DNA of 64,000 nt from an uncultured bacterium. Its GTDB lineage: Bacteria; Oederibacteriota; PGYV01; CAWJRG01. Numbering within the stretch: position 1 is the first letter of the stretch; every line of letters starts with the position of its first letter. The notes under the pieces were generated by a model. The model saw only the letters and a program-made list of their open reading frames with translations. It was not told where the DNA came from and searched no databases. Below, in pieces: positions 1 through 64,000 of the stretch. The position numbers were made by a program, and so were the translations under genes. The DNA lies in NCBI GenBank assembly GCA_963845185.1, contig CAWJRG010000005.1, positions 608,001-672,000 of the forward strand, given 5' to 3'.

Positions 1-103
1 GTTGTTTTTCATGCGGTGCTTTAGCCTTTGTCAGTATTATGCCGCCTGCTATGGCAGCCACAGCAACAGCAAATATAAGGATGATAAGTATATTTTTTTT
101 CAT
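1..103 (-). CDS. 5' fragment of a membrane-anchored protein, probably the RND efflux periplasmic adaptor
   Basis: ATG at 103 overlaps the TolC stop (ATGA). Reads MKKNILIILIFAVAVAAIAGGIILTKAK and runs off the window. Function inferred from position only. Confidence 0.55.
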   Translation of the reverse strand, partial: MKKNILIILIFAVAVAAIAGGIILTKAKAPHEKQ

Positions 104-1368
104 TGTTGTTTTGCCTCCTCCAGCGGTTTGCCGACGAGCTGTTCAAGCATCCTAAAATGCGTTAAATACTCGGTCAGGCGCATATAATAATCCTTTTTCA
201 TGTCCAGCAGCATCCTCTCACTGTCGAGCAGGGTCATAAATTCTATTTTTTTGCTCTGGTATGACGCCATAGCAGATTTCAAGCCTGCTTCGGCCTGTGG
301 TATAAGCTTGTTTTTATAAAGGTCAATGAGCCTGTAATCGGCTTTAATGGTTTCATAATGGTCCTTTGCCTCGTAAACTACCTTGTTCTTCTCGTCCTTA
401 AGGCCGTTGTCCTTTGCTGATGCCGTTTCCAGTTTCTCACTTATATCTGCATGCTGGTTGGCAAAAAACCATATAGGGATTTCAGCTTCTACCATTAGTT
501 CGTAATCGTAACCCGTTGGGTCCATGTTTCTTTTATATTGCAGGGACACATCCGGCAAATAATCTGCTATTGCCAGGTTGTACATGTTGTCCGCAAGTGT
601 TTTATCCGCAGTTGCTGCGCTGACCGATGGCGCCCCTTTTAACACTAGCTCCTTTATCTCGTCAAATCCTGCTTTGAGCTCCGGCACCTGCGGATCCTCA
701 AGGCTATACGCCGTACCGGTCAATAAGGAATCATCTGCAGTAACCTGCCTTAAACGCTGGATGTCCGATTCTTTTTGCTTGTTTAAAGTAAGAAGGCCGT
801 TTTCCAGCAGGTCTGTTTCAAGGTCTGCCTTTATCACATCCTGTTGTGAAACCACGCCCTGGTTATATCTCGCAAACGCAGTGTTTGAAATCTGCTTTAA
901 TAATGCGACTCCCTCGCCTGTTATTCCTATATATTTTATTGTCTTATACAGCTCATAATAAGCCGCCCTGGCATTGTCTATTGTTTCAAATTTTTTCATT
1001 TCATACATGTATTTATAGGCGTCGGTTTCAGCCGCGGCACCGTTTGCTTTCCAGATGTATTTCAGGGGGAAAGGTATCTTTTGCTCAACCACGAAAAACC
1101 TCATGGGCCCTGTGCCCGGGCTCAGCAAAGAAACCTGCCCGTCCATGTAATCCACTCCTGCCATGGGATTTTCAAGGAAAAATTGCTTGTGCCCTTTTGA
1201 CTCAACTGCCCTGGCTGTTTTTTCCGCGGCTATGAGTCCTGGATTGTTTAATACCGCTTTTTCAATGACAGCGGCTTCGGTTAAAACCGTCCGGTCTCCG
1301 GCGAATGCCCCAACCGCAAAAATTAATACCAGTACGGCTGCCGGAATTATAAGAGATATGTTTTTCAT
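100..1368 (-). CDS. TolC/OEP family outer-membrane efflux protein (CusC/CzcC-like)
   Basis: Signal peptide, two OEP-like repeats (AVLNNPGL; EQKIPFPLK; YQSKKIEFMTLLDSER), GGAGG RBS. Confidence 0.85.
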   Translation of the reverse strand: MKNISLIIPAAVLVLIFAVGAFAGDRTVLTEAAVIEKAVLNNPGLIAAEKTARAVESKGHKQFFLENPMAGVDYMDGQVSLLSPGTGPMRFFVVEQKIPFPLKYIWKANGAAAETDAYKYMYEMKKFETIDNARAAYYELYKTIKYIGITGEGVALLKQISNTAFARYNQGVVSQQDVIKADLETDLLENGLLTLNKQKESDIQRLRQVTADDSLLTGTAYSLEDPQVPELKAGFDEIKELVLKGAPSVSAATADKTLADNMYNLAIADYLPDVSLQYKRNMDPTGYDYELMVEAEIPIWFFANQHADISEKLETASAKDNGLKDEKNKVVYEAKDHYETIKADYRLIDLYKNKLIPQAEAGLKSAMASYQSKKIEFMTLLDSERMLLDMKKDYYMRLTEYLTHFRMLEQLVGKPLEEAKQQ

Positions 1369-1463
1369 TTCAATCCTCCGTCAATAAAAGCCGGTATTTT
1401 TCTTGTTCTATTTGTATAAACGCAGGGAAAATGAAAAGCTTGCGGTATAATTTGTCTTTTCAT
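1365..1463 (-). CDS. Putative 32-aa small ORF coupled to the TolC gene
   Basis: GGGAGGAG RBS, ATG at 1463, MKRQIIPQAFHFPCVYTNRTRKIPAFIDGGLK, stop overlaps the TolC ATG (ATGA). Confidence 0.4.
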   Translation of the reverse strand: MKRQIIPQAFHFPCVYTNRTRKIPAFIDGGLK

Positions 1464-1674
1464 CAATTCTCCTCCCATTTTCACGGACGTTATGTTCTCA
1501 ATCGGCAACCTTCAATATTATATAAATAAAAATGCGATAAACAATTTATTGTAATCCTGTTTTTATAGACTTTTATCGCCTATTTATACAGCAAGGCCTC
1601 TGGCCAGGAGATTGAAAAATAATATAACGGAATCGAGGAATTGATTAAGGAAAGGGATAAGATTATCGTTTGAA

Positions 1675-2397
1675 TTAACTATTTTTCCCGGAATTAAATT
1701 TAACTAATTTATCCCACAAAATATTACCTTCATTGTCGCAATATTCAATCGCAAATTCCTTTGTGAATTTATTGATAACTTTTGAATATTCTTTTAAAAA
1801 AGCCGAATTCTTTTCTTTTGCTTTAAATCCAAGGGGTTCAATAATTTCAATATAAAAATTTTCGTCATTCGAAATAAATTCCCAAAACATCTGTCCGCAA
1901 TACTTTAAATAATCGCCTTTATTTGGATTATCATCTATGCCATAGCAGCAACCATTTACAGCAACAATGTTTGAACCTGCTATTCTCTTTGCTTGTTTAA
2001 AATTATCCTTCATTCGTTTAATCTGTTGGCTGTTTCCCCAATTGGGGCCTGATTTAATTGAAACAATATATTTAGTCCCCTTTTTCTCGAACTCCAAATC
2101 AATTCCTTCCGCTTTAGATTTATCGCCTTTAAAAACTTTACTACAAACAAAGATTGCCAGTTTTTCAAGTACACCGCCAAAAATTGCCTCTTCCTGTGAT
2201 GATAGATAAGCGTCAAGAATTGATTGAACTAAATCCTGAGCAGTAGCGATATTTTTCGCTTTAAAGAGATAAGGATTTTTCCGTTTTAATACGTCCTTGA
2301 GTTTTAATTTTAATAAATGCTCAAGTCGTTTTTTGTGAAACTCTTCTATTTGTGGTTCTGTGAATTTTATTATTTCTTCCAATAGCTTTTTTCCCAT
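1675..2397 (-). CDS. Type II restriction endonuclease, PD-(D/E)xK fold (EcoO109I/PmeII-like)
   Basis: KNPYLF, GIDLEF...SIKSGPNWGNS motifs. Follows and overlaps the MTase. Likely start is the ATG at 2397. Confidence 0.75.
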   Translation of the reverse strand: MGKKLLEEIIKFTEPQIEEFHKKRLEHLLKLKLKDVLKRKNPYLFKAKNIATAQDLVQSILDAYLSSQEEAIFGGVLEKLAIFVCSKVFKGDKSKAEGIDLEFEKKGTKYIVSIKSGPNWGNSQQIKRMKDNFKQAKRIAGSNIVAVNGCCYGIDDNPNKGDYLKYCGQMFWEFISNDENFYIEIIEPLGFKAKEKNSAFLKEYSKVINKFTKEFAIEYCDNEGNILWDKLVKFNSGKNS

Positions 2398-3238
2398 ATT
2401 TAACCCTCTTCTCAAGAAGCAAAAGTTCAACTTCTTTTATATGCTCTTTTGCAATTCTTACGTAATCTGATTTAATATCTATACCCACACAATTCCTACC
2501 TAATGCTTGTGCGACTTCACAGGCCGTCCCCGAGCCAACAAATGGATCCAGTACCCAATCATATTCTTTTGTAAATAGTTTAATAAACCATTCGGGCAGG
2601 GCTTTAGGAAATGTTGCGCTATGATTTTTATTTGAGGTTTCTGTTGCCAAATATAAAACATTTGATGGATAAGCTTTTTCCCTGCCTACCCAGTTTGCTA
2701 TATTTTTCCCAAATCCGCTTCCAACTTGGGAATTGAATCTTATTGTATCATTTTTACCCAAGTGTTTAAGTCTTGTTTTAGCCCAATCTCCAACCGGAAC
2801 CATTACATTTTCCTGATACATGTTAAAATTTTTGGTCTTATTAAATTGCAGGCATCTTTCCCACGCGTCACGGAATCTATTGGGCCATTTTCCTGGATGG
2901 CAGTTCTTTTTATGCCAGATAAATTCTTCAGTCCACAACCATCCTTGTTTTATCATTTCCAAAATAAGCTCAATTACATAAGTGTGTCTTTCGCCGTTGG
3001 CGACTTTTTCTTTTATATTTAAAATAAATGTTCCGGTAGGTTTTAAAACTCTCAAAAATTGTTCCGCCCTTGGTAAAAACCATTCAACGTATTTATCAGG
3101 ACTTATTCCACCATAGGTTTTTTCTCTGCTGTCGGCATAAGGCGGGGAAGTAATAATAAGGTCAAAGTAATTATCAGGGTATTGTTTGAGTACCTCTTTA
3201 CAATCCCCCATCTTGATTTCAGCTTTTAATTCTTTCAT
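2321..3238 (-). CDS. Beta-class amino DNA methyltransferase (probably N4-cytosine)
   Basis: Catalytic TSPPY near the N-terminus, HSATFP and the SAM-binding VLDPFVGSGT near the C-terminus. Confidence 0.9.
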   Translation of the reverse strand: MKELKAEIKMGDCKEVLKQYPDNYFDLIITSPPYADSREKTYGGISPDKYVEWFLPRAEQFLRVLKPTGTFILNIKEKVANGERHTYVIELILEMIKQGWLWTEEFIWHKKNCHPGKWPNRFRDAWERCLQFNKTKNFNMYQENVMVPVGDWAKTRLKHLGKNDTIRFNSQVGSGFGKNIANWVGREKAYPSNVLYLATETSNKNHSATFPKALPEWFIKLFTKEYDWVLDPFVGSGTACEVAQALGRNCVGIDIKSDYVRIAKEHIKEVELLLLEKRVKYGKKAIGRNNKIHRTTNRRVSQKTT

Positions 3239-3281
3239 GATTCACCTATATAGAATAAAATCTTTTTTTATTTGTAGAATT

Positions 3282-3310
3282 ATTATAGGTCGAAAAATTA
3301 AAGCAGTCAA
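3282..3310 (-). promoter_or_regulatory. Sigma70-type promoter for the R-M operon
   Basis: TTGACT-N17-TATAAT on the minus strand. Confidence 0.6.
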
Positions 3311-3364
3311 TTGAATTATAAATGAAAAATAATATAAGTGAATAAAATAACTATAAACAATATA

Positions 3365-5092
3365 TTATTCCCTTTTCTTTTCCATCCATTTAATTAAATC
3401 TTTCAACTGCATTGTGTTTATGACGTCTTCTTTCTTTGCCCAGCCCCGCCTGGCGACGCCAATGCCGTAAAACATGTATTTGAACTGCTCTGCCCTGTGC
3501 GCGTCAGTGTTAATCGCGAGCTTGACACCCATCTTTACAGCTTCCCTTACGTAAATGTCTTTTAAATCCAGCCTCACGGGCTGGGAATTTATTTCTATGG
3601 CAGTATTTGTTTTTATTGCCCTGTCAAAAATTTTTTCATAATCAACCTCATACGCTTCCCTTTCATTTATCATCCTGCCGCTGATATGGCCTATGATATT
3701 CAGGTATTTATTGTCCATTGCTACAAGCAGCCTTTGCGTCATTTCTTCTTTTGTCATTTTGAATTTCCTGTGCACTGAGCCTATCACAATGTCGAGCTTC
3801 TTCAGTATTTCCTCGGGATAGTCAAGCGAGCCGTCGTCGAGTATGTCCACCTCAGTGCCTTTCAGAAGAAATGCACCGCTTTGCTTTTTGTTCACCCTGT
3901 CAATCTCTTCAAGCTGCTTCAAAATCCTGTCTTTATCCAGGCCCCTGGCTATTGTCAATGCAGCCGAATGGTCTGTAATTGCCGCGTATTTATATCCTGC
4001 TTTTTTTGCCTCGTCCGCTATTTTTTCTATGCTGTCCGTGCCGTCGCTGTCCTCTGAATGCACGTGCAAATCCCCTTTTATGTCTTTTAATTCGACAAGC
4101 GCAGGAATCCGGTTTTCTTTTGCCGCGTCTATTTCATCCCCGCCAATGCGCAGTTCAGGCGGTATATACTGAAGCCCGAGTTTTTCATATATGCCCTCTT
4201 CGTCTTTGCCGGCTAAAAGTTTTTCCCCCTTGTAAAGCCCGTACTCGTTCAGCTTAAAGCCTTTCTTCACTGCCAGTTCCCTTGTCAGGACATTATGTGT
4301 CTTGTTGCCTGTAAAATATTGCATGGCAGCGCCGTAGCTTTCTTCCTCAACAACCCTTAAATCTGCCTGCATGTCGAAAACCGTGTTTACGCTTGATTTT
4401 TTTTCGCCTTTCGCGATAACATCTTTTACGATTTTCATCGAGCAGAAATCTTCCATCACGCTCTTTGCGTCACTGGCAACAGTCAGGATGTCTATGTCGC
4501 CTACGGTTTCTTCCATGCGCCGCAAACTGCCTGCAACGCTGATTTTTTTGACATGCCTGTTTTTCTCAAGTTCGCTTATTATGGCATCTGCCGCGGCATA
4601 GGCCTCTACGAGCAGTTTCCTGCTGCTGCCTTTTCTATAAAGTTCTATGCCTTTCAGCAGTTTTTCCTCGGTCTTTTCGCCGAAACCTTTTACATCAGCA
4701 AGCTTGTGCGTCTTTAAAAGCTTTTCAAGCTCGCTTACTGTTTTTATCTTGAACTTTTCTCCGATTGTAAACGCGGTTTTCGGCCCCATGCCCGGTATTT
4801 TCAAAAGTGTTTCCAGGCCTTCAGGAAGGCTTGATTTTAATTCGTCGAGGTATTTTAGTTTGCCCGTATCCAAAAGTTCTATTATTTTTTTCGCTATGCC
4901 CTCGCCTAAATGCGGTATCTCCGTGAGCCCTTGCTTGCCTTTTTGCGCGTAAACATCAGATAGTTCCTTGTCATAGCCCGCCAAAAACTGCGCGAGTTTT
5001 TGGTACGCGCGTATCTTGAATTTATTTTCGTTTTTTAGTTCAAGGAGTTCTGAGATTTCATATAGGATTTCAATGATATTGTTGTTTGTCAT
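3365..5092 (-). CDS. polX: DNA polymerase X with PHP domain
   Basis: HhH motifs, AGSLRRMEETVGDIDIL, YFTGNKTHN, and PHP motifs GDLHVHS, ITDHS, NTDAH. Confidence 0.95.
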   Translation of the reverse strand: MTNNNIIEILYEISELLELKNENKFKIRAYQKLAQFLAGYDKELSDVYAQKGKQGLTEIPHLGEGIAKKIIELLDTGKLKYLDELKSSLPEGLETLLKIPGMGPKTAFTIGEKFKIKTVSELEKLLKTHKLADVKGFGEKTEEKLLKGIELYRKGSSRKLLVEAYAAADAIISELEKNRHVKKISVAGSLRRMEETVGDIDILTVASDAKSVMEDFCSMKIVKDVIAKGEKKSSVNTVFDMQADLRVVEEESYGAAMQYFTGNKTHNVLTRELAVKKGFKLNEYGLYKGEKLLAGKDEEGIYEKLGLQYIPPELRIGGDEIDAAKENRIPALVELKDIKGDLHVHSEDSDGTDSIEKIADEAKKAGYKYAAITDHSAALTIARGLDKDRILKQLEEIDRVNKKQSGAFLLKGTEVDILDDGSLDYPEEILKKLDIVIGSVHRKFKMTKEEMTQRLLVAMDNKYLNIIGHISGRMINEREAYEVDYEKIFDRAIKTNTAIEINSQPVRLDLKDIYVREAVKMGVKLAINTDAHRAEQFKYMFYGIGVARRGWAKKEDVINTMQLKDLIKWMEKKRE

Positions 5093-5147
5093 GTTATGCC
5101 CCTAACAATAATAATATAGCTCTTTCTTGTTTTTCTCTAATATTTTC

Positions 5148-6497
5148 TTAAAGCCTATTTACTATAATTTTTTTTCCAGGTAAATATGAACTTATCATTT
5201 GCTCAATCATTAGTTTCTTTAAATTTTCAAATTTTCCTTCAACAAAAACATCTGCATCCATATCTTCCTTATTTTTGCCGATAATTCGAGCAGGAGGAAA
5301 GAAAATATCATCACCAAGAACATGTTTAATCAAAACCTCGCAATGTTTCCTATTTTCTACACTAATAGGCGGTCTAACTCTTAATGTAATTTTATTCAAT
5401 TTATATATAAATAAATTGTCTCTGTGAATGACCTCGTCGTAAAAATTATCACCCATGATTTTTTTTATATCAGGATTTCTTTTCCCTTTTATCGTATTTA
5501 AATTGGCAGAGGAATAATTTGTAATCCCTTTTCCTATTTTTTCACCATTCAGCCCACAGATTTCAACAGCATCGCCAAAATCAAAATTCCCCTTTATGGA
5601 CAAAATACCAACGGCAAGAAGACTTTTATACGATTCTAATAAAGCCTCTTTAGCACCACTATCAATTGTTATCTCACCTTTTATTTTTAACGATGTAATT
5701 ATCCACCTTTTTTTGGAATCAATTTTCCCCTGTTTTTCCATAACCAGCGTGCCTTCTTTTATTCCCAATACTATATGCTCAATGATGCCTTCCTTATTTC
5801 CATTAGCGATTACCAGTGGTATGCCCACATAGTTCAGTTTCTTTGCTATATCAAGTTTAGTTACCATGCCGCCAGTACCGTGCGATGTCATGCCTTCCGT
5901 ATTGATGTTATTTATGGCTTCCTCGATATCTTCTATCACGCTGATTATTTTCGCGTCTTTGTACTTGTCCGGATTTTTGTCGTATATGCCATCAACTGAT
6001 GTCAGGATTATCACCAAGTCTGCGTTTACCAGGTTACCCACAATGCCAGCCAACGTATCGTTGTCACCAAATTGTATTTCTTCAGTCGCAACAGTATCGT
6101 TTTCATTTATTATGGGTATTACTTTCCATTCCAAGAGTTTATTTAAGGTGTTCCTCGCATTGATATTTTTTACCTTATTTTTTACGTCATCATGCTCGAG
6201 GAGCACTTGCGCTACAGAAACGCTGTTTTCCGAAAAAGCAGATTCATAAGCTTGCATGAGCAGTATTTGCCCCATTGCTGCGATTGCCTGCTTTTCAGAA
6301 AGCGCCGTAGGTTTTTTATCAAGTCCCAGCCTGCGCACGCCCAGTCCTATCGCGCCAGAGGAAACTATTATTATTTCTTTCCCCTTGCCATGCAAAGATG
6401 ACAGCTGCGAACACAGGCTCTTTAAAAAAGCCTTTCTTATGCCCTTTGCGTCTGTTAATAGGTTTGTGCCTACTTTTACAACTATCCTTTTATACAT
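5148..6497 (-). CDS. proB: Glutamate 5-kinase with PUA domain and an ~80-aa C-terminal extension
   Basis: RIVVKVGT, VSSGAI, INENDTV, FGDNDTL, GTGGMVTKL, VIHRDNL. Lies downstream of obgE. Confidence 0.95.
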   Translation of the reverse strand: MYKRIVVKVGTNLLTDAKGIRKAFLKSLCSQLSSLHGKGKEIIIVSSGAIGLGVRRLGLDKKPTALSEKQAIAAMGQILLMQAYESAFSENSVSVAQVLLEHDDVKNKVKNINARNTLNKLLEWKVIPIINENDTVATEEIQFGDNDTLAGIVGNLVNADLVIILTSVDGIYDKNPDKYKDAKIISVIEDIEEAINNINTEGMTSHGTGGMVTKLDIAKKLNYVGIPLVIANGNKEGIIEHIVLGIKEGTLVMEKQGKIDSKKRWIITSLKIKGEITIDSGAKEALLESYKSLLAVGILSIKGNFDFGDAVEICGLNGEKIGKGITNYSSANLNTIKGKRNPDIKKIMGDNFYDEVIHRDNLFIYKLNKITLRVRPPISVENRKHCEVLIKHVLGDDIFFPPARIIGKNKEDMDADVFVEGKFENLKKLMIEQMISSYLPGKKIIVNRL

Positions 6498-6545
6498 GTT
6501 ATGCCTCTTTACTATCAGCTTTTATCCCCTTTAACAAAGGGGATT

Positions 6546-6671
6546 CCCCTTCCCCCTTGACGGGGGAAGGCCGGGATGAGGGTAGCGTAGTTACCACTAT
6601 CCACTCATTCCGTTAATGCCGTTTTGCTGCTACTTCACCCTCACCTTTATCCTCTCCCATCGAGGGAGAGG
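6546..6671. repeat. Inverted pair of BoxC-like palindromic intergenic repeats
   Basis: CCCCTTCCCCCTTGACGGGGGAAGGCCGGGATGAGGGT (6546-6583) faces ACCCTCACCTTTATCCTCTCCCATCGAGGGAGAGG (6637-6671). Each has an internal hairpin. Confidence 0.6.
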
Positions 6672-6698
6672 ATATCACTGGCTAAAAGTTTTCTAACA

Positions 6699-7955
6699 TT
6701 ATTCTTCCTCATACACAAAATCCTTATTGCCTATTACAACAATATCGCCTTCCTGTACTCCGTTTTCTTTAAGATAAGCTTCAATGCCGGATTTTCTCAG
6801 GTATTTCCTGAAAACCTCTATTGTCTCAAGGCTTTTAAAATCAAGCATTGCCACGTATTTTTCCGCCTGCTTGCTGGCAAGCCTGAACACACCTGTTTCA
6901 ATTTTCTCAAGAGCCATCCTCTCTGGCGGCTCAAAAACCGCATCAGGCTTTTCCTCAGCCACATCCGGAGGCATGTCTTTTAAAATATTATAAACTTTAT
7001 TCATCACGTTGGAAAGCCCAATTTTTTCCTTTGCAGACACGAATAAAACATCTATTTTCTTCTTTTTAAACAGTGAGCGTATCTTTTTTTTCTCTGCCTC
7101 TGACAGCAAATCAGCCTTATTTATAACCACTACCTGCGGCTTGTCAATAAGCTTTTTATTGTAGGTTTTCAGCTCCTTATTTACTATATTATATGCGGAT
7201 ATTGGCTCCTCCTGTGTGCCGTCTATCAGGTGGATATATACCTTTATCCTCTCAATGTGCCTTAAAAACTCAATGCCAAGCCCTTTGCCTGCTGACGCGC
7301 CCTCGATAAGGCCAGGCATATCTGCCAGGACAAATGAATACGTGTCTGAATATCTCACTATGCCGAGCATTGGCGTCAGCGTGGTAAAGGGATAATCAGC
7401 TATTTTAGGGTGCGCGTTTGACATTTTCGACAGCAAAGTTGACTTGCCCGCGTTCGCGAGGCCTATTATGCCCACATCCGCAAGTATCTTAAGTTCCAGA
7501 ATCAGGTCTTTTTCATCGCCCGGCTCGCCTTTTTCATAAAACCTCGGCGCCTGGTGTGTTGCGGTTTTGAACCTGGCATTGCCCCTGCCGCCCCTGCCGC
7601 CGCCAACCACGTTTATTTTATCGCCATGATGCACGAGATCCTTGATGATATTTTTTGTTTTCGCGTCCCTTATGAGCGTGCCGAGCGGGACTTTTATTAC
7701 AAGGTCCTCGCCGTTCCTTCCGTGCCTGTTGCTTGTGCCGCCCTTGCCGCCGTCGTTTGCATTGAAAATCTGGCGGTAATGGAAATCAATTAAAGTCGTG
7801 AGGTTTTTATCCGCCTCGATATATACATGCCCGCCCCTGCCGCCGTCCCCGCCGTCAGGCCCGCCCTTTGGCACGTATTTTTCCCTACGGAAAGTGGCCA
7901 TGCCGTCCCCGCCTTTTCCCGACCTTACCTTTATTTTTGTGTAGTCTATAAACAT
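6699..7955 (-). CDS. obgE: GTPase Obg/CgtA with C-terminal OCT domain
   Basis: FRREKYVPKGGPDGGDGG, GLANAGKSTL, DYPFTTL, DMPG, NKAD. ATG at 7955 follows a GGAG RBS. Confidence 0.97.
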   Translation of the reverse strand: MFIDYTKIKVRSGKGGDGMATFRREKYVPKGGPDGGDGGRGGHVYIEADKNLTTLIDFHYRQIFNANDGGKGGTSNRHGRNGEDLVIKVPLGTLIRDAKTKNIIKDLVHHGDKINVVGGGRGGRGNARFKTATHQAPRFYEKGEPGDEKDLILELKILADVGIIGLANAGKSTLLSKMSNAHPKIADYPFTTLTPMLGIVRYSDTYSFVLADMPGLIEGASAGKGLGIEFLRHIERIKVYIHLIDGTQEEPISAYNIVNKELKTYNKKLIDKPQVVVINKADLLSEAEKKKIRSLFKKKKIDVLFVSAKEKIGLSNVMNKVYNILKDMPPDVAEEKPDAVFEPPERMALEKIETGVFRLASKQAEKYVAMLDFKSLETIEVFRKYLRKSGIEAYLKENGVQEGDIVVIGNKDFVYEEE

Positions 7956-7995
7956 TTTTTCTCCACGGCTCAAATAATTTTTATTCCGTGGTTGC

Positions 7996-8102
7996 GAATA
8001 CCGTAGGCCTTAGCCTGCGGATGAGCATATCGTGATCAATGCGCGAAGCGAAAACCCATCGGAACAAGAATACCCCGCACCTTGTTGCGGGGATTCTTTT
8101 TT
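7996..8102. repeat. Two REP/IS200-IS605-end-like hairpins
   Basis: GAATA-CCGTAGGC-ctta-GCCTGCGG-AT and GAATA-CCCCGCA-ccttgt-TGCGGGG-AT. The second is followed by a T run. Confidence 0.45.
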
Positions 8103-8155
8103 ATTATAACATAAAATCCTTAAAAACAGTTACAAAGGAACTAATCTTATTTTCC

Positions 8156-8184
8156 TTGCAACCTTTTACCGAAACAAGCATAAT
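8156..8184 (+). promoter_or_regulatory. Sigma70-type promoter for the GH5 gene
   Basis: TTGCAA-N17-CATAAT upstream of a GAGGTG RBS. Confidence 0.45.
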
Positions 8185-8212
8185 AATATGTAAATAACAT
8201 ACGAGGTGACTT

Positions 8213-9733
8213 ATGAAAAAGACATTGATTGCTTTGCTTTTTATTGTCTCAGCAGTCGCACTACCTGTTATGGCCGCTGATAACGCGAACATGGTTTTAA
8301 ATGGCGATTTTTCCGTGGGCAATTCAAACTGGTGGGACTACAAGAACGATACCGGCGCTTATAAAGTATCTGCTGCTGACAAGTGCCTGAAAATCGACAT
8401 TACGGACCCAGGTTCAAATCCATGGTCAATCGGCGTGGGCCAGGGTGACCTGAATCTGGAAAAGGACACTGTTTATACCGTGAAATTTTCCATCAAAGGC
8501 AACCTCCCAAAACCAGTAAGGCTCCTGCTCTCCATGGCAAACGCGCCTTACCTTACCTATTCCGGTACGCATGTGTACACGCTGACTCCAGATTTTAAGG
8601 AATACACTTTCTCATTTACCATGAACCACCCTACCGACGCGAAAAGCAATATCGTGTTCCAGGTCGGAAAAGCAGGTACGGGCAGCGTTTATATAAACAA
8701 TGTCTCTGTCGTAAAAGCAGGCCCTAAAAAAGAGGAAGTAATATTAAAGGATTTCCCTGCTCCTTTTGCCAAAGAGATGAAGCGCGGGCTTAATTTTGGC
8801 AATACGCTTGATGCGCCTGTCGAGGGCGAGTGGGGCCAGGAGCTGCGCGGGGATTATTTTGATATTATAAAAAAGAACGGGAACTTCGACACTGTGCGCA
8901 TACCATGCCGCTGGGAAACCCGCTGCAGCGAAAACCCGCCGTACACCATAGACCCTGCGTTCATGAGGCACGTAGAATGGGCAGTGTCGCAGGCATTGAG
9001 CCGAGGTTTTTACGTTGTCCTGAACATGCACCACCATTTGACATTTGAGAACGAACCGGTCAAGCAAAAAGAAAGATGGCTCTCCATGTGGAAACAGATT
9101 GCCGAACATTTCAAGGACTATCCCGCGAACCTGAAATTTGAAATTTACAATGAGCCCGGCACCCACCTTAGCGACAAGGCAGGCACACTTGAGCAGGCTG
9201 ATATCTGGAACAGCTTGTGGCCAGAGGCATACAGGGTAATAAGGCAGTCAAATCCCACAAGAGATATAGTTATATCAGGCCCGCACTGGGCAAATGTGGA
9301 CAGCCTGCTGTATCTCGAGGTGCCCGCAGATATAGAAAAGGACCCGGACAAAATAATCCAGTTTCATTTTTACTATCCCGTGGATTTTTGCCTGCAGGGA
9401 GCGAACGGAAGCGGCTTTGAAAACTCCAAAGGCATAAGGTGGGGTTCAGACATTGACAAAGACAACATTAAATATAAATTCTATGTGATTACAAAATGGG
9501 CAAAAGAGCACAACTACAGGCTGTGGAACGGGGAATTTTCCTGCTTTGGCGAGGCATCAGTGCCTGCGGACAGGTTCAAGTGGATAAATTATGTGGTCAC
9601 ACAGTGCGAGAAAAACAACATACCTTGGTGCTTCTGGGATTTCGCGGGAGACGTGGGCAAAGTCTATGACCCTGATGCGAATGAGTGGAACCCAAAACTG
9701 TTAAAAGCACTGACAAAGCCAAACGGGTTGTAA
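8213..9733 (+). CDS. Secreted GH5 endoglucanase-like enzyme with N-terminal CBM4/9 module
   Basis: Signal peptide, NMVLNGDFS CBM start, RGLNFGNTLD, TVRIP, LNMHH, catalytic YNEP, HFY, GEF, WD. Confidence 0.9.
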   Translation: MKKTLIALLFIVSAVALPVMAADNANMVLNGDFSVGNSNWWDYKNDTGAYKVSAADKCLKIDITDPGSNPWSIGVGQGDLNLEKDTVYTVKFSIKGNLPKPVRLLLSMANAPYLTYSGTHVYTLTPDFKEYTFSFTMNHPTDAKSNIVFQVGKAGTGSVYINNVSVVKAGPKKEEVILKDFPAPFAKEMKRGLNFGNTLDAPVEGEWGQELRGDYFDIIKKNGNFDTVRIPCRWETRCSENPPYTIDPAFMRHVEWAVSQALSRGFYVVLNMHHHLTFENEPVKQKERWLSMWKQIAEHFKDYPANLKFEIYNEPGTHLSDKAGTLEQADIWNSLWPEAYRVIRQSNPTRDIVISGPHWANVDSLLYLEVPADIEKDPDKIIQFHFYYPVDFCLQGANGSGFENSKGIRWGSDIDKDNIKYKFYVITKWAKEHNYRLWNGEFSCFGEASVPADRFKWINYVVTQCEKNNIPWCFWDFAGDVGKVYDPDANEWNPKLLKALTKPNGL

Positions 9734-9734
9734 T

Positions 9735-10073
9735 TTATTTAGCCGGCTTTTTAATTTTTCTCAATTCCCATACTGTGCCTTTTGCATCAGGGCAGTGTAT
9801 CTTATATACCCTGGGGTCATCGTACCACGATGGGACGCCAAGCATTACGCGCAGGATATAGCGGTCTATGACGTGCAAAAGCGCGTCACAGATGTGCTCC
9901 GGCCTTTTTAACGGGCTTTCGTAAATAAAAATATCCCCGAGGCTGTGCTTGCAGACTTCGTTTTTCTCAACCATCTTTATCTCAACCGCGCTGAAGCTTT
10001 TCCAGAATTTCTTATATTCTTCCGGGTCTTTTATTTTTCCCATGTCGATATTCAGGTCTAAATCTTCTCCCAT
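9735..10073 (-). CDS. Small Cys-motif protein (TIGR04076-like)
   Basis: C-x4-GD...ICDAL...HCPD pattern, AGGAGG RBS. Confidence 0.55.
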   Translation of the reverse strand: MGEDLDLNIDMGKIKDPEEYKKFWKSFSAVEIKMVEKNEVCKHSLGDIFIYESPLKRPEHICDALLHVIDRYILRVMLGVPSWYDDPRVYKIHCPDAKGTVWELRKIKKPAK

Positions 10074-10095
10074 TTTAATAACCTCCTTATTAAAA

Positions 10096-10692
10096 TTACT
10101 TTGAGCCAGGAACCTGTCTGTCAGGATTGTTTGTCCCTTCGGGAACTGCCGTGCCTGTTACAGACGCCGACCAAACTGATGCGGTCACGGTGTTGCTGAA
10201 ATAATTATCAATCATATCTTTTAACTCAAGAAAATCTTTTGGCTGGCCGTGGTGCTGCCCGCTATCATCGGATGTACCGGAGTTGTCATTTTGCACTCCC
10301 ATACCGCCGCTTCCTCCCCAGCCGCCGCCGCCAAATCCTCCACCGCCGGAACCCCTGTGACCGCCCCTGTGCTCGCCTGAATTGCTGCCGGCATTTTTTG
10401 CAATATCATCCATTTTATCAATTACATCCTGAGCCTTGGCAATAATTTCCGCGCCTTCCGCGCTGGTTATCTTGCCGGTCTCCATGCCGTATACAGTACG
10501 TTTAAGCTGGTCAGTTATACCTTCTTTCATCCGGTTCATGCGGCTGTTCCAGTCCTTGTCGCCGACATCTCTCATCATCAGTTCCAGGTCCGAGATCTCT
10601 TCGTCCGTGCTTTTTACGATTACTTTCCTTTGCGTGGCACAGCCTGCTGTAATTACCAATATTACTATGGCTAAAATCCATGCTTTTTTAAT
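10096..10692 (-). CDS. Hypothetical lipoprotein with Gly-rich segment
   Basis: In-frame ATT at 10692, 7 nt after GGAG, restores the signal (M)KKAWILAIVILVITAGC. Confidence 0.6.
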   Translation of the reverse strand: MKKAWILAIVILVITAGCATQRKVIVKSTDEEISDLELMMRDVGDKDWNSRMNRMKEGITDQLKRTVYGMETGKITSAEGAEIIAKAQDVIDKMDDIAKNAGSNSGEHRGGHRGSGGGGFGGGGWGGSGGMGVQNDNSGTSDDSGQHHGQPKDFLELKDMIDNYFSNTVTASVWSASVTGTAVPEGTNNPDRQVPGSK

Positions 10693-10880
10693 TTTTATTC
10701 TCCTGATTTACGGATTTTATTGGAATTTGACTTGTTAGAATAACCGGAATATATCTTATTGAAAAAATCCCCCCTCACGGCAGGTTTAATTGCTTTAATT
10801 ATTTAATAAAATTCAATCCATAATGCTGCCGGGTTGCCGTATTTGCCGCCCGGCAGGAGTAATGGATTTTTTTAAAACTC

Positions 10881-11063
10881 TTATTTTGTCGTTGTGGCTG
10901 CTGCGGCAGGATTTACTTTTTTGCATCTCTTTCCGTGATGTTTACCCATCTTTTTGCATGCTTTGGACGGGCCTGGCGTTGCTGAAGCACTTCCTGCAGT
11001 GCCTGCAAATGCCACTGTTGCTGAAAATAGTGCGATAAGAACGATAGCCATAATTTTCTTCAT
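10881..11063 (-). CDS. Small secreted Lys/His-rich protein
   Basis: GGAGGTG RBS, signal peptide MKKIMAIVLIALFSATVAFA, two Cys. Confidence 0.65.
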   Translation of the reverse strand: MKKIMAIVLIALFSATVAFAGTAGSASATPGPSKACKKMGKHHGKRCKKVNPAAAATTTK

Positions 11064-11161
11064 CTTTTTCACCTCCTTCATTTTAAACTTTTTACTTGGT
11101 TATTAGACGCTTTTGATGTGCATAAAAGTTCCATAATATAATTCGCCTTATCTGCCGCATT

Positions 11162-12202
11162 TTACTTGCCTGCTACCACCAAAATCACAAAAGTATCCTT
11201 TATTATAGGAGGACGCTGCCAATGGATTCCCGGCGCCGGTGTTTGTGCAGGCATTGGCCCGAACTCGGCAGTTGGAAGAAAAATTTTGTGAGTCACAGGG
11301 TCCACTGTCATTGTGCGCGCGCCTTTTTGCGTTTCCGCTGTCTGGACAACCTCAAATTTTCCACCAGGCGCCGCTTTGGCCACGGTCAATGTACCGTCTG
11401 CTCCGTTGGCGCAGAACGCAAGCCCTCTTTTTGCGTCAAAACCGCACCCGTCAACACCGGAACCTACAGGTACCGCTGCTGTAATTTTTCCGCTTTGTAT
11501 GTCGAGCACAGTCATCATTCTATTATGGCACCCGGAAAAAATAAGGTAATTCTTTATATCAATTGCTATGCCTGTTGGTTCATTACCCGGCTTTATGGAA
11601 AAACGCCTGGCAATTTTTTCCTTTGCAGAATCAATTTCAACCACCTCGGCTGTGTCTTCTATATTTACATATACCATGCCGTTGCCGTCGGCGCACGCGA
11701 ATTCCGGCTTTCCGCCAAGGGCAATCGTCCCAATGGCCCTGCCCGCGGCCGCGTCGATTACTGTCGAGTCTTTTGATTTCCCGTTGAATGTAAACACTTT
11801 TTTGGAAAACGCGTCATAAAGTATAGCGTCCGGATTTTCTCCGGTCTTTACTTCGCCTTTTATTTTTAAGGTTTTCAAATCAAAAATAGTGACGGTATTT
11901 GCCTTGCCGTTGCTTGTAAACCCGCAGTTAAACTCTTCCGCGATTGCGATGCCATGAACGCCGTCAGTGCCCGGGATTTCCCCTACAACTTTGTTCCTGG
12001 CAGTATCCACAACAATAACATGCGTCCCGCGCGAAATATAAAGCCTCGACGCCGCGCTGTCGCAGGTCAGGTAATCCCAGCCTTCTTCGCCTTTGACATG
12101 TATTTTTTTTACAACCCTGTATCCCGGTTCCGCGCAGAATCCTGCTGCGTAAATTGCCAGGGCCAGCCCTGATAAAAATAGAACCTTAAAAAATCTCTTC
12201 AT
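11162..12202 (-). CDS. YncE/YVTN-type beta-propeller protein
   Basis: GWDYLT, GVHGIA, GENPDAI, GKPEF, KGARTM repeats. Signal peptide. ATG at 12202 overlaps the upstream stop. Confidence 0.85.
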   Translation of the reverse strand: MKRFFKVLFLSGLALAIYAAGFCAEPGYRVVKKIHVKGEEGWDYLTCDSAASRLYISRGTHVIVVDTARNKVVGEIPGTDGVHGIAIAEEFNCGFTSNGKANTVTIFDLKTLKIKGEVKTGENPDAILYDAFSKKVFTFNGKSKDSTVIDAAAGRAIGTIALGGKPEFACADGNGMVYVNIEDTAEVVEIDSAKEKIARRFSIKPGNEPTGIAIDIKNYLIFSGCHNRMMTVLDIQSGKITAAVPVGSGVDGCGFDAKRGLAFCANGADGTLTVAKAAPGGKFEVVQTAETQKGARTMTVDPVTHKIFLPTAEFGPMPAQTPAPGIHWQRPPIIKDTFVILVVAGK

Positions 12203-13077
12203 TTCGCTGCTCCTTTTTCTGCTTTTATTTCCCATTCATATATTTTGTCCTGTGCCGCAGGGGCGTCCTGTGCATCCGGGGATACTTCAAGATATTTGTT
12301 CATTTCATCAACTGCGCCCTCATAATCGCTTTGCTGCTCGCCTAAAAGCACGGCCAGGTCATAATGTCCCTTGGGATACCATGGCGCTGCTTTAAGGCCT
12401 TTGCTGTAAAGCTCTGCTGCGCCGCTGTAATCTTTATTTTTTGCGGCTTCTTCTGCCTGTTCAAAATATTTGCCTGCTTTTTTTCTCAGTTTATATTTTG
12501 CCGGATTTAAAAGGTATTCTTCCGCCGTCTTTCTGAAAGCTTGTTTTTCAGGGCTGTACTCCCTTGATTGCGGGTCATGGATAAGGACATACAAAGAATC
12601 AGCGAATACGGTCGCAACGTTTACCGCGTCTCCTGTATTGCCGTACCTTCCCTTACCGCTGCCGTACATCCAAAAATAAAAATAAAACTTGCCCGAATTC
12701 GCTGAATTTTGCACTACAACATAAACAAAGCCCCCCATGTCGCCCTGGTAGTTGATAACTGTCGGGTCCCCGAGGTCAATAAATTTCAGGGAAACTGTTT
12801 CTGCCTTTCCCTTGTCAGGCCACGGCGATTCTTCAAACGTAATCCCCTCGCTGCTGATATCCAAATTTGTTACGGAAAAATCCGTATTTTTATAGTCCTG
12901 GTCAACATCAAGTATGCCTTTGAAGGTATCCGAAAAGTTATCGTACGCCCATTTTTTTGAATTGTCGTTTATCAGGTTTGCCTCGGGCTTGTATATCACG
13001 TTCGCGCATCCGGATATAAGAACGCAAAAAAATGCCGTTACAAAAAGTATTCCCCAAAAACGTATTTTTCCCGTCAT
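12199..13077 (-). CDS. Lipoprotein with C-terminal TPRs
   Basis: Lipobox ISGC, TPR-like YSGAAELYSKGLKAAPWYPKGHYDLA. Confidence 0.75.
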   Translation of the reverse strand: MTGKIRFWGILFVTAFFCVLISGCANVIYKPEANLINDNSKKWAYDNFSDTFKGILDVDQDYKNTDFSVTNLDISSEGITFEESPWPDKGKAETVSLKFIDLGDPTVINYQGDMGGFVYVVVQNSANSGKFYFYFWMYGSGKGRYGNTGDAVNVATVFADSLYVLIHDPQSREYSPEKQAFRKTAEEYLLNPAKYKLRKKAGKYFEQAEEAAKNKDYSGAAELYSKGLKAAPWYPKGHYDLAVLLGEQQSDYEGAVDEMNKYLEVSPDAQDAPAAQDKIYEWEIKAEKGAAK

Positions 13078-13144
13078 TTTTGTCTCCTAATCAAAATATT
13101 GTTCCTGCTTAAAGATAAAAATAATGAATTGCCGTTGCCCATAA

Positions 13145-13170
13145 ATAAAAAGACGCCCCTGCGGGCGTCT
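13145..13170 (-). terminator. Intrinsic terminator after rpmA
   Basis: AGACGCCC-N4-GGGCGTCT stem followed by a T run on the minus strand. Confidence 0.8.
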
Positions 13171-13203
13171 TTAGCTTGATTTTATATTTGCAATTTTATG
13201 TTT

Positions 13204-13467
13204 TTAATTAATGGCTTGCGCAGGGTATACACTCACTCTTTTTTTATTTTTGCTGTCTTCGTATTTAACCTTGCCTGTGACTTTCGCAAATAAAGTATGG
13301 TCCTTGCCGACACCGACGTTATAACCGGCATTTATCCTTGTGCCGCGCTGCCGCACAAGTATTGTCCCCGCGTGCACGAGGTTATTGTCGTGCTGCTTTA
13401 CGCCGAGCCGCTGGCCAGCGCTGTCCCTGCCGTTTCTTGAACTGCCCTGAGCTTTTGTATGTGCCAT
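13204..13467 (-). CDS. rpmA: 50S ribosomal protein bL27
   Basis: [16 protein letters not shown]...RLGVK...[10 protein letters not shown]...DHTLFA. Confidence 0.98.
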
Positions 13468-13486
13468 ATCATTTCACCTCTTTGTT

Positions 13487-13798
13487 TTACCCTTCTATTT
13501 TCTGGATTTTCAGTTTTGTAAACTGCTGTCTGTGGCCTTTTTTCCTTCTCATGTTTTTTCTGCGCTTCCACTTGAATACAACCACCTTGTCGCCTTTTAC
13601 TTTCGGGTTTATTATTTCCGCGGTAATTTTCACGTTTTGTACGGTAGGCGCCCCGACTTTAATTTCTTCGCCGTTGACAAGCAGCAGTATTTTGTCAAAA
13701 TTAACCTGCTTGTCCGTGACTTCCAATTTATCAACGTCAATTACCGAATTTTCAGAGACTTTATACTGTTTTCCCGCAATTTCAACTATGGCGTACAT
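13487..13798 (-). CDS. rplU: 50S ribosomal protein bL21
   Basis: MYAIVEIAGKQYKV...KKGHRQQFT. Confidence 0.98.
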   Translation of the reverse strand: MYAIVEIAGKQYKVSENSVIDVDKLEVTDKQVNFDKILLLVNGEEIKVGAPTVQNVKITAEIINPKVKGDKVVVFKWKRRKNMRRKKGHRQQFTKLKIQKIEG

Positions 13799-13856
13799 TT
13801 TAAATCCTCCCTTTTCCTTTATTTTATCTTTTCTGTTTCATTATTTGACTTCATTC

Positions 13857-13932
13857 TGGTGAGCCGGGCGAGAGTCGAACTCGCGACGCCCGCCTTAAAA
13901 GGGCGGTGCTCTACCAACTGAGCTACCGGCCC
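13857..13932 (-). tRNA. tRNA-Lys(TTT)
   Basis: 76 nt: GGGCCGGTAGCTCAGTTGGTAGAGCA-CCGCC-CTTTTAA-GGCGG...GTTCGACTC...CCGGCTCACCA. Encoded CCA. Confidence 0.97.
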
Positions 13933-14002
13933 ACTCATATTTACAGTTTAAAGTTCCATTTTAAATGTTCAAAGTCAATCCATTAAAAACCATCAATCAG
14001 GT

Positions 14003-14039
14003 AGCTCAGTTATCGGCCGCAAGGCCGATTTACTGAGCT
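14003..14039. other. Long hairpin in the tRNA upstream region
   Basis: AGCTCAGT-T-ATCGGCC-GCAA-GGCCGAT-TT-ACTGAGCT. Confidence 0.7.
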
Positions 14040-14244
14040 GAAATGCCCATGCGAGCCATTGCGAGCATACAAAAATCAATGCTTACCGTCCTATCATTTT
14101 GCCGGGCTTTTTCCCCGGCTCAAGGCCAACGTCTATTTGTCCAGGCCGTTAATTGATTTCATAAATTTACAAACAGCATTATCCGTCCGCAAGTTTAATG
14201 TTATTTTTCACTGCATTTATGACAGGATTTAATAACAGGGCTAT

Positions 14245-14272
14245 ATTTTACACATCTTGCATTTTATGTCAA
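14245..14272 (-). promoter_or_regulatory. Sigma70-type promoter upstream of tRNA-Lys/rplU/rpmA
   Basis: TTGACA-N16-TAAAAT. Confidence 0.55.
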
Positions 14273-14357
14273 TATGTTTTTATATTCGGAATAAAATTGC
14301 CGCGGCGCCCGGCTTATGCAGCCCCTTCTCCGGCGGCATAAGCTAAACCCATGGTTT

Positions 14358-14843
14358 TTATTGCGTCCCAAACTTATAGTAATACATTTTTTTCCTTGTT
14401 ATTTTGCCGTCTTTTTCATGGACAAGAAAAACCTGTGCCCTGCCGGTGCTGGATATTTCATAGGTTTCCCACTTATCGTGGCTTTCCCTCTGCACCGAAG
14501 GCTTGTATGTTCTTATTTTCTTTCTGTCAATATCCACAAACACGGCGTCTTGCATGGATACCTGGCCTTTGTATTTGACGCACATGAAACACGCGTATTT
14601 TGCGTTTGTCGAAAGCATTTCATCGTATACGCCCGTTATCTGCTCGCCTTTTTGCGGCCTGTATTCCCAGATTATCCTGTCCCCTTCATAAATAATAACT
14701 TCATTTTTCCCGTTAATTTCAAGCACTCTGCCGTTTTTCTCAATGCGCCTCGTTTTTTCCCCTGTTAAGTCTTTAACCCTGCCCCTTGCGCATGAAAAAA
14801 CTACAAGCAATGCGCATATAAAAAGTACCGCTGTTTTTTTCAC
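14358..14843 (-). CDS. Hypothetical lipoprotein
   Basis: GTG start after GGAG, lipobox VFSC. Confidence 0.65.
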   Translation of the reverse strand: MKKTAVLFICALLVVFSCARGRVKDLTGEKTRRIEKNGRVLEINGKNEVIIYEGDRIIWEYRPQKGEQITGVYDEMLSTNAKYACFMCVKYKGQVSMQDAVFVDIDRKKIRTYKPSVQRESHDKWETYEISSTGRAQVFLVHEKDGKITRKKMYYYKFGTQ

Positions 14844-14903
14844 TTTTTTCTCCGTTAAATGCCTTTTGCAATTTCCCCCGGCCAGGAACCGAAAACCGGC
14901 AAT

Positions 14904-15389
14904 TTACGGCTTTAAGACAACCTTTTCCTTTATTGTCATTTTGGTTATTTCCGCGCCTTTGGCTTCCGGGTGGAAGTTGTATCCGTAATCAAGCACGCCC
15001 ACTTCGTAGCCTTTTTCCGGAAACCAGGTCAGGATTATATGCATCGGGTATTCGACGCCTTTTGTAAAGTCGCACGAGTATATGAGTTCGATGTCGGGCT
15101 TTCCCTTGGGGTCAATGTAATACTTGAACTCGGCTTTTTTCCATTTCCCGAGCATACCCGCGTTTTTTCCGCAGGAGCCAGCAAAAGCGTCAACGTCAAT
15201 CTGGTTCTTGAATTCATCCGTAAAATACTTGTACGCGCCCTCATAATTCCCGGCCATGAGGTTCTTTAAAACCTTGTTTGCTGTTTCCACGGCTTTTGTG
15301 ACGTCGTGGACAACCGGTTTTTGCGCACAGGACAGAAAAAACAAAACAGCCGCACACGATAACACTGCAACAACTTTTTTGATGGACAT
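14904..15389 (-). CDS. Hypothetical lipoprotein (NTF2/DUF3887-like)
   Basis: GGAGGT RBS, lipobox FLSC, GNYEGAYKYFTDEFK motif. Confidence 0.65.
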   Translation of the reverse strand: MSIKKVVAVLSCAAVLFFLSCAQKPVVHDVTKAVETANKVLKNLMAGNYEGAYKYFTDEFKNQIDVDAFAGSCGKNAGMLGKWKKAEFKYYIDPKGKPDIELIYSCDFTKGVEYPMHIILTWFPEKGYEVGVLDYGYNFHPEAKGAEITKMTIKEKVVLKP

Positions 15390-15405
15390 TTTTTACCTCC
15401 CTTAT

Positions 15406-15505
15406 GATAGCGTTTGTTTTGTCGAGCCGTCAACAGGCTATGACAAAACATTACGCTATCTTAGTACCCGATCCAGTCCGGGCCGCAGGTCCGGACAAGC
15501 GGTAT
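15406..15505. other. Two adjacent intergenic stem-loops
   Basis: GATAGCGT..TGTTTTGTC..GACAAAACA..ACGCTATC (15406-15460), then GTCCGG..CCGGAC. Confidence 0.55.
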
Positions 15506-15547
15506 TAATTATCTTCCAAAATTGTTAATTCTTAATTGATGATTAAG

Positions 15548-17344
15548 TTATTTCCCTTGCATGCCCTGCAGGGCTTTCTGCTTGCTTCTTGCGTCCTCTA
15601 TATAGCGTTTCACTTTCAGCACGTAATCGCTTTTTGGGTCAAGCTCCTCGATATTTTTCCAGTAAATAATCGCGGCGTCAAGGTTACCGTCTGTGTATTT
15701 TTCTATGCCTTTGTAGTAATATTCCTTTGTTTTCGAGTTTATTAGTTCTTTCAGCGTCGCAAGCATGCTGGTGGCATCCTCGTACGCAGGGCACATATTC
15801 ACCAGATTCCTCAGCTTTTTCACTCCTTCCACGACCGACGCGTCCTTGGCCACCTCTGCTTTTGCCTTGCCTATGTCATCCTGCATTTCCTGCTGTTTTA
15901 TTTTCGTCCTTTCTATGTATTGCTTTATTTTTGCGAAATTCGGGTCTTTTGCCAGTCCCGCCTGCCATGTTGACAGTGCTTTTGTATAATCGCAGTCGTT
16001 ATAATATTTCAGCCCGTCCCTGAAATATTTCTCGGCCTGTTTTGACATGCCTTTCGACGACTTTAATTCCCTCGCGTCGTTCATCCACAGGTCAATATCC
16101 TTGTATGCCGGGTATATCTTTTTTACGTCGTCCCAGCTTTTCACGGCTTTTTCAAACTCGAATTTTTCGTAAAATTTCATGCCTTCGGCAAAAAGTTTAT
16201 CGGCTCTCTTCAGGTTGCCTGCGCTCAATATCATTTTCCTGGCTTTTGCTATGTCTATGTCAATGCCCTCGTAATCCGGGACCGAAGCTTTCACCTCTTC
16301 CCATTTGCGCATGGCTCCCCTGTAATCGCCTGCTTTGAAAAGTTCCTCTCCGTCCGCGTAGGTCTGCGAAGCAAGGAACCGGGTCATTTTCATGTAATTG
16401 TCTTTTTCTTTTTCTTCCGAGCTCTCGTACAAAAATTTCAGGCCCACGAGGTTTGTGATGCCGAGGTCGCCCTTTGACGTAAAAGCGTAATCAAAAGACA
16501 GCTGGTCTATTGTGATTCCCGCTCCTGCCGACAATCCTGTCACTCCCTGTAGCACCTGGTTTGCGCTGCTGAAATTATAGCCCCCGCGCAGAGTCAGTAT
16601 TTTAAACAATTTGAGTTCCGCGCCCGCAGCGTATGACATGCCGTACAGTGCCGAATATTTTGCGTCAACCGCTGCCGTAAGCTTGTTGCCCTGTATATTG
16701 AATACATTTACTCCAAAGCCGCTCCTTATGTTGTAAACGCCGCTTGAGCTCAGGTTAAAATTCTGCAGCGCGGCTCCTATTGACACGATGTCCCCTATTT
16801 TCGCGAGCACACCTGCGTTAAGCAGGAATCCGTAAGCGCTGTAACTCGCTATTGAAATGTTTGAAGCATTCAGGCCTATCCCCAGCGACAAATAATCCGT
16901 GACCGGCGCTCCGTAAGCAAGCCCGCCTGAAATATTATTCGGGTTGATGCTGTTGTTCATGTCCACGCCGTTTGAGTCCCTTTGCTCAAAAATGCCGTAG
17001 TTTGTATAGGAAAAAAAACCGCCTACTACCCCGTATCCCACGGGCAGCGCCGCGTTCGCGTACTGGAAAGATGAGTCAAGCAACCACTTATCGTAAGCAG
17101 CATCGAGTTCAATGAGTTTAATGTCGGAAAGCCCTGCCGGGTTATAAAAAACAGACGATGCGTCGTCGGAAATTGCGGTAAAGGCGCCTGCCAGGCCTGC
17201 GGCGCGCGCACCCATGTTTATGTCGAGCGACGCGAAGTCAATCGGGTTTGCGGTCGTGGCAAAGGCAAAGTTCGCACCCAACAAAGTAGCTGCGGAAATT
17301 AAAAAGAATTTTTTTATTCTGTTCTTCACACCAATGGGTCTCAT
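15548..17344 (-). CDS. PorV/PorQ (FadL-like) family outer-membrane barrel fused to a TPR domain
   Basis: GARAAGLAGAFTAISDDASSVFYNPAGL plug motif, alternating beta-strands ending LRGGY...GAG...FDYAF, then ~290 aa of TPRs. Confidence 0.8.
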   Translation of the reverse strand: MRPIGVKNRIKKFFLISAATLLGANFAFATTANPIDFASLDINMGARAAGLAGAFTAISDDASSVFYNPAGLSDIKLIELDAAYDKWLLDSSFQYANAALPVGYGVVGGFFSYTNYGIFEQRDSNGVDMNNSINPNNISGGLAYGAPVTDYLSLGIGLNASNISIASYSAYGFLLNAGVLAKIGDIVSIGAALQNFNLSSSGVYNIRSGFGVNVFNIQGNKLTAAVDAKYSALYGMSYAAGAELKLFKILTLRGGYNFSSANQVLQGVTGLSAGAGITIDQLSFDYAFTSKGDLGITNLVGLKFLYESSEEKEKDNYMKMTRFLASQTYADGEELFKAGDYRGAMRKWEEVKASVPDYEGIDIDIAKARKMILSAGNLKRADKLFAEGMKFYEKFEFEKAVKSWDDVKKIYPAYKDIDLWMNDARELKSSKGMSKQAEKYFRDGLKYYNDCDYTKALSTWQAGLAKDPNFAKIKQYIERTKIKQQEMQDDIGKAKAEVAKDASVVEGVKKLRNLVNMCPAYEDATSMLATLKELINSKTKEYYYKGIEKYTDGNLDAAIIYWKNIEELDPKSDYVLKVKRYIEDARSKQKALQGMQGK

Positions 17345-17352
17345 TTATCCTT

Positions 17353-20300
17353 TTACCTACCTACGACAAGAAATTTGTTCGCCTTGAATTTGATTTCTGT
17401 GCCTGAGGCGGTCTTTGCCCTTATAATATAGTAATAAACTCCCGGGCTAAACCCCGAAATATTCTCCTGCGAAGCATTTGTCGCAGTGGCATAGCCAGTG
17501 CACTCAAACTTGCGCGCAAAATTTCCTGCAAAATTAAAAATATTTATTGTGACATTTGCCTGCTCGTTTAATGAATAAACAAAAGTAATGCTTGTTGTTG
17601 CCGGCACAGGGAAGACATACGAATCGTCCGCCGGTGGCTGCTGCAGCCCGGGCACGGGTGTTGTTGTGATTGACGGCGTTGGCGTAATCGATATAACAGG
17701 TGTCTGTGTCACGGTCATTGTTATTGTATATGTCTGCGTAATTGTCGGGGTATTCGTAGCTGTAACCAGGTACCCGAGGTCAGGGCAGAATTGCGTGTAT
17801 ATTGACCACAGCCTTGGCTGCGCTGTCGCCGGGCCGAACGGGTCAGGGAAACCTCCAAAAGAATTGCTGACTGCCATGCCTGAATTAACCGGTGAAGTGT
17901 CGGTATAATATACCTGTATTCCTGTCTGCGCTTCAAAAGCGAGCCAGTAATTGCCCGAAGGCAGGTGAACGCCGCCGGGTATTGTTATAGCGTTCCAGCC
18001 CGTCGTGCAGTACTGCGGGCTGCAGAATATTACAAGCGAGTTCGGCTGTCCGCCAGCGTCAGTATAAATGGCCGTAGTAATCTGGCCTGTTCCGCCTGCC
18101 ACGTATAAATACATCTGGTTGAATGTTCCGTCCTGCAGCAGTTCAAATTTGCTCGCGTATAAGGTTGACCCTCCGCTCATGAATGTACTTGAGCCGGTAT
18201 TGTTGCCAAGCGTACCTTCAGTGCAAGCCGTGGAAGTCGGCGATACTGACGAAGTCGGGCTTATTGTGGGGGTAAGAGTTATTGTCGGCGATACGGTATT
18301 TGTGCCTGTGTCAGTCGGCGTGACTGTCGGTGTTTCAGATATAATTTCAGTCTGTGTTGCCGTTGATGTTTCAGTTGCCGTGTAAGTCGAAGTGCCTGTG
18401 GGACTATCTGTCGGCGTAGGAGTTGCCGTGTATGTATAAGTGCCAGTGCCTGTCGAAGTGCTAGTCGGCGTATCAGTAGGCGTTGGTGTAGCCGTGGATG
18501 TTTCAGTATCCGTGCCTGTCGGGGTGCCTGTAGGCGTGCCTGTCAGCGTCGGCGATATAGTTGATGTCGGCGATATTGTCGGAGTATCTGTCACTGTAGA
18601 GCCGTTGGGCACCTGAGTATTTGTGGCCGTTATTGTTGGCGTATATGTAGTTGTCGGCGTTGCTGTAAATGTCGAGGTTCCAGTGCTTGTCAGCGTGCCT
18701 GTATATGTATTTGTCGGCGTCGGCGTTGACGTAAATGTCGAGGTTCCTGTGTATGTCGCTGTATTTGTACCTGTATTTGTTGGTGTGCCTGTATTTGTCG
18801 GCGTACCTGTCGGTGATGCTGTATTTGTGTATGTAAGTGTCATGGTAAATGTGGGGGTAACCGTATATGTAAACGTGCTGGTAACCGTGACAGTATATGT
18901 GTGTGCGGGATTCGGGCACTCTATTTCCCCTCCGTAACCGTGCGGCAAAAAATTTATAAGAGTGGGATAGCCGCCGCATAAAATTTTTGAGCCGGCTACG
19001 CCAATGCTCAATATTGCTCCGTTTGGAAACGGAATCCAGGGATAATCGGACCCGTCCCCTTTGCGCACAGCGACTATGCAGGGGCGTATGTCGTTATTTA
19101 ACCCGGCAGTGGTAAAACTTCCGCCAAGGTATATAACATCCGTATACGGGTCAACATACATGGAATATACCGGTGCATTTAAATTCGGGTTCCATGTGGC
19201 TATGTTGTTGCCTGTCGCATTGTCAAAAGCCGCAGCGTAACTCAAGGGCAATGTAAAATTACCGCCAAGGCAGACAGCTCGCTCCTTTAAAAGCGATTGA
19301 ATAAACAGGCCCGTTTAAATTAGGTATCCACGTGGATATATTGCTTCCTGTTATTGTGTCAAAAGCTGCTGTATAGTTTAATGGTGTTGAAAAATACCCT
19401 CCAAGATAAACAACGTTTTTGCTGATATTACACGCTGTTACCGTACTGTTTAGGCCCGGGTTCCATCCAAGCACGGTCCCTGTGGAAAGGTCGGTTGCCG
19501 CCGCGTAGTTCCTGCCCATTACTTGGCCGCCTGGTCCCATTATTGTTGTAAAAGCTCCGCCTATATACATGCTGTTGCCGTAAGGGCAAAGAGAGTAAAC
19601 TACATTGTTCGCATCCGGGTTCCAGGATGTGGCAGTTCCGTTCACAGGGTCAAAAGCAGCGAGGCAGTCGCGGGCAATAGTGCCGCTGTTTACCCATGTG
19701 AAAGCTCCGCCCGCGTAAACCGCGCTGTTTGTCAGGGCAATTGTTGTAACTATATCGCTTGTGTTCGGATCCCACGGCAAAATAACGCCGGTGTTCAGGT
19801 CAACAGCCGCAAGATGGTTTCTGGCCACGGATTTTATTGCGCGGAAGCTTCCTCCTATATATATGTTCTGCCCCTGGCCAGCTATGGCGTACACAGTGCC
19901 GTCAGGATCCGGCTGCCATGTCTGGGCCGTGCCTATAACACTGTCAAAAGCAGCCGCGTTTACCCTGGAGACAGGCGTCGATGACGCGTTATTTACAGAT
20001 GTAAAAATACCGCCTATATATATGTTTGCGCTGTTCGCGCATATTGAATAGCCGTAGTTATTCAGGTTTGGGTTCCAGCTGTTTGCCGTTCCTGTTGAAG
20101 GGATCGGGAAAGCAGCTGCGTAATTCCTTAGCGTGCCCAGTCCGGATGTCCCGCCGCTGCCTGTGTTGACTTTTGTAAAAAAGCCCGTAGCATAAAGCGT
20201 GTCGTTGTTGACCGTGCCTGTGACAGCGCAAAGCGACATTACAACGCTGTTTGCTTCAGGGTCAAAAGCCGTTGGGGTTGTTGAATTATAGGCAAAAGCA

Positions 20301-21205
20301 GCCATGTAATTTCTCGTGTAAGCGCCGCCGTTTGTGGTGGTAAAAGCGCCGCCAATATATAATATACCCGTGTCCTGCGTTATAGAATAAACAGTGCCGT
20401 TCATTTCCGGGTTCCAGGATATAGCCGTGCCTGTCACAGGATCCACGCAGCCCAGATAGCTTCTTATTGTGCCGCCAAGCGAGGCAAAGGCCCCTCCCAT
20501 AAAAATATTATTCTGGAACGGATAAATTGAATACACATAATTGTTCGGTGCCGGGTTCCATGCCTCAAGCGCGCCTGTTGATGCATCAAAAGCCGTGGCA
20601 TAGGTCCTGGCTGTCCAGGTGCCTCCTACGCCTGCAGCGTTTAAAAATTCGCCGCCCACATAAACAACCCCTGACATTCCGGCAATGGAAAGCACAGTGT
20701 TGTCGGCAGCCGGTGTCCAGGCCGGGTCGAGTGAGCCGTTGTTAAAAATATGCGCCAGCCTTGTCCTCGGCTGGCCGGCGACATACGAAAAACTCCCTCC
20801 TATAAAAAAACCTCCGTTTGAATCAGGAGCTATTGCTAAAACAGCTCCCCCGCCAACCTGAGGGAAAGCCGGGCTTGCCACGGTATTGCCGTTCGCGTCT
20901 GTCAGCGCTGCAGAACCTGTGCGCTCGCCTATCCTAGTAAAAACGCCGCCCAAATACAAAGTGGACGCCGTATTCGCAACTGCGTAAATTATGTTGTTTG
21001 CGGCAAATGAGCTGTAAATAAAAGCAGGGCCTATGGTTGGAGTAAAAGTCGGGCTTGGTGGAAGGACTACGACGGTTTGCCCTATGGTTAAGACTGTAAC
21101 ATTCGTGTTTGTCGGTGTAGGGTTTGCCCCGTAGGCGGCAGGGCTGGTCAAGGCCGTAAAGATGATGCCGATTACAAGGCTCGTAAAAAAAGCTCTTGTT
21201 TTCAT
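17353..21205 (-). CDS. Secreted beta-propeller (GGxF/WNP repeat) protein with Thr-rich stalk and T9SS-like CTD, one frameshift (~1283 aa repaired)
   Basis: ORFs 19259..21205 and 17353..19251 join on removing 1 nt near 19285-19292, and the repeat continues AVCLGGNFTLPLSYAAAFD. CTD YVFPVP...PGVYYY...KFLVV. Confidence 0.8.
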
Positions 21206-21249
21206 TTAATCATCAAACTCCTGTATAGAATACTTATATTTCTTAATTA

Positions 21250-21278
21250 ATTATACTCCAACAATGCCGATATTTCAA
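21250..21278 (-). promoter_or_regulatory. Sigma70-type promoter
   Basis: TTGAAA-N17-TATAAT upstream of 21205. Confidence 0.6.
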
Positions 21279-21291
21279 TCAAAATAAGGGT

Positions 21292-21919
21292 TCAGTATAG
21301 CAAAGGGTTTTGTTTTAATGATGGTATTATTTTTTTTGTATGGGATTTCTTTTTTACGGGTTTCTCCGGCGCAAGGATCAAATCCGTTATTTTTATTATT
21401 TCCTTCGCGTCTGTTTCAGCGGCGTGTTTTCCAGACTTTATAAGTTTTATATTTCCCTGTCTGTCAAGAATGCATACATATATCAGCGAATCGTCTTTCA
21501 CGTTAAAAAATTTTTTATAAGGTTTTTTGTCGCTAAAAAACAAGTAGGTGAGCCTTCTGGTCTTCGGTGGCCCCGCCTTTCATGCCGTTTAATATTCCCA
21601 CGTCCCCAACAAGCGCCATCTCATAGTACGCTTTCTGGGTGTTTCCCATATATTTCAAGGCAAAAGGCTTTATCCATGACGCCATGTCATTGTCATCAGG
21701 CCTTGAAAAAGTGAGAATTATCATTGACGCCTTGCCCTGAACAGCGTCAGGCAATACGATTTCTTTGTCATCAAGCGTCTGCGCTGTGATTTTCGGGAAA
21801 GCAGTACCCGTGACAGAAGCACAGGCGGCGGTCGGTGTTACAACTTCATCAGCACATACCGAAGCTGCGATAAAAAAAAGAAGTATAAACACGTAAATTT
21901 TATTCACTTTGATATCCAT
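21292..21919 (-). CDS. Exported thioredoxin-fold-like hypothetical protein, one frameshift (~208 aa repaired)
   Basis: FPKITAQTLDDKEIVLP start and YVCILDRQGNI end. The two ORFs join if the T6 run at 21535-21540 is T5. Confidence 0.6.
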
Positions 21920-22045
21920 TAGTTATTTAGCATTTCAGTTGCTAAACCTCTATTCATCAAACCTTCCATTCATTCTGCATTTCTTTTACATTTAATTCTT
22001 ATTTTTGACCAAACCTACAAGGTTCAGCCTTCTATTTCTTTGCCT

Positions 22046-23356
22046 TTATTGCGACCACCACACGTCGCTTTTATCCTGTAAGCCTGTGCTCGGGCAATAT
22101 TCCCCGGCTATCACCCACATCATATTGTTGAATACAACGCTACTGTGGAAGTGCCTGACTCCGAATTCGGCTGCCGCTGTCGCCTGTGTCCACGTACCTC
22201 CGGAATTCGAATACCAGACATCGCCCTTGCAGCCGTTGCTGTCCTCGCCTCCTACAATCCACATATAATTATTGTATACAAAACTCGTGTGGTTTGCCCT
22301 TGCGCCGTATCCTTGAGACATTAAAAGAAATGTCCAGTTTTTTCCGTCGCTTGAATATCCCGTATTTCCCAGGAAACTTGATCCGTTCCATCCGCCCATT
22401 ATCCAGATTAAATTGCCGTATACTATTGTCGTATGCTCTTCTCTCCCGCCGAAAGACGCTGCTGTCGTCGTGCATCCCCAGTGGGCGCCATCGCTTGAAT
22501 ACCAGACATCGCTTTTAAAGCTGCTGCCGTCATATCCGCCTATCACCCACATTTGATTGTTATATACCACGCTCGAATGGCAAATCCTTCCGTTGAATGC
22601 CGCTGCCGTGGTAGTGCATGACCAGTAAACGCCGTACGGATTGTTGTTCGAATACCAGACGTCGTTTTTATATGTTCCGTCATATCCGCCTATCACCCAC
22701 ATTTGATTGTTATATACCACGCTGCTGTGAAACCATCTTGCGCTGAACGCCCCGGTTGTAGCCTGCTGCCAGTACGTGCCGTCGAATGAATACCATACGT
22801 CATTGAGGTAATTGCTGGCATTGCTTCCGCCTATTACCCACATGGCATTGTTATAAACCAGGCTTGTGTGTCCCATCCTGATGCCAAAAGCTGCTCCAAG
22901 CGTGGACCACGACCATGTGCTGCCCGGCACAGGAGTATTGGTGGATGTGGCTGTAATAGTCGGTGTAATTGTTTTTGTCCATTGCGCGGCTGCTGCTGTC
23001 TGCTGCTGCGCCACCATTGTCAAAATAGCCGCTGCTGTCTGCGTCGCGTTTGGAGTGATCGTCATTGTAAATGTGCTGGTAGCCGAATATCCGGCTGCCG
23101 CCGCTGTCTGCTGCTGTGCTATCATTGTCATGATTGCTGCTGCTGTCTGTGCCGCGTTTGGCGTAGCTGTTGCCGTGTGTCCTGCCGCTGCCGCTGTCTG
23201 CTGCTGCGCTACTATTGTTTCTATGACCGCGGCTGTCTGCGCCGCGTTCGGCGTATCTGTCGCTGCTGGAAATGTCGGATTTACTGTCTTTCTGCATGCC
23301 TGCGGTAAAAATATTATTGCAGTTATTAAGGTAGCCGTAATAAATATTTTTTTCAC
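22046..23356 (-). CDS. Kelch-like beta-propeller lipoprotein with three Ala/Gln/Thr repeats
   Basis: Lipobox-like PQAC, six R-x-x-H-x-S-VV-NN-MWVIGG...DVWYS blades. Confidence 0.8.
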   Translation of the reverse strand: MKKIFITATLITAIIFLPQACRKTVNPTFPAATDTPNAAQTAAVIETIVAQQQTAAAAGHTATATPNAAQTAAAIMTMIAQQQTAAAAGYSATSTFTMTITPNATQTAAAILTMVAQQQTAAAAQWTKTITPTITATSTNTPVPGSTWSWSTLGAAFGIRMGHTSLVYNNAMWVIGGSNASNYLNDVWYSFDGTYWQQATTGAFSARWFHSSVVYNNQMWVIGGYDGTYKNDVWYSNNNPYGVYWSCTTTAAAFNGRICHSSVVYNNQMWVIGGYDGSSFKSDVWYSSDGAHWGCTTTAASFGGREEHTTIVYGNLIWIMGGWNGSSFLGNTGYSSDGKNWTFLLMSQGYGARANHTSFVYNNYMWIVGGEDSNGCKGDVWYSNSGGTWTQATAAAEFGVRHFHSSVVFNNMMWVIAGEYCPSTGLQDKSDVWWSQ

Positions 23357-23384
23357 CTTGACACCTCTTATTTTAATAATTTCC

Positions 23385-23450
23385 AGTTCTCACTTACCAC
23401 TTACCCCTTCCCACCTACCACTTCACACTTATCCCATCCCACACTCTTCT
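23385..23450. repeat. Degenerate heptamer tandem repeat (CACTTAC-like)
   Basis: cacttac cacttac cccttcc cacctac cacttca cacttat between the two Kelch genes. Confidence 0.55.
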
Positions 23451-23461
23451 TGCTTTCCTGC

Positions 23462-24586
23462 CTACTGCGCCCACCACACATCGTTCCTGCAGACCCCGTC
23501 AAAACCTGCTATTACCCACATTGCGTTGTTAAATACCACGCTGGTATGCAAAAATCTTGCGCTGAATCCCGCGTTGATTGCCGCATTATACCAGTACATG
23601 CCGTCTGTTGAATACCATATGTCATTTTTATATCCGTTGCTGTCATAGCCGCCTATTACCCACATCTTATTGTTATAAACCACGCTTGTGTGCCCGAACC
23701 TTCCGCTGAATCCGTCTCCTGCGGACATTTCAGCCCAGTTCACGCCGTTGCTCGATGACCATACGTCATTCTTATAATTTGCGCTGTTATCTGTTCCGCC
23801 TATTACCCATATAGAATTATTAAACACAACGCTTGTATGCCCGTATCTTGCGCTGAAAGTTGCGGCTGTTGTCGTGCATCCCCAGCTTGCGCCGTCGCTT
23901 GAGTACCAGACATCGTTTTTGGCGTTACCTGTGCCGTCTTCAATACCGCCTATTACCCACATTTTGTTGTTAAATACCACACTTGTATGCTTGCCCCTTG
24001 CTGAAAAAGCGGCTGCCGTGGTTGTGCATGCCCAGTAAATGCCTGTTGAATACCATACATCATGCGTATAATGGCTCGTTGTGTCAAAACCGCCTATTAC
24101 CCACATTAAATTATTGAAAGCGACGCTTGTATGGTAAAACCTTGCCGTAAAATTGCCGCCGCCGCTTAGCGCCCAGTAAGTGCCGTCCTGGGAAATATAA
24201 GCGTCATTTTTTAACGTGCTTGTGCTGTCCTGCCCGCCTATGACGTATATTGAGTTGTTATAAACCACGCTGCTGTGGCCTGCCCTGGCTGAAAAGGTCG
24301 CTGCACTTGTCGCCAGCGTCCACATGCTGCCTGTAAAAGGAGTAGGTGTACTTGTAAAAGTAGGTGTAATTGTAGGCGTTATTGTCCTTGTCAGTTGCCC
24401 CATCACTGCCGTCTGCGTTTTTACCACTATTGTTTCTATCGCAATAAACGTCTGTGTCGCGTTTGGAGTTGCTGCCGGAGTATTTGTAGGCGCCGGAGAT
24501 GCCGGGTTGCTGTTCTTGGAACATGCGATTACAAGGAAAACCGAGAATAATATAATTCCAAAACCTGCCGCCAATAGCTTTCTCAT
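23462..24586 (-). CDS. Kelch-like beta-propeller lipoprotein (paralog of 22046..23356)
   Basis: Lipobox VIAC, Thr-rich tether, six FSARxxHTSVVFNNxMWVIGG blades, ends DVWWAQ. Confidence 0.85.
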   Translation of the reverse strand: MRKLLAAGFGIILFSVFLVIACSKNSNPASPAPTNTPAATPNATQTFIAIETIVVKTQTAVMGQLTRTITPTITPTFTSTPTPFTGSMWTLATSAATFSARAGHSSVVYNNSIYVIGGQDSTSTLKNDAYISQDGTYWALSGGGNFTARFYHTSVAFNNLMWVIGGFDTTSHYTHDVWYSTGIYWACTTTAAAFSARGKHTSVVFNNKMWVIGGIEDGTGNAKNDVWYSSDGASWGCTTTAATFSARYGHTSVVFNNSIWVIGGTDNSANYKNDVWSSSNGVNWAEMSAGDGFSGRFGHTSVVYNNKMWVIGGYDSNGYKNDIWYSTDGMYWYNAAINAGFSARFLHTSVVFNNAMWVIAGFDGVCRNDVWWAQ

Positions 24587-24721
24587 AATAATCCCTCCGT
24601 TTTTCTAATTTTCAATTGCTGATTGTCAATTAAAATACGCCTTAACTGGCAATTTATATATATTAATTATATCAAATATCCGGGGTTTTTTCTACTTTCT
24701 TTTGACGGAAAAATCCGGTTT

Positions 24722-27085
24722 TCACCTTATTATAACAAACACCTTAACTTGTCTTTGGTTACTCTGTTCAGCTGTCACATAATAAATTCCGCTTGCCCAG
24801 TTCTCTGCGTCGGTTATTTTTTTAATTACCGCATTTGGACCCTGGTTCAACACTTCTTCCCTGTAAATAAGCCTGTAATTTGCAGTGTATATCCTTAATG
24901 TTATTTTATTCCCGTTAAGCACTATATTTACAAAATCTGACGCCGGATTTGGATAAAGACCGGCGATTAATCCGCTTCCTGAATTCGTGCCTGCTGTCGG
25001 AGTAGGTATAAACGGCGTGGATGTAAAATCCGGTGTTTCTGTGTATGTCTGTGTTATTGTCAATGTCTCTGTTTCGGTAGTTGCCCACGTGCCTGTTGCT
25101 GTTATTGTCAGCACCGGTGAAATTGTCCATGTTTCGGTAAAAGTCGGCGTCGCAGTAAGCGTCCAGTCCGGTGTGTCTGTGTCCGACGGCCCTGCTGTAT
25201 TTGTGCCGGTTGCTGTCGCTGTCGCTGAGCCGGTAGCCGTAATGATTGCTGTTCCTGTTTGCGTAGGTGTTTCAGTTGCAGTAAGCGTGTTCGAAACTGA
25301 CGGTGTCTGCGTATAGGTATTTGTTATAGTATCTGTTGCAGTTGCTGTCGGCGTATATGTAGGAGTCTGTCCGGATACCGAGCAGTCAATATATTCACTC
25401 CATGTCTCGGCTGTTGAACTGACTCCGCTCAATGTAGCGGGATACGCGCCGAATGGCTGGTCAATAAGAAACCCGTTTCCAAGTGTGCCGGCTGTGTAGC
25501 TTGGTATGTCGAGCGTCGAGTCAGTCTGCCAGCACAGCCAGTAAGTGCCCGGTGTAAGCGTGAGCGAGACAGGCGTGCCAGCGGAAATATTCTGGGTTAT
25601 CCACCCTCCCGCGACGCTGTTTGCTATCGTTCCCGAGTCCCAGAGCAGGTTCTGCGGTGATGAGTTGTCGTATATCGCGAGCCTTATATTTCCCGCTGCA
25701 GCGTGAGAGTAAAAATTTATATTGTTCACAGTTTCTGTCTGCGTTTCGGTAATTTTTGTCCCTTTAATGGCGGCTTTCTGCGAAAACGCGATTTTAATCA
25801 CTTGTCCCGGTGAGCTGTCGCAGCCTATGTAAGCGTACCCTCTCGTATTATCTATCTCCGAACCCTGTGCGTAAACTTCGCCGTACGGGAAAGTAACTCC
25901 GTTGTCCGTTGAGTCATCATACGCGCCCGGATATCCGTCGCAAGGCGGCACATCAACACCCCCGAGAAGCTGCAGCGGCGGCCCTGCGTTTTCCGACGGC
26001 GCCGCGTCTCCCGAGTTGTTTTTTATCTTGAACAATTTCATGGGAAATATCCCGTCTGTAACAAAAATAGTATAGCCGCTTGCCGGGTCTTCCACTGAGG
26101 CTGATAAAGACTGTTCCGTAGCGTTTACGCCGTTGCACGCCGCGCCTGAGTGCAGCGTCGTGTTTGACACTTCGCTGAAAGTCGTCAGGTTTATCTTGTC
26201 CACGTTTGCAGGTAAAGGCGTAATCGAAGAAGGTTCGTATGTGCCGAAATACGCGTAATGGTTGATTGTGTCAATTGAAGGCCTGCCGTATGCAAACCAC
26301 ATTCCCGGCGGGATAGTATCAGTTGTGCTTATGACCCCGTCCTCGCTTGGCGCGCCGCCGCCGTTTAGCGCTACCCGCGCTATCTGGGTCATATTGTACC
26401 CGGCAAGGTAAAGGTACCCTCCCGACGCGTCAATTGCTCCGTATATCTCTAATGCGCCTAATGGAGGGTAAACTGGGCTGTTGAGCGTCAACCCCGAACC
26501 GACCATAGTCGGCATTGTGGCGTCGCCTGCCGCGACTGACGGCAGCAGGTACTTGTAAACTACCGCAGGGCTGCCGAAGGTTATAAAATAAGCGTAATGC
26601 TGAGTTGGATCCGGATTGCTGTCGTCAAGCATCGCGTCCTTTGGGGTGCTGGAAGCGTTGAACACGCCCTCGTCAACCGGAGCCACTCCCGGCCCGCCCA
26701 GTTTTACTTTGTGGAGCCCGCCCGAATCAAAATAGGCAAACCCGTTTACTGAATCTACAAGTATTTTTCCAAAATTCCCTCCCGGTGAAAGCGTAATGGT
26801 GCTCTCTTCCGTGAAGTTCGTCAGGTTTATCTTTGAAAAACTTCCCATGCGGCCTCCGAAATACGCGTACGCGTTCACCGTATCGATTCCCGCGCCGTAA
26901 AGGCCCTGGTAATTATCGCTGCTGAGCACGACCTTTCCCACGCGCCTTAACCCCTGCGTTGGGTAAGTCGTTGTTCCTGACGTTGTAATGCCCAGTTGGT
27001 CCGCTTCAAGCCGGAAAGATAAAAAAATAAATAAAACCGGTACAATACCGGACATAATCAATCGAATTTTATTATTTACCATCAT
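24722..27085 (-). CDS. Secreted propeller plus beta-sandwich protein with Thr-rich stalk and T9SS-like CTD
   Basis: Signal peptide, IDTxNxYAYFG repeats, CTD LYPNPASD...ASGIYYV...KVFVIIR. Confidence 0.85.
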   Translation of the reverse strand: MMVNNKIRLIMSGIVPVLFIFLSFRLEADQLGITTSGTTTYPTQGLRRVGKVVLSSDNYQGLYGAGIDTVNAYAYFGGRMGSFSKINLTNFTEESTITLSPGGNFGKILVDSVNGFAYFDSGGLHKVKLGGPGVAPVDEGVFNASSTPKDAMLDDSNPDPTQHYAYFITFGSPAVVYKYLLPSVAAGDATMPTMVGSGLTLNSPVYPPLGALEIYGAIDASGGYLYLAGYNMTQIARVALNGGGAPSEDGVISTTDTIPPGMWFAYGRPSIDTINHYAYFGTYEPSSITPLPANVDKINLTTFSEVSNTTLHSGAACNGVNATEQSLSASVEDPASGYTIFVTDGIFPMKLFKIKNNSGDAAPSENAGPPLQLLGGVDVPPCDGYPGAYDDSTDNGVTFPYGEVYAQGSEIDNTRGYAYIGCDSSPGQVIKIAFSQKAAIKGTKITETQTETVNNINFYSHAAAGNIRLAIYDNSSPQNLLWDSGTIANSVAGGWITQNISAGTPVSLTLTPGTYWLCWQTDSTLDIPSYTAGTLGNGFLIDQPFGAYPATLSGVSSTAETWSEYIDCSVSGQTPTYTPTATATDTITNTYTQTPSVSNTLTATETPTQTGTAIITATGSATATATGTNTAGPSDTDTPDWTLTATPTFTETWTISPVLTITATGTWATTETETLTITQTYTETPDFTSTPFIPTPTAGTNSGSGLIAGLYPNPASDFVNIVLNGNKITLRIYTANYRLIYREEVLNQGPNAVIKKITDAENWASGIYYVTAEQSNQRQVKVFVIIR

Positions 27086-27152
27086 AATGTTTTTAGCACC
27101 TTACTTATCTCTGTTTTCTATCATTCCAAAATTCAAAATCTAAATTCCAAAT

Positions 27153-30100
27153 TTATTTTACCACAAAAACTTTCAGTATTTTTTTGCTACCAGCCGCTTC
27201 TATATATATAAAGTAAAGCCCTTCTCCTACAATTTTGCCGTCGTCGTTCTTTGCGTCCCATTCCACCTGGTTCCACCCGTCAAGCGAGGTTGTAAAATCC
27301 ATGTTTTTCCTGACAACTTCCCCTGTCAGGTTATACACTTTTATTTTCACGTTGACATTCGCAGCTGCCTTCACGTTTATCATCAGGGTTTCGCCTCTTC
27401 CGGGGTAAATGTAATTTTTGGACAGGGTCAGGTTCGAGTTCGGCTCAGGCGTATTCGTATAGGTCGGCGAAATTGTGTATGTGGCTGTTATGCTCGGCGT
27501 GGGTGATATTGTGGCTGTCTGCGTGATTGTCAGCGTGCCTGTCTCTGTATCTGTTTGCGTAACAGTAATTGTATTTGTCAATGTTTCCGAAAGCGAAGGC
27601 GTCGGCGTTATTGTATTTGTCACCGTAAAAGTCGGTGTATCTGATATTGAGCTTGTAGAAGTAGGTGTCGTCGTTGGTGTATCTGTCATGGTCTGCGTCG
27701 GGCTTGCAGTGAACGTCGGAGTATTTGTGAATGAAGACGTAGGCGTGCCGGATACCGAGCTTGTCGAAGTAGGCGTCACCGTGTTTGTGGATGTCAATGT
27801 AGGCGTGTTTGTCGCAGTGTTTGTATAAGTACCTGTCCACGTAGGTGTCCCTGTTGCCGTATATGTTGAGGTTTCTGTTAATGTCTGCGTATTTGTAGTT
27901 GTAAGCGTATATGTATCCGTACATGTTGCAGTATAAGTTTCCGTAATCGTAAATGTAAATGACGGCGTTGCTGTAAACGACGGCGATGCCGGAGGCGTCC
28001 ATGTGATAGTAAATGTTAAAGTCAGCGTTATTGTTTGTGTAGCTGTGCCTGTATTTGTAGGTGTTGCTGTCGGTGTTATTGTCCCTGTAAAAGTATACGT
28101 CGGAGTGTTGGTTCCTGTTTTCGTCGGCGTCATAGTCACTGTAATCGTCTGCGTTACAGTTAGAGTCATGGTTTGCGTATCCGTAAATGTTCCTGTCCAT
28201 GTCGGCGTGCCAGTAACCGTATCAGTGTATGTCCCTGTCACAGTAAAAGTCATAGTAGTCGTAAACGTAGATGACGGCGTTGCCGTAAACGAAGCCGATG
28301 CCGAAGGTGTCCATGTATTCGTGGGAGTAATAGTTAGCGAAATTATCAGCGTCGATGTTTGTGACGGCGTATTTGTATACGTCATTGTTCTTGTCCCTGT
28401 ATTGGTCATTGTCGGCGTCATTGTAAATGTAAATGTAGGCGTGCCTGTATAAGTGCCGGTAGCAGTCTGCGTGCTTGTATCCGTATATGTCGGTGTATAA
28501 GTAGGTGTTCCTGAAGGGCTTACAGTATCGGTCGGGGTATTTGATGTACTCTGTGTAATCGTAGCCGAAGGAGAAACCGACGGTGTAGGAGAGTTTGTCT
28601 GTGTAAAAGTAAGTGTAAATGTAGCCGTGTTTGTCGGCGTACTGGTCGGTGTCCATGTTGGTGTATTCGTTTTTGTGTCCGTCTGCGTGAATGTCTGAGT
28701 TAAAGTAAATGTTTGCGTGTAAGTGGGAGTGTCAGACATTATGTTCGTGTTTGTGCTGGTCGCACTGGGCGTATTCGAAGGTGTATAAGTATACGTCCCG
28801 GTTCCTGTGTTCGTTGGCGTGCTGGTCGGAGTCCATGTTTGGGTATTCGTAAGGGTTATCGTAGCAGTCTTTGTCCCTGTCATTGTCACGCTTGGCGTGG
28901 ATGTGTTTGTAAAAGTGCCTGTGGGAGTGATGGTGGAAGTGCCTGTAGAAGACGGGGTTGACGTGGGCGAGTAGCATGACATAGGGCAGTAGTTAACGCA
29001 CATGGAATAGATTGCATTGGAGCTGAGTTGTGTCGGCCATGTTGCCGAGAAAGAACCGAAAGTATTGCTGCCCATAATCTCTTGGCCGGTTGTTCCAGTA
29101 TTGTAAGCTACTGTCGCGTTGCCTGATGCCTGGAATGCTATCCAGTAATAATTATTCGCCGTCAGGACCGGGTTGCTTGTGAGCGGTATGGTTAGCCAGC
29201 CGGCTGCTGTCGTAGATACTGCGTTTGTTGAAGCCACCAGGTTTTGCGGCCCGCCGTTATCCGTATATATGGCACACTGCACCATACCGCCGTTGTATCC
29301 CACTAAATATATGGAAATGCTCGACGCCATTGCGTTTTGGGTAATTTGATATTTATTGGAAGTCATATATCCGACAGGGGCTTGGTTATTGGTGCCGACT
29401 GTTGGATAATATCCAAAATATCCGGGGTTGCAGCAATTCGGCGTTATTGTAACCGTAGGTGTCCATAGAGGGGTCTGGGTCATTGTTTGCGTGTGGGTGC
29501 CTGTCGGCGTCATGGTGTTTGTGGGCGTAATACTGACAACAGGCGATATGGTTGAAGTCGGGCTGATTGAAGGTGTCGGGGATATTGTGGCTGTTTTGGA
29601 CGCAGTCAGTGTCACTGTCAACGTGGGAGTGGGCTGGACTCCGTACGACATCCTGAATCCTATGTCCCTGTTCTGGTAACTTGTGCTCCAAGTATTTCCC
29701 GTGTCTGTAGAAGACTGGGTATATGACTGTATGCCGTCGTAAGTGAGCAGGTTGTACGGGTTTCCGCCCGCGGTGTACATATCGTTTACTATATAATAAT
29801 TCGTAGTGTCTGAATTGGGGGATTTCAGCCATACCCTGAACACGTCGCCGCTTATAAGCGTGGCCGGCACGGGCATATCCACGTCTATCCACTGCGCCGC
29901 TGTATTCTGGTTTGACGCCGCGGTATTTGCCAACAGCGTGCCAGACGCAAGCACCAACCCTGACTGCGTAAGGTCGTCAAGCTCATAATACAGGCTGTCT
30001 ATCGGCTGGGCAGCTGTGCTGGTCTTTACAAAAAATCCTATCCTGCTTACCTGGGCCGTGATTGTCATGTTCCTGAAATATTCGCCCCAGCAATTTGCTC

Positions 30101-33100
30101 CCTGCACCTGTTCTGCGTAATTCCCTATGTACGGGTTGCCGTAGCTTGTGCTGTCCGAAAAATTCAAGGCGCATTCGAGCACCCTGCCGGGAAAAGCCCA
30201 TTGGCCCGTTGTCCACAAATAAAGCGATTCCGCCGCGCCGTCAACGTGCTGGTCATACGGTATGTAGCGGTGGAGAGGGGACGAACCGTTTCCTATAAAA
30301 GCGTAGTTGCTGGAATTAATGGTATCGCCTCCCGCGCTATAGTATTCAACCACTACATGATAAATGGCATTTGTGGTCAAATTCGCGTTCAGCCCTGATA
30401 TTAAGTTCCATCCTGCCGTAAAAGTTGTGGTTACAGGCCCGCCTCCCGGTATATAGGTCCCGTTAGGCCTGCTTAGCCCGTCATCACCCTGAATGCCGAT
30501 ATTGTATCTCGGGCACGTGCCTATATTTATGTTGTCATAAAGCGCTATGGATGAAACTGTCTTTCCGGTTATTGTGAGCGAAAAACTGTACCCGGCTTTA
30601 TATGACGGCGCTTGCAGGAAAAACGCGTAAGTGCTGTCGCTGACTGACTGGTTTCCGAACCAGCCTGTAAGAGTGGGAGCAACAGTTTGCGTTATGGTCG
30701 GAGTCGGCGTGACAGTTAAAGTAAATGTCTGTGTTACTATCACTGTAACCGTCGGCGTAGGCGGATAGTACATAAACTGGAACCCGAGGTCGTAGTTCAG
30801 GTTGTTTGTCCACGTCACGCCCGAGTCCCCGGATATGCACCTGTAATTCAGCACCCCTCCGTATGTCAGGGTGTTTTCCGGGTTTTGGTTCACCGCGAGG
30901 CTGCCCCCGCAAACGTAATAATAAGCCGAGGCCGTGGAAGACGTGGAATAAAAGCTCAGCCTGTACTGGTGCGCGGCGTAAAGGTTATAAGTTGCGCCCA
31001 TGCTCTGTGAAATACCACTGGACCGTTGCCTGTACCGAAGCGGCAGCAGCGATTACTCCGGATGTAACTGTCACATTGCCTGTCACGTCATAAAGCAGGT
31101 AATGCATATCGTCTGTGGGCGTGCCGTTATACGAGTAAAAATACGCGCCCAGGACGCTTACCTGGCAGTCTGCAGGCGGCGTCAGGAACTCAGCTGCCTG
31201 GTTTGCACCGTACACACTGCTGACTATGCCGTTGTATATCGGGTTTCCGTAATAAGAGCCATCGGCATACCCGAGCACAAATGGCGGCATCATGTTTTTT
31301 AAGGCCCAGCTTGTTCCATTATATTCCAGGGTATTTAAATACTGGTCAGATGACTGGTCAAGCGGTATCAGCCCGGTATAAGGCACTGTTCCGTCCCAAA
31401 GTGACATATAATTACTTCCGCTTATTGCTCCCGAATCATATGAAATTACTATATGGTATATCTGCCCGTCGGTCAGCTGGACCTGAGGCACGGTTATGCT
31501 GTTCCATCCGGTTGTGTTAAAACTGTTGCTTGTTAAGTATATGCCTGACGGATAATGGTTTACAGTGTTGTCGTCCACCTGTATGCCCACCCAGTATGTC
31601 GGTATAGTGCCCGAACCAACACTTCCTATAAATCTTATATTGTTTACCATTTTTGTGCCGTGCTGCGTGAAACGGAAATCGCTCTGCAATCCGGAAGCGC
31701 TCATTGCATATCCGTTTGCACTGCTGGCCACGGATTTATTGCCGAAGACATATGCCGTGCCAGGCGTCGCAGTCGATGTCTGAGTTATGCTTGGAGTCGG
31801 TGTGATTGTGGATATATTCACCGTCCCTGTCGGTGTCGCGGTCGATGTCTGGGTTATGCTTGGAGTCGGCGTAATTGTAAAGGCACCCTGGGGTGTCGGC
31901 GTCATGGTGGGTGTGAAAAGCCCTGTGCTGTTTGACAGGCGGAAATTCAGGGTCCTGGCTTAGGTTGTCGGTCCAGGTTACGCCGCTGTTGCTTGACGAC
32001 TCGAAGTAGCAGCTGGTGCCCTGGTAATTAAGTGTGTTTTCCGGGTTCTGGTTCACTGACTGTGAGTCTCCGTATAATAAATAGTAATTTGACGAATTGG
32101 AACCCGGTGAGTAAAATATAAGCCTGTACTGCTTTCCTGCAATCAGCGTATAGGTGCTGCCCATGTCCGCGTCATACCACTGGTAATTGGGCCATGCCAG
32201 CACTGAGCCGGATGCGGCAAGCGTGCCTGACGTAATTGTTACGTTTCCTCCGATGTCATACAGGCTGTAATAAAGGTTGTCAGCCGGCGACAGGCTGTTT
32301 ACATACATATAAACCCCGATTTTGCTCACCTGGCACGTCGTGGTCACACTCAGGTACTCAGCTTTCCAGTTGCTGGTGCCGTAAACTATGCCCATACCAC
32401 TGCCGCCGCTGTCAGGGTTGCCGAAATATGCGGAGTCAGTATAACCCAGTACAAAAATCGGTATGTAATTATAAAAGGACCAGGAAGCACCGTTGTATTG
32501 CATGGAGTTCAGGTTTGGGTCAATTACCTGGTCATAGGGTATAATGCCGGAAGACGGAAGTGTGCCCTCTGAAACGCTGAGGTAATCGCTTCCGTCGACT
32601 GTGCCTGAATTATATGTGAATACAATATGATAAACCTGCCCTGCATTAAGCGTCGCGTTCGGCACAGCTACGTCGTTCCATCCCGAAGTCGAAAAAGTGC
32701 CTGATGTAAGCGTTACCCAGTTCGGATAGCCGCCCGAGTCGCCCATTATTGCTACATTATAAGTCGGCGCTGTGCCCGCGCCTGTCATTACGTAAAATTT
32801 TATGTCATTGACTGTCTTTGCCGCTCTTTCCGTGAAACTGTACGCCACAAGCCTGTTTGACGCGCTCATTGAATATGCGTATGTGTTGGTTATTATGGAT
32901 AAGTTGCCCAGCACAAATGGCGGCACCGGGGTAATGGTCGGAGTGATTGTGGGCGTTATTTCATCAGCGGACATAAGCTCCACTGCAGCCAGCGCGTTGT
33001 AGCCGTTCAACCCGAAAGTGTAGGTAATGTCATACGGACCCGGCGCTGTAGTTGCGTAATCCGATTGCTGCCCTATACCGGCGGTATTTCCTGTCCAGCG

Positions 33101-33646
33101 GCTGGTTATGCCTGAGCCGGGTGTTATTGAAGTTACAGTTGATGACCCTACCATGCCTGCTATCCAGCTGTTGGTTGCTATAGTTGTATAACTCAGGCCT
33201 ATGGACATACTGCTGGAATTCTCGAACTGCTGCTCTGCGCCAATAGCGCCTACGCCGTTATAGCTGACTGCTCCATAGTTCCAGGAAAACACCGCATTGG
33301 GGTTTACTACAATTGGATAGGAGCCGCCGGTTGGCGGGTTCATAAGGTAGTAAATAAAAATTGTTGTAGAGGTAAATGAGTTTGCCGTGCCGGCCAGTGT
33401 CATTGGTATGCCGTTATACGTTACTGATGTTATGCCGGGAGCGCCTGCTCCTGCCTGCAGCCCTACGACAAGGCAGGTTGCAGAATTTGAGCAGGTGTGC
33501 GTCCACGTAAAGCTCTGGCTCGTTGCCGGGTCGCTGCCGTTTGAGGTATTATCAACGGAAATCAAGCAGAAAATATTTCCCGCCAGCAACAAAATAAACG
33601 TTAATATCCACGCTAGCCTTTTTTTTCTTTTGCTGCTCCCTGCCAT
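27153..33646 (-). CDS. Giant secreted multi-beta-sandwich protein with ~500-aa Thr-rich stalk and FlgD-Ig/T9SS-like CTD, two frameshifts (~2163 aa repaired)
   Basis: ORFs 31736..33646, 30985..31905 and 27153..31001 join by removing one base at 31950-31952 (QDLNFRLS) and one at 31010-31012 (QWYSQSMG). Contains three homologous ~290-aa units. Confidence 0.8.
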
Positions 33647-33716
33647 TTAGTTCCTTTTCCTTATATTTTAAATTATTTGATTTAATTATTACTCTGATAG
33701 GTTATTGCTGTCTATT

Positions 33717-33744
33717 GCAGAGACACGCCATGGCGTGTCTCTGC
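33717..33744. repeat. Perfect 28-bp palindrome, REP-like
   Basis: GCAGAGACACGCCATGGCGTGTCTCTGC immediately after the 33749 stop. Confidence 0.75.
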
Positions 33745-33748
33745 TTAT

Positions 33749-35752
33749 TTATTTTATTACATAGACTTTTAAAAGTTTTTTATCTGCCCCTGCCTCTATA
33801 TACACGAAATACAGCCCTTCTCCCGCAATCTTGCCGTCGCCATTTTTTACATCCCATTGCACCTGGTTCCATCCGTCGGCCGAAGCTGTAAATCCAAGGT
33901 CATTTCTTACTACTTCGCCGGTCAAATTATATACCTTTATTTTTACCTGCACATTTGCCTGGGTTTTCAGGTTTATCTGCAGCTTTTCGCCTTTGTCAGG
34001 GTTTACATAGTTTTTGGAAAGCGTCATGTTTAAGTTGGGCGTAGGAGTATTAGTAACAACCGGTGAAACCACACAAGTGGCCGTAACAACCGGCGTTGCA
34101 GTCGCGGTGTTTCCTGTTCCCTGATTGGTCAGGGTGCTTGTCGCTGTTAAGACAAAAGTTTCCATTGCAATAGCTGTATCCGTAGATGAAGGGACTTCTG
34201 TGCACGTTGAAGTCAGCGTGGGGCTTTCAGTAAGCGTAGGCGTCATTGTCGGCGTATTTGTCCCGGTGTCTATGTATGTAACTATCAATGTTGGAGTGTT
34301 TGTTTGTGTCATGGTAAAAGTATCTGTAATCACCAGCGTGAGCGACGGCGTTGCTGTAAATGAAGGCGTGGGCGTAAATGTAGGCGTGAATGTTGGTGTA
34401 TTTGTCCCGGTATATGTCCTGCTAATTACAAGTGTAGGTGACGGCGTTGCCGTAAATGTTGGCGAAGGCGTCTGCGTCCGTGTGATTGTTGGAGTCGGCG
34501 TTGCATTGGCGATGACAAATGTGAACGCGTATGTATTTGAAGTTCTTGTGTATGTCCCGTTTGTGTCGACTTCAGATGCTGAGGCATTGTCGGTAAATAC
34601 GACCGTACCCACGGAATTAGTTGTGAATACCCATGTAAAATTATAACTGCTGCCTGCCGTAAGTGTTGGAATATACGCAGGCGTTGGTCCTGAATTAATT
34701 GTCACAAGGCTTGAATTTGAGTCTCCCATTCCGCCCGGTACTACATTTGTAGCGTTGACCTGATAACCTGTATTGTTAACTATCAGATTCATAGTTATAA
34801 CCTGGCCCGGAAGCGCCGGGTTTGGATAACCGTCTATTCTTGCTGTTAAAGTCACGCCTTTGACATTCGTGATGCACGGATTGCTCCGCAAAGTAACGCC
34901 TGCAGATTGAATATCCTGTGAAGTAGCAAAAGCCGTATTTGTAATGCTGAACGCCATATTTATGGCTGTAGGGCTGACTAATGTAACTATTGATATGCTG
35001 CCATTTGCATTTGAATTGACTGACCCAATATACCAGTATGCAAATGTGCCTGACGATGTGGTGGATGTAGTAGCATATGGACCAGGGCTTGAGTTTAGGA
35101 ATGTAAGCTCATACGGTATTGTATCCCAGATGTAAACGCTGTTTGCCGGATTTCCCGATGCATTGCTGTAATTAATGGTATATGTAAATGTATCGCCTGC
35201 TTCCATAGGGTTTTCACTGGCTGTCTTTGACATTCCCAAAAGCACTACCGTCACTATTGGGCTGGCTGTAAGCGCCGTGTTTGTTGTGCCTGCAGGCGCT
35301 TCTGAAATACTAAAAGTATATGGGCCTGTGGCAACCGGCACTGTCACACCTTCTGTCCCTCCGCCTGCGCCGTAAACTATGTTCACTGTGTCATACCAGC
35401 TAATATCAAGACCATTGTCTGTGATAGTTATTGTGTTTCCGTTGATACTAATATCATTTGCCGGAACAGTCATTGAATTGCCGCTTGATACTGTATAAAC
35501 CATGACATTCCCAGATGAACCACTGCCATTTGTCGGGGCTGTCCACCCGCTTGGTATCTGGACTGTCAGGTAACCCATGCTTGTCCCGCTGTTTGTCCAA
35601 TTCACGCCGCCTGCATCGGCGTAACTTATTATAAATGTCGCGCCGCTAGAACCCGCGCCGGCGACAGAAGGTGAAATTGTTGCTGTGCCTGTGGCGAAAA
35701 TCGCTGATGTGAATAGTAAAACCGTCGTAAATGCCAGAAAAATTTTTTTCAT
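33749..35752 (-). CDS. Secreted DUF11-like domain protein with Thr-rich stalk and FlgD-Ig/T9SS-like CTD
   Basis: Signal peptide, SKTAS...GDTFTYTINYSN...IWDTIP, CTD KVYNLTGEVVR...WD...GLYFVYI...KVYVIK. ATG overlaps the upstream stop. Confidence 0.85.
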   Translation of the reverse strand: MKKIFLAFTTVLLFTSAIFATGTATISPSVAGAGSSGATFIISYADAGGVNWTNSGTSMGYLTVQIPSGWTAPTNGSGSSGNVMVYTVSSGNSMTVPANDISINGNTITITDNGLDISWYDTVNIVYGAGGGTEGVTVPVATGPYTFSISEAPAGTTNTALTASPIVTVVLLGMSKTASENPMEAGDTFTYTINYSNASGNPANSVYIWDTIPYELTFLNSSPGPYATTSTTSSGTFAYWYIGSVNSNANGSISIVTLVSPTAINMAFSITNTAFATSQDIQSAGVTLRSNPCITNVKGVTLTARIDGYPNPALPGQVITMNLIVNNTGYQVNATNVVPGGMGDSNSSLVTINSGPTPAYIPTLTAGSSYNFTWVFTTNSVGTVVFTDNASASEVDTNGTYTRTSNTYAFTFVIANATPTPTITRTQTPSPTFTATPSPTLVISRTYTGTNTPTFTPTFTPTPSFTATPSLTLVITDTFTMTQTNTPTLIVTYIDTGTNTPTMTPTLTESPTLTSTCTEVPSSTDTAIAMETFVLTATSTLTNQGTGNTATATPVVTATCVVSPVVTNTPTPNLNMTLSKNYVNPDKGEKLQINLKTQANVQVKIKVYNLTGEVVRNDLGFTASADGWNQVQWDVKNGDGKIAGEGLYFVYIEAGADKKLLKVYVIK

Positions 35753-36607
35753 ATTTCTTCATCTCCCTTTTTTAATGATGGTGCTATTATATTGTTTTTT
35801 ATGATTCCCATTATTTCCCTGCTGTAACCCGCCTCAATTATCTGTATCCTCTTCATTATCTTGCCTTTGACAACTTCGTATTTTTCTTTCCCAAGCCCGA
35901 TCTTGACGGCTTTTAACCGCAAAAAAAGCAGCCCGGTCATGCCTTCTTCGATTTCAGTCTTAATCCTGACTGTCGGCCCCAGCATTTTAATATTTCTTAC
36001 CAGCCGCTCCATGTCTATCATGCCGTCTTCCCTCAACTTGCCGTCCGAATCCCAGTTTGTGTTCTTGAAAACGAAATTCCCAAACGCGGTTTTTTCCAGG
36101 GTTTTTAAGAGCATTGCCTTTGCCGCCCTTTCGCCGCATGCTACGGTTAATTCGTCCTGTATTATTTTCCTCAGCTCGTCAAACGCGCCTGCAAGCTCGC
36201 TGATATTTTTTTCGTTTTTATAATCTATCTCCGCCGCGAAAGGTTCCTGTTCCAGTTCCTGTGTAGTTTTTGGCGGTGCAGATTCCTGCTCAAGTTGTTG
36301 TTTTATTTTTTCCGCCCTTTTGATAAGGTCGTCTATTTCATAATCATCCTCAGCGCTTTCCTTTTCTTTCCTGCGTTTTTTCTCCGCTAGCCGTGCCCAT
36401 TTCTTCCAGCTTGGACCTGACCACAATGCTTTTCTTTTCAGGTTTGGTTTCTGCGGGTTTGGCTTCAACATTTTTCTGTGTTGCCGGGTTTGCGCTTTCT
36501 TGTTTTGTTTTATCTTCGTTTTCTTTTTCGCCGGTTACCTGCTCTTCAATGCTGAACATGTCCGCCAGGTCCTGGCTTGTAATTGATAAATCCCGTTTTT
36601 TATCCAC
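35749..36607 (-). CDS. Hypothetical cytoplasmic protein (charged N-half, helical C-domain), one frameshift (~285 aa repaired)
   Basis: ORFs 36350..36607 and 35749..36471 join as RSKLEEMARLAEKKRR when the G3 at 36396-36398 is G2. Confidence 0.7.
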
Positions 36608-36613
36608 GCGTGC

Positions 36614-37003
36614 TCACCTTTTCCTCTGCATTTCTTTGTTTTTTTGTTTGATGAACTCGTCAAGGATGCATCCTTCTATATACCATGCGAGGTAAGGCAC
36701 GAATTTTTCGTTTTCATCCGAGCCCCAGCTTTTTACAGCCTTGATAAGGCCCCTGTTACCTGCCTTTATCAGCTTTACAAAAGATAGCCCTGCTCCCCTG
36801 TACCGGTTGGCTATGCCTATGACCATCCTCAGGTGGGCTTCTATAAGGAACTTTTGAATATCCTCTTTTTCCTCGGCCTGGGAGCCTTCCAGCTTGTTAA
36901 GGAGAATCTCAATTTTGTTAAAAGGCACTTCTTTAATGTGTGATATTACTATGAGATAATCCTTTAAATGGCTTTCGTCTATGTCTATCAATTTTAGCTT
37001 CAT
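36614..37003 (-). CDS. Sigma70-like protein with regions 1.2 and 2 only
   Basis: HLKDYL (1.2), LIEAHLRMVIGIANRY (2.1), GLSFVKLIKAGNRGLIKAV (2.2), KFVPYLAWYI (2.3). Ends at 129 aa. Confidence 0.8.
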   Translation of the reverse strand: MKLKLIDIDESHLKDYLIVISHIKEVPFNKIEILLNKLEGSQAEEKEDIQKFLIEAHLRMVIGIANRYRGAGLSFVKLIKAGNRGLIKAVKSWGSDENEKFVPYLAWYIEGCILDEFIKQKNKEMQRKR

Positions 37004-37188
37004 TGTCCTTTACCTCTCTTTTCCAAATTTTTTATGCTTTCTTCTTCCATCCATTTATTGACCCTGTCAAGGTCAACTAATTTTTCGTTAAAAAAATCCT
37101 GATGCTGTTTTAAAAATTTTCTTAAAGTTGGCAAAGAAATCTGCATGTAATCGGCTGCCTCGCCTTTCTTTACCGCATTTTTAGTCAT
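37000..37188 (-). CDS. Small excisionase/MerR-type HTH protein
   Basis: EAADYMQISLPTLRKF...VDLDRVNKWM, AGGTG RBS. Stop overlaps the next ATG. Confidence 0.7.
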   Translation of the reverse strand: MTKNAVKKGEAADYMQISLPTLRKFLKQHQDFFNEKLVDLDRVNKWMEEESIKNLEKRGKGQ

Positions 37189-37236
37189 TTCAGCACCTGA
37201 GTTCTTGTCATCTTCATATAATACACTGGTTATAGT

Positions 37237-37252
37237 AGCAATTCCTATGCCG
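37237..37252 (-). promoter_or_regulatory. Sigma54 (-24/-12) promoter
   Basis: CGGCATAGGAATTGCT against consensus TGGCAC-N5-TTGC(A/T), with exact GG-N10-GC spacing. Confidence 0.75.
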
Positions 37253-37317
37253 GGTTCAGTAGAAAAACAGTGAATATAATAAGGTAGTTTTTGTGATTGT
37301 TTCCCCTTGCGGAATAA

Positions 37318-37356
37318 TAGTGTAGAATTTTCTACACTAATGTAGGATTTACAACA
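37318..37356. promoter_or_regulatory. Tandem TGT-N10-ACA upstream activator sites for an enhancer-binding protein
   Basis: TGTAGAATTTTCTACA (37321-37336, within TAGTGTAGAA-TT-TTCTACACTA) and TGTAGGATTTACAACA (37341-37356), 20 bp apart. Confidence 0.7.
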
Positions 37357-37406
37357 AATGTTTCTATGCCCAATATATCAAAATGTAATCCCCCGTATCT
37401 TTATAA

Positions 37407-40400
37407 TTACTTTACTATGTAAACCTTAAGCAGTTTTTTATCTGTCCCGGCCTCTATGTACACGAAATACAACCCCTGACCGACAATTTTGCCGTCATCA
37501 TTCTTTATGTCCCATTCAACCTGGTTCCATCCGTCAGCCGTGGTTGTGAAATCCATGTTCCTTCTTATTATTTCACCGGTCAGATTATATACCTTCACTT
37601 TTACGTTTACATTTGCCGCGGCTTTCACGTTTATAAGCAGGGTTTCGCCTTTGTTTGGGTTTAGATAGTTTTTGGAAAGCGTCATGTTTGAATTCGGCTC
37701 AGGAGTATTTGTGGGAATCGGTGAGACCGTATAAGTGGGCGTGATGCTTGGCGTCGGGCTTATCGTGCCTGTTTCTGTTATGGTCAAAGTGTTTGTCTGC
37801 GTGTTTGTCGCTGTAAAAGTGGCAGTTTCCGTGCCGGTAACTGAATATGTGACTGTCGGAGTTTCTGTATCTGTCGCCGTGCCCGTTGAGCTTATAGTGA
37901 AGGTCGGCGTATTTGTGAATGAAGAAGTAACCGTGTTGCTTGGAGTCTCCGTGTTCGTGGATGTGCCTGTACAAGTCAGTGTATTCGTTTCTGTTATTGT
38001 GGAACTTGCTGTGAACGTCGGTGTATTTGTGTATGAAGAGGTGGGTGTACCACTTGCCGTCACTGTGCAAGTGCCTGTCCATGTGGGTGTATTTGTCGGT
38101 GTGTCCGTATTTGTACCTGTCCATGTAGGTGTATTTGTCGGTGAATTCGTGTTTGTCCCCGTCCATGTTGGCGTATTTGTCATTGTATCCGTGTATGTCC
38201 CTGTCCATGTAGGTGTATTTGTTGCAGTATCCGTGTTTGTCCCTGTCCATGTTGGCGTATTTGTTGCAGTGTCCGTGTTTGTACCCGTCCATGTTGGCGT
38301 ATTTGTCGGTGTATTTGTCATTGTATTCGTCTTTGTATCTGTCCAAGTCGGCGTATTCGTCGGCGTCCAAGTCGCTGTATTCGTCGGTGTCCACGTTGGC
38401 GTATTTGTAGTTGTCCATGTCAGCGTATTCGTTGGTGTCCATGTCAGCGTATTCGTTGGTGTCCATGTTGGTGTATTCGTCGGTGTCCATGTCGGTGTGT
38501 TTGTTGATGTTGCTGTATTAGTTGGTGTTAATGTAAATGTAGGCGTAATTGTCCAGGTGAAAACTATCTGCGTGAATGTCTGCGTTATGCTTGGCGTCGG
38601 GCTGCTGGTAGGTGTACTCGAAAATGTCGAAGTCATCGTGCTTGTGCCTGTATTCGTTGGTGTCCATGTTTTCGTATTTGTAGGTGTCCCTGTTGGTGTA
38701 TTAGTCGGCGTCCATGTTGATGTAGCCGTTAATGTATATGTGGACGATAGTGTTAATGTATTAGTGTATGTCAATGTCCACGTTGAAGTATTTGTCGGTG
38801 TCCAGGTTGGTGTGTTTGTAGGTGTTCGCGACGAAGTATTTGTCATTGTACTTGTTGGCGTATTTGTCGGCGTCCATGTCGGAGTAGACGTTAACGTATA
38901 TGTGGACGTTAGTGTTAATGTATAAGTTAATGTCGGTGTCCATGTTGAAGTATTTGTTGGTGTACCTGTCCGTGTATTCGTTAGTGTCCATGTCGGAGTA
39001 GACGTTAATGTATATGTGGACGTTAGTGTCAATGTATAAGTTAATGTCGGTGTCCATGTCGAAGTTTTTGTCGGTGTTCCTGTCGGTATATTAGTTGGTG
39101 TCCCTGTTTGCGTTGCCGACGGTGTCCCAGTCTGTGTATTCGTCGGCGTCATCGTTGGTGTTGATGTATATGTCAGTGTCTGCGTATATGTACTGGTTGG
39201 TGTTGATGTAGTTGTGGCAAAAGCGCATGAGCCCGGGCAATATCCTACATATATTTCATATTCCCCCGAATTGCTGCTTGCGGACGGGAACGGGTCCGGA
39301 ATATCGTTAACCGAGCTGTAGTTGGTGTTTTTAAATGCTATATTCTCTCCTGAGTTTGCGCTCGCGAACTGCACGCCGTTATCTCCGAGATACGCGAGCC
39401 AGTATGTACCTGCAGGCAGGCATGTCACAGGAATATTATAAGTGTTCCAACCCGGACCGCATGTTTGCTTGCCTGTACTGGCAAGAAGCGCTCCAGGCAC
39501 TCCGGCATTGTCTGCGTAAATTCCCAGTATCACTCCGGATGACCCGCTTCCCAGGTTGTTAATTGACATTGTGTATCCCCTGCCGTCCTGCGCCAAAGTA
39601 AACTGCGTTGCCATCAGGGTATTTGATGAATTTCCGCCTGACGGCCCTATGGAGTCATCTCCAAAATGTGCGTAAGTACATGGCGGTGTCGGAGTCGGCA
39701 GTCCCGACGGACAGTAAAGCACATATACTGAATACTCTCCGGTATTGGTTGTAGGGCTGTTCGGGAATGTTGCAGGCATTGACCCTGTGGAGCCGAAGTT
39801 CATGTTAACATAAGCCAGATCACTCCCGCTGTTATTTGTCGCTATCTGAGACCCGCTGTCTGCAAGGTATGCCAGCCAGTAAGTGCCCTGCGGCAGGTTT
39901 GTCATTGATATGGGATAAATGCCCCAGCTGTTTGCGCCTATCGCCTGTTTTGCCGTGGCTATTATAAGATTTCCCGGGGTTCCGAGGTTATCACTATAAA
40001 TACCTATCATTATATTACTTGCAGTGCCCTTGTTATACGCCGCGACCTGTATTCCTGTACCTCCGTCAGACATCAGAAATTTTGTTGCCATGAGTGTATT
40101 GGCAGAGTTTCCGCCTGATGAGCCTATTGCATTTAACCCGAGGTAACTGTTGCATACCGTCGAAGTAAATGTCGGAGTTCCTGTCACTGTAAGCGTGATA
40201 ATACTAGTTAACGTTGCTGTTGGCGTAATTGTTATAGTATTTGAAATGGTCGCTGACGGGACCGTGCCCGCACATGTGAAAATAAGCGCGGTAGGCCCCC
40301 TTCCGCACGCCCATGCCAGTGTTGAATATGCCGATATACCAAGCAGCTCGTTTGTCGTGCCGCTTGCCTGCTGGTTCCAGCTGGTACCGCCGTTATTTGT

Positions 40401-43400
40401 GGCGACTATTGTTCCGTTTATGCCCGAACAAAAACCATTAAGTGAATCCGCAAATGACATTGACTCCAGCGACTGGCCGCTAAAAGTTGCAATTATACTC
40501 CAAGCGCTGCCGTTCCACTGCGCTATCTGGCCGCCGAGCCCGCAAACCAGGGCATTATTCAAAGAAAATGCGTGTATCCCGTAAATATCGCTCACCATTG
40601 GGTTTGCAATGTTATTCCAAATCGCGCCGCCGTTATTCGTGGATAGTATCGTGTGCCCCATGCCAACTGCCCAACCGTTATTTATGTCAAGCATATAAAT
40701 TCTATTGAGCCCGTTTGTAGTGTTGCTTGTCTGAGGAGCCCAGCTCGCGCCGCCGTTTGTAGTATTAATGATGGTCCCGTTGCCGCCGACTGCCCAGCCG
40801 TTGTTTGGGTCTGTAAAATAAATTCCCATTATATTGACTGAATTTGACACGCCGGTTGTCTGTGTATTCCATGTCACTCCGCCATTGGTTGTATAGTAAA
40901 TATTGCCGTTTGAACACGCTACCCAGCCCGTCATATTATTGATAAAATATATTGTAAACGCGCATGACCCCAGCATAATTTGTTGCGTCCAGGAAAGTCC
41001 GGCGTTTGTTGTGTGGTAAATATCGCCGTAAGTGTCGCCCATCCAGCCTTCGTTTGCGCTGACAAAGAAAACAGAAAACAAATCCACGGAAGAAGGCGGG
41101 CTCAGCGCCTGCCACGCCAGCGTACAGGCCGTCATTGTCTGTGTTGGCGTTATTGTGTATGATATTGTCGCTGATACAACTGGCGATATGGTAGATGTTG
41201 TTGTTATTGTCGGGGATTTTGTGCAAGTATATGTCGGTGATGGCGTAAATGTCTGCGTGTTTGTGCCTGTGTTTGACGGCGTGTTTGTCGGCGTCGGAAG
41301 CTGAGGAGAGTACCATAAGTCATTAAGCCTTGTTGTACCGTCGCTTGCTATACCTCCATCAGCCCACATCTGGTTGTTGAATACAATTACACCCGGCCAT
41401 CCGCGGGTACTGAAATTTGCATTGCCTACTTTTGTCCAGTTTGCTCCGTCAGGAGACGACCACACGTCATTGTAGTATACGTTGCTCGGGTTCCAGTCAT
41501 ACCCTGCTATTACCCATACTTTACCTGCATATGTGATGGCCCTGTGCCCCTCTCTTTTTGTATAAGACGTGCCTGTAGCCTGTGTCCATGTCACTCCGTC
41601 AGTTGACCACCAATTGTCACTATATGTATTTGACGCATCCTCGCCGCCAAATACCCACATTTTTGCGCCGCCGCCCGGGTCAAAAACGCAGCCGGCCAGT
41701 CCATCACGCTTGGTCCAATTTGCCGCCGCGGTTGCAGTCACCCAAGTTATTCCGTCAGTCGACCAGAATACGTCATTAAAATATTTATTTCCCGGTGTGT
41801 TATACCCACCCATTATCCACATTTTTCCGTTGTACACCATACACAATGAGCCCTCTCTTGCTGCAAAATTTGCTGCGCCTGTCGCCTTTGCCCAGTTTGC
41901 GCCGTCAGAGGAATACCACACATCGTTCATGTCTTGTGATGCAGTATTGTAACCGGCTATAATCCACATGAAACCGTTGTAATCCAGACACCCGCTATAT
42001 CCTCTGCCGGAAAAAGCTGCAGCGGTGGTCGCGGTCAACCAGTTCGCGCCGTCGTTTGAATAGTGTACGTCGTTTCCATAGCTGCTTTGTAGACCTCCGC
42101 CTATCACCCACAGCTGGCTGTTGTGTACAATGAACCCAAAATCATACCTTGCGGCAAATATGCCTGTAGGCGTCGCCTGGTACCATGTAACTCCTGCGCC
42201 GGACAGCGCTGTCGGTGTAGACTGCGGTGTATTTGTCTGAGTGACGCTATAGGTTGGCGTTATACTGGGTGTAATTGTCTGCGTTCCGGTTGTGGTTACG
42301 GTAAAAGTTGGCGAATTCGTGGCTGTACGTGAAGGTGTAAATGTTTTTGTATTTGTCCCTGTATTTGTCGGCGTATTAGTCGGAGTGGGCAGCTGCGGCG
42401 AGTACCATACGTCGTTATTGTAAGTGTTATTTTTTATTCCCCCTGCTATCCATAACTGGTTATTGTAATTATATCCGCCAGGATAACAGCGTGTTGTGAA
42501 TGATGCGTTGCCAACGTTTGTCCAGTTTGCTCCGTCAGAAGACGACCATACGTCGTTTAATGTTGATGCCCCATTGGGTGAGCCTGCTATAAGCCAGACT
42601 TTGCCGCCGTACACAAGGGCCTTGGCACCGTACCTTGTGGTAAAAGCAGTTCCTGTGGCTTGGGTCGATGTCAGCCCGTCAGTCGACCACCATGAGTTGT
42701 TTATTGTTGAGTTGCTGCTTATTGCACCTCCAAATATCCACATTTTCGGCCCGCTGCCAGGGTCAAAAACGCAGCTGCTCATGGAGTCCCGCGCAGTAAA
42801 AGCAGCGGTACCTGTTACCTGCGTCCACGTTATGCCGTCTGTAGAATTCCACACATCATTCATGTCAACTGTATTTGAGAGCCCGCCTATTATCCACATA
42901 CTGTTATTAAACGCAATCATCGCAGGGTCCTCGCGCACTGAAAACTGCGCGGTTCCTGTCACCTGCGTCCATGTAATACCGTCGGAAGAACTCCATACAT
43001 CGTTCATCTCAGCGCCATTGTTGCCGGCTGCCACCCACATTTTATTGTTAAATACGCAATAGCCCATGCTTCTCCTGGCAGAAAATCCGGCAGCCACGGT
43101 AGCCTGCGTCCAATTGATGCCGTCGGAAGAATAATATACATCATTAACTAGCTGGGTCTTGGTGATACCGCCTATAACCCACATAAAATTGTTATAAGTT
43201 ACGTTTGCAAAATCATATCTGCCGGAAAAAAGAGCTCCCGAGGTTGCCTGAAACCAGTTCACGCCAGCTCCAGGCAGCGCAGTCGGCTGCGGTGTATTTG
43301 TCTGCGTGACCGTAAATGTCGGCGTTGCCGATGGAGCGGAAAACAATATTGAAGGAATAAATATACTTGCGAGGATTAATAACGAAATTTTTTTGAGGAA

Positions 43401-43469
43401 TGTTCCCCTGAAGTATTGAATGCTCTTGGAAAAAAATACGCATTTTGTTTTAATCTTTGATTTTCTCAA
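37407..43469 (-). CDS. Giant secreted protein: two Kelch-like propellers, YCF48/BNR-like propeller, two beta-sandwich modules, Thr-rich stalk, FlgD-Ig/T9SS-like CTD
   Basis: Uninterrupted 2020-aa ORF with MWVIGG/DVWSSSDG blades, GWAVGxxGxIxxTxNGGxxW repeats and a CTD ending KVYIVK. Start codon uncertain. Confidence 0.9.
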   Translation of the reverse strand: MRKSKIKTKCVFFSKSIQYFRGTFLKKISLLILASIFIPSILFSAPSATPTFTVTQTNTPQPTALPGAGVNWFQATSGALFSGRYDFANVTYNNFMWVIGGITKTQLVNDVYYSSDGINWTQATVAAGFSARRSMGYCVFNNKMWVAAGNNGAEMNDVWSSSDGITWTQVTGTAQFSVREDPAMIAFNNSMWIIGGLSNTVDMNDVWNSTDGITWTQVTGTAAFTARDSMSSCVFDPGSGPKMWIFGGAISSNSTINNSWWSTDGLTSTQATGTAFTTRYGAKALVYGGKVWLIAGSPNGASTLNDVWSSSDGANWTNVGNASFTTRCYPGGYNYNNQLWIAGGIKNNTYNNDVWYSPQLPTPTNTPTNTGTNTKTFTPSRTATNSPTFTVTTTGTQTITPSITPTYSVTQTNTPQSTPTALSGAGVTWYQATPTGIFAARYDFGFIVHNSQLWVIGGGLQSSYGNDVHYSNDGANWLTATTAAAFSGRGYSGCLDYNGFMWIIAGYNTASQDMNDVWYSSDGANWAKATGAANFAAREGSLCMVYNGKMWIMGGYNTPGNKYFNDVFWSTDGITWVTATAAANWTKRDGLAGCVFDPGGGAKMWVFGGEDASNTYSDNWWSTDGVTWTQATGTSYTKREGHRAITYAGKVWVIAGYDWNPSNVYYNDVWSSPDGANWTKVGNANFSTRGWPGVIVFNNQMWADGGIASDGTTRLNDLWYSPQLPTPTNTPSNTGTNTQTFTPSPTYTCTKSPTITTTSTISPVVSATISYTITPTQTMTACTLAWQALSPPSSVDLFSVFFVSANEGWMGDTYGDIYHTTNAGLSWTQQIMLGSCAFTIYFINNMTGWVACSNGNIYYTTNGGVTWNTQTTGVSNSVNIMGIYFTDPNNGWAVGGNGTIINTTNGGASWAPQTSNTTNGLNRIYMLDINNGWAVGMGHTILSTNNGGAIWNNIANPMVSDIYGIHAFSLNNALVCGLGGQIAQWNGSAWSIIATFSGQSLESMSFADSLNGFCSGINGTIVATNNGGTSWNQQASGTTNELLGISAYSTLAWACGRGPTALIFTCAGTVPSATISNTITITPTATLTSIITLTVTGTPTFTSTVCNSYLGLNAIGSSGGNSANTLMATKFLMSDGGTGIQVAAYNKGTASNIMIGIYSDNLGTPGNLIIATAKQAIGANSWGIYPISMTNLPQGTYWLAYLADSGSQIATNNSGSDLAYVNMNFGSTGSMPATFPNSPTTNTGEYSVYVLYCPSGLPTPTPPCTYAHFGDDSIGPSGGNSSNTLMATQFTLAQDGRGYTMSINNLGSGSSGVILGIYADNAGVPGALLASTGKQTCGPGWNTYNIPVTCLPAGTYWLAYLGDNGVQFASANSGENIAFKNTNYSSVNDIPDPFPSASSNSGEYEIYVGYCPGSCAFATTTSTPTSTYTQTLTYTSTPTMTPTNTQTGTPSATQTGTPTNIPTGTPTKTSTWTPTLTYTLTLTSTYTLTSTPTWTLTNTRTGTPTNTSTWTPTLTYTLTLTSTYTLTSTPTWTPTNTPTSTMTNTSSRTPTNTPTWTPTNTSTWTLTYTNTLTLSSTYTLTATSTWTPTNTPTGTPTNTKTWTPTNTGTSTMTSTFSSTPTSSPTPSITQTFTQIVFTWTITPTFTLTPTNTATSTNTPTWTPTNTPTWTPTNTLTWTPTNTLTWTTTNTPTWTPTNTATWTPTNTPTWTDTKTNTMTNTPTNTPTWTGTNTDTATNTPTWTGTNTDTATNTPTWTGTYTDTMTNTPTWTGTNTNSPTNTPTWTGTNTDTPTNTPTWTGTCTVTASGTPTSSYTNTPTFTASSTITETNTLTCTGTSTNTETPSNTVTSSFTNTPTFTISSTGTATDTETPTVTYSVTGTETATFTATNTQTNTLTITETGTISPTPSITPTYTVSPIPTNTPEPNSNMTLSKNYLNPNKGETLLINVKAAANVNVKVKVYNLTGEIIRRNMDFTTTADGWNQVEWDIKNDDGKIVGQGLYFVYIEAGTDKKLLKVYIVK
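38077..38508. repeat. Intragenic tandem repeats: 6 x 42 bp and 7 x 24 bp
   Basis: GTCCA anchor recurs at 38077, 38119, 38161, 38203, 38245, 38287 and at 38341 to 38485 in 24-bp steps. Confidence 0.85.
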
Positions 43470-43537
43470 ACCCTTTTCCCACCTTTTTTGCGTTAATAAA
43501 ACGCGTACTTTATAATGTAAGTGAAGATACCTATTAA

Positions 43538-43566
43538 ATTATACACTCTACCTAAATAATAGTCAA
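43538..43566 (-). promoter_or_regulatory. Sigma70-type promoter
   Basis: TTGACT-N17-TATAAT upstream of 43469. Confidence 0.6.
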
Positions 43567-43758
43567 GATAAATTACAAAATACATAACAATATTAATTCT
43601 TTATTTATAAGGGTAAAATAGAATTTGAAGGATGAAATTTTGGTGGATTCAGAGTCAATTAAACTGTTTTAGGGTTCGTCTTTGGCTAAATACGATTGAA
43701 AGTGTCAGTGGAGTGCTTTGCAATCTATAGAGAGCTGTAATATTTTTTTTAGGATAAT

Positions 43759-43792
43759 AAAAAAGGACGGATATAAAAATCCGCCCTTTTTT
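43759..43792 (-). terminator. Intrinsic terminator
   Basis: GGGCGGAT-N6-ATCCGTCC followed by T6, just after the 43809 stop. Confidence 0.75.
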
Positions 43793-43808
43793 ATTATTAT
43801 TTAATCTT

Positions 43809-46800
43809 TTACTTTATTACAGCGATTTTTTTCCTCACTATCCTGTCATTTGCCTGGATTACAAGAAAATATATTCCATTTGACACTTCTATTCCCTCAT
43901 CATTCTGTAGATCCCATTTGACATAATTAACGCCGCTGTAAACTAATGCTGAATTTAAACTCCTGCTCCACACCATACGGTCGTTTATATCATATATCCT
44001 GATACTTACATCCACAGGCTCATATAAGGAGAATCTTATGGTTGTCGGGCCGCTGCATGGATTTGGAAAATTATAGGTGTTGCTTTCGGACATCTCTTCA
44101 GGCAATGGCGTCTCCTGCTTTGAAATTTCAGCCATAGTCATGCTGCCTCCGGATGTGCCTGTTGGAGTCGTGGTAGGCGTGTATTTTGGAGTATTTGTAC
44201 GTGTAGGTGTTGGTGTCCATGTCCTTGTCCAATTTAGCGTCGGAGTATTTGTACGAGTTATTGGTGTTGCTGTTCTTGTCCAGTTCGGTGTGGGCGTATT
44301 TGTTAGCGTTATTATCGATGTCCTTGTCCTTGTCAGTGTTACGGTCGCCGAGCGCGTTATTCCCGGTGTTGCCGTCCTTGTCCGGTTAGGCGTTGGCGTA
44401 TTTGTTAGTGTTATCACAGTCGTCCTTGTCCTTGTTAATGTAACAGTCGCCGAGCGTGTTATTCCTGGTGTTGCCGTCCTTGTCCAGTCAGGTGTAGGTG
44501 TATTTGTCTTCGTTATTGTTATCGTCCATGACGGTGTCGGTGTAATGGTCTGCGTAGTTGTGCGCGATATTGTTGGTGTGCTTGTCGGCGTCCATGTTGG
44601 TGATGTAGTTGACGTATTTGTCGGAGATGGCGTTGGCGATGTAGTCGGTGTACCAGTAGGAGATGCTGTCGGTGTATTTGTTAATGTCCATGTAGATGTA
44701 TTTGTAATTGATATTGTATTTGTTGGAGTCGCTGTCAGTGTCCAGGTAGGCGTACCCGTCATTGTTACCGAATATGTGTATGTATATGTCGGCGATGGCG
44801 ATGATGTACTTGTGCAAGCGCAGGTATTTGTAGGCGTTGATGTCAATGTCCATGTTGGTGATGGAGTCGGCGTGCCCGTAGGAGATGCTGTCGGTGTATT
44901 TGTTAATGTCCATGTAGAAGTATTTGTAATCGATATCGTATAGGTTTGAGTCGCTGTCGGCGTCCATGTAGATGTTATAGTTGGTGTATTTGTTAGTGTA
45001 CTCGTCGAAGTGTCGGTCACACTCCAGGTTGATGTTGCTGTGTATGTGGAAGTTGTGGTTAACGTTGCTGTATACGTCAACGTTAATGTGCTTGTGAATG
45101 TTGGAGAATTCGTCACTGTATCTGTCGGTGTTGATGTCAACGTCCATGTCAATGTCACTGTATACGTCGGCGTTTCGCTGTTTGTCTCTGTATCAGTTAG
45201 TGTATTGGTCGTTGTAACTGTATATGTCGGCGTCTCTGAGTTTGTCTCCGTATAAGTTGGCGTATATGTCGGTGTCTCTGTGTATGTAGGCGTTTCACTT
45301 GTTGTCAGTGTTCCTGTCGGTGTCGCTGTATATGTCGGTGTTATCGTAGAAGTCATAGTGCAAGTCGGAAGCATTGAACTGCTTATTGTAAACATAAAAG
45401 CATCGTATCCACCTTGCCCAAACGAATTTGTCTGGCCAGTCACGACAAAATTATTGTTGGCTGTCTTTATAATAGAATACGCTATTTCGTTGTTATTTCC
45501 TCCTGTTTTTTCACTCCATATTATCCCAGTGCTGTTAAGATAAACTACATAAATATCCTGCTGTTTCGAGTCAAACAGGTTCTCATATCCGGTAACCATG
45601 TATGTTCCCGGAGTATTTTCCACAATAGAATAACCCACGCTTTCGCCAGTCCCGCTGATTACCTGTTGCCATTGCTCATTGCCCTGGCTGTCGATTTTCA
45701 CCACAAACATATTTTTATATCCGGTACTTGTCAATTGTGTATATCCAGTTATTATATAACCGTTATCTGATGTTGCGGCTATCGAATATCCTTCATCGTT
45801 ATATATACCGCCGTATTCTTTTGTCCATTGTATGCTGCCTGTAGAATTTAATTTTACAACATATATATCGTTGCCTCCGCTGCCGAATGAATTGGTAGTG
45901 CCTGCAACTGCGAATCCTCCGTCACTTGATTGTGCAATAGAATATCCAATGTCATCGCCTGTACCGCCGCTGGTCCTGTCCCAAACAAAATTGCCGTTGC
46001 TGTCCACTTTCATTACATACAGGTCCTTGCCTCCTGCGCCATAGGATGTCGTGTATCCAGCCATGACAATTCCGTTATCTGAAGTTTTTAATGCACTCAT
46101 GGCGACATCATCCCCTGCGCCTCCATAAGTCTTTGTCCACACACAATCTCCCAAGCTGTCTGTTTTTATTAAATATATATCCTTGCCTCCTGCGCCAAAT
46201 GAACTTGTATAACCAGAGACCAGTAACCCGTTATCGCTCGTTTTAACAACCGCATGTCCTTCATCGTTTCCTGTTCCGCCAAAATTCTTCTGCCATTGAA
46301 CCGTATTATCATCCCCGATTTTCGCGAGATACACATCTTCTCCGCCATTAGTATTGCTTGTGGTTCCGCCCGTAATAACGAAGCTGCCGGTTTCTGTAAT
46401 AGAATATGCGCTTTCATCTCCGCTCCCGCCGCTTGTGACCATGCCCGAAGTATCTGTGGCCGTGAATGTAGGCGTTACGGTTGATGTAAGAGTATTTGTC
46501 GGCGTCCATGTAGACGATGTAGTCGGGGTATTTGTTGCTGTCCACGTCGGTGTTGCTGTAAATGTCGGCGTTACAGTAAGCGTACCAGACGGCGTGATTG
46601 TCTGTGTTAATTTAACCGCACAATTGTCATTATATCTCAATACAGTTCCACTATAATTGCCAAACAGGATCCTGCTCTGGCTATCTATCATCGCAGTCAT
46701 TCCGCCATCATTATTCTCAGCAATAATAAAGCCATCATTAAAAGTGGTGTCTACGGTCCCGTCATTATTATATCTCCACAAAACGCTGTGATTGCTTCCA

Positions 46801-49800
46801 TTCGTCACATAGCTCTGTCCACCCACAAGTATTTTTCCCGAATTATCAATAATTAAATTATTTGCTGAATCATATGCATTTGCCCCTGCCGTATTGTCAC
46901 GGATTACATATCCTGTTCCATTTAAACTATAATCCCGGCTTCCATCTGAATTATATCTCCAAACAGCCATTTCTTCCTGGCCTGAAGAATTATTACTCGA
47001 TCCGGCAACAACAATTTTTCCATTTTGGTCAATCGTAATACTATCGCCTTCGTCATCATTTCCACCAGCAGTCCCGGCGCAAACAATATATCCGGTTCCG
47101 CCAAAACTTGTATCAGCGCTGCCATTGGAATTATATCTCCATATCATCATATTATTGCCACCACTACTATTCGTAATATTGCCGGTTGTCAGCATTCTCT
47201 GATTCCCATCAATGACAATACTCCTGCCTTGAGCAATGTAATTCCCTATATGCTGCCCCACATATCCAGTACCGTTAAAACTCGTATCTAGAGTTCCATC
47301 CGTATTAAGCCTCCATATCGTCATGTTATACGCATTGTCATTTCCGGTTATTAATATCTTCCCGCTGCTATCAAAAATCATTCCCATACCAAAGCAGTCT
47401 GTAGTGGGCTTTGTGTAAACTTCATATCCAGTGCCATTGAATGTTGTATCAAGGGTACCGTCATTATTATACCTCCAGACAGCCATCCCCCAGGGACTTC
47501 CTAAAATATTAAATCCTGCAACCCATATTTTTCCGTTCGAGTCGACAGCAACGCTCCATCCACTGGCAAAAATTGCCCCAGGTACATAATACGTTGCATA
47601 ACCAGTACCGTTAAAACCCGTATCTATCGAACCATCCGTATTAAATCTCCATAATGCCATATAATAATTTGATCCTTGTACAACCATTTCTCCGGTTAGC
47701 AGTATTTTTCCTGATTTGTCTACAGTCATACCCCGGGGTTCTGAAGTATTCGGGATAACAAAAACCGTTTGCCCATTTACTCCAAACGTAGTATCAAGGG
47801 CTATGCATTGCGTTTGTGTGTTAGTGTATGTCGGCGTTGCAGTCTGCGTTATAGTCGAAGTCGGAATTGTCGGCGTCAATGTTGGCGTTACGGTTGATGT
47901 AAGAGTATTTATCGGTGTTGCTGTACTGGATACTGTGCTTGTCGCAGTGAGTGAAGTGGTTGGAGTTGCCTTGTATGTCGGTGTATTTTGTGCATTGACA
48001 ATTTCACAATTGTCTATATATCTCCAAAGTGCCATATCATTGGAAGTGGTTCCCGTAATTAATATTTTCCCATTTCTATCTGTTGTTATGCCATAACCTG
48101 TGTTGTCACCATTCCATATATACCCCATTCCAGAATTAAAATTCAGATCAAGCGTCCCGTTTTGATTAATTCTCCACAAAGCCATCGCATTGATACTGCA
48201 TCCTAAAATACTTCCTGTAACATATATTTTTCCATTATTATCCAATAAAATGCCATACCCTCTTTCCTGACAGGTTTCTCCGGTCTTTTCGAATACAAAG
48301 TATCCTATCCCATTAAAATTTGTATCCAGTGTTCCATCTGGATTATACCGCCAAACAACCATATCGTAATTTGGAGGATTGAATGGCGGACTCGAATTAC
48401 TATCGCTACACCCAGTGATATAAATTTTTCCATTATTGTCGATTATTACTGCCTCGCCAAAATCGTGCCTGAAACCGCCAGCCGCGCCATCATGAGTTAC
48501 CCAACCTTGTCCGTTAAAAGTTGTATCCAGCGAACCGTCGGGGTTATACCGCCAGATTGCCATATCATAATTTGTCGAAATTTTACAACTATAACCGGAA
48601 ACAACTATCTTGTTGTTATTATCTATAGTTACGTTAGTGCCTATAGAACTTGCAGCACCACTATATGTTACCCAACCTTGTCCGTTAAAAGTTGTATCTA
48701 GCGAACCATCGGGGTTATACCGCCATACTGCCATAGTAATATTACTATTGTTTGCATGCTGTCCAGCTATTACTATTTTGTTATTTGAGTCTATTGCAAT
48801 TCCCGCTCCATTATCATACCCATACCCGCTGGTAGGTGCGAAAGTTGCTGAACCGGTTCCGTTAAAACTAATATCCGGTGTTCCATCGGGATTATATCTT
48901 GCCACAATCATGTTCGAATTTGTTGTAACCCCTGTAGTTAATATCTTTCCATTTCCGTCAATTTTAATTGCGTTAAACCTCACAACTCCCCCATTCGAAA
49001 CATACCCTCCGTTAAAAGTATTATCTATCATCCCATTATCAAGAATATCTCATTAATACTCCGGTTGAATTCCCGTACTGATCGTATCCACCATAACCGG
49101 CAATGATTATTTTCCCTTGATTGTCAACAGCCAATGCGTAACTAGCATCCGGATAATTGTTATTTCCGCTGAAGTTATATGTTGCAAGGCCACATCCATT
49201 GAAAGACGTATCAAGTGATATGCAAGCCGTGACTGATACAACAGGGGTAGATGTGAACGAAGCCATAAAAATCAAAGTAGGTGTTCCTGTATTCGTACAT
49301 GTCTGCGATGTTGTACCAGTCAGTATACTAGTTGGCGTCCACGTAGGCGTCGGCGTTTCGCTTGTTGTCAATGTATCTGTTGAACTTTCCGTTGGTGTCA
49401 ATGTTAGGGTGTCTGTTGGTGAATCAGTTGCAGTAGTTGTCGGCGAGTCGGTTGGCGTGTCTGTAGATGTTTCAGTTGCTGACGGTGAGTCGGTCGGCGT
49501 ATCTGTAGGCGTTCCGGTTAATGTCGGTGTGCCTGTGAACGTTTGCGTTACTGATATCACAACTGCCATTGTAGAAGTTACCGTCGGCGAGAGCAACGTC
49601 TCCGGTGGCGAAAACCAAACGTCGTTATATTCTGTATCATCGTCGAAACCGCCTATTACCCACATGCTGTTGTTATAAACAAGGCTTGTATGGCCCATCC
49701 TAGCTGGAAATTCCGCGGATGCGGTTTCCTGCTGCCATACAGCACCGTCAATCGACGACCATACATCATTAAAAAATTCGTTATAAGTATATCCTGCTAT

Positions 49801-52800
49801 CATCCACATCTTACCGTCAAACGTTAAAAGTGTATTCGCAAATCTTGTATTATAATGCGGGTTACAACTACCGGCACATGTCCAGTGTAACCCGTCTGTC
49901 GACCACCCGGCAAATTTAGTACCAACATATCCATTCATAGTTCCATTTGCGACCCACATTTCATCATTAAATACAGTACATGAAACATCCATTATAGGGC
50001 CAGTCGGCGCTGATGAATCAATTTCTATCCAATTTGTTCCGTCAAAGGACCAAACATCTTCCAAATCACCTGTCGGTCCATGTCCGCATATGACCCATAT
50101 TTTGTTGTCATAAACAAGGCTCGCTTGTGAATCCCTTGCTGAAAAATTGTCAGGCGGCGATTGTTGCTGCGTCCAGTTATAACCGTCCGGAGACGACCAT
50201 ATTTCTTTATTGTCGTTGTGGGAAGCATCTTCACCTCCTATGACCCAAATTTTTCCATTAAATACTACAGCAGTATGATATGCTCTGGCGGAAAATGCGG
50301 CAGATGCCGTTTCCTGCGTCCAGTTCATACCATCAACAGATGAATAAGTGTCGTTTAGTACCTCTGTACCGTCAAATCCTCCAATTACCCACATCGCCCC
50401 GTTAAACACCACGCCCGCATGCCCTTCCCTGCCTGAAAAAGCAGCGCTATTCGTAGCTTCCTGCCAATGTATGCCTGTCCCTGCAGGTAGTGACGTGCAT
50501 GTAATCGTAGGTGTTACTGTAATTGTAATTGTCGGTGTTTCGGTTGTTGTCATTGAGTAAGTAAACGTTCCGGTTATTGTCGGTGAATCTGTCAGTGTTG
50601 CCGTATATGTCGGCGTAGGGGTAAACGCTCCAATAACAATATCGTTCAGGTACCAGCCCCTGTAATCATTGTCCACATCATCAACAGTATCAAATACAAA
50701 TTCGAAATTTACCGTATCGCCCGCATACGCCGACATGTCAATTATTATATTTTCCCAGGCATCCTCAGTACCGCCCAGTTCCATTATCTGTGACCAGCTA
50801 TTGCCATTTATAGATATATAAAGTTTTCTGGTGTCATAATCAAAAGGCGGCTGTACACCCGACCCGTTTTCAGTCTCTGCCCAGCTCCAGAACGAAAGCT
50901 GCTGCCCCGGGCTGATATAGAAAGACTGAGTAATGAGTGCTCCGCTGTTTGCCATATCTCCGGTATCATAATTTAGCGTGGCGTCCTGGCCGTAATACCA
51001 CGTATTCGGGTAAATAGCTGTATACCCTGACGGTTCCTGACTATCCGGAACCTGATGCCATAATCCCGTAGCTGTTTCAGTATTCGGCGTAATTGTGGAT
51101 GTTAAGGTACATGTGGACGTTATGGTACATGTAGGCGTTACGGTATATGTAGGCGTTATAGTATATGGCGGTGTCATTGTCGCCGTCGGCATTATCCCGA
51201 CAACAATATCATCCAGATACCAGCCTTGATAATCATTGTCTAAACCATCAACCGTATCGAATACGAATTTGAAGTTTACTGTATCGCCTGCATACGCCGA
51301 CAGGTCCATATTTATGTTTTCCCATGCATCCTCAATCCCGCCCAGTTCCATTATCTGTGTCCAGGTGTTGCCGTTGTCTGTTGATATATAAAGTTTCCTG
51401 GTGTCATAATCAAAAGGTGGCTGTACTCCTGATCCGTTTTCCGTCTGTGCCCAGCTCCAGAATGAAAGCTGCTGCCCCGGCTGGATATAAAAAGCCTGAG
51501 TAACGAGCGCTCCGCTGTTTGCCGTATCGCCGGTATCATAATTAAGCGTTGCGTCCTGGCCGTAATACCACGCGTCCGGATCGGTAGCTGTATATCCTGA
51601 CGGTGCCTGGTTGTCCGGAACCTGGTGCCATAACCCCGTCGCTGTTGCAGTATTCGGTGTGGTTGTGGGTGTTGCGGTGATTGAACTTGTTACGGTGCGT
51701 GTTGGTGTTATGGTATATGTAGTTGTAATCGTCGATGTATTTGTCAAAGTTGAAGTATTCGTCATTGTCGCCGATATGGTCGATACTACCATACTATATA
51801 TATGCAAAGCCCCGTCGTTGCCGTTAACCACCATAAAGTTGTCAACCGATATAGGCCCGGTTATATTTGCCCCTATATTTATTGTGCCGGCAAGCGACTT
51901 TGTTGTCCTGTCAAATATGTTTATACCGCCGTTTGCTATGGGGACTATTACGCTTGAACCTGTCAATATTGCGCCGCCGTACGAAACCTGCGGTATGCTC
52001 ACAGGCGATGCTATCGGCATCAACTGTGCGTTTATCAGGTTTATTTTGCCTGTTGTAGCGCCAAAATCCTGCGACGTAATTCTCATCACATTGGCAGTGG
52101 AATTATACGCGGGAGGCGCGAAAACCTCGCCCGGCAGCGTAGTGCTTCCGGTTTGTGTGCCGTTTGTATTATTGTTCCATATGTTCCCGCTGAGCCCCGA
52201 TACCACAAAAGAAGACGTGCCGGTAAAAACCGGGTTTGTGGATATTGGCGATGAGAGCAGTTGTGAATTTACCGTGGTGCAGGCTGTATTGATTATGTAC
52301 TCATATCCTGTTGACGACACAAACACTATATTGTCGCCGAGCGCGGGCGAGTTTGAAATATAGTCGTTTAAGCTCATGCTTACGATGTTGCTTATTGCGC
52401 CGCTTGAGTTTAGTTGTATTGAAAAAACGCTGCCGTTATTATCGGAAAAAACGACCGAGTTAACCGAACCATTTGTTATGTATAAAGGCGAGGCAGACAC
52501 TCCCCCAGAAGCCTGCTGTTTCCACGCAAGGGATAAATCCGCCGCGTTTAAGGCGTACATGTATCCGTCAAGCGAGCCGAAGTATACAAAATTGTTGTAT
52601 ATTAAGGGCGTGCAGACTATTGGCCCGCCCGTCTGATAAATATTGGAAACGCTTGCGCCGTTGCTTCCAATGGTTACTTCGACTATCTTTCCATCGCCTG
52701 TTCCGGCATATATTGTGTTGCCTGACTTTATTGGCTGGGACAGGTTCACGCCCGGCGTGGCTATGGGAACAACGGCAAAAGGCAAAGGCACACTTAGCGC

Positions 52801-52926
52801 CGACGCGCCTGTATAATAGCCGCTCCTCCCCTGGTCTCCCCTGTAGGTTGTCCAGTCAGCTCTGAGCGCCGCAGGCAGAAGCAATATCCCGCATGCCAAA
52901 ACCTTTAATAATGTCGCTTTTTTCAT
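43809..52926 (-). CDS. Giant secreted protein: PQQ-like propeller, two MAM/immune-inhibitor-A-like domains, Kelch, two delta-60 repeat propellers, GGxGxD propeller, Thr-rich stalk, T9SS-like CTD, one frameshift (~3038 aa repaired)
   Basis: ORFs 49039..52926 and 43809..49031 join as MRYLDNGMIDNTF on removing one base at 49044-49045. RYNPDGSLDTTFNG repeats. CTD YNFPNP...WD...NGIYFL...KKIAVIK. Confidence 0.85.
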
Positions 52927-52959
52927 TTTATGCTCTTTTTAATATATTGAATTCTTTAT

Positions 52960-53457
52960 TCAATATTTTTTTGTCTTTTCCAAAAAAATATTTATGGATA
53001 TATTTATAATAAAAATAATAATAATCAGTGATTCTAGTATTCGAAGTAGCTTAAATGGTATTAAATTAACACCGTTTAACAACAAAATTAAAAAATAACT
53101 TTGTCCAATAATATAATTAACAATAAGAAATTTTTGAGATTTTATAGAAAACAATATATAAATAAAACCGACAATTAAAAAAATAATAAAAGGCATAAAT
53201 TCCATCTTAAAAATTATATGGCAACTGTCGCAATACATGCCCAATGCTCCCACAACCCCGGCTTGCAAAGCAGCTATACCAAATAATAGGTTTGGTATAT
53301 ATAAATCTGTATTTTTAAAACGTTTATGTATAACATAAATTCCAATCAATACTATCAAAAAGTACCCTATTTGATATAATATATCTAGATTATAATATTT
53401 ACTTTGTTTTCCTATTACTTCTATTTGCGTTTCAAGGAACTGATTTAAAAAATTCAT
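52960..53457 (-). CDS. Putative immunity membrane protein for the orphan Rhs-CT
   Basis: Very AT-rich, about 5 hydrophobic segments, AGGAG RBS, starts 12 nt after the orphan stop. Confidence 0.65.
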   Translation of the reverse strand: MNFLNQFLETQIEVIGKQSKYYNLDILYQIGYFLIVLIGIYVIHKRFKNTDLYIPNLLFGIAALQAGVVGALGMYCDSCHIIFKMEFMPFIIFLIVGFIYILFSIKSQKFLIVNYIIGQSYFLILLLNGVNLIPFKLLRILESLIIIIFIINISINIFLEKTKKY

Positions 53458-53469
53458 TATTTTCTCCTT

Positions 53470-55149
53470 TTAAAAACAATTTTGATTACAATTAGTATTT
53501 TGCATATTTTCACAATTTTTTATCATACTCTCAAATGTTGCTTCTGTTAATTGTTCTCCTGCAAGTGAACCACCAACAGATATTATTACACATGCAGGCA
53601 TTGCTGGCCCAGCCACCGCACAAATCACAGCCAGCGCAATCTCATTCTGAATAAATGTATCATTTTGTTGTTTCACAAAATCGTTAGCCGCTTGATAACA
53701 AGCCGAAACCTGCGAGCCACAATCGCAATAGCCAAAAATATCTTTAAGATTTATAGGGTTATTTAAAACATACTCATATAAATTTAATTCTTCGCGCTGT
53801 CCATAATCTTTCGCATAAGTAATGAGACCTTCTAACCCATTTTTACCGAGTGGGTCTCTTGAAGTCCATCTTCCTACATCCGCATCATACCAGCGGTGCC
53901 AGAAATAGATAAAGCCTGTGTCCCAGTCTTTCTGGCCGTAATACCTGCCCACAAACGTAATACTGTTTATCGGGTCGCCCGTGGCGTTTGTTATCTGTCC
54001 GTACGCGTCATACTGGTAGTATTGCACTGGCCTGCCTGTATCGTCCGTCAATGCCGTTACGCTTCCCATGTTGTCGAAAAGATAATACAGCCTCTGAAAG
54101 TGCGAAAAAGTCCCTGAGCTGGTATATATCTTTCTCGTCATGCCGAGCGCTCCCTCATCGTCGCTTGTATATATCTTCAAAATCTTTGTGCCGTCTCCTT
54201 CGGCAAACAGTTTTTTGCCGTTATAGTAATAATGTGTCACAGCCCCATTAACATTCTTTCCAACTCTCAAATTGTTGTGGTTATAATTATATGCAATTGT
54301 TTTTCCGCCGGTAACAGTACCTGACAGCCTGTTGTTATAATCCCATGTAAATGTATTCGCGCCTTTTTGAGTCATATTGCCGTTTGCGTCGTATGCCATT
54401 GGGCTTATGCCGCTCACGCTTGTATACTCGTTCAGGTCATTTGGCGTGTAATTAACCGTGGCATCCGCAACCACGCTGCTCCTGTTCCCTGCCGCATCGT
54501 AATTATAAGTAACCTGCTTGTTTGTTACGGCATTCACGTTGTTATAATTTGTAAGCTGGTATATATTGTCGTAGTTATATGTTATATTTCCCGTGCTCGT
54601 GCTTTTTGTTTTTATGTTCCCCACACTGTCAAACTGCTGGACTTCGCATTTTGTCAGTATATCGCTGCCGAGATAACCGTCCGCTTTCTGCGTCTTATAT
54701 CCTTGACCGTATGTGTATTCCATTTTGTTATTATTGGGATAATCTATCTCGAGCTTATGCCCGGCAGTATCGTAGCTGCTTATATTAAATACTTCGTTCG
54801 TGCCCGTTGACTCGTCCGTAACTTTATAAACCATATTTGCTTCGTTATAGTCGGTATGTGTCACTTCACTTCCATTTAATGTAACATCTGTCTGGTTATT
54901 ATTTGCGTCATATGAATTTGCTATTACAGTGCCGTCAGGGTACGTGGTTGTCGATAGCATGCTGTCGGTGTTATATGTGTAGTTTACTGTGCCATAGCCC
55001 GGTATGGTTTCCGATAGTATTTTTCCTCCGCATGAGCAGTTATTGTCGTAAGTCATTGTCCTTGTGCCGTCAGGCGCGTTTATGGCCAGCACGCGGTTGA
55101 AAAGGTCGTATGTATAAGTGGTATTCCTCGCCATGTTCCTGCTTGTCAT
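53470..55149 (-). CDS. Orphan Rhs/YD C-terminal module with alternative CT
   Basis: Close match to the last part of 56570..61096 up to GRWTSRDP...PINLKDIFGY, then an unrelated ~85-aa CT. Confidence 0.85.
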   Translation of the reverse strand: MTSRNMARNTTYTYDLFNRVLAINAPDGTRTMTYDNNCSCGGKILSETIPGYGTVNYTYNTDSMLSTTTYPDGTVIANSYDANNNQTDVTLNGSEVTHTDYNEANMVYKVTDESTGTNEVFNISSYDTAGHKLEIDYPNNNKMEYTYGQGYKTQKADGYLGSDILTKCEVQQFDSVGNIKTKSTSTGNITYNYDNIYQLTNYNNVNAVTNKQVTYNYDAAGNRSSVVADATVNYTPNDLNEYTSVSGISPMAYDANGNMTQKGANTFTWDYNNRLSGTVTGGKTIAYNYNHNNLRVGKNVNGAVTHYYYNGKKLFAEGDGTKILKIYTSDDEGALGMTRKIYTSSGTFSHFQRLYYLFDNMGSVTALTDDTGRPVQYYQYDAYGQITNATGDPINSITFVGRYYGQKDWDTGFIYFWHRWYDADVGRWTSRDPLGKNGLEGLITYAKDYGQREELNLYEYVLNNPINLKDIFGYCDCGSQVSACYQAANDFVKQQNDTFIQNEIALAVICAVAGPAMPACVIISVGGSLAGEQLTEATFESMIKNCENMQNTNCNQNCF

Positions 55150-55406
55150 AGTGTCACCTGTATCACTTTGCCGTCGCCGGTTCCCGCATATACTATACTG
55201 CCGGCCTTGACAGGCTGGGACAGGTTCACGCCCGGCGTGGCTATGGGGACAACGGCAAAAGGCTGCGGCAGCGACAGCGACGACGCGCCCGTATAATAGC
55301 CGCTCCTCCCCTGGTCCCCGCGGTATGTGGTCCAGTCAGCTCTGAGCACCGCGGGCAGTATCAAAATCCCGCAGATGATGACGCTTAACAGAGTTTTATT
55401 TTTCAT
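55146..55406 (-). pseudogene. Truncated duplicate of the 5' end of the 52926 gene
   Basis: 86 aa, LRADWTTYRGDQGRSGYYTGAS...FAVVPIATPGVNLSQP...YAGTGDGK, matching the N-terminus of the 52926 gene, then a stop. Confidence 0.85.
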
Positions 55407-55467
55407 TTGATATTCTTCCTTACACTCAAACAATAAATGTAATTCTTTTTCATTACAATTCAATTAA

Positions 55468-56577
55468 TTATTTCATTTTGTCTTTTATAAAACGGTAGTT
55501 TGGATTAATTTTCAATCCTTCCAACCACAATTCCTTTGCTTTGCTTTTATCCCCTTCTGCTTGATAAGCATTACCGAGCCAATATAAATCCAAAATATTT
55601 TCGGGATGTAAAATTTTTTCTTTTTCAAGATATTCAACCGCTTTTTTAGCATTGTTTTTTGTCAAATAATACATTCCAAATTCAAAATAATTTGTAGGTT
55701 TTATCTCCCAGGCTTTATTTAACAGCATTAACGCCTCATCAACGTTTATTCCAGATATACAATAAATAAACGCCAAATCATTGTAGTTTTTTGCCTCTTT
55801 ACTGTTTTTTTGTATTTCAGCTTTTAAGTATTTTTTTGCTTCTTTAACAGTATATATCATTTTCTCTTTTTGTTTCATTTCCTTATATATCAAAATTTTC
55901 ATCCTGTAATAAAATCCTGAATTTTTCGAATCCTTATTAATACTTAAAATCTGATTACAAACAGCAAGCGCTTTATCAATGTTTCCCTGCATATAATATA
56001 CATTTGCAATCTGCAATAATGCATATTCATATCCAGGCTTTAATTTTAAAGCTTTATTATAATCCGTAAGCGCTTTATCATATTCGCCTATATGTGCATA
56101 CTTGTTTCCTTGATTACTATAATTATTAACATTGCTCGATAATAATTCAATAATAGTGCATGTAACAGTGACCCCAATGATGACACCAATTATTATCAGA
56201 AGTATTGTTTCTATTTTTTTTGTATAATTCGATACAAGTTTTTCTTCGTAACGGAATAGAGAATAAACTATCGTTCCATAAAAACAGGTTTTTATAATAA
56301 GAAAATTCAGTTCAATCAATGGATTAATGTTGATAATTTGCTTGCTAAAACTTTGAATTATTTCGAACATTAGAACAATTATTACTATAAAAGGATTTAA
56401 TCCGTATATTAAAAGAACTCCTGTCATTGCTTCTATACTTAATGCAATGGATGACTTATATAACAAAGTACGATGACAAAAATATTCGACAATTTCACTA
56501 CATGAAATAATAGTAAAAAATATAGAAAATAACTTCAATATATTTAAATTTCTTACAATATTATTTTGTTCACTCAT
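55468..56577 (-). CDS. Putative immunity protein: N-terminal TM helices plus TPR domain
   Basis: AT-rich. ATG at 56577 overlaps the Rhs stop, GGAGGTGA RBS. TPR GEYDKALTDYNKALKLKP. Confidence 0.7.
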   Translation of the reverse strand: MSEQNNIVRNLNILKLFSIFFTIISCSEIVEYFCHRTLLYKSSIALSIEAMTGVLLIYGLNPFIVIIVLMFEIIQSFSKQIININPLIELNFLIIKTCFYGTIVYSLFRYEEKLVSNYTKKIETILLIIIGVIIGVTVTCTIIELLSSNVNNYSNQGNKYAHIGEYDKALTDYNKALKLKPGYEYALLQIANVYYMQGNIDKALAVCNQILSINKDSKNSGFYYRMKILIYKEMKQKEKMIYTVKEAKKYLKAEIQKNSKEAKNYNDLAFIYCISGINVDEALMLLNKAWEIKPTNYFEFGMYYLTKNNAKKAVEYLEKEKILHPENILDLYWLGNAYQAEGDKSKAKELWLEGLKINPNYRFIKDKMK

Positions 56578-59500
56578 CAGAATCACCTCCCGAACTTCCA
56601 GTTTGATTGCTATCTTGTAGTTCTGTATCACCAGGACCAGGAGCTGTACCCTTTTCCGGTTCATTATTAGAATTTATCATAGTATACGGGTTTGAAGATT
56701 CACTAATTGCAAGAGCAACTCCACCAAGAATACATATTGCTCCTACTATATAACCAGGAACTGTTTTGGTAAGACAAATACCAATACCACACCCAATCAC
56801 AGCAGCGGGGACAGTATAATCTGGAGGTCCATTTAAAGCTTGTGCAGTTGTTTCCGAATTAGGTGCAGTAGGAGAATCTTGATCATCTAATCCTTTAGTG
56901 TCTACAGCATAGCCCGGCCGATTATGTACATACCCATATAAATTCACCCCGCCCTTCACGCCCACCGGATCCCTGCTTATCCATCTCCCCAATTGCGCGT
57001 CATACCAACGATGCCAGAAATAGATAAAGCCTGTGTCCCAGTCTTTCTGGCCGTAATACCTGCCAACAAAGGTAATGCTGTTTATCGGGTCGCCTGTGGC
57101 GTTTGTTATCTGGCCGTACGCGTCATACTGGTAGTATTGCACTGGCCTGCCTGTATCGTCCGTCAACGCAGTGACGCTTCCCAGGTTGTCGAAAAGATAA
57201 TACAGCCTCTGAAAGTGCGAAAAAGTCCCTGAGCTGGTATATATCTTTCTCGTCATGCCGAGCGCTCCCTCATCGTCGCTTGTATATATCTTCAAAATCT
57301 TTGTGCCGTCTCCTTCGGCAAACAGTTTTTTGCCGTTATAGTAATAATGTGTCACAGCCCCATTAACATTCTTTCCAACTCTCAAATTGTTGTGGTTATA
57401 ATTATATGCAATTGTTTTGCTGCCTATGCTTGCCCCTGACAGCCTGTTATTATAGTCCCACGTTAACGTCTTGCTTCCTTTTTGCGTCATGTTGCCGTTT
57501 GCATCGTACCCCATCGTGCTTATTCCACTCACGCTCGTATACTCGTTCAAGTCATTTGGTGTGTAATTAATCGTGGCATCCGCGACCACGCTGCTCCTGT
57601 TCCCGGCAGTGTCGTAATTATAAGCAACCTGCTTGTTTGCCACCGCATTCGCATTGTCATAATTTGTCAATTGGTAAATATTATCGTAATTATATGTTAT
57701 ATCGCCTGTACTCATGCTTTTTGTCTTTATATTACCTACGCTGTCAAAATTTGTTACTTCGCATTTTGTCATTATATCGCTTCCGAGATAACCATCAGCT
57801 TTCTGCATCTTATATCCCTGTCCGTATGCGTATTCCATTTTATTGTTATTGGGATAATCTATTTCAAGCTTATGGCCTGCCGCGTCGTAATTGCTTATAT
57901 TAAATACTTCGTTCGTTCCTGTCGATTCGTCTGTAACCCTGTAAACCATATTCGCCTCGTTATAGTCAGTATGTGTCACTTCACTCCCATTTAAAATAAC
58001 ATCTGTCTGGTTATTATTTGCGTCATATGAATTTGCTATTACAGTGCCGTCAGGGTAAATGGTTGTAGATAGCATGCTGTCGGTATTATATGTGTAATTT
58101 ATAGTACCGTAGCCCGGTATTGTCTCGGATAATATTTTGCCCCCGCAAGAGCAGTTATTGTCGTAAGTCATTGTCCTTGTGCCATCAGGCGCGTTTATAT
58201 TCAGCACGCGGTTGAAAAGATCGTAAGCAAAAGTCGTGTTTCTCGTAAGGTTCTGGTCGCTCCTGCTTATCATGTTGCCGGACGGGTCGAACCACATCTC
58301 CGTCACATTTTGCGAGTCATCTTGCACCCAGTTCATCCGGTTTAACCCGTCAAAGGCATAAGTGGTTATTTTGAGCTTCTGGTCAATCATCTGCGTCCTG
58401 TTATTGCTTTTATCGTAGGTAAATTTTACGGATGTCTGGTTCGCGTAATCTATTTCGAGGAGCATGCCGCTTTCGGACTTTATGTATGTTGTTGATTCTC
58501 CACCGTTGTCGGTTACCAGCTGCGTCTCGACTCCATTTGAAAACGAGTTGACATATGTTGTATTTATACCGTCTAAGTTTATTCCGTTTACATAACCGAG
58601 GTTGTCGTAGTTGTAGGTAGTCGTCTTGTTCCCATCGCTCACCGTATATAAAAGGCCTGCGTTCAATCCGCCTGCCGGGTAATAAGTATAGCTTTTTCCT
58701 ATTTGTATTGAATTCGGTTTTGTTACGTTAATAGCCTCGCTTTGCAGCTTGTCGTCCGGATAATAATTATAATATTTTATATAGCCTTTTTTATCCGTGG
58801 CCTGCGTTATTTTTTGCCGTGTATTGTATGTATAGAGAGCGTATTTGCTTTCGCCCTGCAAATATGTTTTCATGGTTCCGCCGCCGCCCGCGTAGTCCGT
58901 GTATTCCCTTATCTCGGTCCCGCCCATTGTGTCTTTCCTGATAACCCTTCCAAACATATCATAAACCGTCCTGAAACTTTTGGTGACGCCAATGCCCGAA
59001 ACCGTCAAAGTGTCGGTAATAATGGACGGGGTTGAATAATTCCATACATGTGTTTTTGTCACGGCATCATTGCTATTGTTTATCCATGTTGTTTCCGTAT
59101 AATTCTGGGGGTTTTCCGGGTCGGGGTAACTCATGGTTGCCACGGTTACCAGTGCACCGTCATAGCCTTTTTGAATAGCAGTTATATTCTCATAACTATC
59201 TCTGGTATATTCTACAACCCTGCCTTCGGGATCCTTTGATTTCGTAATAAAACCGGCGGAATCATAGGTGTAATACGTCGTCCCTGCCGCGGCGCCACCG
59301 GTTGATGACGTGGTGTAATTCCGTGTTACCTGCGAAACCTCGGCATTGCTGTTGTAATGCCCCGACACGTTGTTGCCTGTTTGATCGGTTATGGATTCCT
59401 GCTGGAAATTCAGCGGGTTTGTCTGGGCTGTTTTTATCGTTATGCCGTTCAGCGTTATTTTCTCGCCGTTTCCCGTGCCGCCCATGTATATGTTTTTTAT

Positions 59501-61096
59501 CCTTCCGTCATACTCATGGACAATGGTAAGGAACGGGCTCTGCGGGGCATTTATCATGCTCCTTATGGATTGCGGTATTGTCTGGCTCAGGGAATAATCA
59601 CTGTAAGTGCCGTTATTGAGCATCTGGTATTCGAACGTCAGCGTGCCCTGTGGCGATGTTTCCGAAATAACCCTGCCGTCGCTGTCATATAAATACGTAA
59701 CGTTCGCGTACCCGTCTATGGCCCTGTTTTCCTGCTTTGAATACAGCCTGGAGTTGTTATCGTAAGTATAACTGCAACCCACGCCGGGCCCGGAAACGCC
59801 GCTCAACAATCCGGCATCATTATAAGTATAGTTATATGTTGCCTGCCCGCAGCTTACTGCGGATATCTTATCAATGGAATTATACGCGAAATTAATTGTC
59901 CTGCCGGCAGTATCCCTGATGGAGGAAACGCGGCCGGCTGCGTTGTAAGTCAGGGTTATTGTGTTGTTGTAGATGTCGCTGATTTGCATAAGCTGTGCCC
60001 TGTTATTGTCGTAAGCCGTGGTGTAAGTATATGTTTTGTGTTCCTTTATCTTGGTCAGTATATAGTTATTTCCGCTTTTTACCATACTGTAACCGAGGAA
60101 GGGCTCGCCTGTATAGCTGCCGTCAGTCTGTAATATGAAGTTGTACTGGCTGCCGTCTGTATCGACAAGTATGAGATTGCCGTTGCCAGCAATAAGAATA
60201 CTAGTGTCGTAAGTGAATGTCCACCATTGCCCGAATACACCTGTATACCAGCTCAAATCGCTCCTGTAGTGCCGTGTAAAATCAAAATCAAACCCCATTT
60301 TTCCCATGAATTTGAAATCGTTTATGACAAGTTTTTCCCCTCCCGTATACGGCGAAACAGGGTCGCCTTCGGAATCATTGCTGCATTTATCGTCATTCTC
60401 ATGTTCTGTCGCGGTCCATGTGGGTGTCGGCACAGGCGTGTCCGTATTTGACATAGTAGGAGTGTATGTGTAGGAAGGAGTATATGTGTCGGTATAAGTA
60501 TCAGTGTACATAGTCGGAGTCTCGGTAGGAGTGTAGGTGTTTGTAGGCGGAGTCCCGGTAGGAGTTGCCATTAATTGAAAACTTATTTGATATGACTCTC
60601 CATAATACCTTCCGTATATGTCATAAGTATGAGTTACTAAATTTACCTGCCCGCCCCTTATAGGTGATGCATTAAATTCATAACAATTCCCGTAACATGT
60701 AGTAGAACCGTTTCCGCATTGTGCGACCATTTGCCCGTTTATCGACATATCAAATTCGTCATCCGCGGCCATTAAAATGTCAGCGCTGTATATACCCTCG
60801 GGCAGAGTAAAAGTTTTTATAAATGTCATTTTTGCGCCGGTATATGGTACAGTTCCATATGAATTGTCTGAAATCCAGTTCGAACTCCCGCATGGCGACG
60901 TCCAGCAATCACAATCCGGCATCGTCGTTACTATAGAAGCATTTATCATCAGATTTCCAATATAATCGTTTCCATCGCTTACAACATATATCGGTGTCGG
61001 CGTCGGCGCGTCTGCATGAAGATACGGACAAAATAAAATTAAAAATAAAAATATAATTGGCGCGGCTTTACAGATGTAATTAAAAATTTTTTCCAT
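56570..61096 (-). CDS. Rhs/YD-repeat polymorphic toxin with Sec signal peptide
   Basis: Signal peptide, beta-sandwich domain, TPT linker, GDPVSPYTG (DUF6531-like), YD repeats, core RWYDAQLGRWISRDP...NLYGYVHNRP...DTKGL, ~105-aa CT. Confidence 0.9.
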   Translation of the reverse strand: MEKIFNYICKAAPIIFLFLILFCPYLHADAPTPTPIYVVSDGNDYIGNLMINASIVTTMPDCDCWTSPCGSSNWISDNSYGTVPYTGAKMTFIKTFTLPEGIYSADILMAADDEFDMSINGQMVAQCGNGSTTCYGNCYEFNASPIRGGQVNLVTHTYDIYGRYYGESYQISFQLMATPTGTPPTNTYTPTETPTMYTDTYTDTYTPSYTYTPTMSNTDTPVPTPTWTATEHENDDKCSNDSEGDPVSPYTGGEKLVINDFKFMGKMGFDFDFTRHYRSDLSWYTGVFGQWWTFTYDTSILIAGNGNLILVDTDGSQYNFILQTDGSYTGEPFLGYSMVKSGNNYILTKIKEHKTYTYTTAYDNNRAQLMQISDIYNNTITLTYNAAGRVSSIRDTAGRTINFAYNSIDKISAVSCGQATYNYTYNDAGLLSGVSGPGVGCSYTYDNNSRLYSKQENRAIDGYANVTYLYDSDGRVISETSPQGTLTFEYQMLNNGTYSDYSLSQTIPQSIRSMINAPQSPFLTIVHEYDGRIKNIYMGGTGNGEKITLNGITIKTAQTNPLNFQQESITDQTGNNVSGHYNSNAEVSQVTRNYTTSSTGGAAAGTTYYTYDSAGFITKSKDPEGRVVEYTRDSYENITAIQKGYDGALVTVATMSYPDPENPQNYTETTWINNSNDAVTKTHVWNYSTPSIITDTLTVSGIGVTKSFRTVYDMFGRVIRKDTMGGTEIREYTDYAGGGGTMKTYLQGESKYALYTYNTRQKITQATDKKGYIKYYNYYPDDKLQSEAINVTKPNSIQIGKSYTYYPAGGLNAGLLYTVSDGNKTTTYNYDNLGYVNGINLDGINTTYVNSFSNGVETQLVTDNGGESTTYIKSESGMLLEIDYANQTSVKFTYDKSNNRTQMIDQKLKITTYAFDGLNRMNWVQDDSQNVTEMWFDPSGNMISRSDQNLTRNTTFAYDLFNRVLNINAPDGTRTMTYDNNCSCGGKILSETIPGYGTINYTYNTDSMLSTTIYPDGTVIANSYDANNNQTDVILNGSEVTHTDYNEANMVYRVTDESTGTNEVFNISNYDAAGHKLEIDYPNNNKMEYAYGQGYKMQKADGYLGSDIMTKCEVTNFDSVGNIKTKSMSTGDITYNYDNIYQLTNYDNANAVANKQVAYNYDTAGNRSSVVADATINYTPNDLNEYTSVSGISTMGYDANGNMTQKGSKTLTWDYNNRLSGASIGSKTIAYNYNHNNLRVGKNVNGAVTHYYYNGKKLFAEGDGTKILKIYTSDDEGALGMTRKIYTSSGTFSHFQRLYYLFDNLGSVTALTDDTGRPVQYYQYDAYGQITNATGDPINSITFVGRYYGQKDWDTGFIYFWHRWYDAQLGRWISRDPVGVKGGVNLYGYVHNRPGYAVDTKGLDDQDSPTAPNSETTAQALNGPPDYTVPAAVIGCGIGICLTKTVPGYIVGAICILGGVALAISESSNPYTMINSNNEPEKGTAPGPGDTELQDSNQTGSSGGDSDE

Positions 61097-61433
61097 CAAT
61101 TTCTGTCCGCTCTTTTAAAAAAGGCCGACAAAATTGTTTTTCCCATTTTCCCATTCCTGTTTTATGGCATGTTTAAAAACATGTTCATCCAAAATTATTA
61201 ATCCATTGCGTTGTTTAGCCCTTATTTTTTTCCATTACTTGGACATGATAGTTAATTTTCTTTTTGTTTGATTGCCTTGTAAGGTATACAATACAAAATG
61301 TGATTTGTCAACAATTTTTCTTATTAATCATTTATTAATTATTGGTAAAAACATCCTGTGGGATGTGATACAAAAAAACTGTTAATTTTAGAAATTTTCG
61401 CGGGATTAAATAAAAAATAGGCGATTTAAGTAT

Positions 61434-63566
61434 TTATAATTTAATTTTATTTATCTTTACGATTTTCGTGTCCTGCTCGTTTTCAAGCGGTACTATTACG
61501 CCCTGGTTCATTAGCCGTCTGCCTGTTGCCTTGATTTTTTTATTCCCAATTTCCAATGTATATAACGCTGTTGGTGCAAGCCCTTTTAATTTCACCTTGA
61601 CTAAATTGTGGCTCGCCGAGTATTTCAAAAGGAACGCGAACAAAACAGCTTCTGACCTATCCTTAGACACGTACATGAAAGTGACTCGCCTGCTGTTATA
61701 CGGGCTTTCAATCCTGAATAAATCCCCCTTGTGTATTATTTCCCTGATTAATTTATATTCCTTGATTTTGTCCCTAAGAATATTAAGCTCGTCTTTTTTC
61801 CATTTAAGCAGATTCGCTTCTGTTCCCATGTTCCCTGCCATTGCAGTATGGATGCGGAAAAGCAACTTTGTCGCCCTTCCTGTCAGGCCGTACGGGCTGT
61901 CTGCCACATGGCAGCACATTACCTGTGCCGGGTAAAACATTGAAGTGCCATACTGTATAAACTGCCTTGACACAGGGTCGTTGTTGTCGCTTGTCCAGAC
62001 CTGGTCCACGTATTTTAATATCCCGCCACTGAACCGGCCGCCGCCGCCGGCGCATCCCTCGATGATCAATGCCGGGTTCAGGCTTCTCATGTAAGCCATA
62101 AGCCCGTACACAGCCTTCATGTGCTCTATCCATACGGGAACATCTTTTAAATTCGGCGCGCTTGCCTCGGAAATATACCTGTTCATATCCCATTTCACAT
62201 AATCAGGCTTGTAGGATTTAATAACCCTGTAAATAACTTTCTTAAGATAATCCATCACTTCTTTTTTTGTGATGTTCAAGACAAGCTGGTGCCTCATCTC
62301 GGTCCTCGGCCTTCCCTTGAAATGGTAGCACCAGTTCGGGTGCTTTTTATAAAGCTCAGATTTAGGGTTTACCATTTCAGGCTCGAGCCATATGCCGAAC
62401 ATGAGCCCTTTTGCTTTTATCTTTTCCCTGAATTTTTCCATACCGCCCGGGAACTTGTTTTTTGCCGGCTCCCAGTCGCCAAGCGACGATGTGTCGTCGT
62501 TTCTTCCCCTGAACCATCCGTCGTCCACAACAAGCATCTCCGCGCCTATTTTGACCGCAGTATCCGCGAGCTTTAAAAGTTTTTCCTCGTTTATGTCAAA
62601 ATAAAAAGCTTCCCAGCTGTTGACAAGCACGGGCTTAGGCTTTTCGACATTTTGTTTCGGCAGAATCTGCTCCCTGTAAAAGTCGTGCATGTTCCTAGTC
62701 ATTTCGCCAATACCGTGCCCAGAATACCCGAGTATCAAAGCCGGCGTTTCAAATTCTTTTCCCGGCCTTAAGGTTATGAATCCGTCAAAATTATTTATGC
62801 CGCCGGTAAAAGCAACTACATCATAAAACCTTTTTTCAAAAACGAATTTCCAGTTCCCGCTCCATAAAAGCTGGCTAAAATAGTATTCCCCGCTGTCTTC
62901 ATTCACTTTTTCTTCCTTTGTGATGAAAAAAGATGGGTTCAGGATATGGCTTGAATTTCCCGTCCTGCTTTCCAAAACCTTTTTTCCGTGCGATATTTCC
63001 TCAAACCTCAGCGACATTTCCTTTATCCAGCCGCCGTGAAAAAACCCGAGGTTGTACTCGCCAGGCGGGAATATAAGGTCTCCTGAGTTGAAATTTTCCA
63101 GCGTAACGCTTATGTTCTTGCTGTTGTTCTTTATCTTTATGCTTTTTTCTATCAGGTTGTAATCGTAGTGAACCTTGTAATCCAGTTGTACGGTTAAAGG
63201 GTATATTTTATCCCTCATGGTTATTTCAAGCGTGTCACCTTTTATCTTGGCGCTAGAGTACACGCAATCAGCCGACCTATTTCCGTCTGAAAATAAGAGT
63301 TTTATAGTATTTTCAAATACATTATAACCATCGTAAATATTGATTTCCGGCATGAAATTTGATTTTTTGTTGTCTGAGCTGTGGTACCCTATCTCGCTGA
63401 AAGCACGCCCGGTTATGTTTTTTAATTTTTTTTCCTTTAATATTCCGCCGTAGTAAGCGTGATACAGCTTCTTTTCAGTGTTAATGCCGAATATATAAGT
63501 ACTGTCAATTGTATTCAGGCAAAACTGCTTTTTCTTTTTATCAAACAGGATATTTTTGGCCATCAT
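61434..63566 (-). CDS. Alpha-galactosidase, GH36
   Basis: NSWEAFYFD, VVDDGWF, FGIWLEPEMVN, YVKWDMNR, CAGGGGR, WTSDNND. Confidence 0.95.
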   Translation of the reverse strand: MMAKNILFDKKKKQFCLNTIDSTYIFGINTEKKLYHAYYGGILKEKKLKNITGRAFSEIGYHSSDNKKSNFMPEINIYDGYNVFENTIKLLFSDGNRSADCVYSSAKIKGDTLEITMRDKIYPLTVQLDYKVHYDYNLIEKSIKIKNNSKNISVTLENFNSGDLIFPPGEYNLGFFHGGWIKEMSLRFEEISHGKKVLESRTGNSSHILNPSFFITKEEKVNEDSGEYYFSQLLWSGNWKFVFEKRFYDVVAFTGGINNFDGFITLRPGKEFETPALILGYSGHGIGEMTRNMHDFYREQILPKQNVEKPKPVLVNSWEAFYFDINEEKLLKLADTAVKIGAEMLVVDDGWFRGRNDDTSSLGDWEPAKNKFPGGMEKFREKIKAKGLMFGIWLEPEMVNPKSELYKKHPNWCYHFKGRPRTEMRHQLVLNITKKEVMDYLKKVIYRVIKSYKPDYVKWDMNRYISEASAPNLKDVPVWIEHMKAVYGLMAYMRSLNPALIIEGCAGGGGRFSGGILKYVDQVWTSDNNDPVSRQFIQYGTSMFYPAQVMCCHVADSPYGLTGRATKLLFRIHTAMAGNMGTEANLLKWKKDELNILRDKIKEYKLIREIIHKGDLFRIESPYNSRRVTFMYVSKDRSEAVLFAFLLKYSASHNLVKVKLKGLAPTALYTLEIGNKKIKATGRRLMNQGVIVPLENEQDTKIVKINKIKL

Positions 63567-63582
63567 TGCCTCCGGTATTGGG

Positions 63583-64000
63583 TTATTTTATCTTTACTCT
63601 TAATTTTTTCTCTATCACTGTCCTTGTTTTTTCGAGTTCTTTTATTCCGGCAGTCATTTCATCCATTTCGTTCTGCTTTATTTTTATGCCTGCCGCCTTC
63701 ACAGCCTTTCCTATATTTTTCTCGTCCTGCAGAATATAAATTCTTTCTTCAATCTGTATCAGCTTTTTATTCAGATATGCTTTTATATCCTCTGCCGCTT
63801 GCTTGTCCTGATAATGCGCCGTGTCAGGCACTGATATATCTATCCAGAGTATGTCGCCGTAATTCCTGATATTTGCCATCCATTTTTCCCTTGCCGCGTA
63901 AATATTTTTCAACTCCTCGCACTTTGACTTTATGCACTCGAGTATTTTTTTGTCGTATTCTTCTATTATTAGGCTTGAATACGTGAAATACACTTCTTTC
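63583..64000 (-). CDS. 3' part of a hypothetical coiled-coil protein
   Basis: Frame is open to the window edge and ends just before the alpha-galactosidase RBS. Confidence 0.55.
   Translation of the reverse strand, partial: KEVYFTYSSLIIEEYDKKILECIKSKCEELKNIYAAREKWMANIRNYGDILWIDISVPDTAHYQDKQAAEDIKAYLNKKLIQIEERIYILQDEKNIGKAVKAAGIKIKQNEMDEMTAGIKELEKTRTVIEKKLRVKIK

Follow-up and report, generated by a model that had tools for sequence, protein, structure and literature searches.

Among the surface-protein genes of an uncultured bacterium lies a small operon encoding what looks like half of a sigma factor, and the locus raises two questions: what switches this operon on, and what a free-standing piece of sigma could do next to the surface protein with which it is co-transcribed. 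A first-pass annotation had described four tightly coupled genes, for an HTH protein, a half-sigma, a hypothetical protein and a secreted cargo, behind a sigma-54 promoter with an enhancer. We compared the locus with its counterparts in related genomes. The window is the whole stretch of DNA that was analyzed, 64 kb in length, and its features are listed in Table 1.

Table 1. Features of the window discussed in the text, with positions and strand
Feature	Position	Strand	Remarks
28-nt palindrome	33717..33744	.	just 3' of the cargo gene; without a T run on the operon strand
Secreted surface protein (cargo), 667 aa	33749..35752	-	conserved N-terminal part of ~400 aa, DUF11 repeat
c3 remainder, 240 aa	35749..36471	-	linker helix and all-helical C-terminal domain of ~160 aa
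c3 N-terminal piece, 85 aa	36350..36607	-	GTG start at 36607; D-L-x-x-(I/M)-F-(G/S) peptide
Stand-alone sigma region 1.2-2 (sigma2) protein, 129 aa	36614..37003	-	PF04542, E 1e-9
Winged-helix HTH protein, 62 aa, excisionase/MerR/gpNu1-like	37000..37188	-	weak HTH_17 and excise matches
Sigma-54 -24/-12 element, CGGCATAGGAATTGCT	37237..37252	-	consensus match and conservation; predicted TSS ~37226
Conserved box, TTCCGCAAGGGGAAAC	37299..37314	-	type TTTCnCA-N3-5-GAAAC; between activator sites and -24
Proximal candidate activator site, TGTAGAAAATTCTACA	37321..37336	-	dyad TGTAGAA-AA-TTCTACA; 7-nt arms read by eye
Distal candidate activator site, TGTTGTAAATCCTACA	37341..37356	-	TGT-N10-ACA; motif match and relatives
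Surface-protein and RHS genes, ~24 kb	37407..61099	-	between GH36 gene (61434..63566) and promoter
Coiled-coil protein c1, 242 aa, partial	63583..64000	-	runs past window end; bEBP is its upstream neighbor

The operon and its sigma-like product

The genes run in the order HTH, sigma2, c3 and cargo, all on the minus strand. Their tight coupling is as the annotation described it, with ATGA overlaps between HTH and sigma2 and between c3 and cargo and a 6-nt gap between sigma2 and c3, but the third gene proved to be two ORFs that overlap and lie in different frames. A search of relatives for the HTH, sigma2-only and hypothetical trio, which had been proposed as a check, found the gene order conserved across one order of an uncultured phylum. 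The HTH gene was found in 12 of 17 loci and not in the other 5, c3 was not found in 4 of the 17, and one genus, with two intact loci, has kept just the sigma2 and cargo genes of the operon.

In relatives, c3 is a single ORF of 215-305 aa. The N-terminal piece, with its conserved peptide and part of a charged linker, stops here at a frameshift; compared with the 91%-identical relative L044, the gene has one extra base near 36366, in an A/G-rich run. It is also split in two other relatives, and paralogs are present elsewhere in the genome. The C-terminal domain had no match among the families and folds searched.

The cargo consists of a DUF11-bearing N-terminal part, a Thr/Pro linker and a C-terminal domain (CTD) resembling type A of the T9SS. 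At 9 of the 15 loci compared in relatives, the first cargo is orthologous to this N-terminal part, with 28-34% identity. The CTD scored just under the cut-offs of TIGR04183 (22.3 and 22.5 bits against 23) and below that of PF18962 (22.8 against 27), and a T9SS search of the genome returned SprA-like and ~40 PorV-like matches, every one below cut-off. At least 61 proteins of the genome bear a CTD; read by eye, their upstream regions have sigma-70-type or ECF-type (GGAAC-N17-GTCTAA) promoters, and no shared new motif was seen among them. The annotation had inferred that the regulator trio reprograms surface-protein expression; the sequences compared lend this no support, and the co-transcribed cargo is the only constant tie in them between the trio and surface proteins. 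The palindrome that follows the cargo has a 22-nt core with 41 copies genome-wide at ≤3 mismatches.

The term half-sigma was apt: the second gene encodes a free-standing sigma region 1.2-2 domain, scoring 38.5 bits against the PF04542 cut-off of 24. No match to region 4 (r4, r4_2) was found in its frame or locus, whereas each of the other 13 genes with a region 2 has such a match. Its C-terminus falls 8-15 residues past region 2.4. The family comprises 21 clusters at E<=1e-30 among 1.8 billion representatives, mostly full-length proteins of 109-134 aa, and its profile is closest to the primary sigma factor SigA (E 1e-20 against the sigma2 of SigA in the PDB). Residues of sigma regions 2.3 and 2.4 melt and read the -10 element. 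Aligned to SigA, the family consensus over these regions (eeeedfseyiawkiEgaiidal) keeps one Trp (the wedge) and an F/Y, and region 2.3 still shows its F..Y..W arrangement of aromatic residues. Acidic residues, Gly or Ile stand where SigA has its basic loop, its second Trp and the R/Q/N/R residues. A complete sigma-70 family factor was rejected, since region 2 is present and both region 4 and the -10-reading residues are missing. Sigma factors contact the beta-prime clamp helices through a D/Q/E triad in region 2.2. These positions are K/K/A in the protein studied here, and therefore even its binding to core polymerase is uncertain.

The HTH protein was modeled by AF2 with a pLDDT of 86 and a beta-H-H-beta-H topology. 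Among the fold matches listed, TerS/gpNu1, RacA and Xis rank best and region 4 structures are absent. Aligned with the region-4 domains of the genome's 13 such proteins, it gave an hhalign probability of 43.9% over just 20 columns, the HTH core. As modeled, the protein looks Xis/MerR-like rather than like a sigma region 4.

This bears on the annotation's reading taken at its strongest, in which the HTH and region-2 proteins, perhaps joined by c3, would be the subunits of a split alternative sigma factor that activates many surface-protein genes across the genome. The two small genes are tightly coupled by their ATGA overlap, the wedge Trp and aromatic pattern are retained, the CTD-bearing proteins offer possible targets, and known systems divide the labor in this way (SigO-RsoA, Tn916 Sig7-Sig8 and T4 gp55/gp33, as far as the accounts consulted go). 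We nevertheless consider this reading unlikely, given the excisionase/MerR topology of the HTH protein, the acidic or small residues in place of the SigA basic loop and region 2.4 positions, the loci in which HTH or c3 was not found, and the sigma-70-type or ECF-type promoters seen at the CTD genes.

A second alternative is that the sigma2 protein is a decoy or competitor, occupying a surface to which sigma2 binds on the beta-prime clamp helices or on a regulator of sigma, and so shifts polymerase away from sigma-70. RfaH and NusG occupy the same clamp-helix site, and the protein might instead act in an RfaH-like manner on polymerase elongating through long repetitive surface genes. A sigma2 fold that stands alone and whose DNA-reading residues have degenerated would suit such a role, as would the genus that keeps just the sigma2 protein and cargo; in 16 of 16 relatives' loci, moreover, long Thr/Pro-rich surface-protein genes of cluster c0 follow the sigma2 gene in the same operon. 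The polar residues of region 2.2 expected for clamp-helix binding are, however, not conserved, and we give this explanation little weight.

The promoter, its upstream sites and the linked regulator

The sigma-54 match named in the first-pass annotation is CGGCATAGGAATTGCT. It reads GGCAT-N5-TTGCT, agreeing at 10 of 11 positions with TGGCAC-N5-TTGCW (GC of the -12 at 37238-37239), and is oriented toward the HTH gene, 48 nt 5' of its start codon in a 218-nt intergenic gap. Taken alone, such a match is at chance level in both window and genome. With one mismatch allowed, the window holds 6 matches where 5.78 are expected; genome-wide, 93 of the 98 sites at 10/11 lie in coding DNA. CGGCATAGGAATTGCT is among 11 intergenic sites that score at least 10/11, and 6 of the 7 perfect matches in the genome are intergenic. 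The promoter is credible because of its conservation in relatives and not because of its consensus score. GGCAY-N5-(T/A)TGCW stands at the matching position before the orthologous operon in all 14 relatives with enough upstream DNA and also in the closer metagenome relatives L045 and L046, which makes 16 of 16 orthologous promoters; GG, A5, Y6, T13, GC and W16 are invariant in these, and the spacer varies. A comparison with Rfam gave no matching family.

The two TGT-N10-ACA sites that had been noted upstream are likewise present, on the same strand, with starts 20 nt apart, 84 (TGTAGAAAATTCTACA) and 104 nt (TGTTGTAAATCCTACA) upstream of the CGGCATAGGAATTGCT 16-mer. This motif upstream of a -24/-12 element is the geometry of NifA upstream activator sites. 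The dyad has 3 matches in the window against 0.72 expected, all at the operon promoter, and nowhere else in the genome do TGTAG-N6-CTACA sites form a tandem intergenic pair like that at 37321-37356. The distal site is retained in L045 and in part in L046; the TGTAGA/TCTACA ends of the proximal site are identical in both, and its center varies in L046. Under the strict motif TGT-N10/11-ACA, 5 of 14 loci had 7 sites between them, where shuffled sequences gave 0.54. A relaxed motif defined post hoc, TGT-N10/11-[AT]CA, gave 14 sites at fixed offsets in 10 of the 14 loci, a number of loci that none of 2000 shuffles reached, and was absent from the other 4; it places a site at the offset of the distal one (-94 to -97) in 7 further relatives. 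The paired TGT-N10/11-(A/T)CA sites span 75-104 nt upstream of the -24/-12 element. Between the sites and the promoter, all 14 promoter alignments, read by eye, show a box of the TTCCGCAAGGGGAAAC type, which is conserved in L045 and L046 as well. It is retained in loci without the HTH gene and was not seen at the genome's other sigma-54 candidates. In the conservation check proposed earlier, both the -24/-12 element and a tandem site upstream of it proved to be kept along with the gene order.

An NtrC-type response regulator (REC / Sigma54_activat / HTH_8), that is, a bacterial enhancer-binding protein (bEBP), is the conserved upstream neighbor in 11 of 16 relatives' loci; a histidine kinase (HK) occurs at 10 of the loci and the coiled-coil protein c1 at 12. 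The bEBP ortholog in the present genome (G000:C5:672363-673682) lies outside the window on the same strand, 27-28 kb upstream of the operon and adjoining c1. It is 61-66% identical to those of the relatives, compared with 39-50% for paralogs. The HK ortholog lies ~91 kb further away. By NCBIfam ranking, the bEBP is closest to NtrC, then AtoC, then PrsR; it was rejected as a PrsR, at 409.1 bits against the TIGR02915 cut-off of 502.6. The annotation had named TGT-N10-ACA as the site of NifA-type enhancer-binding proteins. The linked protein is not NifA-like: it has an N-terminal Response_reg domain where NifA has GAF, and it scored 367 bits on the nifA model TIGR01817 (cut-off 528.85). This linked bEBP would be the activator of the operon promoter.

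The genome was also to be checked for bEBP and rpoN genes. Six bEBP genes with strong Sigma54_activat matches and long open frames were found; rpoN is present at one locus, where both the CBD and the DBD score above cut-off, but is split in the present assembly into two frames within the core-binding domain (CBD), at an A-rich stretch (C6:108206-108219). From the conservation of element and sites and the linked NtrC-type activator, a bEBP/sigma-54 switch is therefore well supported as a prediction, and the comparisons support an enhancer-dependent sigma-54 promoter as the likely driver of the HTH, region-2-only, hypothetical and CTD-cargo operon. The promoter is predicted to fire.

In close relatives, the GH36 gene lies directly upstream of the operon promoter. 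Here, inserted RHS and surface-protein genes lie between, and the bEBP gene is not adjacent to the promoter. One neighboring 2020-aa gene is preceded by a sigma-70-type promoter, TTGACT-17-TATAAT at 43566..43538, as the annotation had said of neighboring cargo genes. No terminator was found between this gene and the operon, so read-through from its promoter is possible. If the frameshifts in rpoN and c3 are real, the module is decaying in the present genome, and the cassette would be either silent or transcribed by such read-through. The splitting of c3 in two other relatives and the separation of the bEBP from the promoter fit this account. Against it, both frameshifts fall in A-rich stretches, as is common for assembly errors, the six bEBP genes have long open frames, the genome still has at least 11 strong -24/-12 sites between genes (with all but one of the perfect ones intergenic), and close relatives have the promoter and activator sites in intact, near-identical form; we regard decay as distinctly unlikely. 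It is barely tenable that the -24/-12 match arose by chance and that an ordinary sigma-70 promoter drives the operon: the consensus does occur at chance frequency and a TATAAC/TATAAT-like stretch follows just 3' of the -12 element, but GG-N10-GC and the flanking GGCAY/TGCW are kept in every orthologous promoter while the spacer varies, promoter calling on the operon strand of the 218-nt gap gave nothing sigma-70-like, no acceptable -35 was read by eye at 17-18 nt from the TATAAC box, and a bEBP gene is the conserved neighbor.

A proposed circuit

The locus as a whole is probably best explained as a conserved, HK/bEBP-activated sigma-54 operon of one order that carries a gene for a free-standing sigma2 domain. 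A HAMP histidine kinase would phosphorylate the NtrC-type regulator (REC-AAA+-HTH_8), which would then bind the two sites 20 nt apart, ~75-104 nt upstream of -24, and activate sigma-54 RNA polymerase at 37252..37237. The resulting transcript would encode the Xis/MerR-like HTH protein, the sigma region 1.2-2 domain, the helical c3 and the DUF11/CTD surface protein. There is a weak indication that the sigma2 protein is an accessory factor directed at RNA polymerase and not a promoter-reading sigma. Upon induction of the operon, it might modulate polymerase by competing with or replacing sigma2 contacts, perhaps tethered to DNA by the HTH protein; the retained sigma2 fold and wedge Trp, together with the replaced -10-reading and beta-prime clamp-contact residues, point weakly this way. 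A bolder joint proposal is possible but on balance doubtful: that the 129-aa protein founds an undescribed, sigma-54-induced class of transcription factor, which attaches to RNA polymerase, or to a partner that binds sigma, but does not read the -10 element and, with the Xis-like HTH protein and c3, forms a polymerase-targeting module that couples an environmental two-component signal to the making of giant surface proteins.

If the sigma2 piece does act on RNA polymerase, it would represent an additional mode of modulating the enzyme and would provide a handle on the regulation of the very large, threonine-rich surface proteins of these bacteria. Together with its sites and the linked activator, the promoter makes up a compact set suited to study in a heterologous host.

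Relation to known systems

Sigma-54 cascades whose last step is another sigma factor are known from well-studied pathogens, where they control secretion and the remodelling of the surface; the same logic would apply here in an uncultured, peat-associated lineage. The annotation knew of no described system with this layout, a statement that is too broad: as far as the accounts consulted describe them, two-component bEBPs that act through sigma-54 on a sigma-like regulator or on sorted surface proteins are already known in Rrp2-RpoN-RpoS, HrpRS-HrpL and PrsKR/PEP-CTERM. In the first two (Borrelia burgdorferi; HrpR/HrpS-RpoN-HrpL of Pseudomonas syringae), a bEBP likewise acts at a sigma-54 promoter on a gene of the sigma-70 family, and the pathways govern surface lipoproteins or a secretion system. 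Their product, in the same accounts, is a complete sigma factor (RpoS, or the ECF factor HrpL), whereas the present operon encodes a region 1.2-2 domain with degenerate -10-reading residues and, unlike these cascades, appears to co-transcribe an Xis-like HTH protein, a helical c3 and a surface protein.

PrsK/PrsR (with PrsT) likewise links an HK and an NtrC-like, sigma-54-dependent regulator to surface proteins with a sorting signal, and the linked PEP-CTERM genes carry an upstream activator motif and a -24/-12 element (PMC1569441). The cargo there is PEP-CTERM and here has a T9SS-type-A-like CTD, and sigma2-like, HTH and c3 genes have no place in the PrsKR system as that source presents it. 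The tandem activator site, in contrast to that system, stands at one promoter only in the present genome.

Region-2-only proteins encoded beside a small DNA-binding or co-activator gene are found in SigO-RsoA (B. subtilis), Tn916 Sig7-Sig8, SPO1 gp33/gp34 and T4 gp55/gp33, where, in the descriptions consulted, the partner either carries region 4 itself or makes contact with the flap or the clamp. The partner here appears to be a winged helix of excisionase/MerR type, dispensable in some lineages, and the region-2 protein, unlike those of split sigma factors, is closest to SigA yet lacks its DNA-reading residues. The wiring of the operon is thus of a familiar type and the free-standing sigma piece is not; what is unusual is the second tier, a lone sigma2 domain without DNA-reading residues, accompanied by two small proteins without a described role.

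The operon promoter and its upstream sites

The sigma-54 element and the two TGT sites were found at the positions and spacings first assigned to them, and all genes of the operon lie on the minus strand. By itself the sigma-54 match is not beyond chance: the window holds six matches to the consensus at no more than one mismatch against 5.78 expected, and 93 of the 98 genome-wide sites scoring 10/11 fall in coding DNA, with intergenic enrichment confined to perfect matches (6/7 between genes). The dyad has three matches in the window against 0.72 expected, all of them at the operon locus, and the operon pair is the sole tandem intergenic TGTAG-N6-CTACA-like pair among 66 matches in the genome. 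Promoter calling gave no sigma-70-like promoter on the operon strand within the gap ahead of the HTH gene, and Rfam returned zero matches over 33600-37500.

Features of the operon and of related loci (window coordinates unless prefixed; G000, the window's own genome; C, its contigs; L001, its rpoN locus)
Feature	Position	Strand	Remarks
Distal TGT site TGTTGTAAATCCTACA	37356..37341	minus	in 218-nt gap upstream of HTH gene
Dyad TGTAGAAAATTCTACA	37336..37321	minus	same 218-nt gap
Sigma-54 element CGGCATAGGAATTGCT	37252..37237	minus	same 218-nt gap
HTH protein, 62 aa	37188..37000	minus	
Sigma2 protein, 129 aa	37003..36614	minus	start overlaps HTH stop by ATGA
Third gene (c3)	GTG ORF from 36607	minus	6-nt gap after sigma2 gene
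Cargo, 667 aa	35752..33749	minus	DUF11 repeat and C-terminal domain
Split rpoN region	G000:C6:107926-108475		L001 about 1195-1260
Example CTD gene	G000:C10:222668-226372		upstream region inspected
Example CTD gene	G000:C10:226689-229739		upstream region inspected
Example CTD gene	G000:C6:112128-113924		upstream region inspected
Example CTD gene	G000:C9:635163-637889		upstream region inspected

The decisive evidence that the predicted promoter exceeds chance is its conservation between genomes. Of 15 loci first fetched, 14 had sufficient upstream DNA, and all 14 carry a GG-N10-GC element (score 8-11 of 11), which precedes the region-2 gene by 227-265 nt, a distance that falls to 53-80 nt in loci lacking an intervening HTH gene. 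The element is also kept in two closer metagenome relatives (89% and 78% protein identity). Over these 16 promoters GG, A5, Y6, T13, GC and W16 are invariant and positions 7-11 vary; such fixed -24/-12 bases with a free spacer are what a sigma-54 promoter would show, rather than a conserved RNA or a coding remnant.

The upstream sites recur as well. Strict TGT-N10/11-ACA sites number seven in 5/14 loci (shuffles: mean 0.54, maximum 4), and the relaxed form TGT-N10/11-[AT]CA, which was picked after inspecting the data, gives 14 sites in 10/14 loci, a number of loci reached in 0/2000 shuffles. The offsets of the relaxed sites are fixed at either -94 to -104 or -75 to -84, and in four loci they are paired at a spacing of exactly 20 nt. 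The ends of the proximal dyad, TGTAGA/TCTACA, are identical in L045 and L046 (loci of closer metagenome relatives), with the centre altered in L046. Between the TGT sites and -24, a TTTCnCA-N3-5-GAAAC box was seen by eye in 14/14 loci. It is not a general feature of sigma-54 promoters here, as it was not seen at the other 12 candidates, and it is unlikely to be the operator of the HTH protein because loci lacking the HTH gene retain it. Separately, L045 carries an insertion of ~140 nt (~600-745) between the sigma-54 promoter and the HTH ribosome-binding site, similar to sequence upstream of G000:C5:272588-274258.

The linked candidate activator and rpoN

Gene clustering covered the loci of 16 relatives and the window's own region. 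The common order runs from a uvrC-like gene through a HAMP/HisKA/HATPase kinase, a REC/Sigma54_activat/HTH_8 regulator (the NtrC-type activator, or bEBP) and c1 to the promoter, followed by the HTH gene (in some loci), the sigma2 gene, c3 (in some loci) and Thr/Pro-rich CTD proteins. The c1 product, a coiled-coil protein of 218-261 aa with a hydrophobic N-terminus and no family match, is present in 12/16 relatives. In 11/16 relatives the bEBP gene is found no more than about 5 kb upstream, and in 2/16 none was seen over 8 kb; in the remaining 3/16 the contig or fetched stretch ends there. In G000 the bEBP ortholog lies just outside the window at C5:672363-673682, adjoined by c1, and shares 61-66% identity with its counterparts in the relatives, compared with 39-50% for five paralogs; the kinase ortholog is unlinked (C5:764632-766023). 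Here c1 is separated from the promoter by a GH36 gene and ~24 kb of RHS and surface-protein genes, the block at 37407-61099 encoding surface proteins of 2020, 1740 and 1295 aa and RHS proteins of 1509 and 559 aa. Since a GH36-like gene abuts the promoter in both L045 and L046 (by eye), the block appears to have been inserted recently in this genome.

At the level of sequence, the comparison establishes that the enhancer-type promoter, the two-component bEBP linked to it and the operon that follows are all conserved. Between loci the bEBP recognition helix hardly varies, and a common class of binding site is therefore to be expected. We infer that the linked bEBP would bind the tandem TGT sites and activate the sigma-54 polymerase. 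Four other candidate sigma-54 promoters in G000 have kindred upstream dyads (C1:141103-141118, C9:432786-432801, C9:130474-130489 and C9:789784-789799), that at C9:432786 being an exact TGTGCC-N4-GGCACA and the other three variants, e.g. TGTTCC-N4-GGCACA and TGTGCC-N4-GGCGCA; one of the four lies before the gene of a 1724-aa CTD protein. Together they look like the regulon of a different bEBP.

The rpoN and bEBP genes that the first-pass annotation proposed to confirm are present in the genome, as a single rpoN locus and six bEBPs, but the core-binding domain of rpoN is split over two overlapping frames in an A-rich stretch (C6:108206-108219). Because the reading frames of all six bEBPs are long and open and G000 has 11 strong intergenic -24/-12 sites, we think an assembly indel more likely than a dead gene.

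Products of the operon

The sole family match of the 129-aa sigma2 protein is Sigma70_r2 (PF04542; E 1e-9, residues 53-121), and it reached no cut-off among the NCBIfam sigma equivalogs. When 21 family members were combined into a profile, it matched the primary-sigma sigma2 domain in the PDB at E 1e-20, with an alignment running from late region 1.2 to region 2.4. Region 4 is absent from this protein and present for 13/13 other region-2 genes of the genome. Homologs in short frames (107-149 aa, 34-52% identity) occur in 16/23 genomes of the same order; in the remaining 7/23 only full-length sigma factors were found, and as these genomes are 61-99% complete, absence is not established. Among 1.8 billion representatives, 21 clusters were matched at E<=1e-30, mostly 109-134-aa proteins aligned end to end, beyond which the matches drop to ordinary sigma factors; as judged by this profile, the family is small and discrete. 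A homologous-protein search returned five relatives besides the window's own protein, and a language-model search returned further clusters of region-2-only proteins (113-138 aa) in other phyla, which are leads only and may include fragments. Two to three separate stretches of each of the database proteins P0015, P0021, P0023 and P0024 match the profile, and these may carry tandem sigma2 domains. In a genome of another order, two short sigma2-like frames adjoin each other (G024:C181:1070-1759).

The surface expected to read promoters is degenerate in this family, taking residue roles in regions 2.2-2.4 to be as assigned in the sigma-70 literature. Opposite SigA region 2.3/2.4 the consensus reads 'eeeedfseyiawkiEgaiidal', with F, Y and the first W retained and the basic loop, second W and R/Q/N/R positions replaced by acidic residues, glycine or isoleucine; the D..QE positions of region 2.2 are mostly K..KA. 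The sigma2 protein may, tentatively, act on RNA polymerase instead of reading promoters.

A possible alternative is that the HTH and sigma2 proteins together form a split sigma factor, for which SigO-RsoA, Tn916 Sig7-Sig8, SPO1 gp33/gp34 and T4 gp55/gp33 offer precedents. This reading is opposed by the degenerate sigma2 residues, by the patchy presence of the partner genes across loci and by the Xis-like fold of the HTH protein. The AF2 model of the latter (pLDDT 86) is strand-helix-helix-hairpin-helix, and its best fold matches are DNA-binding domains of small terminases, RacA and excisionases (TM 0.5-0.7, weak E-values), with region 4 not among the matches listed; hhalign against the region-4 domains of the genome gave 43.9% probability over a 20-column HTH core only. 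An orphan region-4 protein at G000:C8:36211-36633 was rejected as the partner, being a zinc-ribbon protein unlinked to the operon and, by eye, beside an integrase-like gene and IS-like genes. It is 140 aa long, with the zinc ribbon fused to region 4 and a possible repeat array nearby (by eye).

The third gene had been read as one intact gene, which does not hold: it consists of two overlapping ORFs (85 aa and 240 aa) in different frames, and an A/G-rich run near 36366 is one base longer than in L044, the locus of a 91%-identical relative. In relatives c3 is a single ORF of 215-305 aa. It is split over frames in 3 of its 13 loci, and a programmed frameshift was rejected because the break positions differ between the three genomes; as for rpoN, the break in G000 is either an assembly indel or real. 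The conserved N-terminal peptide, [ED]D[LI]xE[IM]F[GS], is followed by a variable charged linker and a confidently modeled all-helical C-terminal domain (block pLDDT 86-96, residues 131-290). No family was found in Pfam or NCBIfam, no match among PDB sequences and nothing with Foldseek at E<=0.001; the best VIA-align Z was 6.9, a level common for helical models, and atlas scores were only 0.76-0.79. Three tandem paralogs (441, 613 and 293 aa; G000:C10:594485-598674), themselves without family match, have the helical C-terminal domain of c3, preceded by long stretches rich in Glu/Lys. A c3-like N-terminal peptide is present as well in the 293-aa protein, and similar pairs or clusters occur in many genomes across the phylum. 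The expected conservation of trio and motifs stands for the promoter (14/14 loci) and the sigma2 gene (16/23 genomes) but is incomplete for the HTH gene (12/17 loci) and c3 (13/17).

Cargo, surface proteins and known systems

The C-terminal domain of the cargo scores slightly below the FlgD_ig and Por_Secre_tail cut-offs. The N-terminal part of the cargo (~400 aa) shares 28-34% identity with the first cargo of 9/15 relatives' loci, among them those of two genomes whose operon retains only sigma2 protein and cargo; on this similarity, the place after c3 is not filled by an arbitrary gene. On the operon's strand no T run accompanies the palindrome that follows the cargo gene (33717-33744), and the 22-nt core of this palindrome, GAGACACGCCATGGCGTGTCTC, has 41 copies in G000 at <=3 mismatches. 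Several pairs of variant palindromes are spaced exactly 1618 nt, as if flanking a small mobile element.

Upstream of 38 CTD genes with gaps of at least 60 nt, sigma-70-type or ECF-type promoters were seen by eye, and no new shared motif. An ECF-type G(G/A)AAC-N17-GTCT(A/T)A precedes 6/38 and the GTCTAA-like part only three more (by eye); some of the surface proteome is probably under the control of an ECF sigma. Genome-wide there are ~40 PorV-like matches and one SprA-like frame of 2148 aa, all sub-threshold. A PorV-like frame of 598 aa lies in the window (15548-17344), and several PorV-like genes adjoin CTD-protein genes. This suggests that export runs through a divergent T9SS-like system with numerous shuttle paralogs.

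The claim that no such layout had been described stands only in part. Listings and abstracts on stand-alone region-2 proteins and on sigma-54 with type IX secretion contained no description of such a module, but the overall wiring is that of known sigma-54 cascades such as Rrp2-RpoN-RpoS and HrpRS-RpoN-HrpL. With PrsK/PrsR the operon shares the placement of sigma-54 promoters ahead of sorted surface proteins, and the bEBP scores below the cut-offs of both the PrsR and the NifA models. The new part is the second tier, a stand-alone sigma2 domain under sigma-54 together with the HTH protein, c3 and cargo.

Follow-up and report, generated by a model that had tools for sequence, protein, structure and literature searches.

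Sigma factors are taught as proteins of at least two domains, sigma-2 and sigma-4, and the exceptions that we know of are phage factors such as T4 gp55 and a few split sigmas. T4 gp55 consists of sigma region 2 only; it docks on the clamp helices, where three acidic residues of its binding helix are needed for polymerase binding, and recognises a -10-like element (PMC7892883). It works with the co-activator gp33 and the sliding clamp gp45, lacks a region 4, and belongs to a system whose small accessory proteins are encoded separately (PMC7892883; PMC2988020). In the split sigmas SigO-RsoA of B. subtilis and Sig7-Sig8 of Tn916, a preprint places sigma functions on small adjacent genes, one piece being region 2-type and the other a recognisable region 4, with both pieces required (10.64898/2026.10.01.756105). 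Two further systems are relevant. In the Rrp2-RpoN-RpoS cascade of Borrelia, an NtrC-type activator and sigma-54 directly transcribe a group-2-like sigma gene whose output is surface proteins (PMC3037356, PMC4014564). PhyR carries a degenerate sigma-like domain that has lost the canonical contacts and acts as an anti-anti-sigma; this ECF-like domain, with regions 2 and 4, is joined to a receiver and has NepR as its anti-sigma partner.

Here we analyse a locus that shares elements with each of these systems and is centred on a free-standing sigma-70 domain 2. It lies in a window of 64,000 nucleotides, the whole stretch of DNA under study, and comprises the following features.

33717..33744, no strand assigned: 12-bp GC-rich palindromic hairpin just past the DUF11 gene, recognised in the sequence
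33749..35752, minus strand: last gene of the predicted operon, encoding a 667-aa secreted DUF11-type surface protein (Pfam DUF11)
35749..36607, minus strand: downstream gene of a novel family, in frames of 85 aa and 240 aa (intact orthologues, structure model)
36614..37003, minus strand: gene of a 129-aa free-standing sigma-70 region 1.2-2.4 protein (Pfam, structure model, family, dN/dS)
37000..37188, minus strand: gene of a 62-aa helix-turn-helix (HTH) protein, a frequent but dispensable companion (weak HTH_17 and excisionase-type matches)
37237..37251, minus strand: predicted sigma-54 type -24/-12 element GGCATAGGAATTGCT, 49 nt upstream of the HTH start codon
37299..37337, minus strand: candidate upstream activator sites GTGTAGAAAATTCTACAC (TGT-N10-ACA, 37320-37337) and TTCCGCAAGGGGAAAC (37299-37314), from the sequence
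63583..64000, minus strand: 3' part of the gene of a 242-aa signal-peptide coiled-coil protein, which leaves the window

By profile search and modelled fold, the 129-aa protein (hereafter the sigma-2 protein) is a member of the sigma-70 family as a homologue of domain 2. Pfam assigns it a single domain, Sigma70_r2 (PF04542; residues 53-121, 38.5 bits against a cut-off of 24), with no receiver domain and no r1_2, r3 or r4 match at E<=1, and the same pattern extends to the family, in which all 20 members match Sigma70_r2 and none matches the Pfam region 1.2 model. A reading made earlier from the sequence alone (the sequence-only reading) had described the protein as regions 1.2 to 2.4 without regions 3 and 4 and had proposed HMM searches with the Sigma70_r1_2 and Sigma70_r2 models; the latter search succeeded and the former returned nothing at E<=1. 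Structure nevertheless bears the description out. The AlphaFold2 model (pLDDT 87.4) superposes with residues 10-128 on residues 95-456 of E. coli sigma70, leaving out the non-conserved insert (Z 16.6, rmsd 2.7 A over 119 residues), and compares with residues 56-166 of sigmaS at Z 15.1 and rmsd 2.1 A over 111 residues, so that regions 1.2 to 2.4 and nothing more is the right description by structure despite the silence of the Pfam region 1.2 model. The RpoD and RpoH models of NCBIfam match in part only, the 285-position RpoH model aligning its positions 12-117 with residues 9-118 for a score of 56 bits (cut-off 241). Searched against the PDB, the family profile finds sigmaA domain 2 at E 7e-21, and the Thermus sigmaA domain 2 crystal fragments 3ugo, 4ki2 and 1ku2 are among the best matches in PDB profile search and Foldseek, the latter giving 38% identity between Thermus sigmaA region 2 and the sigma-2 protein.

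The chain ends at the boundary of regions 2.4 and 3.0, about 12 residues past region 2.4, in a Lys/Arg-rich tail. These are the domain boundaries of the laboratory 'sigma-2' fragments of sigma70 (regions 1.2-2.4); those fragments, however, were cut by design from a primary sigma and keep all its contact residues, whereas this gene is natural and its contact residues are changed. The region 4 of a complete sigma-70 factor, and the region 3 that accompanies it in groups 1-3, are both missing; the genome's other 13 Sigma70_r2 genes all have a region 4 match in the same frame.

A domain left standing in this way could be the decaying, functionless remnant of a full-length sigma gene, and two observations would fit such an origin: the protein has the lowest Sigma70_r2 score of the genome's 14 matches, and the downstream gene carries a frameshift in this assembly. 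The family as a whole argues otherwise. Its members are 120-134 aa long, none being a full-length sigma, and this length is constant throughout an order; dN/dS is 0.075, 0.122 and 0.075 on pairs with dS of 0.65, 0.43 and 0.17, a range of 0.075-0.12 obtained from unsaturated pairs and indicative of purifying selection; the sigma-54 promoter described below is conserved; and no trace of region 3 or 4 follows the gene, the next frame, of another family, beginning 7 nt past the stop. Spread, constant length and dN/dS refute the remnant origin for practical purposes, leaving it next to no probability. The sequence-only reading had judged the protein not to be a decaying fragment, had asked for dN/dS across homologues and had named full-length homologues as the result that would overturn it; on each of these points its judgement holds.

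The gene is a genuine conserved gene of one order of the uncultured Goldbacteria/FCPU426 lineage. We found it in 16 of the 23 other genomes of that order and in none of 75 genomes from the other orders of the phylum; its absence from the remaining seven same-order genomes (61-99% complete) marks it as accessory. A related 386-aa protein, P0015, consists of three tandem copies of the sigma-2 module.

The genes of this cassette form a predicted sigma-54-dependent operon, to judge from the promoter element, its spacing and conservation, and the presence of both rpoN and an enhancer-binding protein. Of 17 loci, 15 have the -24/-12 element at a distance of 35-69 nt before the first cassette gene; at L024 it stands 200 nt upstream because of an insertion of about 150 nt, and L006 is cut by a contig end. 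Over all loci this element, of the form GG-N10-GC, gives 17 matches against 2.1 expected from shuffled sequences. The genome encodes sigma-54 itself (Sigma54_DBD, 177.5 bits). Two candidate activator sites, the palindrome GTGTAGAAAATTCTACAC and TTCCGCAAGGGGAAAC, lie some 50-100 nt further upstream than the -24 element, and inspection of other loci by eye shows similar TGT..ACA palindromes and TTTC-N7/8-GAAA elements in corresponding positions. A candidate activator is at hand in a 439-aa NtrC-type protein (REC, Sigma54_activat at 235.6 bits and HTH_8) whose gene precedes that of the 242-aa coiled-coil protein. In relatives, the coiled-coil and activator module lies directly upstream of the cassette; the activator is adjacent at L018 and L025, and in this genome it lies on the same strand some 26 kb upstream. 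The conserved order of the module is histidine kinase, NtrC-type activator, coiled-coil protein, promoter.

Downstream of the sigma-2 gene, two genes complete the predicted operon. In most loci (12 of 18) the annotated DUF11 surface-protein gene is immediately downstream; here its start and the stop of the gene before it overlap, its product combines a Thr/Pro-rich linker with a sorting-type domain at the C-terminus, and it is orthologous to the gene that directly follows the cassette elsewhere (full-length identity 33%, E 2e-62). The hairpin at 33717..33744 is the probable end of the operon; its T-run is on the plus strand only, so that on the minus strand it is a putative terminator. The sigma-54 promoter of the cassette, its link to an NtrC-type two-component system and the surface-protein gene that usually follows are, as predictions, new to this analysis. 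The arrangement, one module of NtrC-type activator, sigma-54 promoter, RpoD/RpoS-like sigma-2 gene and surface-protein gene, resembles the Borrelia cascade; RpoS of Borrelia, however, is a complete sigma, whereas here only domain 2 is present and the surface-protein gene lies inside the same sigma-54 operon.

In the gene between the two, this assembly has one base more, within 36360-36370, than an intact 290-aa relative of 84% identity, and two frames result, of 85 aa (36607..36350) and 240 aa (36471..35749); the single 285-aa partner named in the sequence-only reading is thus not present as one frame. Intact orthologues in other genomes are 215-305 aa long, in which a short motif at the N-terminus (..DL.EIFG) is followed by a disordered, acidic linker and then by a helical C-terminal domain of about 150 aa that is modelled at pLDDT >90 throughout, and dN/dS against L023 is 0.13. 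The same reading had found the gene not to be sigma3/4-like, and our searches agree: no Pfam family is common to more than 1 of 11 members, the PDB holds no sequence match at E<=10, Foldseek returns none at E<=0.001, the best VIA-align wide score (Z 7.1) is in the range expected of unrelated helical bundles, and the Atlas search gives unnamed clusters only, at 0.90 or below. From its sequence and model, the protein is best assigned to a novel helical family. The gene is missing in 3 of 15 loci and absent from genus g10 (0 of 3 genomes, 97-98% complete), in which the sigma-2 gene persists, in a version of 127 aa that is without partners. Like the HTH gene, it appears to be a frequent but dispensable extra member of the operon, encoding a product of some 250-290 aa. 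PADLOC returns no more than a partial match to the MzaA sigma, and the cassette thus belongs to no known defence system. Taken as a whole, this description of gene, promoter, module and operon is, in our judgement, highly probable.

The gene that precedes the sigma-2 gene raises the possibility of an obligate two-piece sigma, in which the 62-aa HTH protein would read a -35-like element on behalf of the sigma-2 protein. The two genes are adjacent, the HTH stop overlapping the sigma-2 start (ATGA); the HTH gene is conserved (dN/dS 0.15) and single-copy, and adjoins the sigma-2 gene wherever it is present; and split sigmas exist (10.64898/2026.10.01.756105). The adjacency noted in the sequence-only reading is therefore real, while the call of an HTH domain rests on weak matches (HTH_17 at E 0.028; excisionase-type TIGR01764 at E 0.0023), and its further suggestion, that the HTH may supply DNA recognition in trans, finds no support in the form of an obligate sigma-4 substitute. 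The HTH stands beside the sigma-2 gene in 11 of 15 loci and is missing from four, and a genome-wide search did not find it in any of five genomes that keep the sigma-2 gene (positive control 5/5), these genomes having loci without the HTH or, for G021, a locus that was not assessed. G014 lacks it although its congener G023 has it. None of 11 HTH proteins matches Sigma70_r4 at E<=1, and alignment with the genome's own sigma-4 profile in hhalign is confined to the 20 columns of the helix-turn-helix, at a probability of 50%. Neither a region 4 partner nor constant company of the two genes, as in SigO-RsoA and Sig7-Sig8, is found here: the HTH is evolutionarily dispensable and not sigma-4-like beyond the HTH motif. 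An obligate split sigma is thus not supported by these comparisons, and we regard it as very unlikely. A more distant sigma-4 partner was sought in an orphan 140-aa protein with a zinc ribbon and Sigma70_r4 (G000:C8); its matches in 40 related genomes are partial, 39 of them lying in sigma-sized frames, and we rejected it as a conserved partner because none of the 40 holds a full-length relative.

T4 gp55 is among the closest known systems, and our preferred reading, to which we assign a probability of roughly 0.35, is that of a minimal gp55-like, second-tier RNA polymerase factor. On this proposal, sigma-54 and the NtrC-type system would switch on the sigma-2 gene, making its product the second tier of a cascade; the protein would dock on the beta-prime clamp helices, the usual site of sigma domain 2, and, once docked, would read and open a -10-like element alone, as gp55 does, with the HTH and downstream proteins as optional co-factors or feedback regulators. 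The fold, the maintenance of the gene, its predicted sigma-54 regulation, the sigma features that are kept, the basic charge and the gp55 precedent all speak for this reading. The kept features are extensive. The region 1.2 motif L-K-x-Y is retained (L13 and K14 in 20/20 family members, Y16 in 19/20), as is the region 2.2 packing motif G-N-x-G-L, with N83 in 20/20. F101 (18/20), Y or F at position 104 (17/20) and W107 (19/20) are conserved at what we take to be, in numbering and role, the equivalents of F427, Y430 and W433 of sigma70. The W433-type tryptophan is absent from the ECF sigmas of this genome and is therefore not needed for the fold. The family has a pI of 8.6-10.1 throughout, and this, with the Lys/Arg-rich tail, is compatible with DNA contact.

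Other positions that a polymerase factor would be expected to use are changed, and these count against the same reading. Residues of the sigma70 region 2.2 motif D-L-x-Q-E contact the beta-prime clamp helices; in the sigma-2 protein this motif has become K-L-I-K-A, without the acidic and polar contacts (the KLIKAG and VPYLAWYIEGCI motifs singled out in the sequence-only reading are both present in the translation). At the D403 equivalent, where all 13 other sigmas of the genome have D, the sigma-2 protein has K and just one of the 20 family members has D; at the Q406 equivalent, 14 of the 20 have K or R. The net charge of the region 2.2 helix is +5, against -5 to +1 in the genome's 13 sigmas, and the helix is neutral or acidic in 5 of 20 family members. 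Q437, T440 and R441, with which sigma70 reads -12/-13, are replaced by G, I/L and D; E is invariant at the R436 equivalent, and the loop ahead of the F427 equivalent is acidic, not basic. The comparison with gp55 is mixed: both proteins are region-2-only, yet the three acidic residues that gp55 keeps are matched, at the corresponding positions of sigma70, by K, K and A in the sigma-2 protein, which also ends right after region 2.4, whereas gp55 carries in addition a helix-loop-helix and, at its C-terminus, a clamp-binding motif. Moreover, gp55 is a phage protein far diverged from sigma70, and the sigma-2 protein is cellular and clearly RpoD/RpoS-like.

The same substitutions invite the doubtful but substantial alternative that the sigma-2 protein does not bind polymerase at all, its fold being re-used as a basic binding module, a sigma mimic or nucleic-acid binder that might target the downstream protein (at its acidic linker or its N-terminal motif), an anti-sigma as PhyR does, or single-stranded DNA or RNA. 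Loss or charge reversal at the D403 and Q406 equivalents, a helix 2.2 at +5 and a uniformly basic family, set against the acidic region 2.2 helices of the genome's 13 other sigmas, would all suit such a use; the triple module of P0015 could not be used by a normal sigma; and PhyR is a precedent for a degenerate sigma-like domain that binds a partner and not polymerase. The receiver fusion and NepR-type partner of PhyR are, however, absent from the protein and its cassette, the sigma-2 protein being a lone group 1/2-like region 2; no anti-sigma-like family was found among the cassette proteins by Pfam or NCBIfam, nor a conserved anti-sigma-like gene nearby; genus g10 keeps the sigma-2 gene without the downstream protein; the neutral or acidic helices of five family members do not fit a basic module; and a pure scaffold need not conserve G-N-x-G-L and W107.

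Conversely, the protein might bind polymerase to no productive end, a titration of core that the sequence-only reading had also suggested. As a decoy it would fill the sigma-2 site without initiation and so, during activity of the sigma-54 operon, damp transcription by sigma-70-family factors, that of the competing giant surface-protein genes being an example. A sigma-2 fold without regions 3 and 4, changed -12-reading positions and production predicted only when the NtrC-type system fires would suit this role, and engineered sigma70 fragments that bear region 2 are known to bind core. By eye, the neighbouring surface-protein genes have strong sigma-70-like promoters (e.g. TTGACT-N17-TATAAT), which could be its targets. 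The lost acidic clamp-helix residue, however, argues against a strong canonical competitor for core and predicts weak competition; a decoy would need neither the conserved W107 nor region 1.2; and sigma-54 itself may be affected. We consider a decoy unlikely.

We retain the minimal polymerase factor as the preferred, and tentative, reading. No target promoter for the sigma-2 protein was found, and inspection by eye of the regions before neighbouring genes revealed only sigma-70-like hexamers and no shared special promoter. The fullest form of this reading, in which the protein would be the first cellular counterpart of T4 gp55, serving -10-only promoters of surface-protein genes in Goldbacteria through a rewired, basic clamp contact and with the HTH and helical proteins as optional co-activators, is speculative and, taken in its entirety, unlikely.

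We found no description of the family in the open-access literature on truncated or region-2-only sigmas or on Goldbacteria, and the main Goldbacteria paper contains no relevant mention of sigma (PMC7031533). The family shows a bacterial lineage in which a naturally occurring sigma of domain 2 alone is maintained by strong purifying selection under predicted sigma-54/two-component control, with its canonical polymerase-contact residues changed. Should the protein prove to be a minimal sigma, it would be the smallest cellular promoter-specificity module; as a decoy, it would represent a new way to shift the polymerase pool; and with another binding target, it would be a new use for the sigma-2 fold.

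The main new result is a conserved sigma-54-type promoter element in front of the cassette that comprises a helix-turn-helix (HTH) gene, the gene of a free-standing protein with sigma-70 regions 1.2 to 2.4 (the sigma-2 protein) and a downstream gene of a novel helical family; from this element, sigma-54 dependence is predicted. The features concerned are arranged as follows:

37320-37337, upstream of the sigma-54 element: candidate TGT-N10-ACA palindrome, with counterparts in other loci recognized by eye
37299-37314, upstream of the sigma-54 element: candidate TTCC-N6-GGAA element, likewise with counterparts by eye in other loci
37251-37237, minus strand: sigma-54-type -24/-12 element GGCATAGGAATTGCT, a pattern match 49 nt 5′ of the HTH start
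37188..37000, minus strand: 62-aa HTH open reading frame (ORF), read as such and ending in ATGA
37003..36614, minus strand: 129-aa sigma-2 ORF, starting within the ATGA that ends the HTH ORF
36607..35749, minus strand: downstream gene, broken into an 85-aa frame (N-terminal motif) and a 240-aa frame (the rest)
downstream of the cassette, minus strand: 667-aa DUF11 surface-protein gene, its start overlapping the stop of the preceding gene
just after the DUF11 gene: 12-bp GC-rich hairpin

In 15 of 17 loci examined, the coding strand matches the search pattern GG[CT]A[CT]-N5-[AT]TGC[ATC] at 35-69 nt 5′ of the first cassette gene (the HTH gene or, in loci lacking it, the sigma-2 gene). At locus L024 the element lies 200 nt upstream because of a ~150-nt leader insertion (L024:550-750) separating it from the HTH start, the sigma-2 protein of this locus being 89% identical to that of the window, and at locus L006 the upstream region is cut off by a contig end. 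Over both strands of the 17 loci the pattern is matched 17 times, where 200 shuffles gave 2.1 matches on average and 10 at most, and the genome encodes sigma-54 itself (Sigma54_DBD, 177.5 bits). The loose pattern is also matched by chance on the minus strand in both RHS-repeat genes of the window (54919-54933 and 58034-58048), where an identical 35-nt stretch including GGCACTGTAATAGCA indicates that the two genes are partly duplicated.

The sequence-only reading had assigned only regions 1.2 to 2.4 to the 129-aa protein, and by its structural matches this description is correct. Sigma70_r2 matches residues 53-121 at 38.5 bits (cut-off 24), the other sigma regions yield no Pfam match in the protein at E ≤ 1, and the Pfam region 1.2 model matches none of 20 family members. 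Forty NCBIfam sigma models match, each far under its full-length cut-off, with positions 12-117 of an RpoH model corresponding to residues 9-118. An AlphaFold2 model computed from the 20-sequence family alignment has six helices (pLDDT 87.4) and, with 91 Foldseek matches at E ≤ 0.001, falls among domain 2 structures of sigmaA and sigmaS. VIA-align superposes residues 95-456 of E. coli sigma70, leaving out its non-conserved insert, on residues 10-128 of the model (Z 16.6, rmsd 2.7 Å, 119 residues), and residues 56-166 of sigmaS likewise (Z 15.1, rmsd 2.1 Å, 111 residues).

A word-indexed search recovered five relatives of 127-134 aa (56-91% identity). Relatives come from source records labeled Candidatus Goldbacteria/Goldiibacteriota, candidate division FCPU426 or, for two assemblies, uncultured Spirochaetia. 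When 1.84 billion cluster representatives were searched exhaustively, 19,055 proteins matched at E ≤ 0.001, almost all of them ordinary sigmas aligned over residues ~40-115 only; among the best 150 there are about 18 short proteins (77-134 aa) whose match starts at residue 1. Twenty family members align without large gaps, with L13, K14, E55, A65, R69, L78, N83 and E110 invariant; automatic pipelines label members "hypothetical protein" or "sigma70/sigma32 subunit". Presence being defined as a full-length match within an open frame of 107-149 aa at E ≤ 1e-15, whole-genome searches of 23 further genomes from its order place the gene in 16, and those of 75 genomes from other orders of the phylum in none. 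The seven same-order genomes lacking it are 61-99% complete, and for four of them a congener has the gene. In the 3.5-Mb source genome it is single-copy and scores lowest of 14 Sigma70_r2 matches. Against three close relatives on metagenome contigs, dN/dS is 0.075 (dS 0.65), 0.122 (dS 0.43) and 0.075 (dS 0.17); pairs with the 78%-identical relative are saturated (dS >2). The earlier view that this is no decaying fragment is thus borne out by a short, stand-alone family found across the order, and a dead piece of a sigma gene can be excluded for practical purposes on family length, distribution and dN/dS.

The searches also met P0015, a 386-aa protein encoded on a 2.5-kb contig, in which the region 1.2-2 module occurs three times in tandem in degenerate form, the last copy including LIKAGNRGLVKAV nearly as in the window protein, and P0028, with two copies; a multi-copy sigma-2 protein of this kind cannot act as an ordinary sigma. 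The public-library proteins P0010, P0017, P0018, P0019, P0021 and P0023 are RpoD-like with exactly duplicated region 2 blocks, which most likely reflect chimerism or misassembly of metagenome contigs and not genuine tandem sigmas. Elsewhere in the source genome, an orphan 140-aa protein (L021:4212-4634, minus strand; G000:C8:36214-36633) joins a topoisomerase-type zinc ribbon to sigma region 4 (52.6 bits) on a 46-kb contig, with Fic-like and CHAT-like genes around it; matches in 40 related genomes cover part of it only, none being full-length.

We compared the family with the RpoD of the source genome and with the region 2 sequences of its 13 other sigmas, using sigma70 residue numbers and roles, the mapping resting on the identical RpoD motif. 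The hydrophobic core of regions 2.1-2.2 is kept, together with the L-K-x-Y-L motif of region 1.2 and the G-N-x-G-L motif, whose N is present in 20/20. Also kept are the equivalents of F427, where 18/20 have F, of Y430, where 17/20 have Y or F, and of W433, where 19/20 have W. The fold does not require this tryptophan, since the ECF sigmas of the genome do without it. D403 is D in all 13 other sigmas, K in the window protein and D in only one of 20 members; Q406 is replaced by K or R (14/20), E407 by A (10/20), R436 by E (20/20), Q437 by G (15/20), T440 by I or L and R441 by D (12/20), and the Y425 and W434 equivalents vary. The G/L/D pattern of region 2.4 need not mean lost function, because the FliA-like sigma of the genome has a similar one (RIRGSVLDVL).

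Taken as a whole, these residues give mixed evidence on mechanism: fold, packing motif and DNA-wedge tryptophan favor work on polymerase and DNA, and the lost acidic contacts oppose canonical docking. Our leading reading, to which we assign roughly one chance in three, is that the sigma-2 protein may be a minimal, gp55-like, second-tier factor within a sigma-54 cascade; the kept fold, G-N-x-G-L motif and tryptophan speak for it, and the loss of the acidic clamp contacts against canonical docking. The region 2.2 helix carries a net charge of +5 in the window protein (at least +1 in 15 of 20 members, 0 or below in five), while that of the 13 sigmas ranges from -5 to +1; every one of the 20 members is basic (pI 8.6-10.1) with a Lys/Arg-rich C-terminal tail. 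A putative role of the fold as a basic binding module that does not act on polymerase ranks second and is rather unlikely; a putative decoy for core RNA polymerase, proposed from sequence alone, ranks third and is doubtful.

The same proposal included a split sigma completed by the HTH protein, which as an obligate arrangement is disfavored. Among the window locus and 14 loci from related genomes, the HTH gene lies immediately 5′ of the sigma-2 gene in 11 of 15 and is lacking in four. Three genomes of one genus (g10; 97-98% complete) have neither the HTH nor the downstream gene anywhere, and genome-wide searches found no HTH in G014 or G006; the loss in G014 is recent, as its congener G023 has the gene. 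As a control, all five known carriers were recovered, which, their sequences being in the profile, shows only that the pipeline detects a 59-residue target. Nor does the HTH protein have sigma-4 character: matches are weak and of HTH_17/excisionase type only (HTH_17 in 4 of 11 members, best E 6e-4), none of the 11 members matches Sigma70_r4, and against a profile of the genome's 13 sigma-4 regions only a 20-column helix-turn-helix aligns, at 50% probability. Both the phyletic pattern and this want of sigma-4 character make an obligate split sigma very improbable.

Twelve of the 15 loci have the downstream gene, with a product of 215-305 aa in which a variable acidic linker separates a short conserved N-terminal motif, S..D[LI].E[IM]F[GS], from a C-terminal domain of ~150 residues that is likewise conserved. 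The domain is confidently modeled as a bundle of helices plus a small hairpin (pLDDT >90 across the domain); for the protein we found no family, PDB-sequence or clear structural match. Relatives P0162 (290 aa, 84% identity) and P0165 (305 aa, 61%) are intact, and DNA alignment with a relative places one extra base in an A/G-rich run at 36360-36370 of the window. The break is either a recent frameshift or an assembly error, since the C-terminal part still shows a dN/dS of 0.13. The domain family is wider than the cassette, as longer paralogues (331, 475 and 367 aa) with Glu/Lys-rich coiled-coil N-terminal parts occur in two related genomes at L052:1833-4170 and L053:410-1513. They lie just 5′ of a conserved gene for a 400-aa product whose sequence, judged by eye, resembles HD-domain dGTPase-like proteins.

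In relatives L018 and L025, genes for a sensor histidine kinase, an NtrC-type activator and a ~245-aa signal-peptide coiled-coil protein directly precede the cassette. The corresponding activator of the source genome (439 aa; Response_reg, Sigma54_activat at 235.6 bits, HTH_8) and the coiled-coil protein are encoded on the cassette's strand at the far end of the window and beyond. Relative to L025, the GH36 gene and the cassette are separated by ~24 kb (37407-61099) of genes for giant surface proteins of Kelch, RHS and sorting-domain types. Among the products are Kelch/BNR and Kelch proteins of 2020 and 1295 aa, a DUF5122 protein of 1740 aa that has a sorting tail, and two RHS-repeat proteins; the block looks like an insertion or expansion because the GH36 gene adjoins the cassette in L025, the locus of the 78%-identical relative. 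At 1675-3238 the window also encodes an EcoO109I-type endonuclease (277 bits), whose gene overlaps that of an N6/N4 DNA methylase, the two forming a restriction-modification pair. A homologue of the DUF11 gene lies directly 3′ of the cassette in 12 of 18 loci and directly follows the sigma-2 gene in the g10 loci.

The open-access text and preprints covered yielded no published description of the sigma-2 family. Nearest in kind are T4 gp55 (PMC7892883), the split sigmas SigO-RsoA and Tn916 Sig7-Sig8 (10.64898/2026.10.01.756105) and PhyR-type sigma mimics, together with laboratory sigma-2 fragments seen as PDB matches; a defining feature sets the family apart from each of these. Because upstream activator genes, promoter and DUF11 gene recur across loci, the core module in most of the order is a two-component system, a sigma-54 promoter, the sigma-2 protein and a surface protein. 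The logic of the proposed cascade parallels that of the Borrelia Rrp2-RpoN-RpoS pathway, which likewise ends in surface proteins (PMC3037356, PMC4014564).
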